Source of the DNA: Rebecca billardiae RCC1528
Lineage: Eukaryota; Protista; Haptophyta
Direction: 5' to 3'
Length of the DNA: 64,000 nucleotides
Assembly: GCA_965240325.2 (NCBI GenBank)
Contig: OZ251237.1
Location: forward strand, 1-64,000
A program made the translations under genes and the position numbers. The notes under the pieces were generated by a model. That model was not told where the DNA came from and ran no database searches. It saw only the letters and a program-made list of their open reading frames with translations. Positions 1 to 64,000 of this stretch are shown here, in pieces (positions within the stretch are counted from its first letter, which is position 1; the number at the start of each line of letters is the position of its first letter).

Positions 1-480
1 AATCATTCGGGGGGGAATTCGGTCACGAATCCTGTCTGCAACCGCTTTTTTAGCTGAAGTGGCGGCCTGGCGGGGCGGGTTCCTACCGCAGTTTATTTTA
101 TATATATATTATTACTACGACGACTCGGGACGAGTAACGACCAAGTGTACATCGAGTGCTAGGCAGCTAGCTACTTCACATCATCATCAATCAGAACACC
201 AAGCTCGACGCGTCGCTGCTTACACCGCTCACGAAGGACCGCCTGCTTATACTATAACTAAGCCCTTGACATGAATAGGCAATAGCGTAGCTATATATAT
301 ATATATTGATATATTAATATATAGCTGCTAATTATAAATGCATGCCCGTATGATGTTGATGGCTGCCGAGGCTTAGTGTGAGACAGCAGTAGTGAGTACG
401 GCGGTACATGTTCCGACACTACTTGTCCCGCGGTACTGACAACGCGCGGTATTTTACTATACTCGATCTGTATATATATA

Positions 481-3446
481 GGTAACAAATTGGATCCCTG
501 TCGGATCCCAAATAGGGCAGCGCGGAAGTCCGTTATGAGGGCCGCCATCGCCAGTGCGCCCCGCCGACACCCCCTCCGCCGTGCTGCCGCTCAAACTCGA
601 GCGAGTTCGCCCGACACGTTGTCGGCGGGCTCCCACGAGTCGGGCCACGGTTGCCCAGCTCCGTCCACTCCCTCCCAGCGCACAATGTAGCCGACGACAC
701 CGTCGCGTGTCTCCTTGCTCACAATGTCATCGACGGGGTACAGCTCGTCGTCGTCCTCGTCCCTCGTCGTCCTCGCAGCCACTGACAATGTCGCTGTCGT
801 CGTCCTCGTCGTCCTCGTCGTCCTCATCGAGCACCTCCTCGTCACTCTCCGACGCGCCATCGTCACCCCGACCCGTCCTGCCTCGCTCGGTGCGTGCCCG
901 CTTGGCGTGCGGTTGTGCATCGCTGGACGCAGCTGCCGGGTTGCGGATGAAGTCAGCAAGCGCGCGGACGAAGCCCTTGATGCGCTCGAGCGCGGGCATG
1001 CGCGCGAGAGAGCCCTGTGTGGAAGAGCGGATCACCTCGTAGCCACCCACGAGCGCAGCATCGCTCGCGCCGATGAGCGCGCCGACGGTCGGCCACTGCG
1101 CGCTCAGTTTGTTTGCTAGCTCGGCTCTGACGCCAACGTTGCCGCCGCTCACGAGCTTGTGCAGCGCGCCGAGCGGCGTGATGCTCACGATGCGCGGGTT
1201 GAAGATAAACGAGCCGCTCGAGCGCGCCGCCGCCACTCCGCCGCCGCCGCCGGCGCCGTCGCCGCCACCGCCGCCATCGCCGCCGCCGCCGCCGCTGTCG
1301 CCGCCACCGCCGCGCCCGCGCGCTGCCGCGCCCGCGCGCGCCGCCGCGCGCGGGGCCCGCGCACCATCAGTGCCGTCGTCGTCGTCGTCATCGTCGTCGA
1401 TGTCGGTGCCGTCATCGCCAGCGTCCCGCTCGTCATCAGACTCGGCCATGTGGTCCTCCTTCGCCTGTGCTTTGTCGACCATCAGCTGCAGGCGCGCCAC
1501 CGTGTACGACGGCGCCTGCTTGAGCGTCGTGATGAGCATATCAGCTCGAGCCGGCCAAATATGGGCCCGCCGACGGCGATGATGTGCAGGGAGTACCCGT
1601 CCGGGTCACCATGAAACAAACCTCGCTGCGGCGTCGGCCGTGCCCATCGTCTTCTGCAGCTCGGTCGCCTGGCACGCCGACGCCTCGCGCCGTGTTCGAG
1701 CTCCTCGCCGCTGCTCAGCACGTTCACCTTGGTGCGCGAGCCGAGGCGCTGGGAGATCGACGCGAGGAAGCAAGGGCAGCCGCGGATGACCGAGCGATGT
1801 GCGCGGTGCACCTTGAGCCGCCCGTGCCGCAGCTCCTCGGGTACGGGCTCGCCCTCGCCGTAGAGCCTCGCGTGCCAACGCGCCTCGCGCCAGAGGCGCA
1901 AGCTGACGCTGAGATCGAAATGCTCGCGCGTTGCGGCTGAAGATCGGCGCAAGGGTCGAGAGCAGCTGCAAGATCACGCCTCGCGCCTCCTTGCGCTTGG
2001 GCATCTCCTTGATCAACCCCGCGACGCGCGTCAACGCATCGCCCTGCTTGCCCATCAGCCGAGCCGCTCTCCGCCGCGCGGGCTCACGCGCGCTCTGGTT
2101 GGCGTCGACCCAGTCGCCCAGCCCGAGGGCGCGGTGCGCCCTTGTCGGGCTGCCCGGCAAGAGCACGTTCACGAGCTCCTTGACGAGCGCCTTGGCCGCG
2201 CGGCGCAACTCGCGCCAGTACGACGCGCCAATATCCGCGGGCGGCTTCGTGACATGCGCCGTGACCGGGCCCGACAGCTTCAGCAGCTCGCCATCCGCCG
2301 CGCCTACGGGGTTGGTGATGCCGAGCACGCGGAAGCAGAGGATGGTCTCCGGCGGCAGCGCGGGCTCGGCGGCGGGCTCTGAGGCGGGGGCAGCAGCGGG
2401 GGCGGCGACGGCGAGCGTGGAGAGCACGGACATGTGCGGCCATAGCCATGGCGCCGACGGGCGCGGGTCTGGCGGGATCTCCGACGGGAGCGAGTCGAGC
2501 CACTCGATGATGCTCATCGGCGCGCAGCGCACGCCGCGCTGCCGCTGCGAGCGGCGCGCACGCGCGCGCGCTTGCGCGCGCTCGACCTCGACATCTGGCT
2601 CGCGGGGCGGGATGCTGCAGCCGAACCAATGCCAGTAGAGCTTACGCCCGTGCACGCTCAGGCAAGTGCAGTGGGTCGTGTGAATCGTCGTCCTGGCCTC
2701 AATCGACACGCGCCAGCCGAGTCCCCGCACGCAGCTGTAGCCGCCACGGAAGGTCGGCCGCGCGAACTGCGTTGTTGAACACGGCGGGGTCCGAGGCGCC
2801 GAAGGCACCTGCAAGGGTGTGGCTGAGGTGGATTCTGACCCAAAGAGCCACCGCCTCCGTGATGCAGAGGGCGTACCAGCGGTCCTTCTCGAGCATGTGC
2901 TTCATGCCGTGAATGATTGAGGCAGCCTCAGTCTTGTCACAGCTGCGCGAGAACGACGACCGACCTTGCGACCAAAATGCTGGATTATCAGAGAGATGCC
3001 AGCAGGGCATAGCGTGCGCCGATTTTGGTCGCAAGGTCGCATCGCCTTCTTGAACTGTGCGCGCGCGAAGTGCCGGCTCGATTCGGGGATGGTGCGCAAA
3101 GATGCAACACGCGCACTCGGAGGTGCGGGGCAAGCACGGGCGCCGTGCGGGAGCGCGACATCGCGCTCCTACGAGTGCACCACCTGCCCACAGCCGAGGT
3201 GGCCCCGCGGCGGGCGTTTCAAGACCGCCCTCGGCTCGCGACGCGACGAGCTCGTCGATGCGGCTGCCCAGCGCGCTCTTGCCGGTTGGCGAGCGTTTCG
3301 ACCGGGAGCGAAGCGCGGCGCAATAAGAAGGCGAGCCAACCGCGGTCCGCTGATAGCAATGGCCAATACGGGATCGCAAATACTTATTGCGGGATCGTTT
3401 TGCAACGACTTCCGCGCCTGATCTGCCGCTCAAAGGATTTTTTACC
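481..3446 (-). mobile_element. Decayed or internally deleted TIR DNA transposon inserted in a (TA)n tract
   Basis: Left end GGTAACAAAT (481-490) and right end ATTTTTTACC (3437-3446) are inverted at 9/10. An 11-bp subterminal inverted repeat GCGCGGAAGTC lies at 520-530 and 3407-3417. (TA)n abuts both ends (471-480; 3447-3458). The interior is a frameshifted minus-strand ORF chain. Confidence 0.7.
534..3100 (-). pseudogene. Frameshifted transposon protein: transposase-like N-terminal segment, acidic/Gly linker and C-terminal chromodomain
   Basis: Coding-like segments pass across ORFs 2699-3433, 1606-2814, 1482-1952, 727-1539 and 591-959. The last reads LYPVDDIVSKETRDGVVGYIVRWEGVDGAGQPWPDSWEPADNV (chromodomain pattern Y.V..I...Y.V.W.G...SWEP..N). 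It joins the acidic tract through a 1-bp shift near 760. Boundaries are approximate. Confidence 0.6.
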
Positions 3447-3810
3447 TATATATATATAGCTATATAGATCGACGATATACGACTACGACGGAGCAGGCGC
3501 GACGACGATGAACTATCGCGTGCCGCGCGGCGGCATCATATATTGTCATCACTTTGCGGCGCGTCATTCATCAACGGGCAGCGCCGCTGCTGCGCCGTAT
3601 ACGTCGTAGCACAGTCGCGTCGTCATCAGTCTCAGCATCATCATCGTCATGACTCAGTACGTGAGAAGTGCGCGCAGTCTCAGTCATAATCAGTGTCCGC
3701 GGCGGCAGTCGGCCCAGCCGCGGCCCCGCTGGAGCAACTAGCACTGGTATCCCGATCCGCCCCCGGGTAGGCATCGCGCCACGGGCACGAGCTAGGGAGA
3801 CCATCGCTGC

Positions 3811-5277
3811 TCATCCCATCGTAGACCACGGCAGCACGCGCGGCAGCGACGCGACTCGCTCCGGCGGCGTGCAGCGTCGGTTGCCATCTGCCACACGACT
3901 CCGCCTCTGGCCGAGGCCGAGCGCTGCGGACTGCTCGCCGCACGCGTACACGCCACCGTCAGCGGTCGCATAGAGCGAGTGGGAAGCGGCGAGCGCGCAG
4001 TCGAGCACGCGGGCGTGCGCGAGCTCGGGCACTCGCTCAGGCAGGCGAGCCTGCGCTCCCAGGCCGAGTTGCGGATGATTCGTGTGCCCGAAGACGTGCA
4101 CGCTGCCGTCCGCTCCGAGCACAGCGCTGCTGTAGTCGCCGGCACGGGAGCGCATGGCGCAGGCGCCAGCGAGCGCCTCGATGCGCCTCGGCGTGTGCTG
4201 ATTGTCCTCGGAGCCGATGCCGAGTTGGCCGAAAGCGCCACTCCCAAACGAGTGCACGCGCCCAGCTGCGTCCACCACCAGGCTGTGCTCAGCGCCCGCG
4301 CTCACATGCACGGCGAGCACGCCCGCGAGCGCCTCGATGCGCCTCGGCGTGTGCTGATGCTGGTGGTTGCCGTGGCCGAGCCGGCCCATGTAGCCATGGC
4401 CAAACGAGTAGACGTCACCAACGGTCGAGAGCAGCAGCGTGTGAGCCCACCCTGCCGACATCCCACCCACTTGCACGCCGTCCAGCGCCTCGATGCGCGT
4501 CGGCTCCCACCGGTGCTCCGTGTCGCCGTGGCCGAGCTGGCCGTAGCCGTTGTTGCCCCAGCTGTACGCGCAGCCCGCGGCGGTGAGCGCGAGGCTGTGG
4601 TAGGCGCCGACACAGATGTGCACGACGAGCTCGTCGCGAAGGGACTCAATCGATTCGAACGACCGACGCGTCGCAATGCCGCCCAGCCCGAGCTGGCCGT
4701 GCCCGTTCTTGCCGCAGCCGTACACGGCGCCGGAGTCGCTCAGCGCGAGCAGGTGGTACTCGCCTGCTGCCACGGAGCGCACGCGCACTGCGCAGAGCGA
4801 GGCGACGCGCTGGGGCGTGCATATCGGCACGGTGGCCAATGCGGGATGCCCAAGTGCTGCCGGCGTGCGAGGCTCGCCCGTCAAGAGCTCCTTCTCCTCG
4901 CCGCACGTGTGCAGCGCGCCCTCCGCGTCCACAAACGCGCTCCAGCTGCTGTTGTAGCCGCTCGCGCACGCGATGACGCTGGCGTGCGCGGCGGCGATCG
5001 TCGCCACGCGGTCACGTGCGAAGAGCTCCTCGAGCCACGTGCACGACGCCGCGGGCAGCGTCCCGGGCAGCGCGTGCTCGTGGCCGCGCGCGCGTGCGCG
5101 CTCGCGCAGCGCGTGCTCGACCGCCGAGCTGGCGCAGCCGGGCGCGCCGCGGAAGAGGCGCGAGGCGGCATTCGCGGCGGCCAGATCGCGCGCGCGCTCG
5201 AGAAAGCCGAGCACGCGCGCGAGCAGCTCGGGCGGCAGCGCGCAGATCGTGGCGCCTGTCGCGGGGCGTGATGCCAT
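3811..5277 (-). CDS. F-box + RCC1-repeat protein (UVR8/HERC-like beta-propeller), paralogue 1
   Basis: F-box-like ICALPPELLARVLGFLERARDLAAA followed by repeated GxxGQLGHG...P..I..L....V..VSAGxxHSL units. Start placed at ATG 5277. Confidence 0.85.
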   Translation of the reverse strand: MASRPATGATICALPPELLARVLGFLERARDLAAANAASRLFRGAPGCASSAVEHALRERARARGHEHALPGTLPAASCTWLEELFARDRVATIAAAHASVIACASGYNSSWSAFVDAEGALHTCGEEKELLTGEPRTPAALGHPALATVPICTPQRVASLCAVRVRSVAAGEYHLLALSDSGAVYGCGKNGHGQLGLGGIATRRSFESIESLRDELVVHICVGAYHSLALTAAGCAYSWGNNGYGQLGHGDTEHRWEPTRIEALDGVQVGGMSAGWAHTLLLSTVGDVYSFGHGYMGRLGHGNHQHQHTPRRIEALAGVLAVHVSAGAEHSLVVDAAGRVHSFGSGAFGQLGIGSEDNQHTPRRIEALAGACAMRSRAGDYSSAVLGADGSVHVFGHTNHPQLGLGAQARLPERVPELAHARVLDCALAASHSLYATADGGVYACGEQSAALGLGQRRSRVADGNRRCTPPERVASLPRVLPWSTMG

Positions 5278-5464
5278 CACGCGGCGGCGCTCTCTCGCGC
5301 GCGGTCCTGGCTCCCTCCGCCTCGGCGGCGGGGCTGCTCGGTCCGGGGTGTTCAACTGGACGGACGAAGACCGTTTGGCCACGGCCAGTTGGCCGGGCGC
5401 CGCTCCAGTGGGGTGGCGGCCAAGCCAAGGCGTGAGCGACGGTGGCGGAGGGACGGCGGTCGAG

Positions 5465-6997
5465 ATGGCAAGCGCCGCTGCATTGCCGCGGCTCACGCTC
5501 GCCGACGTGGCGCCGGAGCTGATCGAGCGCATCCTCGCCTGGCTCCCCGCCGCGCGAGACCTCGCGAGCGCCAACGCCGCCTCGCGCCTCTTCCGCGGCG
5601 CGTCCGGCCGCGCCAGCTCGCCGGTCGAGCGCGTGCTGCGCGAGCGCTCGCGCGCGCGCGGGCACGAGCGCGCGCTTCCCGAGGCGCTGCTTGCGGCGTC
5701 GTGCACCTGGATCGGCGAGCTGCTCGCGCGCGAGCACGTCTTCCAGCTCGCGCTTGCGCACGCGCAGGTGGTGGCTTGCGGGGGCTTCATTTGCGATTTA
5801 TACGGGGTCGATCTATACGAGGCTTTCGAAGCGGTGAGCGCGTTCGTGGACGCAGAGGGCGGGCTGCACACGTGCGGCGTGGAAGAGCGGCCGGGGCGCC
5901 CTCCTCGCGCGCCGTGTGCGCTGGGCCACGGCGATGAGCGCCTTGAGCCGATGCACACGCCGACGTGCGTCGCGTCGCTCTCTGCGGTGCGCGTGGTCGC
6001 AGTAGCGGCCGGCTGGGCCCACCTGCTCGCGCTGAGCAAGGCCGGCGCCGTGTACGGCTGCGGCCGCAACTACCGCGGCGAGCTCGGGCTGGGCGACGGC
6101 AAGGCTCGATTCTCCTTCGCTTCGATCGCAGTACCTCGTGACGCGCTGGTCGTGGGCATCGCCGCTGGCGGCGAGCACAGCCTCGCGCTCACCGCCGCTG
6201 GCTGCGCGTACAGCTGGGGCAGCAACAGCTACGGCCAGCTCGGACACGGCGACACGAAGGACCGGTGGGAGCCGACGCGCATCGAGGCTCTGGACGACGT
6301 GCGCGCGGGTGGGGTGTCGGCAGGGTATGCCCACACGCTGCTGCTCCCGACTGATGGTGACGTCTACTCGTGCGGTGAGGGCAGCGGCGGCCAGCTCGGC
6401 CACGGCGACCAGCGTGATCAGCACACGCCGACGCGGATCGAGGCGCTTGCAGCCGTGCGCACCGTGCACGTGAGCGCGGGCTTACAGCACAGCCTGGTGG
6501 TGGACACGGTGGGGCGCGTGCACTCGTTCGGTCACGGCCACGTCGGACAGCTCGGCCATGGCTCTACACGTGGGCAGCTCCTGCCTACGCCCATCGCCGC
6601 ACTCGGCGGCGTGCGCGCTGTGAGTGCCAGCGCGGGGCCTGCTGGCAGCGCGGTGCTGGGCGCCGACGGCAGCGTGCACACGTTCGGGGAGAACGGGTAC
6701 GCGCAGCTCGGTCGCCCAGCGTCGGCAGACCCCCGCGTGCCGGTGCGTGTGGAGCTGCTGGGTGGGCAGCACGTGGCCGCCTGTGCGCTCTCGCACAGCC
6801 ACGCGCTGTACGTGACGGCCGACGGCTGCGTGCACGCGTGCGGCCATGGCTCTGCCGCCGTCGGCCGCAGGGTGGGGCCGCCGCCGGCAGCATCCGGAGA
6901 GGGCGACGGTGCTCGGCACGCGCCGATGGTGCGCATCGCGGGGCTGCCTCGCGTGCCCGTGCGCAGCGATGATGACGGTGGTGGCTTGCCGGGCTGA
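5465..6997 (+). CDS. F-box + RCC1-repeat protein, paralogue 2
   Basis: [25 protein letters not shown] plus RCC1 repeats. Colinear with the minus-strand paralogue; for example [15 protein letters not shown] is shared. Confidence 0.85.
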
Positions 6998-7158
6998 TGG
7001 CGCCGGGGCAATCACGGCTGCCGACGACGAGCCTGCTGTACGGCCACGACCATTCGGACTCGTCGGCAGCAGTAGTGACTGAGTGAGAGACTGACTACTG
7101 TCTACTGAGTGAGTACTGCTGACAGTGCTGTCTGCTGTGCGACTACGATGACGGACGA

Positions 7159-7305
<147 letters not shown>

Positions 7306-7961
7306 ACTTCTAACTACTGTCTAACTATCAGTGTCAGTCAGTGACGGCGTCACTGTTCGGACCGACTATATAACTCACAGCGCAGGATCGCCCGCCAGCC
7401 AGTACCGTAAGCATTTTCGGCGGACCCATTAAAAAATGCGTTAACTGCCGACCCGGCTCCCTCGCGAGCCGTTGGGTCGGCCGGTGGGCCGGCCGGCCGA
7501 CACCAAGATCGGGTTTGACGGAGGTGTGAAATGCGGCTCTTCGCGCGGCGCGGCGTCGCGAGCTCGCGGCGGCCTTGCGCCGATAGGCTCGGCTGGGCCG
7601 CGTCCGCGCGTGTGGATCACCTGCCTGATGCGTTCCCCCGCCTTTGCGGCGCTGCGCAGGCATCGCTCCGTCGCATCCCTCGTCCACCTGCACATCGTTT
7701 GCGCGGGCCGCCGCCGTTTCCAGACCAGGTGCGTGCAAAGCAGCGCGTAGCGCCGAGCCCAGTGGGGGAGCGCGTCTGGCGAATAAGTGGCGATGGAGGG
7801 GTTCGGAGTGCAGATGCCCGAAACCCGCATCACGTATCCTGCATCCGACGTTTTGACCATGCGCGCGCGCCCCGTCTGCTGCCTGCACGCGTGCGGCTGC
7901 GTCGCCCGCCACCGCCGCTCGCCGCGCGCGCAGAGCAACGTCGAAGACGAAGGTCGGGAAG

Positions 7962-8852
7962 ATGGGCAAGCGTGGTGCGCAGCTGCACAAGAACCGTGAC
8001 TCGATGTATCTTCACCCGTACACGAAGCAGATCCGGCAGCAGAGCGTGCTCGCGCGCGAGAAGCGCAACCTTGTCGAGCTGGCGCACGAGGCACTCGAGG
8101 CCGCGTGGGAGGCGACGCGCGCGGCTGGCAGCGCTCTCAAGGCGGCGATGGACGCGCTGCGCGCCGTGCTGCTCGCCCTCGGCTTGATCTCGTGCAGCTC
8201 CGCCCTCTTCGTCGCGCAGGTGCGCAACGCAGTGTGGTTCATGTGCGGCTCGCGGCGCGGCTCGGATGCACGGGCCTGGGGGCGCAAGCGGCTCGAGCCC
8301 TTCCCGCACGAGGCGCTCTACGCGCCCGAGATCGTCGCGCTCGGCCCTGTGGAGGTGGTGGCGCAGAAGGAGCGCACGGTGCGCACCATCGCCTGCAGCA
8401 TCCTCCCCAGGATCTCCGCCTTGCTCAACTTCGACGCGCGCGGCGTGCGCGCGGCCGGCGGCGCGCGGCAAACAAAATTGGGGTCGATCAACGCGGTCGT
8501 CTCGCTCAAGCTCACGCACACGCAGTGGCACAAGGCGTGCGCGCTCGGGCACCCCCGCGAGTACATCGACGTCGAGGCGGTGCTCGCGCGCGTCAACACC
8601 TCCGGCGCCGTGTTCGCGCCGAACGTGCAGCCCGCCGACCGCGAGCTCGTCGCGCGCTACCTGCGCACGCAGCCGCTCGTGTTTGAGCAGCGCGGCAAGG
8701 ACTTCTCCGAGGAGATGATGGAGGCGTGCGCGGAGATGATCGCGATGGCGCGCGAGGAGGGCCGCGACGAGGCGGAGGCGGCGGCGGCGACGACGGCGGC
8801 AGTCGCAGCGGCGCCGCCCCCCGCGGGCCCGCCTGCCGCACTCCGCTTATGA
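7962..8852 (+). CDS. Transposon ORF1, 296-aa protein of unknown function
   Basis: Open frame with strong GC3 codon bias inside the TIRs. Its stop TGA (8850-8852) overlaps the transposase ATG (8849-8851). Confidence 0.65.
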   Translation: MGKRGAQLHKNRDSMYLHPYTKQIRQQSVLAREKRNLVELAHEALEAAWEATRAAGSALKAAMDALRAVLLALGLISCSSALFVAQVRNAVWFMCGSRRGSDARAWGRKRLEPFPHEALYAPEIVALGPVEVVAQKERTVRTIACSILPRISALLNFDARGVRAAGGARQTKLGSINAVVSLKLTHTQWHKACALGHPREYIDVEAVLARVNTSGAVFAPNVQPADRELVARYLRTQPLVFEQRGKDFSEEMMEACAEMIAMAREEGRDEAEAAAATTAAVAAAPPPAGPPAALRL

Positions 8853-11800
8853 CATCGGTCTCCGCGGAGACCGAGGCGGCTGAGCAGCGACGCGCCGGCG
8901 CGCCCGCGCCGCCGCTGATCGCGGCGGGGCGCGCCGCGCCCGCGCCCGCGCCAGCCGCCCAGATCGAATCCTCGAAGCGGAGGCGGCTCGACGGCTCGCA
9001 CGACGGTGGCGCAACCTGCGCTGCCCCGCATGACGCAGCTGCCCGCGCGGCAGCTGCCGACACCTCGTGCCCGCCGCCCGAGCCCGCCTCCATGCCACCA
9101 CCACCGCCGCCGCCTCGCGCGGACGGCGCCCCGCCCTCGTCACCTGTCGACCCTCACCCCTCCACCGCCCTGCTGCCCGTGCAAGCCGCCGCTCAAGGCC
9201 CGCCGGCCGCGGTCGTCGTCGGCACGCCGATCGCTCGCCCCAACCGCCGCGCATCGCCCGCCGCCCGCACGCCCGCCGCCCGCACGCCCGCGCAGCCGCG
9301 CTCGACGCGCCGCACGCCGCTCTCGGCGGCGAGCACCGTGGCCGCGGACGGCAGCGCCGACGTGCTCGCGGCGCGCGTTGCCGAGCTGGCCGATGAGAAC
9401 GCGCGCATGAGCCACGAGCTGGCCCGGCTTCGCTGGGCCGATACTCAGCGCCAGCGCCTCGCCGACCGCGTGCGCGAGCTCGAGGCCACCAACGAGAGTC
9501 TCGTCGCGGACAAGGCCGACCTCGAGAACCTCCTCGCGCGCTCGCGCGCGCCCGGCGCTGTGCGCAGCCTCGAGCAGCAGCTGAGCGCTGCGCGCGCCGC
9601 CGCAGCAGAACGCGCGGCGGCGGCCGACGAGACGGTGGCGGCGCTCGAGGCGCGACTCGCTGCGGCCGAGGCCGGGCAGCGCGCAGCCTCCGCCGACGCC
9701 GCCGCGAGCAGGGCTGGTCGGCAGGCTGCTGAGCTCGCCCTCGCTGCTGCTGCTCAGCGTGAGGCGAGCGCGAGCGCGGCCGAGCGCGCGGCCGCGCTCG
9801 CGGCCGCGCGCGCGGAGGTCTCTGAGGAGCTCGGGCGGCTCCAAACGGACCTGGCCAAGGCGCGTGTGGCGACCGGTGCGGAGCACGGGAACGCCTCGCA
9901 GGCGCGCGCGCGGCTCGTGCGCGCGTGTGCAGAGCTCGAGGCCGCACGCTCCGCGCATGCGGTCGAGCTGGCGGCTTCGAATCAGCGCGCGGCGGCGGCG
10001 GAGGCGGCGGCGGCGGAGGCGGCAGCGGCGGCGGCGCACGAGCAGCGAGCAGCCGCGTCATCCCGTCAGCAGGTGCAGAAGCTCGACGGCGAGGTGACGC
10101 GTCTGCGCGGGCAGCTCGCACACGCGCAGCAGCAGGTCTCTGCTGCCCACGCGCCGCTCGCGACTCGGCACCGCTCTGACCGCCCCAACCCGGAGAGGCG
10201 ACGGCAGCGCCAGATCATTCACGCGCAGAACACGCTCAGGGAGGTGTGCGGGGGTGACGCCGAGCTGATCGCGGAGACGGCCGTGAGAGCGTTCCAGTCG
10301 TACGGCGCGGCGCGCGCGATCGCAGCGCACGTCTACGGCATCAAGCACGCTGCTGTCAAGTCCACGATCGACTTCTTCCAGTTCGAGGTCTTTGCGGCGC
10401 GCCGGCTCGCGGACTTCTTCTCGATCTCCAAGGTGTCCGGCCGCCTCTGGGACTGGCAGCGCGAGTTCATCTTCCGCCGCTACGACCCGGCCACCGCGGA
10501 GAACGGGCTGCTGACCGTGCTCAAGGGCGAGCACGGGCTCGCCACGCTCCGCCTCAAGCCGTACGTGAGCGCGGCGGGCATCAAGTCGCTCAACGAGAAG
10601 GAGGCGGCTGAGAACGGCCTCTCGATCGCGTACACGGAGAACGGCCGCGTCGCGTCCGTGGACACGGTGGCGGCGGCGCACAACGTGCTCCGGGCGTGCG
10701 ACAAGAAGGGTGCGTGCGCGCGGCCGACAGGCGCGCCGCGGCTCCTCGTCGGCTCGAGCGACGCGGGCACCGTCGCCAACAAGGGCAAGCAGCGCGACTG
10801 GACGTCGCTCTGCCTGCGCTGCGCGCACCGCTGCGACGGCAACTGCTGTCCATCGGCGGTGCAGCCGGTCGGCCAGGCGGCCTACTCCGACAAGAACTCG
10901 GGCCTCAGCGCCGGCTGGGCGCCGCACGTGCCGCTCTTCGACTTCATCGCGCGCTACGGTCTGCTGCCGTGCTGCGTCGCCCGCCTCGACGTCGCGCTCC
11001 ACCTCGACATCTGCCCCGTGCCCGACGCGCCTGCGCAGCGCGCGCGCAGCTCGGCCGCGGCCGCGGCCGCGCCCGCCCCGGCCGCGGCCGCGGCGCCCGC
11101 GCCCGCGCCCGCTGCGCCCACAGTGCCGGCCGGCGCCCTACCCGATGCCTTCAAGTGCGGCTGCGAGCACCCGGGGTTCGAGCCGTGCGACTTCGTGTAC
11201 ACCGGTGACCTCGCCAACCTCGTCGGGATGATGGGCCTCGGCTCGCACCGCACCGACCCGGCCAAGTACTCGATCCACAAGGTGAAGCTCGACGACGGCA
11301 CATGGGCGTGGCGCACGGTCGCCGACGCGATGCTCTACTCGCACTCGCTCGTCGGCAAGCGGTGCCCGTGCGGGTGGATCAACCACTCGGACGACGACGT
11401 GGAGGGCGAGCGCGACCGCCGCATCCACATGCCCTCCGGCCAGGCCAAGTCGGACGAGCTGCACGTGCATAAGAACTACTGGCTGCGGCCCGTGTTGTGG
11501 GTCGAGTTCGACCACTACCTGCTAGGCGTGATGCACTTCTGCCACAACACCTTCGACCAGTGGTTCGGGGCGGTGTGGAAGGATGTGGACACGCTGCACG
11601 AGGGCGACGCGAACTTCGTCAAGTACGATTTGGTCGCGGCGCTGGTGAGCATGGGCGTCACCTGCCTCAAGCCGGCCCGGCGCGACGGCAACGAGGTCGC
11701 CGTGCCATCGTTCAAGGGCGCGGACCTCTCGCTGATGCGCACCGAGCTCGGCATGCTGATGGCGCTGCAGATCGTGTACGGGGTCGCGGACTTCTTCGAC

Positions 11801-12568
11801 GGCGAGGGCGAGGGCGAGGCGGGCGGCAGCGACGGCGCGATTGCAGCCTCGGCCGCTAACGTCGAGGCAGTCGAGCACCTCGAGGCGCAGATGAGGGAGC
11901 GACGGCGGCTGCGCGGCGGCAGCAGCTCGAACGCGCAAGCCGCCGCACGCGCCGCGCGCGAGCCGGCTCTGCGGCGCGCGTGTGCGGCGCTGATGGCGTT
12001 GTGGGAGGTGCAGCGCCTGGTGAAGGACACGAGCTACGACGACTCGACCGAGCAGTCCCGCCGCGCGCACGCCGCCGCCTACCGCACGGCCTTCGAGGAC
12101 TTCGTCACCAAGCTCAAGGCGATGACGAGCAAGGACGTGCAGTCGCAGTACATAACGGAGGGGCTCGAGGTGATGCCCGACCTGATCGAGCGGTGGGGCA
12201 AGGTGGTGGCGTACGTGAACGAGCAGGTGCAGGAGCACATGGTGAAGCTGACGAAGGACTTCGCTCGCCGCGCGAGTGACCACTCCATCGAGCTCGGCTC
12301 GTACGTCGCCCACCTCGCGAGCGGTGCCAGCATCACGCGCAACCGTCGCTCCACTGCTGTCGGCCAGGTGCTCCGACGGCAGTGCGATGCGCTGTGCGCA
12401 CTCGAGCGCGCGGCGCAGACCAACAAGACGGCGCATCAGAAGCTGGCCGGCTCGAAGCGCCACATCGCGCACGAGGACAAGCCGGCGGTCACGCTCGAGG
12501 CTGACTGCGACCAGCTGTGGGAGGATCTCAAAAAGCAGCCCAAACCGTCGGGCCGGGGCGCGGACTGA
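8849..12568 (+). CDS. RAG1/Transib-like DDE transposase (1239 aa from ATG 8849) with Pro-rich N-terminus and long coiled coil
   Basis: Ordered motifs LVGSSDAG (D at 10760), FVYTGDLANLVGMMGL (D at 11207), RPVLWVEFDHYLLGVMHF, FKGADL and YITEGLEVMPDLIERWGKVVAYVNEQVQEHMVK (E at 12233). These parallel RAG1 core ESCDG, GTGYDEKLVREVEGL, KPF..SIDALH, MNGNF and [32 protein letters not shown]. Confidence 0.8.
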   Translation: MTSVSAETEAAEQRRAGAPAPPLIAAGRAAPAPAPAAQIESSKRRRLDGSHDGGATCAAPHDAAARAAAADTSCPPPEPASMPPPPPPPRADGAPPSSPVDPHPSTALLPVQAAAQGPPAAVVVGTPIARPNRRASPAARTPAARTPAQPRSTRRTPLSAASTVAADGSADVLAARVAELADENARMSHELARLRWADTQRQRLADRVRELEATNESLVADKADLENLLARSRAPGAVRSLEQQLSAARAAAAERAAAADETVAALEARLAAAEAGQRAASADAAASRAGRQAAELALAAAAQREASASAAERAAALAAARAEVSEELGRLQTDLAKARVATGAEHGNASQARARLVRACAELEAARSAHAVELAASNQRAAAAEAAAAEAAAAAAHEQRAAASSRQQVQKLDGEVTRLRGQLAHAQQQVSAAHAPLATRHRSDRPNPERRRQRQIIHAQNTLREVCGGDAELIAETAVRAFQSYGAARAIAAHVYGIKHAAVKSTIDFFQFEVFAARRLADFFSISKVSGRLWDWQREFIFRRYDPATAENGLLTVLKGEHGLATLRLKPYVSAAGIKSLNEKEAAENGLSIAYTENGRVASVDTVAAAHNVLRACDKKGACARPTGAPRLLVGSSDAGTVANKGKQRDWTSLCLRCAHRCDGNCCPSAVQPVGQAAYSDKNSGLSAGWAPHVPLFDFIARYGLLPCCVARLDVALHLDICPVPDAPAQRARSSAAAAAAPAPAAAAAPAPAPAAPTVPAGALPDAFKCGCEHPGFEPCDFVYTGDLANLVGMMGLGSHRTDPAKYSIHKVKLDDGTWAWRTVADAMLYSHSLVGKRCPCGWINHSDDDVEGERDRRIHMPSGQAKSDELHVHKNYWLRPVLWVEFDHYLLGVMHFCHNTFDQWFGAVWKDVDTLHEGDANFVKYDLVAALVSMGVTCLKPARRDGNEVAVPSFKGADLSLMRTELGMLMALQIVYGVADFFDGEGEGEAGGSDGAIAASAANVEAVEHLEAQMRERRRLRGGSSSNAQAAARAAREPALRRACAALMALWEVQRLVKDTSYDDSTEQSRRAHAAAYRTAFEDFVTKLKAMTSKDVQSQYITEGLEVMPDLIERWGKVVAYVNEQVQEHMVKLTKDFARRASDHSIELGSYVAHLASGASITRNRRSTAVGQVLRRQCDALCALERAAQTNKTAHQKLAGSKRHIAHEDKPAVTLEADCDQLWEDLKKQPKPSGRGAD

Positions 12569-13441
12569 CGAGTCACGGTCGCGCGGCGCCGCGGCCGCTC
12601 CGATCCGCGGCGGCGGAGACAGCATGCTGATGATGATCGATATGATGATAAGCGAGGCGCTGTATGACGCACGCATGCCTGGCGATATACCGCCGCCAGC
12701 CAACCAGGAGACCATCAATAACGCTGGTCGAGTCTGTGAGTGGTAGCACACAAGCCACGCCGCGACCGGGCGGCCGGCGAGCACGATCGTCTCCCGTCTT
12801 CGATCTGCTTTCTCGCACGCGGCGCGGGGTGTCGCGGGGCCTGCTGCTCGGAGTAGCAACGTGCTGAGGAGTGCTGATGAGTGTCAAATCGAGTGCACGC
12901 GCACTTTCGGCTGCCGCGCCGGCCTCGTCTCCGAGGAAGAAAGGAGTACTGTGCACATCCATAAAAAATGGTCAGCACGGGCGCTCGAGCCGCCCGAGCG
13001 GCACGCGACCTCAACTGCACCTGTCCCGATCTCGAGCTGTGGGCAGGGCGGGGTGGCTTGGATCGATGGGGAGACGCTCGGGGAAAATCGCCGGGGTAGT
13101 CTGCGACTGCGCGCGCACGCTCCCCGCCCTTCCGCGCGTCGCGCGCCGCCATGCTGAATTTCCGCGAGCGGGCGCGTGCTGGGGGGGGCCCGTAACGACA
13201 TCTTTCCTGAAATCTTGCGCTGTGCTATAAGATGCATGCGAGTTACCGAGCTGACGTATACTTCAGGCTCAGCTGAGCCTGTCTCATCGTCGACCGGCGG
13301 ATCGAGTGTGATCGACGAGTGGATAGTCGATAGACGGCGTGAGGCGGTGATGCCATTCTCACTCAGATTCTGACGACGGACACGGTCATCATATAACATA
13401 TTGGCTATTGCTCCCAGTGGCCCGCTGATATCATTCATTTG

Positions 13442-14509
13442 TCAGAGAGGCCACCGTGCCGTGGCGGAGTCCGGCGACTCCACGACCAACCGCGAGAGCA
13501 CCGCCGCCTTCTCGCGCTCAAACGCGTGCGCGGTCGGGACGGGCCCGAACGAGACGCAGTAGACGTGCATCATCTGGCCGCCGCCGTGGCCGAGCAGCGT
13601 GCGCTTCGCAGCCATCATGATGATGGCGGCGACCAGGTCGGGCGGGAAGCGGCGCGCGCCGGTGGAGATCGCCGGGATCGCCAGCGAGGTTGCGCCGCGC
13701 TCGAGCGCCGCCTCAAACACGCGCTCGACCAGCCTCGCCTGCTCGTGCAGCTTCTGCACGCGCTCGCTGCCGTTCTGGTACGCGCCAAACCAGTTGATGC
13801 CGACGCAGTGCGCGAGCCACTTGGCCTTGAGCGTGCCAAAGGACGGCGTGACGACCACCTCGCCCGCCTGGACGACCGCCGCGCCAGCCGCGCCGTGCCG
13901 GCTCACGTGGCGGTACTCCCTGCGGATGTGCGCGACGAGCGCCGGGCCGGCCGCGCGGTACACGGCCTGCAGAGCGCCGAAGCCCGGGTTCTCCAGCCAC
14001 TCGTTGGACGGGACGGCGATCACGTCCACGGGCATCGGCAGCTGCGAGATGTCCGCCTCGATGACGTGCAGGTGTGCGCGCAGCTGCTCGCGCACCGCGT
14101 GCAGCCGGGCAAAGTTGGGCAACCCCCCGGAGAGAGAGAGCGTTGGCGTCGCGCCGAGCGCGAGCCACACTGCGCCGTCCACGCCGCCGCTCTCCGCGCC
14201 GCCGCTCGTGTCGGGCTCGTCCTCGAGGGAGGCTCGCGACATGAGGTCCGACAGGTCACTGGACGAGGATGCATGCTCCGAGCCGCGCTCGCGTGATGCG
14301 CTCTCGCCGTGTGCAAACTCGACCGCCGCGAGAGCATCCCACATGCTGTCGGCCGCCCGCACCACGTGGGCGCATGTGCTGGACGTGCGCATGAGCTGGA
14401 CGAGTGAGGGGGCGCTGAGCATGCCGAGCACGTGCTTCAGCAGCTCGTCGGGAAGCGCGGTGATGATGCACAGACCTGGATCCACGCAGGACCGAGCGTG
14501 GAGGTCCAT
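13442..14509 (-). CDS. F-box + Macro (ADP-ribose-binding) domain protein
   Basis: F-box ITALPDELLKHVLGMLSAPSL. Macro motifs LHVIEADIS, DVIAVPSN, AVYRAAG, GEVVVTPS..LKAKWLAHCVG and SLAIPAISTGARRFP. Confidence 0.85.
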   Translation of the reverse strand: MDLHARSCVDPGLCIITALPDELLKHVLGMLSAPSLVQLMRTSSTCAHVVRAADSMWDALAAVEFAHGESASRERGSEHASSSSDLSDLMSRASLEDEPDTSGGAESGGVDGAVWLALGATPTLSLSGGLPNFARLHAVREQLRAHLHVIEADISQLPMPVDVIAVPSNEWLENPGFGALQAVYRAAGPALVAHIRREYRHVSRHGAAGAAVVQAGEVVVTPSFGTLKAKWLAHCVGINWFGAYQNGSERVQKLHEQARLVERVFEAALERGATSLAIPAISTGARRFPPDLVAAIIMMAAKRTLLGHGGGQMMHVYCVSFGPVPTAHAFEREKAAVLSRLVVESPDSATARWPL

Positions 14510-14615
14510 GCTCTCTCTCTCTCGACCCGGCGCCGGGCGGGTCGACGGAGGCCGCTTGTGTGCGAAGCAGACACGGCCCGGCCCGGGCGCCCGGCCGTCT
14601 GCAGATGTGTACTTC

Positions 14616-16792
14616 CTAGGGAGGTCCGGGCCGGGCGGGGGAGCTCCCAGAGTGCACTCGAGCGAAAACGTGCCAGGCTAGGCATGCGCGGCCCAGTGCG
14701 GGCTAGGCATCGGGGGCGATGCCTAGCCCGGCCAGGCTAGGCATTCGCCCATACCCTCGCGTCGTCAGAACTTTCGGAAACGAAAGTCGCGCAAAGGCGG
14801 CCCCGGTCTTCTTTCACGGCGGCGCAAGGGGCGCGGGGGCGCTGGCTCGCGACCCGAAGGGCAGTCGCTCGCGACCTCGCTTGGGCGGCGGCAGCGGCGC
14901 TGCGGCATCCTGTTTGCCACGCGCGCGGCTGTGTGCGATCGCGCGGTCCCGTTCGTCGCCACGCCGCGCGCGACCGTTCACGGCACAGTCTTTCCGCACT
15001 GTGAGCACCCCTTGCCAGCGCACGGCGGCGGAGAGCCCAGACAGCCCGTCACTCGCGCGACGTCCTTGTGGGATGCGATGTACTCACCCTAATGCTAGCA
15101 TGCGCCTGCGTTTTGGTGAGCCTGTTCAGCATCCAGACCACTCTCTACTGCTGCAAGATGAGTCATCGTCTGCCAATCGGTCAACGAGTCATGGACAGCG
15201 CAGCAGTCGTCCATGATCCTCTTGCCCACCCCGTGGGCAAGCGCATGCCTCCGGGAACCCAAAGAACCTGGGTACATCGCATCCCACAAGGACGTCGCGC
15301 GCGTGACGGGCTGTCTGGGCTCTCCGCCGCCGTGCGCTGGCAAGGGGTGCTCACAGTGCGGAAAGACTGTGCCGTGAACGGTCGCGCGCGGCGTGGCGAC
15401 GAACGGGACCGCGCGATCGCACACAGCCGCGCGCGTGGCAAACAGGATGCCGCAGCGCCGCTGCCGCCGCCCAAGCGAGGTCGCGAGCGACTGCCCTTCG
15501 GGTCGCGAGCCAGCGCCCCCGCGCCCCTTGCGCCGCCGTGAAAGAAGACCGGGGCCGCCTTTGCGCGACTTTCGTTTCCGAAAGTTCTGACGACGCGAGG
15601 GTATGGGCGAATGCCTAGCCTGGCCGGGCTAGGCATCGCCCCCGATGCCTAGCCCGCACTGGGCCGCGCATGCCTAGCCTGGCACGTTTTCGCTCGAGTG
15701 CACTCTCCCAGCGAGCGGCCAGCGCGACATCACTCCGAAGTTTTCCCTGAGCGCCGGGCGGCGGCGGCGGCGAGGGCGAGTGCTCCGCTGGCGGGGCGCG
15801 CACGGGGCACGGCGCAGCGGGCGCGGATGTGCCCGCAGAGCCGGCGCGTGCGGACGGGCTGTTGCGGGAGAGCATCTGGCGCCCTCCTGCGCCGCGCGTC
15901 TTGCGCCACGCCTCTTTCGCCTCGGCTCGGGGCAGCGCGCACGTGTGCGCCGCCTCAAGGCCAGCCTTGCCGCGCCGCAGCCGACCGCGCGCGCGCCGTG
16001 CGCGGCGTGGTCGGGAAGGAACGGGCGCTGCTGCCGGGCGAGATGGCGACACCATACGCGCACGCCATGCCGCCCCGCGATGCCGCGACAGGGCACGGCA
16101 ATAGATCTGCACAGCTGTTGACGAGTGCTGATCGCTTGTCGTGCCAAGCCAGAACTGAGCTCGAAGAAGATGATGAAAGAGCACCAGCGCGAGGAAAGCG
16201 TCGCATTCCGCACTTCTACATGACCACGCAGTGATGAACATCCACGCACTGGAGTAGCCCGCGTGCCCGTCTGGCACTGTTCTGCGTCTCAATGATCGTC
16301 CCGACAAGGGTCACTACCGCGAGGCCGTGCACGCCATTTGTGACAAGTCAAAGAGGCATGCAAACGGACCGACGACACGGTCGTCAAGGCGTGGCGGGGC
16401 GGCATGGCGTGCGCGTATGGTGTCGCCATCTCGCCCGGCAGCAGCGCCCGTTCCTTCCCGACCACGCCGCGCACGGCGCGCGCGCGGTCGGCTGCGGCGC
16501 GGCAAGGCTGGCCTTGAGGCGGCGCACACGTGCGCGCTGCCCCGAGCCGAGGCGAAAGAGGCGTGGCGCAAGACGCGCGGCGCAGGAGGGCGCCAGATGC
16601 TCTCCCGCAACAGCCCGTCCGCACGCGCCGGCTCTGCGGGCACATCCGCGCCCGCTGCGCCGTGCCCCGTGCGCGCCCCGCCAGCGGAGCACTCGCCCTC
16701 GCCGCCGCCGCCGCCCGGCGCTCAGGGAAAACTTCGGAGTGATGTCAGAGCGCTGGCCGCTCGCTGGGAGCTCCCGGCCCGGACCTCCCTTG
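14616..16792. mobile_element. Non-autonomous foldback element, P/Galileo-like (outer element; about 1.1 kb without the insert)
   Basis: 7-bp TSD GTACTTC (14609-14615; 16793-16799). Ends CTAGGGAGG and CCTCCCTTG. About 400-bp inverted arms (14616-14649 plus 15711-16078, versus 16394-16792) around a 315-bp spacer. Confidence 0.8.
14650..15705. mobile_element. Non-autonomous foldback element nested in the left arm of the outer element
   Basis: 434-bp near-perfect inverted arms (14650-15083; 15272-15705) with a 188-bp spacer. GAG...CTC termini. TSD TCCCA (14645-14649; 15706-15710). Confidence 0.88.
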
Positions 16793-16960
16793 GTACTTCT
16801 CAGATCGGTATCTCCACGAGCGGGATGGGAACTCGCCGCCACCAACCGGTTCAGACTCTTGCTGGTTGCTTGGGAAGCTGAGACGTGACTTCCCGCGCGG
16901 CAGCCATCGCCCGACGTCAAGCTCGACCGATACGTTGAGCCCCAGAACGCGCGTCTGGTC

Positions 16961-17395
16961 ATGACGATTGCGCTGGAAGACATCGTGCAGGTCAAGTACA
17001 TCGACCGCGATGGGAAGAAGTTCGATAAGGTCTCCCGGCTGGAATGCAAGAGCGAGAACTACGAGATGGAGCTGGTGCTCGACGTGAACACCGACCTGTA
17101 CCCGGTCAAGCTGAACGACAAGCTGTCCCTCGCGCTGGCGACGTCGCTCCAAGAAGGTGTGCCCGACTCGGGCACGTACGACCCGCAGCCCGGGCCCTCC
17201 CTCCTCGACCAGTACGAGTACGCCATGTACGGCAAGGTGTACAAGTGGGTCGAGGAGAAGGACAAGGCGCCCAACGCGGTCGTGAGCGTGTATGTGTCGT
17301 TTGGGGGATTGCTGATGATGATCAAGGGTGATCCACGGCACCTCAAGGACCTGGAACCAGAGGGCCGGATCTACCTGCTCATCAGGAAGGTCTAA
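16961..17395 (+). CDS. RPB8: DNA-directed RNA polymerases I/II/III subunit RPABC3
   Basis: KKFDKVSRL, LDVNTDLYP, YEYAMYGKVY and YVSFGGLLM signature motifs; 144 aa. Confidence 0.97.
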   Translation: MTIALEDIVQVKYIDRDGKKFDKVSRLECKSENYEMELVLDVNTDLYPVKLNDKLSLALATSLQEGVPDSGTYDPQPGPSLLDQYEYAMYGKVYKWVEEKDKAPNAVVSVYVSFGGLLMMIKGDPRHLKDLEPEGRIYLLIRKV

Positions 17396-18200
17396 GCGGA
17401 TGGGTCTAAGCGGAGCATGTGGCGCTACACTGACACTCACATCCACGACTCACTGCGGTACGTAGTACACGTCCCGACGGCTCACTGCGTCTAATCCGAA
17501 TTGGCTGATGCGGATGCCGCCCCTAAGATCAGTTCACAGCATCACCGCCGGCCGTTTGATCAGCGCGGCCCACAGCACAGGGGCGGCAGCTGCGACACGC
17601 GCTGCAGCGCCGCGGCAGCGCTCTGCGTCCGCGGCGGCTCTGTGACTCTCCGTCATATTTATTATTTAATGCCCCGGTGTCCGCGGATCCGTATCCTGAT
17701 TAGTACGTACTACGTGTCGTCCGAACGAACCGGTCGTTGTCCCGACGCCCAGCTATACCAACGGTGGACATATTATTACCAGCTATTCGCCGAGCGCGAC
17801 TGATATGTCTTCAACCGCATGCGTGACACGCTGCCATCCGCTGTGACGATAAGAGGCTGCGCGCGACCACGGTCCAGCTGGCACGGCCACGGGTAGGTCG
17901 GCCGCCGAGTCGCGCCACGCGCGTCCGCTCGGCGCCAGTCGTGGCCAACGGCGTTCGGCAACGGGGCGGGCTGGGCGCAGGCTTTCAGTCCGCCCTTGCC
18001 ACGACGATGCGGAATATATATCGTGGTAGCGCGCGCAGGCGGAAAAACAGTAAACACGCAGACTCGTCTAGCTTACTACTCAGTTAACTCTATGACTATG
18101 GCGCCTCGGAAGGCTGAACGGCTGCTGCGCCTGATGAGGCTGCTCAGTGGGTCAGTGAGCTGATGCGCTCAGTCGATTTGACTGCGCTACCACGAACTAC

Positions 18201-20759
18201 TCACGAGAGCACGCACACGCCGCTGGCCTCGCGACCGGCGCTCGCGCTCGGCCCCACGTCGCTCGCGGCGGCGCGCGCGGCGCTGGGCCCGGGCGGCTCG
18301 CCGCCGGCGCCGGCCCCCCCCGTGGCCGCAGCCGAGTCGCGCGCGCGCGCGCCGCCCGCCGCCGCCGACGCGGCGCGGGAGAGGGCGCGCGCCGGCGGCG
18401 CGCGCTCGGGCGGCAGCAGCGCGTCGCGCGGCGCAAAGTCGATCGAGAGGTCCGCGAGCACCGGTCGGTGGTCGGACGAGCGCACCGCCTCGACCGCGTT
18501 GTAGTAGTGCAGCCGCACCGCGCCCGCCGCGCCCGCCGGCGGCGCGAAGAGGATCCGGTCCGTCCACGCCGGGATGCGCGCCTTCTCCGAGCGGTCGTAC
18601 ACGCTCGGATCGCGCGAGTCGAACTTGTACGTCGGGCGGAAGCGGATCTCGCCCTCGACGCACGCGCGCAGCACGCGCCCCGCCACCAGCTGCAGCCGCA
18701 GCTGGTCGTTGCGCTGGAGCACGCGCAGGTTCTGCGCCGCGTGCGCGCGCGCGCCCGCCCACTCCGCCGCCGCCATCTCGCGCGCGCTCGGCGGCGCCAG
18801 CAGCTTGTCCACGATCGACCGGTTGCCGTTCACGCGGTAGTTGAGGTCGCCCAGCCAGAAGACGCGCTCGAAGCGCGCGGAGAGCGAGGCGCGCGCGGCG
18901 CGGCCCGCGCGCGCGCGGCTCGCGCCCGGCGGCCACAGCTCGAGGTGCGCGTCGATCCGCGCCAGGTCGGCGTTGCGCGCCTCCACCGCGCGCTGCCCCG
19001 CGCTCAGGTGGCACGAGACGAACGCGCAGCTCGTGCGGCCGAGCAGCAGCGAGACGCCCACCGCGCCCTTGTTGCCCAGCGCGTTGGCATACCCCGTCGC
19101 GACGTGCGCGGTGCGCACGCCGCTCACCTGCCGCGCGAGCTCGTGCGTCGCGTACACGGCGATGTGCATCGCCGCGAGCGTGTGCGACGCGAGCAGTACG
19201 TACCCATCGCCCAGCGTGCCGCCGAGGCTCGCCTCCCACTTGGCCTTGGAGGGCAGCAGCATCGAGCGCTCGATCGAGCGCTCCGCCTCCTGGCTGCCCA
19301 CCACGTAGAGATCGTACTGCGGCGGCGGGGGCGCGCCGCCGCCCTCCTCCTCCTCCTCCGCGCCCGCCCAGCTGTGCGCGTGCTGCAGCAGCTGCGGCAC
19401 GCGCTCGGGCGGCTCCTTGCCGTGCATGTTCCACGTGACCAGGCACGCGCGCACGCTGCCCGAGGCGAGGCCGGCCGCGGCCGCGGCGGCGGGCGGGGGC
19501 GGGACGAACGGGGCGAGCGTGCTCGCGCGGCGCGCGAGCACGGGCACCGCCGCGCCGGCCTGCGCCCTGAGCAGCGCCGCCGCCTCCTGCAGCGCGGACT
19601 CCCCGAGCGGCCTCCCCGCCACCTCCACGATCTCGTCGCGCGGCCGCAGCGCCGCGTGTCCGCACGGCTCGACCACCCTGTTCGTTGCGTCGAGCGATGG
19701 CAACGCGCTGCCCGCGAGCAGCTCGGTGCTCACGAGCACGACCTCGCCCGGCGCGAGGTCGGACGCGGGCTCGGCCGCGGAGGCGGGCGCGAACGGGGCG
19801 GGCTCGTCCAGCCCGCCGCCGTCGAGGCCGAGCTGCGCCGCCGACGCGCCGTGCGCCGGCTCGGAGCGCGAGCGCGCGGGCAGCGGCGCGCCCTCGTCGT
19901 CGAGCTCGGCGGCGCCGCGCGCGCTGCCGCTGCTCCGGCCGCTGCGCTTGCCGCTCGCGCGCGCGGGCCGTCCCCCGGGCGAGCTCACCGCCGTCACGAG
20001 CCGCGGCGGCTGCAGCGCAGCGGCCGGCTCGTGCACCGCCGCCACCGCCGTCTTCGCCGCCGCCGCGGACGACGGCGCGTCGGCCGCAGCCGTGGAGGCG
20101 GAGGCGGTGGCAGTGGCAGGGGAGGGCGCAGCGTCCGCGCCGAGCGCGCGCTGCGGCGGCGGGGCGGGCGGCGCGTCGGCGGCGGCCGGCGGCGCAGCCT
20201 GCCACTCGGCGCGCTTCGCCGCGCTCGCCGCGGCGATCGCGCGCCTGGCGGCGAGGGACGGGCTGGACGTGCCACTCGCGAGCGCGGGCGCGGTGCTGTC
20301 GAGCGAGCGCACAATCACCTGCAGCCGGAGCTGGCTCGGCGCCTCGATCTGGAAGAGCGCGGGCGGCGGCGCGTCCGCGCTCGGGTCCGCGCGCGCCGCT
20401 GCCGCGGCCCAGCCCGCGTCGGCCGCGCCGTCGTCCGCGTGGCGCTGCGGCATGTGCATCAGCGGCATCTCCGCGACTGCGCGCTCGAGCGCGGCGACGC
20501 GCTCCGCGTACGGCCGCATGTCGTACGCCGTGCCGCCGGCGCTCCCGTGCGCTTGCCTCGGCGAGCGAGGCGAGCGCGGCTCGGTCGCCGAGCCGAAGCG
20601 CGCGCGCTGCGCAAACACGGGAGCGGGAGCCGCCGGGCCGAGATCGTCGCCGCGCGCCGCCGCGATGGCCGCGGCGCGCGCGTGCAGCTTGGACGTGGGC
20701 ACGTACAGCGCGCCGGTGGCGTCGTCGTCAGCGGCGCCGGCGGCGCTGCCGAGCTCCAT
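18201..20759 (-). CDS. Inositol polyphosphate 5-phosphatase, INPP5E-like, with C-terminal CaaX
   Basis: Motifs VTWNMHG, VVGSQE, GNKGAV, CHLSAG, FWLGDLNYR, PTYKFD, RIPAWTDRILF and SDHRPV. Ends in CVLS. A PDZ-like segment (LRPRDEIVEVAG) lies upstream of the catalytic domain. Confidence 0.92.
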   Translation of the reverse strand: MELGSAAGAADDDATGALYVPTSKLHARAAAIAAARGDDLGPAAPAPVFAQRARFGSATEPRSPRSPRQAHGSAGGTAYDMRPYAERVAALERAVAEMPLMHMPQRHADDGAADAGWAAAAARADPSADAPPPALFQIEAPSQLRLQVIVRSLDSTAPALASGTSSPSLAARRAIAAASAAKRAEWQAAPPAAADAPPAPPPQRALGADAAPSPATATASASTAAADAPSSAAAAKTAVAAVHEPAAALQPPRLVTAVSSPGGRPARASGKRSGRSSGSARGAAELDDEGAPLPARSRSEPAHGASAAQLGLDGGGLDEPAPFAPASAAEPASDLAPGEVVLVSTELLAGSALPSLDATNRVVEPCGHAALRPRDEIVEVAGRPLGESALQEAAALLRAQAGAAVPVLARRASTLAPFVPPPPAAAAAAGLASGSVRACLVTWNMHGKEPPERVPQLLQHAHSWAGAEEEEEGGGAPPPPQYDLYVVGSQEAERSIERSMLLPSKAKWEASLGGTLGDGYVLLASHTLAAMHIAVYATHELARQVSGVRTAHVATGYANALGNKGAVGVSLLLGRTSCAFVSCHLSAGQRAVEARNADLARIDAHLELWPPGASRARAGRAARASLSARFERVFWLGDLNYRVNGNRSIVDKLLAPPSAREMAAAEWAGARAHAAQNLRVLQRNDQLRLQLVAGRVLRACVEGEIRFRPTYKFDSRDPSVYDRSEKARIPAWTDRILFAPPAGAAGAVRLHYYNAVEAVRSSDHRPVLADLSIDFAPRDALLPPERAPPARALSRAASAAAGGARARDSAAATGGAGAGGEPPGPSAARAAASDVGPSASAGREASGVCVLS

Positions 20760-21020
20760 CCGTGCACGCTCGTCCGTCCGCGCCTCACACAACGAGCGCG
20801 GGTGCAGACATCCTGCCCCCAAAGTTCCAACGGCGCCGGGAACGACGATGGCGGCCTTTCGATCTCCGGATCTCCAAGCCTCTTGTCGGTTCGTTTTCCT
20901 GTTCGTTTTGCCAGCGAGCAAACAGCCGGATCGTCGTTTCGACCGTGGCAGGCGCGGACCTCATCGTTCGACAGGCGGACCGCCACGACATCGCAGCGGC
21001 GGCAGGACGGGCTGCGGCGG

Positions 21021-23098
21021 ATGTCGCAGCAATTCGGGCGGTCGAAGCGGACCAACTCGGCGCTGCCGATCAGCAGCAAGCACCTGCAGCGGCGCTGGGT
21101 CGAGCACGTGCAGGACCTGCACAACCGGCGGCTCGAGGAGATCCGGCAGAAGAACATCCGCCCCAACTCGACCGGCAACCAGTGGGGCCAGCGCGACGCG
21201 GCGGGCGTGACTGACCCGAAGAAGCCGTTCTACCCGCACCTGCGCAACAACCTGAAGCGCGCGCAGCTCGAGGACGAGCGCTTCCTCCACATCGAGTGGG
21301 AGAACCGCGTGCTGCTGATGAAGATGTCCAACATCATGGCGCAGGCGCCCTCGCCGTACGACTCCTCGCGCGAGTTCTCGCCCGGCGTGCGGCTCAGCCC
21401 GAACCAGTACCCGGTGATCGACATGCACGTCTCGAAGGAGACGCGGCTGCCCGGCCGCGCCATCGAGCCCCGCAGCCTCAACCACGCGCACCGGCGCGCC
21501 GAGCTGCAGCGCATCGCGCGCGAGAACGCGGCGATCGTCTCGCGCATCCAGCAGCGGCAGCCGACGTACTCGCGCGACAAGTGGGTGCAGGAGCGCAGGC
21601 AGACGGAGCAGTACCTTGGGATGATCACCGAGTTCCCCGAGCGGTGCGCGCGCGCGCCGCGCCGCCGCCGCCGCCGCCGCCCCCGTGGCCTCACGCGCTC
21701 CGCCGCACGCCCGCGTGCGCGCGCCCGCGCTCCGCCGCGCGCAGCTCGCGCTACTCGCCGCAGAACCGGCTCTACTCGCGCGGCGGCTCGACGATCTCGA
21801 ACTCGTCCTCGCGGCCAATCACAGCGCCCGGCGGCTACTCTGAGGCGCGGCAGCAGCAGCCGGGCGCGCTGCCGATGCTGGGCGGGTCCGCGGGCGCGGG
21901 GGAGATGGAGCAACTGCTGCTCGACCGGCCCGCGCAGCACGGCACGCTCGCGCTCTCCCTCGCGCTGCCCCTCTCGGGCGGGCGGCCGCAGCTGCAGCTC
22001 GGCGACGCCATCGTCGTCGAGCCCAACTCCACTGCGCGCGAGTACCACCTCGTCACCTCGCTCGCGTGGCGCGGCAACGTGATCGTGCAGACGGGCGCGC
22101 CGCTCGCGTACGACCATCCGGAGGGCGTGCTCGTGCGCAAGGTGCGCGGCCGCTGCGCGGCGGGCGCGCGCCGGCTCGCGCTTCGGCGGGGCCTGCGCCC
22201 GCGCCCGCGCCCGCCCGCCCGCGTGCCTCACGAGCCCGGCGCGCGCGCCCGCACGGCACGCGCGCGCGCGCCCGCGCGTTTGCAGGTGGACCCCCAGGTG
22301 GCGCAGCAGCTGCTGCTGCAGTACAGGCAGCAGCAGGGCGTGCAGGGGGAGGCGGACGAGGCGGAGGCGGAGCGGCGCGCGGCGCTCGAGGCGGAGGCGG
22401 AGGCGGACCGCGCGCGCGCCGCCGAGGCGGCCGCGCAGATCGAGGCGGAGGGCCGCGCGGCCGAGGCCGCGAGCGCGGCCGCGGCCGCAGATGCGGACGC
22501 GGACGCGGACGCAGACGCGATGGCGGCGGATGCGGACGGGCCCGCAGCCGAGCCGAGTGAGTTGGAGGACGGCGCGGGGGCGGAGGGCGCGGGCAGTGCG
22601 TCCGCGCCGCCCGCAGCGGCGGCGGCCGAGAGCGAGCTGCCGCCGCCGCCGCCGTCGGATGCGGAGGGCGGCGACGGCAGCGCGGCAGGCAGTGGTGGCG
22701 CCGAGCCGGCCGCGGCCGAGAGCGCGCCGCCGCCCGCTGTGCTGCTGCAGCCGGCGGGCGCGGCGGACGGCGCGGTGAGCGACGAGCTGCCGAGCGGCAT
22801 GTCGCACTCGGAGGCGGAGGAGACGCCGCTGCCGTCGGAGGCGGAGACCGAGATGCCGCACTCGCAGGCGGGCGACTCGCCCTCGCGCAGCGCCATCGCC
22901 GGCGAGCCGAGCTTCCTCGGACCGCCGCCCGACGGCATGGACGCGCTGTCGGACGGCGGCGAGTCGGGCGGCGGCGCGGAGCTGGCCGCCGAGCTCGCGG
23001 CGGCCGAGGCGGACGCGGAGGCGGCCGCGCAGGCGGCGGAGGCGGCCGAGTCAGCGGCGAGCCAATCGGCGTCAGATGCCGAGGCTGCGGCGCGATAG
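21021..23098 (+). CDS. CFAP97/KIAA1430 (Hemingway) family ciliary protein with acidic tail, spliced
   Basis: HLRNNLKRAQLEDERFLHIEWENRVLLMKM and SLN...RRAELQRIARENAAIVSRI motifs. GT-AG introns at about 21644-21743 and 22142-22285. Confidence 0.8.
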
Positions 23099-23346
23099 AT
23101 GATGCCTCCAACGGTGGTCCCGCACTCTGTAACTCGACACGCGTCGTTCAGCTGACAGTGATGGTCTGTGGCACAGTGACAATGTCATGACACTGGAATT
23201 GGATTCACAGTCGTCAGTGCAGATGTACAGTCCTTACCTTAGCAGCTGAGGGGCAGCTTACTCACGCCGAGCCAAAATGAGGCAAAATCCATCCGGAAAT
23301 CCGGCCTGCTCTCGAAAACAAATTCGTTTGGCAGCGCGGGCGCGCG

Positions 23347-25760
23347 ATGGCCGACGCGAACGCCCCGCCCCCACGGGGGCGTCGATGGATGCAACCAGTG
23401 CTGCTGGTGAGCGCAGCAGCTCTCGTCGTCGCCGGCTCGCTCATGTCCCTGCCGAGCCTCAAGCAGACGCAGTGGGTGCAGGCGGTGCCCGCCACGAGCT
23501 TCAACCGCTCGCAGCTGCTGCGGCGCGCGATGATTGTCGAGCTGCAGCAGCCGGCGCGGCCCGCGCGGCCCGAATCGTCCGCGGCCGCGGGCGCGGCCGT
23601 CGCGGCGGCGAGCGCAGCGCCGGGCGCGGCCGTCGCGGCGGCGAGCGCAGCGCCGGGCGCGGCCGTCGCGGCGGCGAGCGCAGCGCCGGGCGCGGCCGTC
23701 GCGGCGGCGAGCGTAGTTACCTCGACGCCGCCCGACCCGTTCGCCTGCGTCGCGCCCTTGCCGCCGCTGCCGGAGACGGGCGCGCTGCGCGCGCTGGTCG
23801 GCCACTACAAGGAGCCGCACACGGGCCTGATGTTCGTCACGTTCACGAACAAGGACCGGCTCGACTTTGCGCTCACCTGGGCGGCGCGGCTGTGCCGCCT
23901 CGGCCTGCCCCACTTCGCCGTGGGCGCGCTCGACCAGACCACGCTCAGCCGCGGCCGCGCGCTCGGCGTGCCGATGTTTGCGATGGGCGAGCACAACCTG
24001 GGCGACGCGGACTACGGCTGGAACACGCCGCGCTTCAAGCTGATGGGGCAGGACAAGGTGCAGCTGCTGCTGGACGTCCTCGAGGCGAACGCGACCGCGG
24101 TGCTGATGGACGCGGACGCCGTCCTCGTCTCCGACCCGCGCCCCTTCTTCCAGACCAAGGCGGCCGCGGCCGACGTGCTCATCCCCACGGACTTCACCGC
24201 GCTCGGCGCGATGGACGGCGGGCTGGAGGAGGTGCGCGTGTCGGACCACGTGATGAACATCGGCGTGGTGTACGCGAAGACCTCGGTGATCCCGTTCGCG
24301 AGGGCGTGGCGCCAGCACCTCTCCGAGAACAAGGAGCGGTGGGACCAGAACGTCTTCAACGAGATGCTCAAGGTGAGCGCGCGTGCGCGCGGGCTCGCCG
24401 GTGGCCGGTGGCCGGCCGGTGGGGTGCGCGCGCGCGCGCGCGCGGCCGTGCCGTTGAGCACGCGCCCTCTCCCCCCGCGCTCCGCCACCCGCTCCCGGTC
24501 TCCCCGCCCGGTCCCCGCCCAGCGCGACTTCCACTCGGGGCTGGCGGCGCAGCGTGACCCCGAGCTCTTCAAGCAGCGGCTGTGGCGCACGCGCTCCAAG
24601 CTCTTCCCGCCGGTGGTCGTGGGCGTGCTGCCGATCGCGACCTTCTGCTCGGGGCACACGTGGAGCGTGAGCAAGCTGCCCGAGCGGGCGCGGCTCGCGC
24701 CGCACGTGTACCACACGGCGTTCGTCTTCTCGGGCGGGCCGGGCAAGCGGCACCGCATGCGCGAGCACAGGCTCTGGCTCGACGACCTCGCCTACTACCG
24801 GCCCAAGCCGGGCGAGGCGGGCTTCCTCCGGCTGGACGGGGCCGAGCCGCCGGCCGAGCTGCTGCGCGCGCCGCCGGGCGGCGGGGACGGCAGCGGCAAG
24901 GACGGGCTGACGGTGGACTGGCACTTCAAGCTGGTCAACTGGCAGCTCACGCGCATCCGCTCGGGCCTGCTGCTCGCGCGCGCCCTGCACCGCCGCTTCG
25001 TGATGCCGCGGCTGATCTGCGGCTTCGACCGCTGGTGGGCGCCCCACAAGGGCATCATCCCGAACGCCGCCACCGAGCTGCCCATCCGCGAGTGCCCGAT
25101 GGACCATGTCTTCAACCTCGAGACCATCCCGCCGGACTGGATGCCCAAGGAGTACTCCTTCTTCGAGAACGAGCGGTGCGCGCGCGCGGCAGCGGGCCGG
25201 AGGCGCGCGCTGCGCCGCGCTCGCGGCCGCGCGCGCCGGCGGGCCGAGCGCTGAGTGTGCCGCGCGCGCCGCCGCGCGCCCTGAATCACGCGCCGTGCAG
25301 CATGCCGGCGGACGTGAACAGCTCGGTCGTCAAAGTGCCGTCGCCCAACTACGCCTCGGCCACGGCGTTCCTCAACGAGCTCTCCTCCGCAGAGATCGGC
25401 GGCGCGAAGGTGCTCGAGGTGGCCAACATCGCGGACGTGTTCCACATCTTCTCGCACTCGGACGACCCCGAGCTGCAGGAGCTCGCGAAGAAGTTCGAGA
25501 ACATGGCGCGCAACTGGGTGGGCGAGTGGTGCTGCGCGTTCGCGCCCAAGGGCATGCCGGGCCACGTGGCGTACGACTTGTTCTGGGACGTCGAGGGGCA
25601 CTTTGACCGCGCGCGGCGCTTGCGCACCGGCGAGTGGCGCGCGCGGCTCGGGCACATCGACGTCTACGTCGGGGACTGCGTCTACAGCGGGCCGAAGAAC
25701 TACACGGTCGAATGCCCGACGGCACGACGCGGCGGCGCGGGCAAAGCTCGTCGACGATGA
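23347..25760 (+). CDS. Nucleotide-diphospho-sugar transferase (GT77, XEG113-like arabinosyltransferase), type II membrane protein, spliced
   Basis: N-terminal TM, LMDADAV DxD motif, NIGVVY, WDQNVFN, FCSGH, HTAF...GKRHRMRE and CGFDRWW. Introns at about 24373-24522 and 25176-25300. Confidence 0.85.
23588..23713 (+). repeat. 33-bp coding tandem repeat (GAAVAAASAAP, about 3.8 copies) in the GT77 stem
   Basis: The unit cgggcgcggccgtcgcggcggcgagcgcagcgc is repeated directly. Confidence 0.9.
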
Positions 25761-25878
25761 CGTCCGTGACGACGGTGACGTGACACGTCGCCAGCCGCGC
25801 GGCTGAGTCGTATAACGCATCGTCTAGTCAATAGTCATCCGAGCTGCGACGCGGCATATATATATACATCAGCAGACT

Positions 25879-26814
25879 TCAAGAGGCTTCCCCTGCTGCC
25901 AGTGCCGCGCACCACGCGCGGCAGTGGGGCTTGTGCACCTTCCACGAGCTGCGCAGGTGCTCGCGCGAGCAGAAGACCGCCACGTGGCACCGCTCGCACT
26001 TCTTCAGACCACGGCCTGTCCGTCCGCAGGCGATGCAGCACTGGGAGACCACCTCGCGCTCTCCAGCTGCGTTGGCCAGCGTCTCGCACGCTCGATCTCG
26101 TAGGTCGGGATCGAGCACTTGGGCACGGCGCAGCAGCCGCGCACCCTCCTCCACGTCGCGCTCCACTGCCTCACCGTGCAGCAAAAACTGTCCCAGCGAC
26201 ATGCTGGCAGGTGCGCACCCGCCATCAGCAGCCAGGCGGAACCAGCGCACTGCCTCGCCCCAATCCTGTTGCACACCCTCGCCTTTCGCGTAGCACCAGC
26301 CCAGGCTGCACTGCGCGAGCGCAACGCCCTGCTCGGCCGCCAGCCGGAACCATCGCGTCGCCTCGGCCCAGTCCTGCTGCACGCCCTTGCCGATCGTGTA
26401 GCACCAGCCCAGCTTGCCCTGCGCGTCAGCATGGCCCTGGTCGGCTGCCAGCCGGAACCAGCGCGCTGCCTCGCCCCAATCCTGCTGCACACCCTCGCCT
26501 TGCGTGAAGCACATGCTGAGACGGAACTGCGCTTGCGCATGGCCCTGCTCGGCCGCCAGCCGGTACCAGCGCGCGGCTGCCTCGAGGTCCACTGGCTGAC
26601 CAAGCTCGCCTGCCACGCAGATGCCGCCCATCCTCACCTGCGCCTTGGGGAAGCCACGCTCGGCGGCGAGGGTGTACAGGCGAAAGGCTTCGCGCTCGTC
26701 CTGCGCGATACCGTCGCCATCCTCAGCCCGCTGCGCCAGAAGGAATGTCGCACGCGCGTCGCCGCGCCCCGACTTGCGCCAGAGGAGACTGACCGCCGCG
26801 GAAGCGTTCGCCAT
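25879..26814 (-). CDS. Sel1-repeat protein with C-terminal MYND zinc finger
   Basis: 36-aa repeats AQxxLGWCYxxGxGVQQDWxEAxRWFRLAAxQG. C-terminus CIACG..LKKCERCHVAVFCSREH....WKVHKPHC. Confidence 0.92.
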   Translation of the reverse strand: MANASAAVSLLWRKSGRGDARATFLLAQRAEDGDGIAQDEREAFRLYTLAAERGFPKAQVRMGGICVAGELGQPVDLEAAARWYRLAAEQGHAQAQFRLSMCFTQGEGVQQDWGEAARWFRLAADQGHADAQGKLGWCYTIGKGVQQDWAEATRWFRLAAEQGVALAQCSLGWCYAKGEGVQQDWGEAVRWFRLAADGGCAPASMSLGQFLLHGEAVERDVEEGARLLRRAQVLDPDLRDRACETLANAAGEREVVSQCCIACGRTGRGLKKCERCHVAVFCSREHLRSSWKVHKPHCRAWCAALAAGEAS

Positions 26815-26990
26815 GAGATCCGCCGGGCGGACCCGACCGCGCGCCCGCTGTCAGGGGCGTTCCCGGTCGGGATCCTGCCACACGCTCCGCGACCGAGGGG
26901 TTTTGCCCCCCTGGCCCCTGGGGGGGAAAACCCAGCCTCCGGACTGGCGCTGCGCCAGTGGCGGCCGTCAACCCGGACTGCAGCGCACCA

Positions 26991-27891
26991 GCGCTTGGCG
27001 CGCGCGCGGCGCGGCGCGCTGCGGCCGTCGAGTTGCCGTGCGAAGGCGGCGCGTTGCTTGCGTGGCATCGGAACACGACCATGCTCCGCACTGCGCCCCG
27101 CAGCTCGCTCCTCGTCGACTTTGCCGCGCCTACGATCAGCGCGCATGCGAGCGTCGCGTCGGAATGAGCAGCCCGCGCCGGCCTCAGCCGTGAGCGCCCG
27201 CCTGGCGCGCGATGCGATCAACTCGGGGCACGAGCTGCGGCTGGGCGAGGAAGCATGTGCCTGCGCGCAAGCCGCGCCGCGTTGAGACACCGATCGTGAG
27301 CAGGGCATGCACCTTGCACGCAACGTTTCTTCTTGCCCTTGCGAATGTCGCGGTGCCCTTGAAAGGACTCCTCATCAGCGCAACTACTCAAGCATGGCAT
27401 GACGGCAGCCACGCGCGCAGGCGATGCATGAATGTACACGAGTCCCTGCACGCACACGCAACCCGAAGACTCCTATTCATCGCTTCAGGGCGCTCACGGT
27501 CTGTTGTTTCATCTCCACTGCATGCAAGGCTCGTGCAGGCTGATCGGCATTCGTTGACAGCCGTCTGAAGCTGCATCAACGCGCACGATCGATGTCTCAA
27601 CGCGGCGCGGCTTGCGCGCAGGCACATGTTTCCTCGCTCAGCCGCAGCTCGTGCCCCGAGTTGATCGCATCACGCGCCAGGCGGGCGCTCACGGCTGAGG
27701 CCGGCGCGGGCTGCTCATTCCGACGCGACGCTCGCATGCGCGCTGATCGTAGGCGCGGCAAAGTCGACGAGGAGCGAGCTGCGGGGCGCAGTGCGGAGCA
27801 TGGTCGTGTTCCGATGCCACGCAAGCAACGCGCCGCCTTCGCACGGCAACTCGACGGCCGCAGCGCGCCGCGCCGCGCGCGCGCCAAGCGC
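26991..27891. mobile_element. Foldback MITE, 901 bp, 308-bp TIRs, 3-bp TSD CCA
   Basis: Inverted arms 26991-27298 and 27584-27891 with few mismatches and a 285-bp spacer. CCA at 26988-26990 and 27892-27894. Confidence 0.82.
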
Positions 27892-28221
27892 CCATCGACG
27901 ACAGCGCGCCTTCGCGCCAAGCGCGTTTTCATTTTCCTCGCTTTGTTTTCGCGCGTGAGTTTTTATTGGCGCATGACCCGCGCGGGGAACGCCCCTCCGG
28001 CTCGGCCTGGCATGCGTCTGGTCCGAGCTTCCGAGCATTTTTCATTTTTTTGCATCGCGGTCATCGTCTGTTTTTATGGGGTTAACGCGACAGTCATCTT
28101 TTAAGTTTTAATCGTCACGGTTTTGATGGCCAAACCGCGCCCCCCCCTTTGCCCTACGTACTCAAGCCAGTATGAGACTGGCTTGAGTACGTAGTCGTCA
28201 GTCGATCGGCTGGCGTGTCGC

Positions 28222-29337
28222 TCACGACACCGCCATGCGGCTGCCACTCGGCGGCTGCGGCGGCGAGACGAGCGGCGGGGGCTGGGCGGCGGCCGCAGCG
28301 GCCGCGCCGCCCAGCGCCGCCGCACTCAGATTGAGCGCCTCTCGGATCTGGTCTGCGCTCAGCGCGCTGTCGCGCATGTCCGCCTGCCAGCTCGACGCCT
28401 TGCGCGGGTCTCGCTCGATCTGCGCGCGCATCTCCGCCGAGCCGTAGTCGAAGAAGCGCGCCGAGCAGGACGCGTCCGCCCAGCTCAGGTTGAGCGGCGA
28501 CGGCCCGCCCTCGTACGCGCCCTCGCGGTGCAGCAGCAGCAGCCCGTCGCGCGCGGCACCCTCCGGGTACGGCCACGCGCCCGAGTGCAGCGCGTCGAAC
28601 GCGGCGGCCGTGGCCTCGTGGAAGGGCGCCGGGACGAAGGCGCACGGGTTGGTGCGCGACTGCTCGGCGGCGTCGGTCTCCGCCAGCTTGGTGTGCGCCC
28701 AGAACAGCCTGAACTCCGCGGCGCAGTCGAGCAGCACGTACCCGCACCAGCAGAGCACGTCGAGCACAATGTACGTGTGCGCGGCCGGGCACCAGATGCA
28801 GTCGAGGGCGCACAGCCCGGCGCGGCCGCGCGCGCGCTCGTGCGCGCCGCGCGTGGCGCGCCTGCCGCCCGGCAGCGCCGACGGGAAGCGCGCGAGCACC
28901 GAGCCGTTGCGCCTGCGCGCCGTCGTCTCGCCGCCCGAGCTGACGACCAGGCAGCGCGTGCCCGCAGGGCGTGGGATCAGCAGCCAGTTGCGCCCGAGGT
29001 CGTCGGGCAGCTCGCTCATCCACTCGTACTCGACCAGCACGCCCGCGCAGGCCGTCTTCAGCCTGGACTCATCGCGCGCTGTCCGTGCGGGCTCCACGTC
29101 CATCACCTCCGCCACGCGTACGCTGCCGGCCGGCCCATCCGCCGGCTCGGCGTCGCTGCCCTCGTCGGCCGCGCGCACCTGCTCCATCGGCACGCCCGCC
29201 AGCCCGCGCGCGAAGGCGATGAGGTCGCGCCGTCCCTCGCGCTGCGCGCGCAGCCGATCCTCGCGCCGTCGACGCTGGTCGTCGCGACGCGAGTCATGGG
29301 CCTTCACCCCTCCGAGCTTGGAGGTGAGCTCCTCCAT
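28222..29337 (-). CDS. SNUPN: Snurportin-1 (m3G-cap snRNP import adaptor)
   Basis: IBB-like QRRRREDRLRAQREGRRD. EWM..LP.DL..NW...PRP.G.RCLVVS, LDCI, YIVLDVLCW, AEFRLFW and DGLLLLH...Y..G.SPL.L.W motifs. Confidence 0.9.
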   Translation of the reverse strand: MEELTSKLGGVKAHDSRRDDQRRRREDRLRAQREGRRDLIAFARGLAGVPMEQVRAADEGSDAEPADGPAGSVRVAEVMDVEPARTARDESRLKTACAGVLVEYEWMSELPDDLGRNWLLIPRPAGTRCLVVSSGGETTARRRNGSVLARFPSALPGGRRATRGAHERARGRAGLCALDCIWCPAAHTYIVLDVLCWCGYVLLDCAAEFRLFWAHTKLAETDAAEQSRTNPCAFVPAPFHEATAAAFDALHSGAWPYPEGAARDGLLLLHREGAYEGGPSPLNLSWADASCSARFFDYGSAEMRAQIERDPRKASSWQADMRDSALSADQIREALNLSAAALGGAAAAAAAQPPPLVSPPQPPSGSRMAVS

Positions 29338-30913
29338 CGTGCGGCGATAATTGACGCGTGTGTGGTCCGGGTGAGAGCTGTTCACCCGGAGTTTGCGGCG
29401 AAGCCGAGTCACTACAGACTATCGACGACGTGCGTCCCGACGAACGTCGAACGAGGGCCGGCGATCAACCGTGAGCGCACCCGCCCCGCGCGAGTGAGGC
29501 GAGCCAAGGGAGGAGCTGCGGATGTCCCCCCGCATCTCCGATGATGGCATCAACCTCTAAGAAGCGCTGACACTCGATGAGAGACACAACCGATCCAGAG
29601 GAGTTGCGGCGGGCGCGGAGCGCGGGGAGGTGGGCGCGGCGCGCATGGTGCAGGTGACGACAAACATGAAAGGTCTCGTTCGTCTGATTTCACGTGAAGA
29701 GACACTCATCACCACCCATTGCCTGATGCACCACTGCACGCCCGCGCGATCGCACACGCGCGCATGTCCTGCCACGGAGTGCAGTGCGCATGGTCGCTTG
29801 CTTCTCCGCTAAGGCATGCGTACAGCACACGGCCCCAAACAGGACTGGTGGGGCCTTTACGTGGCTCTCTCAGTCATGCTGAGGCTCACAGCTGCGCCGC
29901 TTGGCTAATTGCCTCCTCCCGCCCCCCCCCCGCCGCCCCTCGCGCGCTCGATGCCCTGCAGGCGCGTGCATCCGGTCGCGCCACCCTCCCTCGCCCCTCG
30001 CCCCGGCGCGCGCTGCAGAATAGGATGCAGCTTGCTCGCTGCACAGATGGCGCATCAGCTGAGGTACGCGCGCACAGCGCAGAACGCTGCGAATGCGCAC
30101 CCCTTCGCCCATGTGCCGCGCGTGGCGACACAGCAGGCGTGTCCTCATTCGACGCGGCAGCGCCAGCAGCGCAGCTGTGCTGTGTTGGCACAGTCATCAC
30201 TTCGCAGCTGCGCCGTGGTGCCTCCCGGCGTCTGATTCAGACGTCTGACGGTCGCCAATACGCCCAAGTGGACCCCCACCGCCGTCGTCTCGGGCACGCT
30301 CTCTGTCGCACTCGCCTCGCCCTCTGGCTCTGCTAAGTGCCGCAGTGGCTCAGGCCTCAGGCCTCAGCCCTCAGGCTGCGCAGTGAGCACTCACGGACAG
30401 TTCAGTCACTCGACGACCGTGACACGGCGTGTCACGGTCGTCGAGTGACGGAACTGACAGTCGTGAGCAGCTGAGCTCCGAAGTTGCCGAATTGTACGAC
30501 GTAGTACCTCCACCGAACTTAGACGAAGTATCATCGGCGCGATCATCATGTATATATGTGTGTATGTATGAATCGCCATATCATCAGCAGCAGATGACCG
30601 CGCGTCGCAGTTGGCCGCTGGCTGTTAGTGTGACATCAAAGAAAGTTTGCTGAATGCTGTCAGCTGCCGAGTCCGCCGCACCGCCACCGGGCGCAACGCA
30701 GTGGCGCACGGTCCGCGACCGCCTGACGCCCATCGCCGTCGGCTGTCCCGTGTTGTGGACGGATTGGTCTGATGCCGCTGAAGGGCCGTCATCGCTGCAG
30801 GTCGTCACCGAGCGGAGACCACGAGATCCAGCGCCCGGATCGAGACCACGGGCGAGGCCGGCGCGCGTTTCTGTGCACGCCGCCGAGCGGAGCTCGCACA
30901 CGCGCTGCCGAGC

Positions 30914-31430
30914 TCATGCGTCCTTCTTCTTCTCGTCCGCTGCCTGGAGGCTCTCCTGCTTGTTGTCCTGCTCCGCCTCCTGCATGCCCTCCTGGAACGC
31001 AGCGCTCGCGTCCTTCAGAGCGGACGCCGACTTGCCTGCCTCCTTGGCGACATCGGTCAGCTTCTCCGGGCCAAAGAAGAGCAGCGCCGCACCGCCAATC
31101 ACGAGCAGCTCGGGCCAGCCGAGGCCGAAGAGGCCTGGGTGCAGGGGCGGGATTGTAGGGGCATGGAACGGACCGGCCGTGTGAGCGTAACGCGCCCGTC
31201 TGGGGCGCGCGTGAGGGTGGGCGGCAGCGCACGCGCACGCGCGTACTCATCTGCGGCTGCGCAACCGCTGCTGCCGGCCGAGCGGTGACGTATGCAGGCG
31301 CCGGCGCGAATGCCGACGCCGCGTGCGCGCGAGCCAGGGGCTGCGCCGGGCGCCCGACAACCGGCGAGAAGCCAGCCGCGCACGCGGCCAGCGCCGCAAG
31401 GAGCGCGATCCGAAGGCAGACGGAGCTCAT
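30914..31430 (-). CDS. tatA: Plastid twin-arginine translocase subunit TatA/Tha4 with bipartite presequence
   Basis: Exon 1 encodes a signal peptide (LRIALLAALAACAAG-F) and an Ala/Pro/Arg transit peptide. Intron 31135-31246. Exon 2 reads SLFGLGWPELLVIGGAALLFFGPEKL...GKS...LKDA. Confidence 0.88.
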
Positions 31431-31634
31431 CGCTGCAGGCGGCCGGGTGCGTCGCCACGTCGAGCCAGCCCGAACGAAACTCGCCGCGCTCTCTTCCCGG
31501 CGGCCGCCCGGCTCGAGTCTCGAGTCTCGACAGGCGAGGCAAATTGGTTTTTAACGCGCCGACCGGGCCGACTTTCTCGCAAATTGACTGTTTGGTCCGG
31601 GAGCAAGTTGAGGTTCCACGCCGCGCCCGCCGCG

Positions 31635-31784
31635 ATGGCCGACTCCAGCTTGCTGGTGATCGCGGGCACAGTCGTCATCGGGCTCGTGGTGCTAGTGGTC
31701 ATGTTCTCGCAGCAGTCGGGGGGCGCAAAGACGAAGACGTCACGAGGTGGCCTGCAGCCCAAGGACTCCTGGCAGAAGCACTAG
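31635..31784 (+). CDS. Putative 49-aa single-pass membrane microprotein
   Basis: ATG in context gcgATGG, divergent from tatA. Hydrophobic LLVIAGTVVIGLVVLVVMF followed by a basic tail ending WQKH. Confidence 0.5.
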   Translation: MADSSLLVIAGTVVIGLVVLVVMFSQQSGGAKTKTSRGGLQPKDSWQKH

Positions 31785-32483
31785 GTGCACGAAGCTGCCG
31801 CACGCCTTTGCGGGCAAGTCTGGCCTGCAGGACATCCGAACCGATCCTCTCCCTTGGGCACGCCGTGCAGCGAAGCTACTTCCAGCCGACATGGTCGATT
31901 CGCCACAGCACTGCGCCACCAAGCTGGCCAGGCCGCCCGGCCGCGAAGTCAGCGCCCACGTCGGCCGCAGGCCGCCATCAACGTGAACGGGTTATTACGG
32001 GGACGGCAACGCGATGAATGTTTGATCGACGAAGCAGTGGCGTCACCGACGGTGGCGAGGCCGGCTGCCTGCCGGGCCCGTGCCCGCAAACGTGCAGGAC
32101 CGAAGTATGTATACGTATATATAGCAATAGCACGTGTCACAGACGGATGAGTCAGCCCGCCTGTTGCCAGGCCGCACGCCCCGTGATGTGGCATCGTTGT
32201 CGGCACCGCCGTGTCCGTGTCCGTGACACGTCCGTGACCGTGTCCGTGACCGTGACGTCTGTACTCTGTGTGGCGTGTCCGTGAGCCGGCGGGCCAAGAC
32301 CGCTATTGGCCGCAGCTGGTCACACTGCACGGCGTCGGAGTGGCCGACGATCCTAGCCCTGGCGGCGAGGTGGCTCGGCTGCGAGACCACCACGGGCAGT
32401 GCGCTCGCGGCGCGACGGCCGTGCCCGACGGCCGCGCGCCATGCGCCGAGCACGCCGCGCGCCCGCGGGCGCGGGCCGGCCGC

Positions 32484-33699
32484 TCACTTGCCGCCAAAGC
32501 CGCCGTACACGACCGTGACGCTCTCCGGGTCGATGCGGTAGTGGAGCTGCCCGTTGGGCAGCCGCGCCTGCGTGAGCGTGAGCCCTACAACGCCGCAGTT
32601 GACGATCTTTTTCTTCTTCGCCGGGTGCTCGGCGCCGCGCGGCAGCCAGAGCTTGAACATCTGCCGGAAGTAGAAGGAGTGGCCGACGACGACGAGCGTG
32701 TCCTCTGGGCGCGCGCAGCACCACGCGGCAAAGCCCTTCATCCGCGCGAGCGCGACCGCCGAGACGGCCTTGTTGCCCGCGTTGTACCGCGCGCTCGTGC
32801 AGTGCGACAGGTCGGGCACCGTGCCGAACTCGCCCGCCGCCATGGACAGCCCGGGCGCGGCGTGCGCGGGCGCGATGGACAGCGTGTCCACGTTGCGCGA
32901 CATCTCCTGCAGCCCGGAGTGCAGCAGCATCGGCTCGCGCCCGCCGGACGCGCTCAGTCTCGCCTCGAGCGCGAGCCACGCTGCGCCGCGCGGCGCGAGG
33001 GGCGGGGGGCGCGGCGAGGCGGGTGAGCGGCGCCGCGCGCGACGCCGCGGCGGACGCGCGCGCGCGCGCGCGCCGCCGCGCCGTACCGGTGGTGACGGCG
33101 CGGCGCAGCATCGACGAGACGACGACCGAGCTCGCGCTGCCCACGCCGTTCATCGCCTGCACGTCGCGCTGCGCGGCGTCGGAGCCCGCGTGCTTGGGCT
33201 GCTCGGCGCACTGCGAGAGGAAGGCGGAGAGGTCGCGCGCCTGCCTGCGCCCGAGCGGGCTCAGCGGCGAGTCGAGGAAGATCGAGTCGAGCTCGAAGAG
33301 GAGGAGCGCTTCGCGCATGAGCGCGACGATCAGCCGGACGGGCATCAGCAGCATCGGCGACTTGTTGAACACGCCGTTCCAGAGCGACTCGCCGTGGCGG
33401 ACGAGGATGATGCGCTTCGTTGCGAGCGGCTCGACCCCCGCGATCTGCGCCGGGTCCGGCTCTCTCGACAGGCTGAAGCGCTTGTCGCGAGAGAGCGCCA
33501 TGTGCATCGCGCCCACGACGGACAGCGCCACCTTCTCGCGCAGCACCTGCCGGGCGCGATGTCTGCCCGGCGAGAGGAGGACGTCGCCGAGGAAGAAGAA
33601 GCTCACCACGAGCAGCGCGACGGCCGCGGCCTGCCACGGCTCGCACGTCGTCTCGAGTCGCACCGCGTCGGAGGGGTCGATGATGCGCACGCGCAGCAT
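32484..33699 (-). CDS. Histidine phosphatase (phosphoglycerate mutase-like) family protein, spliced
   Basis: IILVRHGES, DSPLSPLG, VSSMLRRA, LQEMSRN and VVVGHS motifs. Intron 32981-33086. Confidence 0.85.
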
Positions 33700-33935
33700 G
33701 CTGCCCGAATTAGCGAGCGGCGGCGGCCTTCGTGCTTTCGCACAGCATTCTTGTGAGAGTCCGGGCTTGTGCGGATGCCCGGACTCCCAGCCGTGCCGGC
33801 GCTCGCCGCCCACAGCGCTGGTCAGCAGTCGCGCCGAGGCGACGACCAGTGGCTGGCTACTGGTCGCCCGCCATACACTAAGTGGCGCGCAGCGCTTTGG
33901 GCGCGAACGCGGCAGGCCGGCGCGCTTTGGGCGCG

Positions 33936-36900
33936 ATGCACATCAAGCGGGTGATCCTCGAGGGCTTCAAGGTGTACAAGGACCAGATCACCGTCGAGTT
34001 CAATGACAAGCACAACTGCGTCGGTGCGCGTCGCACGCGCCGCGGCGCGCGGCGGCGGCGCGCGCGGCGGCCGCGCATGCGCGCGCGGGCGCCCTGAGCC
34101 GCGGCGCGCGCGCGCGGGCGGCCGGTGCGTCGCGCGCGCGCGCAGTCGGCGCGAACGGCGCGGGCAAGTCGAACTTCTTCCTCGCCATCCAGTTCGTCCT
34201 GGGCGACGTCGGCTTGCACAACCTGCGCGCCGACGAGCGGCGCGCACTGCTCCACGTGCGGCGCGGCCGCACCGCGCCCCTCCGCCGCGCGCGCTCGCGC
34301 GCGCGCGCGCGGCGCCGAGCGCGGCTGAGCGGCGTGCGCGCGTGCGTGTGTGCGCGCGTGTGTGTCGCCGCCGCCGCCGCCGCGCCCCGCCCGCCGCGCA
34401 GGAGGGCAGCGGCAACGCGGTGCTCTCCGCGTACGTCGAGATCGTGTTTGACAACTCGGACGGCCGGCTGCCGGTCGAGCGCGCGGAGGTGAGCCTGCGC
34501 CGCACGATCGGGATGAAGAAGGACGAGTACTTCCTGGACAAGAAGCACATCACCAAGACCGAGGTGATGAGCCTGCTCGAGTCCGCCGGCCTCTCGCGCG
34601 CCAACCCGTACACGATCGTGCAGCAGGGCAAGGTGACGCGGCTCGCAACGCTCACGGACGCGCAGCGGCTCGACTCGCTGATGGAGATCGCGGGGACGCG
34701 CGTGTACGACGAGAAGCGGGAGGAGTCGCAGCGGATCATGCGCGACACCGACGCGCGCCGCTCCAAGATCGAGGAGACCCTCGGCTACATCAACGACCGG
34801 CTCGACGAGCTCGACGCCGAGAAGAAGGAGCTCGCCGAGTTCAACGGCCTCGACCGCAAGCGGCGCGCGTACGAGTGCGCGTACCACGAGCGCGAGGTGA
34901 GCAAGGCGCGGGGCGAGCTCGAGGCGAGCGACGCGCGGCGGCAGCAGGGCGCGCTGGCGTGCGACGCGCTGCGCAAGGAGGAGGACGCCGCCGCCGCGCA
35001 GGCGCGCGACGTCGAGCGCAGCCTGCGCGACGCGGAGAAGGCGCGCGAGGCGGCGCGCGTCGCGAGCGCGGACGCGCGCGCGCAGGCGGCGGTCGGGCTG
35101 GAGGAGGTGGCGCGGCTCGAGCTGCTGCACGGGCAGGCGGAGGCGGACGCGCGCGGCGCGAGCGACGAGCTCGAGCGCAAGCGCGCGCAGCTCGACGACG
35201 TCCGCGCCGAGTCCGACGGCGTGAGCGCCGAGCTGGCCGGCGTCGAGCCAGAGTTTGACGCGGCGCAGGCGGCCGAGGCGGCGGCCGCGGCCGCCGCCGA
35301 CGGCGCCGCCGCCAAGCTCGCCGAGCTGTACAAGCGGAAGGCGCACGGCTCGCAGTTCAAGAGCAAGAAGGAGCGCGACGCCGCGCTCAAGAAGGAGGCC
35401 GACGCGCTGCGCGCCTCCCTCGCCAAGCGCGAGGCCGAGCGCGCGGCGCTGCTGCGCGAGGCGGAGGGCGCGGCGCAGCAGGCGGCCGCGGCGCAGCGGC
35501 GCGAGCACGAGACGCGCGACAAGCTCGCGGCGGCGCGCGCCGAGGCGGACGAGCAGAAGGCGAAGGCGGCGCAGGCGCGGCGCGAGCGCGACGAGGCGTG
35601 CGAGCGGCGCAAGACGCTGTGGCGCCGCGAGGAGGACGCGCGCAAGCAGGCCGAGGCCGCGGCGGCCGAGCTGCAGGGCGCGCACGGCCGGCTCGCGTCG
35701 GCCGTCTCGCGCGCGCACTGGGGCGCCATCCAGGCGGTGCGCCGCCTCGCGGCGCAGCACAAGATCGCGGGGGTGCACGGCATGCTGATCGAGCTGATCT
35801 CGTGCGACCCCAAGTTCTACACCGCCGTCGAGGTCTCCGCCGCCAACCAGCTCTTCAACATCGTCGTGGACGACGACGAGACGGCCGCGCGGCTGGTGGC
35901 GCTGCTGCGCGCCGAGGGCGGCGGGCGCGCCGCCTTCATGCCGCTCAAGCAGCTGCGCTCGGGCGAGCTGCCGCGGTACCCCGAGACGCAGGACGCGATC
36001 CCGCTGATCACGCGGCTCAAGTACGAGCGCAAGTTCGAGCCCGCCGTGCGCCAGGTCTTCCGCAAGGTGCTCGTCTGCCGCAACATGACGGTCGCGTCGC
36101 GGCTCGCGCGCGGAGAGGAGCTCGACTGCGTCACGCTCGACGGCGACACGGTCTCGAGGCGCGGCGCGCTCACCGGCGGGTTCCACGACCTGTCGCGCTC
36201 GCGGATGGAGGCGCAGGCGAGCGTGCACCGGCTGGAGGAGAAGTCGGCCGGGCTGCGCGCCGACATCGACGCCGTCCGCGCCGAGCTCGAGCGCGTCGAC
36301 CAGGAGGTGTCCGTGCTGCTCGGAGGCGTGCAGAAGGCGGAGGCGCTCGGCACGCGCGCGGCGCACGCGGCCGACCAGCTCGCGCTCGACGTGCGCGCGG
36401 CGGCGGCGGGCGCGCGCGGCGGCGGCGCGGCGGAGGCGGGCGAGGCGAAGAAGCGCGCGCTCGCCGAGCTCGACGAGGCGATCGCCGCCGAGAAGGCCGC
36501 CCTCGACGCCACCCTCCAGATGGTGAAGACCGAGCTGGCGACGGGCGGGCTCTCGAGCCGGGAGGAGGCGACGCTGGTTGCGGAGCAGCGGCGCGAGCAG
36601 GAGGCGGCGAGGGCGCGCGACGCGGCGCACGCGCGGCGCGCGGAGCTCGAGGCGAAGAAGGTGGCGCTCGGCGCGCGGCTGCACGACGACCTCTCGCGCG
36701 CCGCCGCCGAGCTCGAGGCCGAGATCGAGCGCCTCACCGCCGCGGCCGACGGCGGCGCCGCGCGCGAGCACGCGGACGGCCTCGCGCGCGCGCGCCGCGC
36801 CGCCGCCGAGTGCGACGGCGCGGCGGCGGAGCACGAGCGCGAGCTGGAGAAGCGCTCGGAGGAGGAGCAGACGCTGAAGGCGCAGCTCGAGGAGCTGCGC

Positions 36901-38176
36901 GACGCCGCGAAGGCCGCCGCGTCCAAGCAGGTCGAGGAGGCCAAGCAGCTCGACCGTCTGCTCACGCGGCGCAACGTGCTCTCCTCCAAGCTGGACGAGC
37001 ACACGGCCGCGATCCGAACGCTCGGCTCGCTGCCGCGCGACGCGATGGCGGAGATCGACGCGGGCGCGTCGTCGCGCACGCTGCTCGAGCACGTGGAGAA
37101 GATCAACCGGCAGCTCAAGAAGTTCTCGCACGTCAACAAGAAGGCGATCGACCAGTACAAGAACTTCTTCGAGCAGCGCGCCGAGCTGCTCGCGCGCAAG
37201 GAGGCGCTGGACGAGGGCTCCGCGCAGATCGGCCGGCTGATCGAGCACCTCGACGCCGAGAAGGACCTGGCCATCTCGCGCACGTTCAAGAGCGTCTCGA
37301 AGCACTTCGAGGCGGTGTTCCGCGAGCTGGTGCCCGGCGGGCAGGGCAGGCTCGTCATGCTCACCGCCAAGCGCGCGCACCGCGCCGCCGACGCGATGGC
37401 CGTGGACGGCGAGGAGGAGGACGAGGACGACGACGACGACGACGCGGAGGGGGCCGGGGCGCGCGCCGCCTCCGCCACCAAGTACACGGGCGTGCAGATT
37501 CAGGTGCGCGCGCGCGGCCGGGGCGCGCGCGCGCGCGCGGCCGGCGCGCGGCCCGGGGCGCGCGCGCTCAGCCGCCCCGCGCCGCCCCGCGCCGCCCCGC
37601 GCCGCCCCGCGCCGCCCCGCGCCGCCCCGCGCCGCCCCGCGCCGCCCGCGCCGCCCCGCGCCGCCCCGCGCCGCCCCGCCGCGCAGATCAAGTTCGGCGG
37701 CGGCGGCGACACGCAGTCGATCCAGCAGCTGAGCGGCGGGCAGAAGACGATGGTGGCGCTGTGCCTCATCTTCGCCATCCAGCGCTGCGACCCGGCGCCC
37801 TTCTACCTGTTCGACGAGATCGACGCGAACCTGGACGCGGCGCACCGAGACGCGGTCGCGCGCATGGTGCACAGGCAGGCCAACGCGCCCGTCGGCGCGA
37901 CGCAGTTCATCACCACCACCTTCAGGTGCGGCCGGCGCGCGCGCGCTGCGGCAGCTCGGCGCGCGCGCGCGCGCCGCACGCGAGCGCGCGCGGCCGAGCG
38001 CGGCCGCTCCCGCGCGCGCGCCGCGCGCGCGCAGGCCGGAGCTCGTGCAGAGTGCGGACAAGCACTTTGGCGTGACGGCGCGCAACAAGATGTCGACCAT
38101 CACGCCGATCCAGGCCGAGCGCGCGCTGTCCATCATCAAGGAGGAGCAGTCGGTGCAGCAGCAGCGCGCGGCGTGA
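33936..38176 (+). CDS. SMC3: Cohesin subunit SMC3, spliced
   Basis: MHIKRVILEGFKVYK, GANGAGKSNFF, AGLSRANPYTIVQQGK, hinge with TLDGD...GALTGG, QLSGGQK and CDPAPFYLFDEIDANLD. Introns at about 34024-34145, 34256-34400, 37505-37686 and 37926-38034. Confidence 0.96.
37571..37681. repeat. (GCCGCCCCGC)n minisatellite within an SMC3 intron
   Basis: About 11 tandem 10-mers. Confidence 0.9.
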
Positions 38177-38962
38177 GCAGGGGGCGAGGGCCGTCGACGT
38201 GAGCACCGCCACCGCGCCATCGACGGCCGCCCAGCGCGCGCGGCAGCGCAGAGTGCTGCTGCTGCAGCGAGAGGCAGTGTGCTCGCGCCGTGGCAGTGGC
38301 CGCTTGCCTCGGGGCGGCGGCTGGTCAACTCGCGCGCCGATGTGGGCGTCGAGTCGCGCGCACTGCGCGTTCCGGCGGCGGGGCTACATCATCGCTCCGT
38401 CGTCCTCAACTGACGACGAGTCGTCATCTCCCAAGCGAGCAGACGCGGTTCTCAGAGCGCGCCGCCGTCGCATTCATCTTCGTCATCGTCGGATCATCAT
38501 CATCAGTTTCGCGGTTTCGCCGCCATCACGATTCACGGCGCGCATTGTCATGCGGCATTGCAGCACGGCGCATATTCTGACTTATGAGTCGTCATCGCGT
38601 GACGATATGATGCTACTGACATACATGATACGCTTATATATGCTGGGCTATATATTACGACAGCAGTTGTTGGCATTACCCGCCATACGTTTGTCGTATC
38701 GACATCATCGTGAGTCATCGCGATTATTCGTGACATCTCGTCGTGTCGCGCGAGCGGGGGCGCGGATGAACTCGATTCCCGGCCGCTGCCTTCCGTCCAC
38801 CAGGTCCAGGACGGAAGGCCAGCCGGAGGCGGACGCGCCGCGACTGGCGGTCGAGATTGCACACCACGCGCCGCCCGGATCGCCCCCGCCCGCGCAGCAG
38901 CGCCGCCGCTCGCGCCCCCGAGCTCGCGCCGCGCCGCCGGCGCGGCTGCTGCCGCCGGCGCG

Positions 38963-40851
38963 TCACTCGCACGCAATCTTGTAGTCAAAGGACGAGAGCG
39001 CGATGCCAAAGGCCTGCAGCGGCGAGAGCGGGTAGGCAAAGTCGCAGGTGAACTCGTGGTCGCCCACGCGCCCGAACTGCATGACCACCACCTCCTCCGC
39101 GTCCTGCTCGTCCACCAGCTGGAAGTTCTTCACCGACGGCTGCGTGACGCGCCCGTGGAAGTTGAGCACGTACGCGTTGGCCGCGTCGTTCCACTTGGGC
39201 GACTTGTTCTTCATCATGATCAGGTCGGGGTCGCGCTCGTTGGCGCGGTACCTGGCGCGCGGGTGGGGGAGCACGCCGGCGTGCGTGTGAGCGCGCGCCG
39301 CCGCGTCGCGCCCGCCCTTCCGCCCTTCGCGCGCGCGCGTGCGCCGCGTGCTTGCGCGCGCGCGCTTGCGCGCGCGCACTTGGTGAGGATGCCGGACTCG
39401 CCCTCCGTCTTGGAGGGGCGCAGGATCTTGCGCTGCCCGTTGCGGATGGCGGGCATCACGATGGTCATCTTGCGCGGCCCGCGCGTGTAGAGCACGTTCT
39501 GCTTGTACAGCACGACGCAGAGCTCCTGCCGCGCGTCCGCCGGGTTGCCCCCCTTCTCCGCCTTCTCCGGGTTCGCCCCCTGGTCGTACAGCACAAACTC
39601 GGTGCCGATGAAATTCGAGCGCAGCTTGCCAAAGTAGTTGCCGCTCTCGCGCGCGAGGTCGTCGGGGTCGAGGGAGATGAGGTAGTTGGACGACTTGGAG
39701 TTGCCGCGCTTGCGCGCGGCGAGGAGGGCCTGGTCGGGCTTGCCCGGCTGCTTGAGGTACATCACGTACTTCGGCGTCGACGTCATGAACCCCGACTTGG
39801 CGCGCGAGATATAGCACTGCACCATCGGGCCGCTCGGGCCGGGCGAGGCGAGGAAGGAGCGCAGGTCCGACACGTCCACGGTCGGCGGCGCCGCCGGGCC
39901 GCCGAGGCGCGCGGGCGGTGGGCGCGGCTCGGCGGGCGGCCTCGGCTCGGCGGCGGCGGCGGAGCCCGCGCCGGCCGCGGCGGAGCCCACCATCGCCTTG
40001 CGCGTCGTCGGGTCGTACACCGAGTCCAGCCCAGCGTCCTCCAGCTTGCGCTCCGCGCCCGCCTGCTGCGACGGGTGCGCGGCGCCGCCCGAGCCGGCCA
40101 TCCAGCCGCTGCCGCCGGCGGCGGCGGCGGCGGCGGGCTGCGCGGCGCCAAAGGGGAGGACGGGCGCGTCGACCGCCGCGCCGCGGGGCGTCGCGCCGTT
40201 CTCGTCGTACGACGGCGGCGGCATGTCCCTGAGCGGCGCGACCGGCGGGCGCGCGCCGCCGCCCGCGCCGCCGAGCGAGTCTGCGAGGGATGCGCCGAGC
40301 GGAGCGGTCGGCGCGCCGATGGAGGAGGAGAGCGAGCTGTTGAGGCCGGCGGTGGGCACGACGCCGGGCACGTTGGCCTGGAGGCCGGCCGACGCGAGCC
40401 CGCCGTCCGTCGAGGCGACCGCCATGCCCTGCGCCTTCAGCCGCTCGCTCCGCTTCCGCAGTTGCATCTCGCGCGCGCGCGCGAGCGCGGCCGACTGCGG
40501 GCGCTCGCGCGGCGCGTGGTCGGCGCCGCCCGCGCTCTCGTGCGTGTCCGTGCTGCCGAGGATGTCGCCGCCGTTGGCGAGCGGGCCGCCAAGCACATCG
40601 CCCCCCGCGCCGCCGGTGCCCGGCCGCCCGCCTCCCGCCGACGGCTGTCGCGCGCCGTTCGCGCCCGCGCCGGCAAACCGGCGCTCGCCGACCGGCGAGC
40701 CGCGCCCGGGTGGCGGGTGCTGCGGCTCGGCGGGCGCGGCGTCGCCAAAGGCGCCCCGTGGCGTGTGCGTGAACCCGTCGCCGCCGCCGCCGCCGCCGCC
40801 GCCCTCGAACCGCGCCCTCGCGCTCTGGAAGGGATTCTCGGAGTCGTCCAT
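38963..40851 (-). CDS. Tubby-like protein (TULP)
   Basis: [38 protein letters not shown]...[19 protein letters not shown] and [12 protein letters not shown]-terminus. Intron 39252-39379. Confidence 0.95.
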
Positions 40852-41223
40852 ACCTTGGCGAGGCGGGGCGGCTCACCCGCGCCCGCGGCGCTGGTGGGCG
40901 CGCGCAGCCGCGGCGGGGAGGGCGTGCGGGCACGGCGACGCGCACGCCGAGTCAAGCGCCGAGCGCACGCACGCGCGCGCGATCGCGCACGCCGCCGGCG
41001 AGAGTGCGCGCCCGCCGCCTCACCTGACGTTAGATCAGCAAGGCAGTGCCGGGGCGGGCGGTCGAAAGCTCCGCAGCCGGGACGAACAATGTCAATCGCA
41101 GTCCGGACGCAGCGCCGGCACCGGACCTGTTAGCCAGTGCACCCCAGCCCGAGCGGAGCGGCTCCCCCCCAGCTGGTCAGGAGAGGAAGCAGCCGGTGAG
41201 GGCGAGCGCGACGACCGACAGCC

Positions 41224-43135
41224 ATGGCTGAGCAGCCGGCGCTCGTCGCGCGCCCGCTGCGCGTGCACGAGCAGTGCGCCGTCCTGCCGCCGCGCGAGGC
41301 GCTGCGCCTGCTCAGCCCCGCCGAGCTCGGCGCGCTCAAGCCGACCGCGCGCACGCTGCGCGAGCTGATCAGCGCGCCGCCGGACGCGTGCGCGCAGCGG
41401 CTGCGCGAGCTGTTCGGCGGCGGCGCGGAGGCGCAGCCCGCCGAGCTGTTCCTCGCCGCCGTGCTCGCGTGCGACGAGACCATCGCGCCCGCGCTCATCG
41501 ACGCGGGCGCGCTCCCGCTCCTCTTCCGCGCGCTGTGCGCCACGCCGCTGGAGACGGAGCTGCAGGTGGCGTGCACGCAGTACGCGGCGTGCGCGCTGAA
41601 CGCGCTGGCGGCGCACGCGGCGTGCGCGCCGCGGCTCTCCGGCGTGGGCGCGCTCGGCGCGCTCCGCGACGGCCTCGCCTGCGCCGCCCGCCTCTCCGCC
41701 GGCGCGCCGCCCACCCTGCGCGTGCATGCACTCGGCACGGCGTACGCGAGCGCGGCCGCGTGCGCGACGCTCGCGTGCTCGGCGCACGGCGCGGCGGCGG
41801 CGGCGGCGGCGGAGCAGCTCGCGGGCGAGCTCGCGGCGCTGCTCACGCCCGAGCGCGCCGCGCTGCTCGTGCCCAGCGCGCACTGGCTCATCACCGGCAA
41901 GCGCTCGCGGCTGGGCAACGTGCGCGTCGCCGGCGCGGTCGCGCGCGCGGTCGTCAACCTGTGCGCACGGCCCGTTGGCGCGGCGGGCGGCGCGGGCGGG
42001 GACGGCGCGCGCGCGATGCGCGAGGCGGGCGTGCAGGACGCCGTGCGCGCGCTCTGCGCTGGCGCCGAGCCGCTCCCGCCGCCGCTGCTCGCCGTGCTCG
42101 GGCACGCGGCGCGCGCGCTCGACGGCGCGCCCGTCGCGCCCACCGGCGTGGCGCCGGGCGGCGCTGGCAGCGCGGCGGCGGCGGCGGCAGCGGCCGTGCC
42201 CGCCGCGCGGGGCATGCCGGTCGCGGGCGCGGCCGGGCTGGCGTGCGCGGCGCCGCGCGCGTCGGGCGCGGAGACGCCCTCGGGCTCGCCAGCGTGGCAG
42301 CACGACGCGCCGGCCGGCGCAGCCGAGCCCTGCGCCTGTCCGCAGCTCGGGGCGCCGGGGGCGCAGCCGCGCGGCGGCGCGCCGGAGGCGGCGCCGCCGC
42401 TCAAGCGGCGGCGGGTGCTTCGCGCGGCGGAGCCCGCGTCGAGCGCGGACAGCGGGGTGCGCTGGTGGGAGGGCGCCGAGCCGGAGCCGTACCTGCCCGC
42501 GCCGCCCGGCGTGCTCGGAGCTCTGAACGGCGGCGCGCTTGACACGGGCTCGGCCGCGACCGCGGCCGCGGCAGCGAGGGGTGGCGCGGGCGCGGGCGCG
42601 CACGGGCGCGGCCGCGCAAGCGGCTCGTTTGCGCCCGCGCAGGCGGCCGCGCGGCTCGGCGGGCGGCAGCCGGCCTCGCGCCCGCCCGGCGCGCGCGCGC
42701 ACAGCCGGCCGCGCAGCGGCGTGCGCTCGCGCCAGCTCGGCGCGAGCACGCGCCGCGCCGTGCACGCCGCAAAGTCAGCTGAGGGTGTGGGCGCGCTCGC
42801 GCTGCTGGCGCGCGCGGTGGAGGAGGCGCAGCGCGCGGTGGAGGTGGCCGCGGCGATCGAGCCGCACGCCGCGCGCGGCGCGGCGGGGCGCAACGCCGAC
42901 GGCACGCCGCGCGCCGGCACCGCCTGGGGCACCGCCGTCGGCGCCAAACTGCATGCCATGGGCGCGCGCGCCGCAGAGGTGCTCGAGCTGCTAGCGGCCA
43001 AGCGCGCCGAACTCGAGGCTGCGGACGCGCCGCCGCCGCCGAGCAGGGCGCCGGCCAAGTCGGCGGCGGCGCGCGGGCGCGCGCCGTCGCCGCGCACGCT
43101 CGTGCTGCGCTCGAGCAGCGCCGGCTCCTTCTCCT

Positions 43136-43179
<44 letters not shown>

Positions 43180-44535
43180 AGCAGCGCAGCCGCAGAGGCG
43201 GAGGCGGGGGCGCCGGCCGCGGCCGCGGCCGGCGCGGGCGCGTGCGCGGCCGAGCGCGGCGGCGCGGTGCAGTGCGCGCCGCCGCCCGCGCGCGGCGAGG
43301 CTGCGGTGGCTGCGGTGGAGGCGCACGCCAACGCGAGCGTCGACGGCTCGCGCGCCGACGCGCAGCGCTTCTGCGTGCGCTGGGCGGACGGCTGCGCTCC
43401 GCGACAGAGTTGGGTGTCGGCCTCGGAGCTCGACTCGCCGCGCGCCGTCGCCGCCTATCTGTATGGCGCGGGCACGGCGGCGGCGGTGTCCGCGTGGGTG
43501 TGGCGCGAGATCAGGCTGGGGCGCGGCGGCAGCTTCTGGGTCGTCTGGCCCCTCGACGGCCTCGCCGACTCGCTCGACGAGCTCCTCCAGCACGAGCGCG
43601 CGCACCGCGCGCCGCGCGCGCCTGCGGGCTGGCCCAAGGACGTGCGCTATGGCTGCGCGCTCGAGTGGGGCGGCGGCGCGGCGCGGCCGGACGCGCCGGC
43701 GCGCGGGGACAGCCTGCGCGCGCGGCTGTCGCGCACGCTGCCCGCGCCGCGCGTCGCCGTGCGCCGGCTGCCCGCCAGGCACCCCGCCGCCGTCGCCGCC
43801 GCCGCCGCCGCCGCCGCCGCGCCGCCCGGCGCGCCGCGCGAGGACACTTACGGCGTCTTTGCGAGCGCGCCGCTGCCGGCGGGCGCGTGGGTGTGCAACT
43901 ACACGGGGCTGGTGAAGCGGCAGCGCAAGGCGGACTCGTCGCGGTACTTGCTGCAGATCGCGGTGGAGGCGGACGCGCGCGGCGAGCCGCACTCCCTCGA
44001 CGTCGACGCGCGGCTCTGCGGCACCGAGGCGCGCATGATCAACGACTTCACAAACATTGCGCACGCGCCCAACGTGGTCGCGCAGGTCTACCACGAGCCG
44101 GGGCCGAGCGGCGAGCTGGGCATCGCCATCGTGACCACGCGCGCGGTGGGCGCGGGCGACGAGCTGCTCCTCGACTACGGCGCCGACTTCATCGCCGACT
44201 GGAAGCTCGGCACGCTCGAGGGCTCCGAGGGCTCCTCCGGCGCCGACGACGCTGAGCAGGAGCAAGAGGCGGCCGAGCGGCGCGAGGCCTCGGAAGCGGA
44301 GGGGGAGCCCGAGGCGCTGCCCGCCGCGAGCGCGGGCGCCGTCAAAGCGGAGGAGGGCGAGGAGGCGGCACCGGCTGCAGCGGAGGGACAGCCCGATGCC
44401 GGTCCCCGAGGGATCGCCACACCTGGGGACGCGGAGGCGGCCGTGTCAGCAGAGACACGACCGGCTGCATCAGCAGCCGCGGGGCTGACCATGGCGGCGG
44501 CGACGACAACTGCGGCTGCTGCCGCATGCGCGTGA
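41224..44535 (+). CDS. ARM-like + chromo-like + SET domain protein
   Basis: Helical N-terminus. FCVRWADG...SWVSASEL (chromo-like). SET motifs YGVFASAPL.AG.WVCNYTG, EARMINDF and GDELLLDYG. An internal intron cannot be excluded. Confidence 0.75.
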
Positions 44536-44945
44536 CGCTGCGCTGGCCGTGACTCGCCGCTTCATCCGGTCCTCGCGCGGCGCGAGTCGCGCGAGAAGTC
44601 GCGAGCCGTCGCCTCGTCAGCAGGCCGGCGCGCTCGGGTCCAGTCATGGCACCCGCACCGTACGCGTGACAGTCTCGGAGCCGCGGCGCAGCGGCAACTA
44701 CGTGGCGCTCGTCATTGACTCATTGAGCGTAGCCAGTTACGAACTCAGAGCTAGCTGCGTGCTCCGCACAATGTCCGCACGCAGCTGTCATCATCAGCAA
44801 GCTTAGTCCAGTCATCAGTATTGACTCACGACACTGCGTGCTTATACAGCGCAGCAGTGCAGTGGCAGTGGCCCGCCCCGGAGTGCGGTGGCAGTGGCCC
44901 GCCCCGGCACATCACCAATGCACGTGGTCACGTTGTCGTCAAAGC

Positions 44946-46794
44946 CTAAGCTCTGTACAGCGGCGGGTGCGCCAGGTGGAGCGGATCGAGGCTGTGCCGC
45001 ACGACAAGCTCCTTGCCGCGCTTCGCGTACGTGGCGCGCAGCTTCTCGAGCGCGACCGTGCCCGAGTAGTCGCTCGCCGGCCGGTCGAGCAGCAGCTCGA
45101 CGCTCGGCGGGTCGTCGTCCACGTCAAAGTGCGCGTGGAAGCGCATCGCGGTCGCAAAGAAGACGTCGCCCTTGGCGGTGTACTGCTTGGTGCCGTCCGG
45201 CAGCACGAGCGCGTCGAGCTCGAGCTGCTGCGACGCGCGCCAGGCATACCGCACCGCCGCGAGCACGACGCCGGCGAGCACGGCGTACACGAGGTTGGTC
45301 GCGACGGTGACGAGCGTGACCGCTGCCATGATCACCGCGTCGTACCGGTCGACGCCGAGCGGCAGCGCGCGCGCGCCCAGCCGCAGCTGCGCGCGCTGCT
45401 CGTCCGACGGTAGCAGCGCCGAGAGCATGTATGCGAGCGAGCCCCACCTGAACGTGTGGAAGACGACGACGAGCATCACGCCTGCGAGCGCCGAGACCGG
45501 GATGAGGTTGAGCAGCGGGTACGCGCCCACGATGCACACCATGATGCACAGCGCGGTCGTGACCGGCGCGATCCGGCCGGTGCCGCCGTTCAGCCCGTTG
45601 ATCGTCGAGAGGCCGATCATCGCGTTGCCGCCCATGCCTGCCGGGGGGCGCGCGCGCGCGGCGGGCGGGCGCATGAGCGCGGGCGGGCGCGTGGCGCGCG
45701 CGGGCGGGCGGGCGCGTGGCGCGCGCGCGCGCGGGCGTGCCGCGGCGCGCACCGCCGAGCGTCCCCGAGACGACGTTGGCCAGCCCCATCGACCAGACGA
45801 CCGCCGCCGAGTCTGCAGGCGTCTTCACGAGCTCGGTCACCACCTCTGTGGTGAGCAAAGACTCGATCACGCCGACGAGGCAGAGCATCACGCCCTGCTG
45901 CAGCACCGTGCTCAGCGCGTCCGGCGCCCACAGCCGGCTCAGGTCGTACTGCGGGTCGAGCATGAACGGCATCGGGAACACCGAGTCGCTGGTGAACTGC
46001 GCGACGTCCCCGATCGTGTCGGTGCGGAAGCCGAGCGGCCGGCCGAGTCCAAACTCGATCACGATCGAGCAGCCGATCGAAATGAGCGAGGAGGGTACGA
46101 GCCGCGCGTACGCGCACGGGATCTTGGGCACGTACTCCATCGTCACCATCGCGACGACCATGATGAACAGCATGAAGCCGAGCTCCGCGCCCGACTTCCA
46201 GTGCGCGTCGGGGCCATGCCCCTCGCGGAACGGGTGCAGCTGCGCGTTGCCGATCACGATCGCGAGCCCGTTGCAGAAGCCGACCATCACCGACTCCGGG
46301 ATGAGCGTGATGTACCGCGCGCCGCGAAGGAGCCAGACCAGCCCCATTAGCACGCCCGCGAGGATCACCGAGGGGAAGAGCAGCTCGATGCCCTCGCCGT
46401 TGCCGCCCGGCACGGACGGCGGCGGCAGGAAGGTTGCGATGATCGCGGCGAACGCGCCGGTCGCGCCGTTGATCATGCCGGGCCGCCCGCCGAAGACGCC
46501 GCAGATCAGGCCGACGACCCACGCGGCGTGCAGCGCGATCGGAGGCCGCACGTGCGCGAGGAACGCGAAAGCGACCGACTCCGGGACCTGCGCGAATGTG
46601 ATGATGATGCCCAGCAGGACCTCCGTCTTCACGTGGTGCGCTCGCTGCACGTTGGTCATCTCCGCCCACGGGATGGGGCCCTCCACGTGGGCCTGCTTGC
46701 CGGTGCCCGCACGCTTGAGGGCGTCCTCGCGCTTATCAGCGGGTGCCCGCTCGTTTTCCGCCGCGCGTTCAAGGTCGTCGGCGACTTCCGCCAT
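44946..46794 (-). CDS. SulP/SLC26 anion permease with short STAS domain, spliced
   Basis: QVPESVAFA, GGRPGMINGATGA, VMVGFCNGLAIVI, GVIESLLT, GGMGGNAMIGLS and GDVFFA (STAS). Intron 45638-45752. Confidence 0.93.
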
Positions 46795-47023
46795 GTTTGG
46801 GGCCGATTGTGGACGACTCACCACGACTTCCACTTCCCGGCGGCCGCGACCGTTCGTCAACGTTTCCTGGCTTCGCGCGAACTTTGAGAAGCGGACTGCC
46901 GAGCCGGACTTGACCCGGACGAGTGCGACGAGTGAATTACTCACGTACAGATGTACGTACTGTTCATTAGTGCTACTACTATGCGTCGTGTTATCATGCA
47001 TCTGTCAGCCGGCAGCTGCCCAG

Positions 47024-48931
47024 TCACTGCACGCGCTGGCGCTTGGCCGCACGCTCGTCCGCAAAATCGACGGCAAGCGTCTCCATCAGCTCGAACGCCT
47101 CCGCCGGGTCGTCGCGCTTGAAGGCCGACCACTGCTCCTGCTTCACGATCACAGCGATCTGCTCCTTCGCCAGCTTGCGCACGCCCTCCACCACACGCGC
47201 GCACCCGCCCGCTGCCTTGGCGTGCCGCAGCAGGTCGAGGCAGTTGTCCACGTCCAGCCCGGCGAGCAGCACGTCCTCGCACCGCTGCACGACGCCGAGC
47301 AGCACGTCGCCCTCCGCACGAGCGCGCGTGCCCTCCGAGTCTTCAGCGGGTGGCGGCTGCAGCTTGCTCGTCAGCCGCAGCAGCTCGAGCAGCACCGACG
47401 GCTCGGTCGGCAGCGGCGCCACGCCCGCCGAGTGCAGCTGGCGCAGCAGCGCCTCGTGCGCCGCCGAGCTGAAGTCCGGGTCGGCGTCCACCTCGCGCTG
47501 GCTGCCCTCAGACAGGCTGCCGCACAGCTGGCGCGCGTAGTACTGCGAGTGCTGCGCCAGCAGCAGCCGGCTCGCGCCCAGCTCGGTGCCGTCCGCGCAC
47601 CGCAGCACCACGTCGTGCTGCCGCGAGGGCTCGCCCACCGCGTCGCCCAGCGAGCACAGCCGCGCGTGCGCGCCGCGCAGCTCCGCATCGCTGTCGGACA
47701 GTCGCACGTGCGTTTCGCCCGCAGAGGCTAGCGCACGCCGACGCACATCCACGCTGCCGCACAGCAGAACCTCGAGGGCGCCCAGCGCGTGCTGCCGAGC
47801 CTCGCGAGCGCTCGCACCGCCGTCGGCATCACCCTCCACAGCAGCGCAGCTGTGCACCAGGCCTTGCAGCGCGCTGACCAGACCTGGCGTGCCGGCAATG
47901 GCAGCGCGCTGCGCGGTGCAGTGGGTGACGATGGTGCACACGGTGACAGCGGCATGCGCTGCGATCTCGCGTGATGCAGCCGAGCCGTCACGCACGCGCA
48001 GCAGCGGCACGAGGGCGTCACACCCGCAGTCAGCAATGAGCGCGGCGCGGCACTGCTCAGCCGCTTCCGTGCAGCGGCGGATGACGTTGGCTGCGTTGCG
48101 GACCACGTCGACGTTGGCCGAGCACAGCTGCGACGCGAGCTCGGGAATGGCGCCCGCCCCCGCAATCCGCGCGCACAGTGCGGAGCCAGTGGCGAGCCAG
48201 CTCAGCGTGCGTGTTGCTCCAAGGTGCACGCCCTCATTGGCCGATCTCAGCAGCGGCACGAGCGCCGTGATGGCGCCGGCCTCGGCGATCGGCGCGCGTA
48301 GCGAGTCTGCAACGCCGAGCCAGCCGAGCGCACCTGCCGCCTGGCGCTGCAGATCCTCGTTGGCCGAGCGCACCAGCGTCACGAGCGCAGGAATGGCGCC
48401 AGCCTCGGCGATCTGTGTGCGCAGCGTGTCGGTCTGGCCGAGCCAGCTGAGAGCCCATGCCGCCTCGCACTGCACGCCCTCATCGGCCGAGCGCAGCAGC
48501 GGCACGAGCCCCGGGATGGCGCCAGCCTCGGCGATCGGTGCGCGCAACACGTCCGTGTGGCCGAGCCAGCTGAGAGCCACTGCCGCAGGGCGCTGCACGA
48601 CCACATTGGCCGATCGCAGCAGCGGCACGAGCGGTGGAATGGCCCCAGCGTCCGCGAGCGCACTGCGCAAGTCCGGATGCACGCCGAGGCCCGCCACGGC
48701 ACGCGCCGCGGCGGCCTGCACGCCGGCAGTGCGATCGGGCGCGAGGAGCTGCACCAGCTCCGGCAGAGCCCGCGAGCCAATGATCACTCCCGCGTCAACG
48801 TCCTTCTCGCCATACTGGGCGCCAAACGGCTCGAGCGCGACGATCAGAGTCTGTGCTCTCGGCTTCTTGGGGCGCATGGCCTTGACCAGCTTTGCAATCG
48901 CCTCCTGCCCGACCGGCGTGATGGTGGCCAT
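47024..48931 (-). CDS. Armadillo-repeat + BTB/POZ protein, tandem copy 1
   Basis: 41-aa repeats AEAGAIPALVxLLRSA. BTB segment HDVVLRCADG.EL.ASRLLLAQHSQYY. Confidence 0.88.
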   Translation of the reverse strand: MATITPVGQEAIAKLVKAMRPKKPRAQTLIVALEPFGAQYGEKDVDAGVIIGSRALPELVQLLAPDRTAGVQAAAARAVAGLGVHPDLRSALADAGAIPPLVPLLRSANVVVQRPAAVALSWLGHTDVLRAPIAEAGAIPGLVPLLRSADEGVQCEAAWALSWLGQTDTLRTQIAEAGAIPALVTLVRSANEDLQRQAAGALGWLGVADSLRAPIAEAGAITALVPLLRSANEGVHLGATRTLSWLATGSALCARIAGAGAIPELASQLCSANVDVVRNAANVIRRCTEAAEQCRAALIADCGCDALVPLLRVRDGSAASREIAAHAAVTVCTIVTHCTAQRAAIAGTPGLVSALQGLVHSCAAVEGDADGGASAREARQHALGALEVLLCGSVDVRRRALASAGETHVRLSDSDAELRGAHARLCSLGDAVGEPSRQHDVVLRCADGTELGASRLLLAQHSQYYARQLCGSLSEGSQREVDADPDFSSAAHEALLRQLHSAGVAPLPTEPSVLLELLRLTSKLQPPPAEDSEGTRARAEGDVLLGVVQRCEDVLLAGLDVDNCLDLLRHAKAAGGCARVVEGVRKLAKEQIAVIVKQEQWSAFKRDDPAEAFELMETLAVDFADERAAKRQRVQ

Positions 48932-49178
48932 CGCAGCCACGCTGGCGTGAGTTCGGCGCGCAGTTGCGAGGCTCCGTCGTTGGGCCGTGTCCGGTCGTTC
49001 AGTTGGCGAGCGCTCCGGACTCCGAGGCGAAATTGCATGACCGCGTAGTACTAGTACTTCAATAGCATCGTCAGTCGTTTCAGTGTCACTGATCTCCGGA
49101 GAAGCAAACTAGCTAGTTACTGTGTGACAGTACTCAGTCACTCAGTCGTAGTCCGCCACGCGATTGGCAGTGACTCAC

Positions 49179-51350
49179 TCACTGCACGCGCTGGCGCTTG
49201 GCCGACGAGAGCTGCGTGGCCATGTCCACGGCCAGTGCCTCCAACAGCTCACACGCCTCCGCCGGGTCGTCGCGCTTGAACGCCGACCACTGCTCCTGCT
49301 TCACGATCACAGCGATCTGCTCCTTCGCCAGCTTGCGCACGCTCTGCACCACACGCGCGCACCCGCCCGCCGCCTTGGCGTGCCGCAGCAGGTCGAGGCA
49401 GTTGTCCACGTCCAGCCCGGCGAGCAGCACGTCCTCGCACCGCTGCACGACGCCGAGCAGCACGTCGCCCTCCGCACGAGCGCGCGTGCCCTCCGAGTCT
49501 TCAGCGGGTGGCGGCTGCAGCTTGCTCGCCAGCCGCAGCAGCTCGAGCAGCACTGACGGCTCGGTCGGCAGCGGCGCCACGCCCGCCGAGTGCAGCTGGC
49601 GCAGCAGCGCCTCGTGCGCCGCCGAGCTGAAGTCCGGGTCGGCGTCCACCTCGCGCTGGCTGCCCTCAGACAGGCTGCCGCACAGCTGGCGCGCGTAGTA
49701 CTGCGAGTGCTGCGCCAGCAGCAGCCGGCTCGCGCCCAGCTCGGTGCCGTCCGCGCACCGCAGCACCACGTCGTGCTGCCGCGAGGGCTCGCCCACCGCG
49801 TCGCCCAGCGAGCACAGCCGCGCGTGCGCGCCGCGCAGCTCCGCATCGCTGTCGGTCAGTCGCACGTGCGTCTCGCCCGCAGAGGCTAGCGCACGCCGAC
49901 GCACATCCACGCTGCCGCACAGCAGAACCTCGAGGGCGCCCAGCGCGTGCTGCCGAGCCTCGCGAGCGCTCGCGCCGCCGTCGGCATCGCCCTCCACAGC
50001 AGCGCAGCTGTGCACCAGGCCTTGCAGCGCGCTGACCAGACCGGGAGTGCCGGCGATGGCATCGCGCTGCATGGTGCATTGGGTGACGATGGTGCGCACG
50101 GTGGCCGCGGCATGCGCTGCGTTGTGGCGTGATGCGGCCGAGCCGTCACGCACGCGCAGCAGCGGCACGAGAGCGTCGCACCCGCCGTCAGCAATGAGCG
50201 CGGCGCGGCACCGCTTACTCGCTTCCGTGCAGCGGCGGATGGCGGTGGCTGCGCTGCGGACCACGTCGACGTTGGCCGAGGGCAGCAGCGACGCGAGCTC
50301 TGGAATGGCGCCCGCCTCCGCAATCTGTGCGCACAGTGCGGAGCCAGAGGCGAGCCAGCTCAGCGCACGTGTTGCTTCAAGGTGCACGCCCTCATTGGCC
50401 GAGCTCAGCAGCGGCACGAGCGCCGGGATGGCGCCGGCCTCGGCGATCGGCGTGCGCAGCGCATCCGTATGGCCGAGCCAGCTGAGCTCGATGGCAGCCT
50501 GGCGCTGCACGTCCTCGTTGGCTGAGACCAGCAGCGTCACGAGCGCAGGAATGGCGCCGGCCTCGGCAATCTGCGTGCGCAGCGCGTCGGTCTGGCCGAG
50601 CCAGGTGAGCGCGACTGCCGCCTCGCGCTGCACGGCCTCGTCGGCCGACCCCAGCAGCGACACGAGCGCCGGGATGGCGCCGGCGTCAGCGATCGGTGCG
50701 CGCAGCGCGTCAGCGCGGCCGAGCCAGTGCAGCGCGACTACTGCGTGACAATGCACGCCCTCGTCGGCAGAGCTCAGCAGCGACACTAGCGCCGGGATGG
50801 CCCCGGCCTCAGCGATCTGTGTGCGCAGCGCTTCCGTAGGGCAGAGCCACTTGAGAGCAATCGCCGCCTCGCGCTGCAGGTCCTCGTCGGCCGATTGCAG
50901 CAGCGTCACGAGCGCCGCAATGGCGTTAGTCTCGGCGATCTGCGAGCGCAGCGCGTCGGCACGGCAGAGCCAGCCGAGAGCCGCTGCCGCCTCGCGCTGC
51001 ACGGCCTCGTCGGCCGACCCCAGCAGCGACACGAGCGCAAGGATGGCGCCAGCGTCCGCGAGCGCACCGCGCAGGTCCTTGTGCACCGCGAGGCTCGTCA
51101 CGGCGTGCGCCGCGGCGATGTGCACGTCGGCAGCGCGATCCGGCGCCAGGAGGCGCACCAGCTCCGGCAGCGCCTGTGCGCGAATGATCGCGCCCGCGTC
51201 GATGTCCTTCTCGGCGCACGCGCCAAAGGGCTCGAGCGCCGCGACCAGTTTGCGCGTCTTCTGCTTCTTGGCGCGCAGTACCTTGACCAGCTTGGCGATC
51301 GCCTCGTGGCGAAGGGGCGTTGTTGGCGAGCAAAACGTCTCGTCCGTCAT
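49179..51350 (-). CDS. Armadillo-repeat + BTB/POZ protein, tandem copy 2
   Basis: Same architecture with two more ARM units. C-terminal ~290 aa nearly identical to copy 1. Confidence 0.88.
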   Translation of the reverse strand: MTDETFCSPTTPLRHEAIAKLVKVLRAKKQKTRKLVAALEPFGACAEKDIDAGAIIRAQALPELVRLLAPDRAADVHIAAAHAVTSLAVHKDLRGALADAGAILALVSLLGSADEAVQREAAAALGWLCRADALRSQIAETNAIAALVTLLQSADEDLQREAAIALKWLCPTEALRTQIAEAGAIPALVSLLSSADEGVHCHAVVALHWLGRADALRAPIADAGAIPALVSLLGSADEAVQREAAVALTWLGQTDALRTQIAEAGAIPALVTLLVSANEDVQRQAAIELSWLGHTDALRTPIAEAGAIPALVPLLSSANEGVHLEATRALSWLASGSALCAQIAEAGAIPELASLLPSANVDVVRSAATAIRRCTEASKRCRAALIADGGCDALVPLLRVRDGSAASRHNAAHAAATVRTIVTQCTMQRDAIAGTPGLVSALQGLVHSCAAVEGDADGGASAREARQHALGALEVLLCGSVDVRRRALASAGETHVRLTDSDAELRGAHARLCSLGDAVGEPSRQHDVVLRCADGTELGASRLLLAQHSQYYARQLCGSLSEGSQREVDADPDFSSAAHEALLRQLHSAGVAPLPTEPSVLLELLRLASKLQPPPAEDSEGTRARAEGDVLLGVVQRCEDVLLAGLDVDNCLDLLRHAKAAGGCARVVQSVRKLAKEQIAVIVKQEQWSAFKRDDPAEACELLEALAVDMATQLSSAKRQRVQ

Positions 51351-51543
51351 GACGCTTGGTGTCGTGGTCCTCGCGGCGGCGGCGGCGGCGGCGAAGCAGT
51401 ACTCCGTGAGACCGTTGACCACTTTCTTCAGGAGTGCCGCCCCCGCAGCGGCACCGGACCACACTGGCGGAGATCTCCGGACACCCTTCGTCCCGGCTCG
51501 AAGGGCTACTGGTCGCCCCGGCCGTGCCCAACGCGCGAACGGC

Positions 51544-54500
51544 ATGCCGAGCTTGCTGGAGCTCGGGTTTGCCAAGGCGGGCGCCGAGCCGCCGGCGGCG
51601 CGCGCGCCGAAGAAGCGCGTCATCGACGACGACGACGATTATGACGACGATGAGGCGAGTGGGATGCCGACCGCGACGAAGCGCCCCGCCGTCGTGGACT
51701 TGGCCGCCGCCGACGACGAGGGTGGCGGCGGCAGCGGCGGCGGCGCGCGCGCGCGCAACGGCGGCGGCCCCGGCTCGAGCGCGCGGCCCTCCCGCGCCGC
51801 GAGGCCGTCCAAGTCGTACGTCGACCCGGGCAGCGACGACGAGGACGACGATGAGGAGGACGAGTCGCCCAGCCCGGAGAGCGACAGCGACGGCTCCGAC
51901 TACGAGGAGCACGCAGGCAAGCCGCCCGCAGCGAAGCGGGCGAAAGTGAACGGCGGGGCCAAGCCGGCGGCCGCGCCGAAGCCCAAGGCGGCGCCGGCCA
52001 AGCAGCCCGCCAAGCCGAGCGCGGCCAAGGCGGCCAAGCCCAAGCCCAAGGCTGGCGGCGCCGCCGCCGCGGCGCCGCCGAGCACGCCCGCGCCGAGCGG
52101 CGGCGCCGGCGGCGCAGCGACGGCCGCCTCGCCCGGCAGCGGCACGAAGAAGCTGAGCAAGAAGTACCAGAAGCTCAGCCAGCGCGAGCACGTGCTCCAG
52201 CGGCCGGACACGTACATCGGCGCCGTCTCGCGCGCGCCGCGCAAGGTGTGGGTGATCGACGAGGGCGGCACCTCGATCCGGCTCGACGAGATCGACGTCT
52301 CGCCCGGCTTCCTCAAGATCGTCGACGAGGTGCTGGTGAACGCGATCGACCAGTCGTTCGTCGACGACCAGGTCCGCGCGATCAAGGTGAGCGTCGACGA
52401 GGCGAAGGGCGAGATCACCGTCTTCAACTCGGGGCGCGGCATCCCGGTCGCCATGCACGAGCAGCACAAGGTGTACATCCCCTCGCTCATCTTCGGCGAG
52501 TTCCTCTCGGGCGAGAACTTTGACGACACGAAGATCCGGTGCGCGCGCGCGCGCGGCTTTGGCGCGAGGGGGGCGCGTGGCGCCGCCGCCGCGCGCGCGC
52601 GCCGGCGCCGGGCGTGGGCTGGTCTGTCGGGCTCACGCGCGGCGCGTGCGCTCGGCATGCGCGCGCGCGCGCGCGCGCTCGCGCTCGCGCTCGCGCTCGC
52701 AGCTTCGTCGGCGGGCGCAACGGCATCGGCGCGAAGGCGGCGAACGTGTACTCGCGCAGCTTCTCGGTGGAGGTGCTCGACCCGAAGGGCAAGAAGAAGT
52801 TCAAGCAGACCTGGCGCGACAACATGAGCAAGCACGACGAGCCGCGCATCGGCAGCGCGGCCGACAGCGCCAAGGGGTACGTGCAGATCAAGTTCCGGCC
52901 GGACTTTGCGCGCTTCGGCATGGACGGCATCGACGCGCCGACGCTGGCGATGCTGCGCTCGCGCGTGTACGACGCGGCGGCGTGCACCAAGCCGAACGTG
53001 CGCGTCTCGTTCAACGGCAAGCCCATCGACATCTCGCGCTTCACCGACTACGCCGACCTCGTGCTCGGCAAGAAGGACGAGCGGCCGCGCGCGTACGAGA
53101 AGCTGCTCGACGCGGACGGCTTGACCGTGCGCGCCGAGATCATCGTGGCGCACTCGACGTCGGGCTCGATGCAGGCGGTGGGCTTCGTCAACGGGATCCG
53201 CTGCTCGCAGGGCGTGCACGTCGACGCGATCGCCAACGAGCTCGCCAAGCAGATCGCCGAGCGGCTCGCGAGCGGCAAGAACAAGGACCTCAAGATCAAG
53301 CCGTCGACCGTGAAGAACAACCTCGCGCTCGTGTGCCGCTTCCTCATCAACAACCCGAGCTTCGACTCGCAGACGAAGGAGCGGCTCAACTCGCCGATGC
53401 GCGAGTGGGGCTTCAAGCTCGCGCTCTCGCCCAAGTTCGTCAAGGACGTCGAGAAGACCGGCGTCGCCGACGCGGTGCTCGCCTTCTCCGACCTCAAGGA
53501 GCGGCAGGGGCTCTCAAAGGAGTCGAGCGTGCGGCGCGGCGGCGGGCGCGTGATGGTGGAGAAGCTCGACGACGCGCTGAACGCGGGGAAGCCGGGCTCG
53601 AACTGCACGCTGCTGCTCACCGAGGGCGACTCGGCCAAGGCGCTCGCCGTCGCCGGCGTCTCCGTCGTCGGCCGCGCCAACTACGGCATCTTCCCGCTGC
53701 GCGGCAAGCCGCTCAACACGCGCAAGGTGTCGGTCAAGAAGCTCAAGGAGAACGCGGAGATCGGCCACCTGATGAAGATCATCGGGCTCGAGTACGGCAA
53801 GACGTACGCGACGCAGCAGGCGCTCAGCACGCTGCGGTGCGTGCGTGCGCGCGCCGCCGCCGTGGAGGGCCGCGCCGCCGCGCCGCCCGCGCCGCGCGCG
53901 CGCGCTCAGCCGCGCCACCGCCACGCCGCCGCTGCCCCGCGGCCGCGCGGCCGCGCCGCGGCCGCGCGCGCACGCCGGCAGGTACAAGTCGATCACGATC
54001 TTCTCGGACCAGGACCTGGACGGCCACCACATCGCCGGGCTGATCATCAACCTGGTGCACTCGCAGTGGCCCTCGATCCTGCAGCTGCGCCCGGACTTCA
54101 TCAAGCGCTTCGCAACGCCCATCATCAAGGTGTGCCGCACCCGCACCCGTCGACCGCGCCCGCGCCGCCGCAGCGCCGCGCCGCGCCGCGCCGCGCCGCG
54201 CGGCGCCGCGCGAGCCGGACGGTTGGCTGCCCGCTCACGCGCGGCGGCGCCCGCGGCGCGCGCGCGCGCGCGCGTGCGGGCGCGCAGGTGAGCAAGGCGG
54301 GCGGCGAGCAGGGCTTCTTCACCACGCAGGAGTTCCGCGAGTGGGAGGACGCGCAGCGCGCCGTGGGCGGGCTCACCGGGTACAAGGTCAAGTACCTCAA
54401 GGGCCTCGGCTCGTCCAACAACCTCGACGCGAAGAAGTACTTCTCAAACGTGCGCGCGGCCGCGCGCGCGCGCGGAGAGCGGCGCCCGCCCCCGCCGCGC

Positions 54501-56590
54501 CGCGCCGCCGCTGAGCCGATCCGAGCCGCGCCCGCCCCCAACCAACGCGCCCCGTCCGCGGCGCCGCGCACGCGCTCTTGCAGCTGGACGAGCACGTGGT
54601 CGTGCTGCGCCGCTCGGGGACGACGTGCGACGAGGCGATCATCACGGCGTTCGACCCGGACAAGGCGGACGCGCGCAAGACCTGGCTGAAGCAGCGGTAC
54701 GACCCGGACTCGTACATCGACTACGGCGTGCCCGAGGTGCCGATGTCCGACTTCTTCGACAAGGAGTTCATCCACTTCTCCGTGTACGACAACGCGCGCT
54801 CGATCCCGTCCATCCTCGACGGCTTCAAGCCGACGCAGCGCAAGGTGATGCACGTCTTCCTCAAGCGCAAGCTGCGGCACGACGTGAAGGTGAGCCAGAT
54901 CGGCGGCGGCATCGCCGAGGCGACGGGGTACCACCACGGCGAGACCTCGCTCGTCGAGACGATCGTCGGGATGGCGCAGGAGCACGTGGGCACCAACAAC
55001 ATCAACCTGCTCAAGCCGGAGGGGCAGTTTGGCTCGAGGCTCGCCAAGCCGTCGGTGCACGCGCAGCCGCGGTACATCTTCACCTCGCTCGAGCCGATCT
55101 CGGGGCTCATCTTCCGCGCGGAGGACGAGGCGCTCCTCAAGCTCAAGGTGGAGGAGGGCCAGACGATCGAGCCGGAGAACTTTTTGCCCACGCTGCCGCT
55201 CGTGCTCGTGAACGGCGCCGCGGGGATCGGCACGGGCTGGATGACCGACGTGCCGTGCTACCACCCCTTGCAGCTGATCGAGGCGCTCGAGGGGCTGCTG
55301 GACGCGGCGGCGGCGGGCACGCTCGCGCCGGTGGGCGCGGAGGAGGACGAGGCGGCGGACGCGCTGTGGTCCGAGCTCGTCGCCGCGGACGGCGCCGCTC
55401 CCAAGCCCGCCGACGCGCCCGCCGCCTCGGCGATGGACGTGGACGGCTTCGACGACGACGTCGACCTCGACCTGACGAGGGAGGACGACGGGCGGGAGGG
55501 CGCGGGGCCGGGCAGCGCGGCGGCGGGGGCGGAGGCGGGCGCGCCGGGCGCGGCGCCGGGCGCGCGCGCCGCGGGCGGCCTCGTGCCGTGGTACGACGGC
55601 TTCCGCGGGCGCATCGTCGCGGAGGGCTCGGAGGGCAAGACGTTCACCGCGCACGGCGAGTGGAGCGTGCGGCGCGCGGACGCGGGCGCGGACGACGTGG
55701 ACACGGTGGAGATCACCGAGCTGCCGGTCGGCCGGTGGACCGACGACTTCGTCGCCGAGCTCATGCGCAAGCACGTGATCGGCGCGGAGAAGGCGGCGAA
55801 GGAGGCGTTCGTCAAGTCGTTTGACAACCTCTCGACCGAGTCGCGCGTGCACATCGTGCTGCACTGCGAGCCCGCGCTGCTGCGCGCGACGCTCGACGCG
55901 CCGGGCGGGCTGGCGAAGGCGCTCAAGCTGACGACGCCGCTGCGCACGACCAACATGTTCCTCTTCGACGAGACGCGCCGGCTGCGCCGCTTCCGCTCCC
56001 CCGAGCACATCCTGCGCCACTTCTTCGAGTGGCGCCGGCCGTGGTACGCCGCGCGCCACCGCCACCTCGACGCGCAGCTCAGCGCGCGCATCGAGCTGCT
56101 CGCCAACCAGGCGGCGTTCATCGACAAGATGAGCGACGGCTCGCTGCAGCTGCACGGCAAGCCGAGGCCGCAGATCGAGGCCGAGCTCGAGGCGGCGGGG
56201 CTCAAGCGGCTGGGCAAGGACGGCGCCGCTGACGCTGCCGACGGGCCAGCCGACGCGCCGGCCGACGCGCCGGCCGGCGCCAAGGCCGCCAAGCCGCCGT
56301 CGTTCGACTACCTGCTGCACATGCAGTTTGTGTCGCTCACGCGCGACAAGTGCGAGCAGCTGCGCGCCGAGATCGCCGCGTCCGAGGCCAAGCTCGCCGA
56401 GCTGCGCGCGCGCACGCCGCTCGACCTCTGGCGCGCCGACCTTGCCGAGCTCCGAGACGCGTACACCGAGTTCGCCGCCACGCGCGCCAAACGCAGCGCT
56501 GCGTACGACAAGCTCAAGGCGGAGGGCGGGCTGAAGGGCATCAAGACGAAGAAGAGCGGCACGGCGCGCAAGCGCCCCGCTGCGCACTGA
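51544..56590 (+). CDS. TOP2: DNA topoisomerase II (type IIA), spliced
   Basis: EHVLQRPDTYIG, KIVDEVLVNA, GGRNGIGAK, LTEGDSAKA, PLRGK, DQDLDG, YLKGLG, RSIPSILDGFKP, YHHGE and PRYIFT. Introns at about 52539-52702, 53836-53981, 54130-54287 and 54450-54583. Confidence 0.95.
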
Positions 56591-56810
56591 GGGCCGGCGG
56601 AGAGCGTGGCCTCGTCCGGGCAGCGCAGCCGTCGGTGGCTAGTCAACGGCAACGTCGCATGTGCATCACTGCACCGCTGATGAGGCACCGGACCGTCCGC
56701 CTAGCTGCTCGGCGTCGGCGTCGGCGCGGTCTCGTCATCATCAGCAGCATAGGTATAGGCAGGCGGTAGGCGCTGCTGTCAGAGTATATATATACCGCGC
56801 CGTCACTTAT

Positions 56811-58736
56811 CACAGTGAACAAAAACGGGATTATCGTTACCGTAACCCGTCCGACACGAGCCGATTTTCGGGGAAATTCTCGCGCGGGTCGCACGAGCGC
56901 ACAGAAGACGCTACGGTGGCCGCGCAGGCGCCTGACGAGTGCCCCGGGCATGGGACTGCAACATCCCACCCAGCCTCCCCATCCCTCCGCCCCTCTCTGC
57001 CTCGCCGGGTTGCACGCGGCTGGCCGGTCACGTAGCTCGTGGTGAGCCATTCGTGAGCGTGGAGCCCTGCTGCTCAGTGCGGCGATGCAGCGAGGCGAAG
57101 CGGCGCGTAAGATGGCGCATCTTACTCCGAATGCAGTCTGCTGCCAGCACAGCCGCCCTCGCCGGAGTGCCTGGTCGTCACCTTCGTTGTGTGCACCTGT
57201 CGCGCGCTGCTGTGAACAAGCGAAGTCTCAGGCCTCCCCGGAGCCATTCAAACACGCTCGTCCTCGACGAGGCGTGCGCGAGGCACCGCGCGAGCGCGGG
57301 AGCGGCCCTTCCTAGCATACTCCTGCACGGCCATCCACCTCGCCACAGCCTGCCATGTCACACTCCTCCCCGCACGCAGTGCTCGCATGCCGCGTGCAAG
57401 TCGGTCGACTGACCTGGTAGGAGGGTGCACAGAAATATTCGACTGCGAGGAGACGGCAGCGAGCCCACGCGCGCGGCGCCGTCCCGCGCTTCATTGTGCT
57501 GTTCTAGACCAGTCGCGCGCCCGCGGCACCGCGCCCGCCATCTCCGCGTCGCGTGCCAGTCCACGCCGCGCGCGTGGCTCTCGACGTGTGCGTCGAGGGC
57601 GTCGTGCGTCCGATTCGTACCCGCATGTATTCAACAAATACGACAAATCGCCGCGCTGGACGGCACTTGGTCGCGCGATGGCATGGTCGCGCTGTGTGAC
57701 GTCGCTCGCCGCAGGAAATTCGGTACGCGACGAGAGCACGGCGCACGCGCACGGCGCGGCGTGGGAGGCGGGGCGGTGGTGTCCTCGAGCCATCCCGCCC
57801 GCGCCGCGGTGCGCCAGCCGCCACCTCGCCGCGCCGTGGCCCATGCCGCGCGGCAGGTGTCGACCAGATCGACCTTGCCGCCCAACAGATTGCCGCACCG
57901 GAAATTCTGTATTTGTTGAATACAGACTTACCCACGTGCCCGCGATGCGGCGGCGCCCGTGGCGGCGGCGAGGCGCGGCGGCGGCGGCGCGGGCAGCCTG
58001 ACGGGCCAGATAGGGCGCGCCAGGTCGGGGCGATCGTGATGGGATGGTTCCATACGCATCAGTGCGTACTCCTGTGCATCTCAAGAGCGCGCTGGGCGCC
58101 CTCTCTCGCGCCTATGCCCATCCCACGCGGTCTGAGAAGCCTCCCGGTTTGGCCATTGTCGTGCCGTGCTCGGTCGTGGCTGCCCGGCGGGTCGGAGAGG
58201 TCGAGGCGAGCCGGGTCGTTCGCGACGGACGATGCCTATTGGTCATGGCGAGTGCCAGCACGCAGCTCGGGCGCGCGCCCGGCGCCTCCTCGCCGCGCTA
58301 CATCCACACCAAGATCTGGCCCAAAAACAGGCTTCAAGAGCGAAACTCAGTCTGGGAGCTGCTCAGGCCGCTGTGTGCGGTTTGGCGGCGTACAAACTTG
58401 TGGAGCGGGTGCCCACATGGGTTGGGCACAATGCTATAGAACGTTTTTCCGCGAAACACCACTTCCTTGCCTCTCCGCGCGCGTGCCGCGCGGCCCCCGT
58501 GAAGTCATCTTAACAGCTCACGTGTGGCCGCCCGTGGGGCGAGGGTGGGCGAGGAGGGGCGGGCGAGGGTGACGCCGCCCCGGGGAACCGCCTTGGCAAG
58601 CCGGCCGACGCCTCGCAGCCCCCCTCGCGGCACACATGCGCGCATGCCCGCCGCTCGGAGCGCGCCATCGATTCGAATGGGCGTGCTCACAACCGACCAT
58701 GCTCAAACGGCTTCGGCCCGATCTTTCTCCACTGTG
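56811..58736. mobile_element. Non-autonomous element with CACAGTG termini, relative of the 7376-13224 transposon
   Basis: Left end CACAGTGAACAAAAA (56811). Right end TCTTTCTCCACTGTG (ends 58736). AT directly outside both ends. No credible ORF inside. TACCGTAA at positions 28-35, as in the autonomous element. Confidence 0.75.
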
Positions 58737-58783
58737 ATTATATTACTCACGACTGCTATAGCGCAGCGGCGGACGAAGTCTAG

Positions 58784-60181
58784 CTAGTAGCTAGACTGCC
58801 TGCTCGGATGAGCTTCGTCGCCGTACAGCGCGCTCAGGCAGAGCAGGATGACAGAGATCCACAGCACGAGCGCGGGCAGCGCGAGCACGTTCATCACGAG
58901 CAGCATCTTGCCCGTCAGCCGCTCCGCGGGCTGCGCATACATGATGACGATGAGCGAGAGCTGCGCCGCCGCCGGCGGCGCTGCCTCGAGCATGAGCACC
59001 GCGGTGACGCGCGGCAGCCTCGGCAGCACGCCCACGCTCGTGAGCCAGAAGATCACGGGGATGGAGGCGAGCGGCACAACCAGCAGCCGCAGCACGGCGG
59101 CTGTTGCGACCAGCCGGGTGTGCGAGGCCTCGGAGGGGCCTGGGTCGGCAGGCGCGGCGGCGGGTGGCCCCACGTCGAGCCTGGGGACGACGCCCGTGAG
59201 CTCACCCGCCGCCGGCGCGCCCGCTGCCGGCGCGTCCGCCGCCGGCGCGGAGGCCGGCGCGCGCTTCCTGTCGCCGAGCGAGGCGCCGAGCGAGACGAGC
59301 AACAACGGAATCATTCCGCCAGCAAGCTGCTGCAGCGCGGACCACACAGTCGCGCCGAAAGGCGACGAGGGCTCGAGCGCCTCGGGGGGCACGGTCATCG
59401 CCAGAAGCACGCCCACGGCCGACGCCCACAGCGTTGGCGGGGTATACCGCACCAGCTGCAGCGCTCGAGCCGCGGCTGCAGACAGGCGTGCGCGCGCGGA
59501 CGAGCTCGAGACGGGCGGTGCGCGCGCGGACGAGCTCGAGACGCGCGTCTCCGTGCCAGCGCGCGCCGCGCGGCTGAACATGATCGGCGCGAGGCCCCAC
59601 TGCATCGGGTTGAAGAGGATCACGTATATGGCCACAAAACCGCTCACGTCCGCCACGCACTGGCGCCGCGCCGCCTCGTCCGGCGCGCCGAGCAGGCGCG
59701 CCGACGAGTCAATCGTGCACAGCGATTCGAGCAGCGGGATCGGCAGCGCGGCTGAGTTCGGGAATGCGACCGCGAGGAGCAGCACGGCCTCCTCGAAGCG
59801 CGACTCTGTGACGCGTGCCTGCTCGTCGGCGCCTGCTAGTCGGCCGTGCGCCCTCCGCACGGCCCGCAGCACCCCGATCACGCCCGCCGAGCACAGCGCG
59901 CCGAGGCCGATGTGCCAGAACGCGCCGAGCGGGAAGATGCCGAGCGCAACCAGCTCCGCGCTCGACTTGCCGATGATGGCGTACGTCACGCCGACGCAGA
60001 AGAAGGCAGGTTGCAGGGCGTAGGCCGTCAAGAGCGCGAACGCGCTGCGCTGTGCCCGGCCGACCCACCCCAACCACCCGAAGAAGATGCCGACCCCGAT
60101 CAGCAGGAGCGCCTTGCTCACGCTCGCACCTGCCGCGTACGCGACGGCGGCGAGGTCCTCGGCCGAGAAAGCGGCGGACAT
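58784..60181 (-). CDS. Auxin efflux carrier / PILS-like membrane transport protein
   Basis: Two multi-TM halves. AVAFPNSAALPIPLL, IPLLLVSLGASL, LRLLVVP and LMLEAAPPAA motifs. Confidence 0.8.
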   Translation of the reverse strand: MSAAFSAEDLAAVAYAAGASVSKALLLIGVGIFFGWLGWVGRAQRSAFALLTAYALQPAFFCVGVTYAIIGKSSAELVALGIFPLGAFWHIGLGALCSAGVIGVLRAVRRAHGRLAGADEQARVTESRFEEAVLLLAVAFPNSAALPIPLLESLCTIDSSARLLGAPDEAARRQCVADVSGFVAIYVILFNPMQWGLAPIMFSRAARAGTETRVSSSSARAPPVSSSSARARLSAAAARALQLVRYTPPTLWASAVGVLLAMTVPPEALEPSSPFGATVWSALQQLAGGMIPLLLVSLGASLGDRKRAPASAPAADAPAAGAPAAGELTGVVPRLDVGPPAAAPADPGPSEASHTRLVATAAVLRLLVVPLASIPVIFWLTSVGVLPRLPRVTAVLMLEAAPPAAAQLSLIVIMYAQPAERLTGKMLLVMNVLALPALVLWISVILLCLSALYGDEAHPSRQSSY

Positions 60182-61027
60182 GTGCAGAGCGGCGTACAAT
60201 GTAGAGCCAGCGGCGAGGCAGCTCAGCGCGCGTGATGCGTGCAGCTGCACGTTCGCGGTGGCGGTGCCCCCTTATCGATCAACAATGGCGGCGGCCGGAG
60301 GAATCCTGGAATCTTTCGGCGAGCTTCGTCGCCCTTCTCGGAGTCGTCCGAGTGCCCGCACGGGCAAGTCTAGGCTCTAGCACACGATGGCGCTCCGATA
60401 GTGTCTGTGATGATTGCCGCTGCGGGCTGCGCGCTGCCGCACCTGCCCGCGCACCTCAGACGTCCCGCGCGCTTGACGACAGCGAGCTGGAATGCATTCC
60501 GCGATGCTCGCGCAACCGTCAAGGCGTCGCCGTCGCAGCCTCAGGGCCACGCGCCGGCGCCGCGGTCGCGCGAGGACGTGGACGTGGACGTGAGAGTGGT
60601 CGAAAAGTCGGAAAGGAAGCTGTCACTCATGCCCACGCGCTCGTACGGCGACGGCGACCGGTGTGTGGCACGCCCCCCGGTCCCGGACGTGCCACACGCG
60701 CCTTGGATCGCGGTAGGACGGGCATTCGCGCCCTCACGGACGGCTGGACCAAGGGAGTGAGGAGTCCGTTGGCAGCTGGACCCCCCTGTAATCCGAAATG
60801 TGAAAGCGTCTCGCAGCCTGAGATTAACTTTCGCGGTTGATGGCTCATCAATCGAAGGCTTCTGAAGGAGGCAGCAATCAATACGGTTCAGACAGATTGT
60901 AGAAGACGTGTAATCTCGACGATCTTCGAGTTTAGGCGATGGCGCGTGCGATGACATGCGATGATCGTTTTCTTACCCAGCAGCGGCTGCTGGAGCGGCT
61001 TACATAGGGTTTTCAGCCACTTTTACT

Positions 61028-61753
61028 ATGGCCAGAATCTTCGACGGCGGCGGGCGGACGACATCGGCCTGGCCGCTGCGAGCAGTCGCGCATCTCGACT
61101 TCTCGCCGAGCGACAGGATGTGCCGGCAGCGCCGTCCGTCCCCCCGCAGCCTGCTGATCGGCGTCGCGCTCCTGTGCGGCTGCGTGCGGCTGGTGCACTC
61201 CATCATTCCTCCTCGCACCGGTCGGGCTCCGCGTGGTCTTATTGACAAGGGTGTGTTCGTGCGCGCAGCAGCGTCGGTTAAGTCAACCTCGCGACTGGAG
61301 CGGCGAGAGCGCGTCCTGACAGCTCTGCGTGCAGTCGATCTGGCAGCCGACGGCAAAATCACGAAGGAGCAGTTTATGGAAGTGGCCGACGATGAGCTCC
61401 TGTCGGCAATCGAGCGCGTCGAGAAGTCGCTGAGTGACCCGCACCATACCGAGCACGCCGAGCACCATGTCGAGCGAACGAGCGCTCGCGACTGGCTGCG
61501 CGCAGTGCCGTTCCTCACAGATCAGGTGGTGACGCGCTACCAGAGGAACGTGGTCCGGGATTCCACCGTCTCCACGCTGCCCACTCCGACCTATTCTGGC
61601 GGCATTCGTCGAACACTGCGCGAGCGGCAATCGCGTTCGAAGGCGCTCCTGAAGGAGAAGTACGCATCCGCCGATGAGAACACTGAGCAGAGCACCGGTG
61701 CTGAGAACGGCACTGAGATGAGAACGGTTTTGAGAACGGTGCTGATGATTTGA
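61028..61753 (+). CDS. Hypothetical protein, possible signal peptide and one EF-hand-like loop
   Basis: 241-aa ORF. Hydrophobic LLIGVALLCGCVRLVHS after the second Met (61118). DLAADGKITKEQF resembles an EF-hand loop. Confidence 0.4.
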   Translation: MARIFDGGGRTTSAWPLRAVAHLDFSPSDRMCRQRRPSPRSLLIGVALLCGCVRLVHSIIPPRTGRAPRGLIDKGVFVRAAASVKSTSRLERRERVLTALRAVDLAADGKITKEQFMEVADDELLSAIERVEKSLSDPHHTEHAEHHVERTSARDWLRAVPFLTDQVVTRYQRNVVRDSTVSTLPTPTYSGGIRRTLRERQSRSKALLKEKYASADENTEQSTGAENGTEMRTVLRTVLMI

Positions 61754-62246
61754 TGAGAACGGTGCCGGTGATCATGTCGAGCAGCACGAACGAGGGCGCC
61801 CCGTACGCGGCGCGTGGCCTAGCCCTAGGCGTCGCTGTCGCAGCCTAGGCGGAGCAGCCACCAGCGCCGACTTCGTGTCGACGATCGGGCACTGCCGCCG
61901 ACGATGATCGAATCAGGAGACCCGCGTCGTCCTACCTGTGTCGTTAAATCATATCATAGTAGAATGAGTATAGAGTCTCCCGGTCCGCAACGCCCGCAAG
62001 CCGGCATTCGCGACGATTCGGCCATTCGGGCTCGGGGCGCTCGGGCCTCGGCGCCCGACTCGGCAAGGCCTTGCTGCTTGCATTGAGTAATGAGTTGCAA
62101 GCGCTGCCCCGGCTCCGACGTGCCAGCCGTCGGCCCGCGCCCTGCGTCAGCGTGCAGGCGTGCAGCCCCGGCCGTGCACCCGGTACTGGCGCACATCCAT
62201 CCGCCCCTTTCATCCCGGCTGACACACGCCAGCCGATGACAGAATA

Positions 62247-64000
62247 CTAGAAGGCCTGCAGGTACACGCTGATGTCGGCGCCTACATCGTCCGGCTTGCG
62301 GTTGCCGTCGACCACGCGCAGGTCGGGGAACGCCTCCTTGAGCGCCTTCACGTTCTCGTGGTACGTGGCGATCCGCTTGGTGAACGCCTCCTCCGTGTCG
62401 TCGTCGCGCTGCGTGAGCCGGGCCTCGATCGCCTCCTTGTCCTCGCCGTCGGGCACTGCAGCCGCGCGCGGCGCGCGGGAGAGGGGGGCGGCGCGCTCAG
62501 GCGCGCCGAGCCGCCTTCGAGCGCCGCGCGCGCAAGAACGCGTGCACGTGGACGGGCGCGGGGCGCGGGCGCACACCGGGGTTCATCTCGAGGTGGTAGA
62601 TCTTGCCCGTCTCCGGGTCCATGCGGCGTCCGACGACGCGCTTGAGCAGCTCGTCGTCGGGCACCTCGAGGAGCACCACCTTGTTGGGCACGATGAACAT
62701 GCGCGCCATCGCCTCCACCTGCCCCGCCGTGCGCGGGAAGCCGTCGAGCATCCAGCCGGCCGCCGCCTCGGGCTTCTCGAGCTCCTGCCTGATGATGTTG
62801 CACATCAGCTCGTCTGGGACGAGCTCGCCCGCCTCCATCTTCTCCTTGGCCTGCTGCCCGAACTCGTTGTCCTCGTCCGCGGCTGCGGGGGCGGGAGGGC
62901 GCGGGCGCGGGGCGCGGAAGCGGGGTGAGCGTCCCCACCGCGCGCACACGCGCCACGCGCGCGCGCGCGCGCGCGCTCGGCGCCGTGCTCGGGCGCGCAC
63001 CGGCCGCGCGCAGCACGTCGCCCGTCGAGATGTGGTAGACACCAAACCGCTCCTTGATCATCTCGCACTGCGTGCCCTTGCCGCCCGCGGGCGGGCCTGC
63101 GAGCACGACGCGCAGCTGCGGCGTGGACTTGGCGTAGGTGGCGAGCATTACCGACTCAGTGCCCGAGCCGCCCGACGTCACGCGCCCGCCCCTCCACGTG
63201 TACTCCAGCTTGGCCTCCTGCGCCGCGGTGCGTGGCCGCGGTGCGCGGTGCGCGGCGCGCGTGCGGTGAGTGGTGCGCGGCGTGGGAGCGCGCGCCCCTC
63301 GTGAGCGCGGGCGCCTGCCTGCGTGCGCGCTCGGCCGGCTGCTGCGGCGATGGTTGCCCGGGCGCGCGCGCACCTCGTCGTCGGGGTCGGCGTCCTCGGG
63401 CATCTTGCCCTCGAAGGTGCCCTCGGCGACCACGCCGTTCGACAGCGCCCACGCGCCCGCGCCGTCCGCCGCGCCCTTCTTGAACGTGCCGTAGTACACG
63501 GAGCCGTCGGCGGTGTGCGCCTTGCCCGCCACCGCCTGGCCGGCGCGGAAGCTCGCCTCGAAGCGCGCGCCGGCGCCGACGGCGCGGTACACGCCCGCGC
63601 CCTCCTTCGCGCCGTTGAAGAAGTGGCCCACGTACATGTCCCCCGACGCGTACGTGAACGTCCCCTTCCCGTGCCGCTTCCCGTTCGCCCACTGCCCCTC
63701 GTAGCTCGAGCCGTCCGCGTACACCATCTTGCCGACGCCGTGCCTGCGCCCGTCGACCCACTCGCCCACAAACGAGCCGCCCTTGGCGTAGAGCATCGCG
63801 CCCTTGCCGTGGCGCTTGTTGGCCTGCCAGTACCCCGCGTACACGTCGCCGCCCGGCGCGAGGTGCACGCCGAACCCCTCGCGCGCCGTCACCATCGAGT
63901 CGAACGGCAGGTCGGCGTCGGCCGGCCTCGGCGCGCGCTCGCCCTCGTAGAGACCAAGCTTGGCGACCTTTGCGACGGTGAACTTGTGCGGCATCACCTC
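62247..64000 (-). CDS. MORN-repeat + adenylate kinase fusion, spliced, 5' end probably outside the window
   Basis: MORN units (YxGxWxxGKRHGKG). P-loop [50 protein letters not shown] and RLTQRDDDT. At least three GC-rich introns. Confidence 0.88.

Follow-up and report, generated by a model that had tools for sequence, protein, structure and literature searches.

The 5849-bp insert occupying positions 7376–13224 of the window, a 64-kb stretch of the genome of the haptophyte Rebecca billardiae RCC1528, is best explained as an autonomous cut-and-paste DDE transposon of a rare pavlovophyte and marine family, an explanation to which we give a probability of roughly 80% and in which this family is best placed as a separate lineage of the broad CMCT (CACTA-Mirage-Chapaev-Transib) group, neither Transib proper nor an ancestor of RAG. 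The original prediction, that the element represents an algal branch of the Transib/CMC group not described before, thus remains the best reading, in view of the predicted fold, the D/D/E residues, the partner ORF and the lack of a sequence match. Since no match was found to sequence models of RAG1, Transib or EnSpm, placement of the family relies on its predicted fold together with the features of the element. Furthermore, since CMCT elements with TSDs of 2–5 bp have already been described, it represents a lineage added to a known kind of element and not a new class.

Ends, flanks and copies of the element

The insert lies between AT-rich flanks, in a genome of 70% GC, and its boundaries are marked by the following features.

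7374–7375, no strand: putative 2-bp TSD, left copy CT (CT flanks both ends)
7376–7388, forward strand: left terminal inverted repeat (TIR), CACAGCGCAGGAT (Logan contigs L003 and L004 start at the same point)
7403–7410, forward strand: subterminal motif TACCGTAA, 28–35 nt inside the left end
13212–13224, reverse strand: right TIR, reverse complement CACAGCGCAAGAT (read from the window sequence)
13225–13226, no strand: putative 2-bp TSD, right copy CT (read from the window sequence)

Inverted ends, originally described as 13-bp TIRs starting CACAGCG, are present but imperfect, matching at 12 of 13 positions when the left end is compared with the reverse complement of the right. The reported CT duplication is also found on both sides of this one copy, and longer duplications are rejected by the flanking sequence (ACT vs. 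CTA, TAACT vs. CTATA). Two flanking bases would agree by accident with a probability of 1/16, and the TSD is known from this single copy. Between the ~1-kb flanks of the ORFs, at least one 12/13 inverted pair appeared in 60% of shuffles, and a pair accompanied by matching 2-bp flanks in 10%; taken alone, the TIRs and TSD are statistically weak and not significant against chance. The terminus CACAGCG shares six of seven positions with the RSS heptamer, a likeness pointed out at the outset that holds for the window copy but narrows in the family to CAC[A/T]GC, since a relative (contig L011, below) ends in CACTGCT and only CAC-GC is conserved. A CGTTA-type motif occurs 28–35 nt from all four ends compared, those of the window element and L011 (two elements only). 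No arrays of subterminal repeats like those in plant CACTA elements were found in the window element.

Two independent Logan contigs from other samples, L003 and L004, carry the exact ORF1 of the element, are 99.96–100% identical to the window (100% across 2454 nt for L004), and both start at its left end. The left flank in L004 is a different one, with ATAT preceding CACAGCG as opposed to AACT in the window. The premise that other copies end at the same CACAG boundaries is upheld on the left by two contigs and one new flank, but the right boundary has no independent support, and searching by exact match for ten small ORFs close to the right end or in the flanks returned no contig spanning it. 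Within the 64-kb window the element occurs once. With both ORFs uninterrupted, ends matching at 12/13, and a near-identical copy at a different flank, the window copy looks like an intact, recently mobile autonomous DNA transposon, the copies being what suggests transposition.

The putative transposase and its predicted fold

The second and larger ORF was confirmed as uninterrupted over the 1239 residues originally reported, and contains the features listed here.

8849–12568, forward strand: ORF2, predicted transposase, 1239 aa from the ATG, uninterrupted (ORF translation)
8975–8986, forward strand: KRRR, candidate nuclear localisation signal in a disordered N-terminus (sequence only)
9356–10258, forward strand: Ala/Glu/Arg/Leu-rich coiled-coil-like segment, ORF2 residues ~170–470 (composition profile)
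10568–12286, forward strand: RAG1-like core, ORF2 residues 574–1146 (AF2 model, Foldseek, VIA)
10760–10762, forward strand: first catalytic Asp candidate, D638, in the motif SSDAG on beta-1 (Asp in 7/7 aligned relatives)
11207–11209, forward strand: second catalytic Asp candidate, D787, in the motif TGD just after beta-4 (Asp in 14/15 aligned relatives)
11363–11371, forward strand: Cys-Pro-Cys, corresponding to CPxC, a C(2)C motif, in most relatives (family alignment)
11534–11545, forward strand: HFCH (His-x2-His), at the start of a helical insertion domain (alignment, model)
12221–12235, forward strand: EQVQE in the C-terminal helix, with candidates E1125 and E1129 (alignment, model)

A template-free AF2 model of the C-terminal half of ORF2 reached a pTM of 0.69. 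A Foldseek search of the PDB with the core gave E 6.6e-7, with RAG1 filling the top 43 places and BbRAGL and HzTransib coming next, and VIA returned Z-scores of 15.6 for RAG1, 14.0 for the amphioxus RAGL (BbRAGL) and 13.0 for HzTransib over ~390 residues, the next-best fold scoring about 7.8–7.9. In an independent wide search of 48,161 chains, none other than those of RAG1, RAGL and Transib reached Z ≥ 8. In these comparisons residues 574–1146 aligned to RAG1 residues 471–978, a span that we take to extend from the DDBD through the CTD. The assignment to a RAG1/Transib-type enzyme is in line with both searches, in which this fold stands alone at the top, and the proposed check by AlphaFold and Foldseek, for which absence of an RNase H-like DDE fold was the adverse outcome, did recover such a fold. 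On the other hand, the fold has no power to separate Transib from CMC elements, because the PDB contains no CMC transposase structure.

The candidate catalytic residues occupy the positions of an RNase H-like triad in the AF2 model, on beta-1, after beta-4, and in the C-terminal helix. Those originally proposed at 10760, 11207 and 12233 are indeed encoded by GAC, GAC and GAG, are conserved in the family, and are accompanied by the peptide quoted in their support. E1125 is invariant (21/21 relatives) and E1129 is found in 17/21, the latter aligning with RAG1 E962 by offset from the end of the structural alignment, so that D638, D787 and E1129 (or possibly E1125) are the candidate catalytic triad predicted by the model. 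Among relatives, CPxC follows the second Asp by ~52 residues, and a conserved MHxxH lies ~55 residues further on. Upstream of the core, residues ~170–470 look like a coiled coil as predicted from composition; Pfam gives weak bZIP and SOGA matches for this segment, and two relatives (P0013 and P0006) have a comparable region at the equivalent position. An Ala/Pro-rich stretch at 11024–11120 was considered as an unspliced intron; as it does not break the reading frame, and as insertions of varying kind occur there in relatives, it is regarded instead as a low-complexity loop.

The ORF1 partner

7962–8852, forward strand: ORF1, 296 aa, conserved partner protein or N-terminal domain (coding signal, homologues)

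The GC content of ORF1 at codon positions 1, 2 and 3 (0.71, 0.51 and 0.92, respectively) indicates that it is truly coding, and its stop codon overlaps the start of ORF2 in the sequence ATGA. Homologues are located upstream of the transposase in the two Pavlovales loci L005 and L006 and in L011, at 27–35% identity (E 4e-25 for L011). Its AF2 model is of mixed alpha/beta type (pLDDT 66), for which Foldseek and the wide VIA search of the PDB gave no match above Z 5.8, and Pfam returned neither kelch nor any other family. When the ORF2 core, the family profile and ORF1 were used as queries in word-indexed protein searches, only P0001 and ORF1 itself were returned. The description of the partner ORF as non-kelch is consequently well founded, ORF1 being coding, conserved in relatives, and devoid of a kelch match by Pfam or structure. 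The best explanation is that ORF1 is a conserved accessory protein of the transposon, although it may alternatively be an N-terminal domain spliced to ORF2, the arrangement given by the Pavlovales sp. gene models, in which the two form a single spliced gene.

Relatives of the element

Searches of 1.84 billion cluster representatives detected only 42 relatives, whose sources are Pavlovales sp. and marine metagenomes. Scanned against Pfam, the two ORFs, ten of the relatives and each of the 43 aligned family members yielded noise only at E up to 10, with no RAG1 or Transposase_21 match in any of the 43; of the ten relatives scanned in full none had a Pfam domain. Similarly, neither phmmer with the single protein nor hmmsearch with the 43-member profile, the latter even at E 10, found a RAG1 or Transib chain among all PDB sequences. 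In Pavlovales sp. (GCA_026770615.1) homologues of ORF1 and ORF2 occur in the order seen in the window element, with element ends at L005 and L006 that are not definable because runs of N adjoin the elements. A TIR scan of L001 and L002 found no ends, nor were any found in the short contigs P0007 and P0020.

A complete relative is found at positions 444–6400 of the marine metagenome contig Ga0181565_10011449 (L011), a 5957-bp element in which 33-bp perfect TIRs starting CACTG enclose ORF1 followed by ORF2. Elements of this type have three different right flanks (L001, L010 and L011), hence at least three insertion sites, and L011 explains why L001 and L010 diverge at ...CAGTG. This relative resembles the window element in gene order, in size (5957 vs. 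5849 bp), in its CAC[A/T]GC termini, in the CGTTA motif ~30 nt from the ends and in an AT-rich left flank, ORF1 being 31% and the ORF2 core 31–45% identical. It differs in the perfection and length of its TIRs (33 bp vs. 12/13), in an untranslated gap between the ORFs where the window element has the ATGA overlap, and in an ORF2 C-terminal part placed in another frame. With CA before its left end and AT after its right end, it shows no 2-bp duplication, unlike the CT/CT of the window, in a contig that is possibly a chimeric assembly.

Comparison with known systems

To our knowledge, neither an ORF1 partner nor a coiled coil has been reported for CMC-type families. The CMCT clade comprises EnSpm/CACTA, Mirage, Chapaev, Transib, Plavaka and ESTA, together with Lanisha (Kojima 2025, PMC12730594), and is defined by CA..TG termini, TSDs of 2–5 bp and structure-based similarity to RAG1; within it, ESTA has TA TSDs and a RAG1 match by HHpred, and Mirage, non-plant EnSpm, ESTA and PlavakaA typically combine CAC termini with a duplication of 2 bp (PMC12730594). 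The window element fits this definition in its CA..TG ends, its 2-bp TSD (one copy) and its RAG1-like predicted fold, and its CACAG ends with CT/CT flanks fall into the CMC class with TSDs of 2–4 bp, again from one copy. In keeping with the claim that the element fits no described lineage cleanly, no sequence in Pfam or the PDB, the databases compared, matches it, but its combination of features is less exotic than was supposed and lies within the CMCT definition. Past the second Asp and ahead of the Glu, the order of Cys residues followed by His residues is that of CMCT transposases, but the spacing differs: the two His form H(2)H and not H(3–4)H, and are found ~55 residues past the Cys pair and not near the Glu, while the window copy has CPC (CPxC in relatives) in place of C(2)C. 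The conserved 296-aa ORF1 and the lack of a sequence match to the models compared are further differences.

Common to the family and to RAG1, RAGL and Transib are termini beginning with CAC and, as predicted by the model, an RNase H-like DDE domain with a large helical insertion ahead of the catalytic Glu. ProtoRAG likewise has two genes per element, but the ORF1 partner is not a RAG2-like kelch protein. Sequence similarity between ORF2 and RAG1 or Transib is undetectable, ORF2 has a long stretch resembling a coiled coil ahead of the core, and the host is an alga. By alignment offset, ORF2 has no His at the places of RAG1 H937 and H942, and its His pair lies far from the catalytic Glu, unlike that of RAG1. 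The Transib end rule combines a CACAATG-like heptamer, a spacer and a second block, to be set beside CACAGCG in the window and CACTGCT in the relative, two elements being compared. The 2-bp duplication of the window element (one copy) contrasts with the 5 bp of Transib, although a missing 5-bp TSD is not decisive because TSD length varies in Transib, bona fide relatives of which have 3-bp and TA duplications (bioRxiv 10.64898/2026.08.26.747230).

By analogy with RAG1 and Transib, an ORF2 protein acting as transposase, with its disordered KRRR-containing N-terminus, coiled-coil-like segment and ~570-residue RAG1-like core, would bind the CAC[A/T]GC termini and the subterminal CGTTA-type motif as a dimer. 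It would then nick the DNA at the element border and form hairpins on the flanking DNA, releasing the element, and its insertion at AT-rich sites, with the two strand joins a short distance apart, would produce the 2-bp duplication.

Alternative explanations

An unlikely alternative holds that the element is a very divergent true member or sister of Transib/RAG1L, having more in common with Transib than with CACTA, Mirage or Chapaev, and that its TSD was shortened to 2 bp. Strong structural matches are limited to RAG1, BbRAGL and HzTransib, six of seven terminal positions agree with the RSS heptamer, and 3-bp and TA duplications are found in the Transib lineage (bioRxiv 10.64898/2026.08.26.747230). 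Nevertheless, structural ranking is uninformative when the PDB has no CMC structure, the 43-member profile finds no RAG1/Transib chain at E 10, Pfam gives no RAG1 match, and the CACTGCT terminus of the relative leaves just CAC-GC conserved. By alignment offset, the His pair also lies away from the place expected from RAG1 H937/H942. A bolder proposal, which we consider improbable, makes the family a deep haptophyte-borne sister of Transib/RAG1, dependent on ORF1 as a dedicated partner unrelated to kelch proteins and having bipartite ends composed of a CAC-heptamer-like block, a spacer of ~20 bp and a CGTTA-type block.

It is also rather doubtful, slightly more so than membership in Transib/RAG1L, that the element falls within a CMC-type family described before (non-plant EnSpm, Mirage, Chapaev, ESTA, Plavaka or Lanisha) but missing from Pfam and the PDB. 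The CAC termini and 2-bp duplication are typical of several of these (PMC12730594), the relatives have a C(2)C motif past the second Asp, and the comparison covered Pfam and the PDB. Yet even at E 10 none of the 43 members matches Transposase_21 or any other Pfam family, and relatives number only 42 among 1.84 billion representatives, with a Pfam domain in 0/10 of those scanned. The ORF1 partner and coiled coil are not known from those families. Very improbable, finally, is a non-mobile host or domesticated gene pair whose inverted ends arose by chance. Chance could produce a 12/13 TIR with CT flanks, and the window contains one occurrence, but this is countered by the near-identical copy with a different left flank (L004), by the relative, whose TIRs are perfect over 33 bp and which is joined to three different sequences on its right, and by two contigs from other samples (L003 and L004) that break exactly at the left end.

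Significance

RAG1/Transib is the model case of a transposase turned into a key host enzyme, and we know of few structural relatives outside animals and fungi. The pavlovophyte family is a rare algal branch added to a recognised transposon group, in which a whole predicted RAG1-like core is kept without detectable sequence similarity, widening the range of the fold. It also reveals a real transposase in algal genomes that standard domain annotation has overlooked. Because it looks intact and recently mobile, the window copy is directly testable, and the family, which uses another partner protein and probably staggers its cuts by 2 bp, offers a natural comparison for what sets TSD length and how ends are recognised. 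Should the deep-sister proposal prove true, two-component RAG-type transposition would have an earlier origin and greater variety than ProtoRAG elements of animals suggest.

Coding sequences of the element

Features of the window element (window coordinates)
7161–7302: perfect (TA)n tract of ~142 bp, 73 bp upstream of the left end
from 7376, + strand: left terminal inverted repeat (TIR), reading CACAGCGCAGGAT
7403–7410 and 13190–13197: CGTTA/CGTAA-type motif
7962–8852, + strand: ORF1, 296 aa
8849 (ATG) to 12568, + strand: ORF2, the transposase, 1239 aa
11363–11371: Cys-Pro-Cys (CPC)
finishing at 13224, - strand: right TIR, with reverse complement CACAGCGCAAGAT

The original prediction described ORF2 as an uninterrupted frame with an Asp/Asp/Glu triad, and this reading holds: the frame contains no stop, positions 10760, 11207 and 12233 begin codons for D, D and E, and the peptide cited in that prediction occurs as given. 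ORF1 has GC contents of 0.71/0.51/0.92 at codon positions 1/2/3, a signature matching that of the ORF2 core, and is therefore a real coding sequence. It has no match in Pfam, and its structural model (pLDDT 66) has none in the PDB (best Z 5.8). As proposed, it does not resemble a kelch protein. The ORF1 stop overlaps the ORF2 start within an ATGA at 8849–8852, and the ORF2 frame is open upstream as far as 8726. Between ~8700 and 9200 GC is equal at the three codon positions, so that the junction is either low-complexity coding or non-coding sequence. ORF1 and ORF2 may represent either two proteins or one spliced product.

Relatives and conserved architecture

Searched exhaustively with phmmer, 1.84 billion cluster representatives yielded only 42 relatives of ORF2. 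Among the loci carrying related elements are two (L005, L006) from the assembly GCA_026770615.1, assigned to Pavlovales sp. in a preprint, and a 6676-nt marine metagenome contig (L011), the latter harboring a complete element of 5957 bp bounded by perfect 33-bp TIRs beginning CACTGCTTTGCC.

Related loci (coordinates of each locus)
L005, 8001–13325, and L006, 8001–11928: ORF1-like then ORF2-like segment; runs of N adjoin both, hiding the ends
L011, 444–6400: complete related element
L011, 470–477 and 6367–6374: CGTTA/CGTAA-type motif
L011, 913–1803: separate ORF1 homologue, 296 aa (31% identity, E 4e-25; hhalign probability 99.5)
L011, 2059–4926: transposase ORF, downstream of the ORF1 homologue

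Both Pavlovales sp. loci preserve the order seen in the window, and in two gene models from this organism (P0013, P0006) the ORF1-like domain comes first and is fused with the transposase core as one protein, with a stretch of low complexity that is rich in Ala, Glu and Arg between the two. Both the partner ORF and the ORF1-then-ORF2 architecture are thus conserved. The ATGA overlap is not kept in L011. The C-terminal part of the L011 transposase (P0016, 170 aa, 4674–5435) lies in a different frame from the remainder, a change seen on five independent contigs (also L001 and L007–L010) and suggesting that this type of relative has either a short intron or a frameshift that has become fixed.

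Predicted fold and catalytic residues

ORF2 residues 500–1239 were modelled by AlphaFold2 without templates, using the 42 relatives as alignment (mean pLDDT 70.6, pTM 0.69). In a Foldseek search of the PDB the top 43 matches were all RAG1 core chains (best E 6.6e-7 over ~600 columns), with amphioxus RAGL and HzTransib ranking next. VIA-align placed model residues 75–646 against RAG1 471–978 (391 residues aligned, Z 15.6), followed by BbRAGL (Z 14.0) and HzTransib (Z 13.0), the next fold being the P element transposase at Z 7.8. In a Foldseek-independent search of 48,161 representative chains, no fold other than those of RAG1, RAGL and Transib reached Z ≥ 8. The three structure searches concur and support a predicted RAG1-like fold for the C-terminal half.

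In the model D638 lies in strand 1 of the RNase H-like sheet, D787 immediately past strand 4, and E1129 in the C-terminal helix, where it is the counterpart of RAG1 E962, given the offset with which the structural alignment finishes. Conservation in the family alignment is 7/7, 14/15 and 17/21, respectively, which supports the proposed triad. E1125, one helical turn ahead of E1129, is invariant (21/21), and either glutamate is a candidate for the catalytic residue. An in-frame Ala/Pro-rich low-complexity stretch of ~32 residues (11024–11120, pLDDT < 50) lies inside the RNase H-like domain, at a site of variable insertions in relatives.

Most relatives carry a CPxC ~52 residues past the second Asp, one residue longer than the CPC of the window copy. 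A conserved MHxxH lies ~55 residues past the Cys motif, where the helical insertion domain begins. Ahead of the second Asp there is another conserved cluster, LPCC...C...CxC. The family has no His where RAG1 H937 and H942, placed by alignment offset, would fall. The order of Cys then His is like that of the CACTA-Mirage-Chapaev-Transib (CMCT) signature, in which C(2)C is followed by H(3-4)H (PMC12730594), but the spacing differs.

Element ends and target site

The predicted 13-bp TIRs beginning CACAGCG are present as inverted ends, although matching at 12 of 13 positions rather than all, and CT, the putative duplication, precedes the left end and follows the right; flanks of 3, 4 or 5 bases do not match. 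When ~1 kb on each side was searched in shuffled sequence, at least one 12/13 inverted pair arose in 60% of shuffles, and one with identical 2-bp flanks in 10%, so the ends taken alone are not above chance. The left boundary is nevertheless supported from outside the window. The exact ORF1 protein is present in two Logan assemblies (ERR14847148, ERR14847151), on contigs 99.96–100% identical to the window that start at the element's left end, one with T ahead of CACAG and the other (L004) with ATAT against AACT in the window. Such starts are assembly-graph behaviour at a repeat edge, implying at least one further near-identical copy at another site.

At all four ends compared (window and L011 elements) the CGTTA/CGTAA-type motif lies 28–35 nt from the end, and TTTC.GG...AG...CGTTA is common to the window right end and both L011 ends. 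Judged by sequence, this motif may be a second transposase-binding block, i.e., a bipartite end.

Mobility of the family is indicated by the right end of the L011-type element: L001, L010 and L011 part from one another immediately past ...CAGTG, each continuing with a sequence of its own, and the family hence has several insertion sites. The window element (flanks TATAACT and CTATAAG) occupies a small AT-rich island in a ~70% GC genome, and the left flanks of L004 and L011 are likewise AT-rich. The window copy supports a 2-bp target-site duplication (TSD), CT. In the L011 assembly the left flank reads CA and the right flank AT, hence no duplication; the L011 left flank would pair, uncertainly, with the L010 right flank as CA or CATCA, which the (ATC)n repeat at the site renders indistinguishable. 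A TSD of 2 bp is, on balance, the favored length for the family.

Placement among known transposons

CMCT members share CA..TG termini, 2–5 bp TSDs and Cys/His motifs, and ESTA elements among the published cases combine TA duplications with a RAG1 match by HHpred (PMC12730594). Transib-lineage elements with 5-, 3- and 2-bp duplications are also described (2026 preprint, bioRxiv 10.64898/2026.08.26.747230). A RAG1-fold enzyme with a 2-bp TSD therefore has precedent, and the combination of features is less unusual than first proposed. ORF2 matched nothing in Pfam, nor any PDB sequence as a single sequence or a 43-member profile; ten relatives scanned full-length contained no Pfam domain, and all 43 aligned family segments gave only noise against Pfam. 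The family thus stands out in lacking any sequence similarity to the available models (Pfam, PDB). The fold match does not separate Transib from CMC, since the PDB contains no CMC transposase.

The family is further particular in its conserved ORF1 and long coiled-coil-like region, its altered Cys/His spacing, and its occurrence, so far, in pavlovophyte-type algae and marine samples only. No published link between haptophytes and such elements was found in the literature searched. Given the predicted RAG1-like fold and the absence of sequence matches, the proposal of an undescribed algal branch of the Transib/CMC group is supported in substance, and the evidence, with sequence comparison covering Pfam and the PDB, supports a new lineage within a known kind of element rather than a new kind.

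Follow-up and report, generated by a model that had tools for sequence, protein, structure and literature searches.

Probable degenerate bipartite TIRs in an algal DNA transposon lineage with a RAG1-fold transposase

The ends of an autonomous-looking DNA transposon found in the window (the whole 64-kb stretch of DNA that was analysed, eukaryotic and ~70% GC) are probably degenerate bipartite TIRs, belonging to a cut-and-paste transposon lineage that has a RAG1-fold transposase and leaves 2-bp target duplications, with the inner block putatively bound by a three-helix domain of the enzyme. Each end has CAC at its tip, then a spacer that is only loosely conserved, and farther in a same-strand CGT(A/T)A core. 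The two ends have diverged from one another, the left adding ATTTT..CGG after the core and the right keeping CAAGATTTC beside the heptamer. The closest named homologues come from Pavlovales sp. CCMP2436, which suggests a pavlovophyte alga as the source, and our literature searches turned up no account of the lineage or of its ends.

Elements A and B and the words at their ends

Element A (7376-13224, plus strand) is a two-ORF transposon with CACAGCG at both tips. It is flanked by CT at 7374-7375 and at 13225-13226 (CT|CT), so that the direct flanks match 2/2 at 2 bp, with no match at 3-6 bp; a 5-bp target duplication was ruled out for this element, as the flanks agree at only one of five positions at that length. 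Element B (56811-58736), a non-coding element of 1926 bp, carries CACAGTG at both tips and AT|AT flanks, which match 2/2 at 2 bp and 4/5 at 5 bp and are ambiguous when taken alone. The CACAGYG heptamer is not enriched in the window (32 observed vs 35.5 expected). A (TA)n tract of ~140 nt at 7161-7302 ends 73 bp before element A, and most family tips seen here sit in AT-rich flanks, whereas Transib targets are GC-rich.

Comparison of B with A revealed no internal or coding similarity (blastn gave nothing and tblastn nothing convincing), so we reject the idea that B arose from A by deletion, and only its ends can set its orientation. In global alignments evaluated against dinucleotide shuffles, the 56811 end of B matched the right end of A over positions 8-70 (z 4.4, P 0.0003) and aligned with the left end of A over the same positions at chance level (z -0.4), while the far end of B matched the left end of A over positions 8-50 (z 2.5, P 0.016) and not its right end (z -0.6). 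The A right end and the B 56811 end, which align over 70 bp, also have in common an in-register 8-mer, GGAAATTC, at positions 62-69 from the tip (13156-13163, minus strand, in A). Judged by these similarities, B probably lies reversed relative to A and its 56811 end is right-type, so the label of left end that it had been given in the initial annotation is probably wrong. Only four copies of GGAAATTC exist in the window (13156, 56872, 57714 and 57900), all within the two elements, and both copies in the interior of B come after GCCGCA; the word may represent an additional binding site or a promoter word of the host. B also harbors a 15-bp perfect inverted pair (57627-57641 and 57909-57923), with ~280 bp between its two halves, which could be a small element nested in B.

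The words on which the initial annotation was built are present as it described them. TACCGTAA occupies positions 28-35 of both the A left end and the B 56811 end (7403-7410 and 56838-56845), the 20-bp spacers before it differ (5/20 identical), and ATTTTCGG follows it at unequal distances, at positions 38-45 in A (7413) and 54-61 in B (56864). TTACGG stands at positions 30-35 of the A right end (13190-13195), and the far ends of both elements carry CGTT at 28-31 as well as GAAAGAT, the latter at 19-25 in A and 10-16 in B. TACCGTAA has exactly two copies in the 64 kb, against a chance expectation of 0.03, and shuffles gave a probability of 0.002, 0.005 or 0.012 (regions 8-40, 8-60 and 8-100, respectively) that at least one of the four cross-element end pairs shares an exact 8-mer in register. 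In B, this word is contained in a quasi-palindrome, GTTAC-C-GTAAC (10/11; 56836-56846, plus strand), the first half of which corresponds to the A right block and the second half to the A left block. The exact match between A and B thus appears to be partly coincidence, and the B end to be a right-type end with a near-palindromic inner site.

Farther inside, the B 56811 end carries ATTTTCGG and then GGAAATTC as a loose inverted pair (12/17; 56863-56879, plus strand). The far end of B (58693-58736, minus strand), with its CACAGTG tip and the GAAAGAT and CGTT words given above, aligns weakly with A left and not with A right. One base past the CACAGTG of B, at 56819-56827, lies ACAAAAACG, which matches the RSS nonamer at 8/9 positions, at the wrong distance for an RSS; it probably belongs to an A-rich block adjoining the B heptamer.

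The inner block in related families

Relatives were gathered via the transposase (42 proteins plus contigs), and their ends were taken from contigs of other samples, which are short or gapped. A sister family (L125, L126 and L127, with ~66% amino-acid identity) was recovered from three samples with different flanks, and its tips read CACGCCG and CACGGCG. The left ends of A and L125 match at 14/17 positions in their best 17-nt window (P 0.0003; whole-end z 5.3), the sister end having CCGTAAG and ATTTT..CGG as in A, shifted 2 bp toward the tip and with GT instead of TA in front. The right ends, compared in register, are identical at 9/9 positions at 8-16, 1/7 at 17-23, 10/11 at 24-34 and 2/11 at 35-45 (P 0.00015). 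An inner block lying ~20-23 bp inside the heptamer is therefore kept between A and the sister family where the spacer is not, as the initial annotation's proposal of bipartite ends had anticipated, and its observation of sequence differences between the left and the right end also holds.

In A, the left end begins with its heptamer at 7376-7382 (plus strand), of which only CAC and G7 recur across families, and continues with a poorly conserved spacer (7383-7402, plus strand) of 20 bp up to TACCGTAA and 23 bp up to the CGTAA core, 2 nt shorter in the sister family. The left inner block (7397-7423, plus strand) is composed of AGCC, CCGTAAG, ATTTT and CGG, all of them kept in the sister family, and encompasses both TACCGTAA and ATTTTCGG (7413-7420). 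At the right end (13209-13224, minus strand), the heptamer is joined by a conserved block at positions 8-16, which is placed like TR2 of ProtoRAG and matches at 9/9 positions in L125 and 8/9 in L127. The right inner block (13191-13201, minus strand, positions 24-34) has ATGTCGTTA as its core and is overlapped by the non-conserved TTACGG.

The sister family contradicts the finer points of the earlier proposal. Its CCGTAA lies at 28-33, 2 bp off that of A, which speaks against a fixed spacer, and the word TACCGTAA, put forward as a conserved second site, is present in none of the relatives' ends. The reversed hexamer CCGTAA/TTACGG is not kept either: at this place the sister right end has TTAAGA, and the two sister ends agree with each other in register without a change of strand (8/11 at 24-34, namely TGTC, two bases and TAAG; z 5.1). 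Of the positional enrichment expected in other family ends, the recurrence of CCGTAA near its position was found and that of TACCGTAA at exactly 28-35 was not. A metagenome scan for the heptamer, 20 bases of any sequence and TACCGTAA gave at least 120 matches from mixed sources; among the matches listed, two had ATTTTC downstream and two were GC-rich, and we take them as chance.

What does recur is a CGT(A/T)A core that reads on the same strand at the left and the right end and starts 28-31 from the tip, 20-23 bp after the heptamer. The left/right offsets are 23/20 in A, 21/20 in the L125 family and 23/21 or 23/23 in L124; the offset is 23 in the B 56811 end, and the B far end carries CGTTT only. 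Across the 235 CACRSYG sites of the window, CGTWA starting at 28-31 was found at only three true ends (background 0.0008-0.003 per site), this motif having been chosen after the data were seen; the core-bearing families are three and related to each other, so the independent cases are few. L124, with a protein identity of ~31-45%, carries a nearly perfect TIR of 37 bp that terminates in CGTTA (at 31 and 29). Its element, at L124:442-6400, is a complete distant relative with AT at both flanks, and in its single contig the right tip falls 2 bases short of the left one, possibly an assembly effect. The heptamer itself varies among relatives (CACGCCG, CACGGCG and CACACTG), and in one related family it is CACAATG, the Transib consensus.

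A fourth family, represented by the right ends of L122, L129, L132 and L133, does not have the CGT(A/T)A core and instead conserves AAGG..TTTT at ~33-42, a motif similar to the block at the left end of the L125 family (z 3.4). Its right tips (at L129:4021, L122:11646, L133:10989 and L132:10624) are CACAGTG, CACGGTG, CACAATG and TACAGTG, and are followed by an A-rich block. Owing to gaps, truncation or insertions, usable left ends are absent from L001, L130 and L131 and from the left sides of L122, L128, L132 and L133; a CGTAA..TTTT stretch in L122 that looks like a left block comes right after an assembly gap, with no assignable tip, and was left out of the count. L123, reached via a 56-aa cluster member, is an AT-rich, intron-rich contig in which no family end was seen. 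An assembly from the reads of run X1 (5981 letters) consisted of scattered short contigs, none listed over tips, and no relatives of the transposase were found in viral and bacterial contigs.

The sister family (L125:96-3569, L126 and L127) is a 3.5-kb internally deleted form that lacks ORF1 and the three-helix segment. Since it occurs at different flanks in three samples, it is probably mobilised in trans, and the same probably applies to B; deleted forms such as these two keep the inner blocks.

ORF1, the transposase and the recognition of the ends

ORF1 (7962-8852, plus strand) encodes 296 amino acids with no Pfam or Atlas match, and its stop overlaps the start of the transposase gene (ATGA). 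Homologues of it are located upstream of the transposase in the Pavlovales CCMP2436 copies, and tblastn of ORF1 against the upstream 296-aa ORF of L124 gave no match. The transposase (8849-12568, plus strand; 1239 aa from its ATG) contains the motifs SSDAG (10754), TGD (11201), HxxH (11531) and NEQVQE (12218), all conserved in relatives, as well as CPCG (CPxxC in relatives) and MHFCH, the spacing of which is not canonical compared with C(2)C and H(3-4)H. It matched no Pfam family or PDB sequence, and its likeness to the Transib/RAG1 core is by fold only. Its core model (mean pLDDT 74.5) had RAG1 as its best match (Foldseek E 1e-6), with a structural Z of 14.4 over 405 residues at an rmsd of 6.6; BbRAGL scored Z 14.1 and HzTransib Z 9.2. 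We found no RAG2-like gene, and ORF1 is the upstream gene on the same strand.

Three predicted helices, the first of them basic (10190-10390, plus strand), lie directly before the part of the transposase that aligns to RAG1 from residue 459 onward, and we regard them, with moderate confidence, as a candidate equivalent of the RAG1 nonamer-binding domain (NBD). The best Foldseek matches of the N-terminal model (E 0.002-0.02) were RAG1 chains with the NBD, covering the entire model over 300-330 columns, compared with ~125-140 for most chains without it. A VIA alignment placed residues 16-281 of the model on RAG1 398-689 at an rmsd of 13.5, and the structural alignment of the three-helix region to RAG1 398-459 is weak, with a pLDDT of 55-75 in that region, a best E of 0.002 and an rmsd above 13. 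In sequence databases and Pfam this region had no match, and the Atlas search gave only matches below 0.9. As the modelled transposase matches RAG1 and the helices sit at the place of the NBD, binding of a second site by the transposase is plausible. The analogy to the RSS nonamer made in the initial annotation survives in part, in that a predicted helical segment is placed like the NBD, with an inner motif unlike the one proposed.

Under the bipartite model, a transposase dimer would bind and cut at the CAC tips with its RAG1-like catalytic core, while the three-helix domain would hold the inner block two helical turns in. Holding of the end at two such sites would constrain the spacing roughly (20-23 bp) and make it almost equal at the two ends, like that of most Transib families; a left end might at most be favored as the partner of a right end, as in ProtoRAG. 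A further contact could be made at the right end by its conserved 8-16 block, in the manner of ProtoRAG TR2.

Conservation of the inner block may instead reflect ORF1 binding or descent. En/Spm TnpA binds En/Spm subterminal repeats, and by analogy the ends might carry CACTA-type subterminal words (GTTAC/GTAAC, GAAA-AT and GAAATTC) bound by the ORF1 product in either orientation and at variable distance, with no strict spacer. The two-ORF layout would suit such a scheme, as would the two inverted word pairs of the B end, the halves of which are split between the A left and right ends, the variable distances of GAAAGAT and ATTTTCGG, and the confinement of GGAAATTC to elements A and B, twice inside B. 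We nonetheless consider it unlikely, given that the words do not form many-copy arrays, each having one or two copies per end, that three families keep the core within 28-31 and on one strand, and that ORF1 belongs to no recognisable DNA-binding family and has no detected homologue in L124, which keeps the core. Quite unlikely, too, is that the words in common were merely left over from a shared ancestor, with chance matches of AT-rich words added to them against a background of 70% GC, and that nothing beyond the outer ~16 bp is important, as proposed for invertebrate RAGL. It is true that ProtoRAG cleavage needs just the first 16-17 bp (PMC7204232), that the left-labelled ends of A and B align over 8-70 no better than chance, and that one family has no core; yet blocks are kept while the bases between them are not (P 0.00015-0.0003), a pattern that neutral decay would not predict.

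The 12/23-like pairing rule suggested in the initial annotation, in which only an end with a short spacer and an end one helical turn longer react with each other, fits the heptamers, which equal CACAGTG or are one base off it, the sequence difference between left and right ends, and the predicted RAG1 fold with its NBD-like segment, and 12/23 ends are known from some Transib families (PMC1131882). We consider it highly improbable all the same. The left-right offsets differ by 1-3 bp and never by ~11, which argues strongly against it; no end has the shared inner block at position 20; neither an A-rich nonamer nor a RAG2-like gene was found; and the reversed hexamer is unconserved and would misfit the geometry of the nonamer, which keeps one orientation relative to the heptamer. 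Degenerate bipartite TIRs remain the reading that we favor. A stronger version of it, namely that a branch of the CMCT clade outside animals, with 2-bp duplications and an inner motif of its own, uses RSS-type two-site recognition (a heptamer and a second site gripped by an NBD-like domain) and, like ProtoRAG, needs one left and one right end (23/20), is a tentative possibility that we hold to be rather doubtful.

Comparison with known systems and neighboring features of the window

In Transib TIRs, the heptamer is separated from an A-rich block by ~23 bp of variable spacer, and a few families are of the 12/23 type (Kapitonov and Jurka 2005, PMC1131882), and symmetric spacers of 20-22 bp are their common form (PMC8355894). 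The ends described here resemble them in having a CAC heptamer, a variable spacer of ~20-23 bp and a second block ending near 35-38, in being mostly symmetric, in going with a RAG1-fold transposase, and in the Transib consensus tip of one related family. They differ in the inner block, which is AAAAAAATC in Transib and CGT(A/T)A here, in the target duplication (5 bp in Transib, 2 bp here), and in accompanying two ORFs and a 1239-aa enzyme with no sequence-level match to Transib or RAG1.

The TIRs of ProtoRAG (BbeRAGL) comprise TR1-TR5, with an inner block that is unlike the nonamer and matters for precise cleavage, and with spacers of 27 and 31 bp (PMC8289069). Here too, a heptamer is followed by a conserved adjoining block and by an inner block unlike the nonamer, and the left and right ends are no longer alike in sequence, their spacers being unequal by a few bases (27/31 in ProtoRAG, 23/20 in element A). 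The algal spacers are shorter, however, the motif is another one, and RAGL/ProtoRAG elements have convergent RAG1L and RAG2L genes and a 5-bp duplication, neither of which is found in element A. A preference for a particular pair of ends has been demonstrated for ProtoRAG; a left-right preference in the algal element would be an analogy to it.

As for V(D)J RSS12/RSS23, the likeness consists of the CACAG(T/C)G heptamer, the enzyme fold and the candidate NBD-like helices. CAC starts all four ends in the window and nearly all ends of the relatives. Positions 30-38, in contrast, read CCGTAAGCA and CCGTAACCC, with 4/9 and 5/9 matches to the nonamer, of which only the AA at 34-35 coincides with key nonamer positions, and nothing similar lies at 12; an A-rich nonamer at 12 or 23, the 11-bp asymmetry and RAG2 are missing, and the heptamer varies among relatives.

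The 2-bp target duplications set the lineage apart from both Transib and RAGL. [quoted passage not shown] By its 5'-CA..TG-3' termini and a duplication length within 2-5 bp, the lineage appears to belong in this clade, with Transib/ProtoRAG-like bipartite ends and a new inner motif, though its transposase matches no Pfam family, its motif spacing is slightly off C(2)C and H(3-4)H, and subterminal repeat arrays like those of EnSpm/CACTA are absent. Read in this way, the bipartite end design of Transib and ProtoRAG would extend to an algal lineage with 2-bp duplications and a different inner motif, which could serve as an outgroup in dating the origin of the nonamer and of the domain that binds it, and element A offers an intact-looking pair of enzyme and ends that is open to assay. 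Were RSS-type two-site recognition to hold for this CMCT branch, the heptamer-spacer-second-site design would predate the Transib/RAG split. A new origin for the 12/23 rule is not supplied, as such asymmetry is absent here and some Transib families were already known to have ends of the 12/23 type.

A promoter and terminator scan of the window came back empty, such a scan not being informative for a eukaryote. Domain matches identified host genes for an F-box plus macro domain protein (13442-14509, minus strand), RNA polymerase Rpb8 (16961-17395, plus strand), part of topoisomerase II (54578-56590, plus strand) and a membrane transport protein (58784-60250, minus strand). A long diverged inverted repeat at 4211-6564 has ORFs on both strands that match RCC1 repeats, one of which also matches an F-box-like domain. 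Three fold-back elements (14649-15706, 15726-16746 and 26991-27891) have arms of 438, 364 and 311 nt, respectively, that are 98-100% complementary, the first two elements being adjacent, and a tandem duplication at 47067-51034, with a period of 2158 bp, contains 123-bp repeats.
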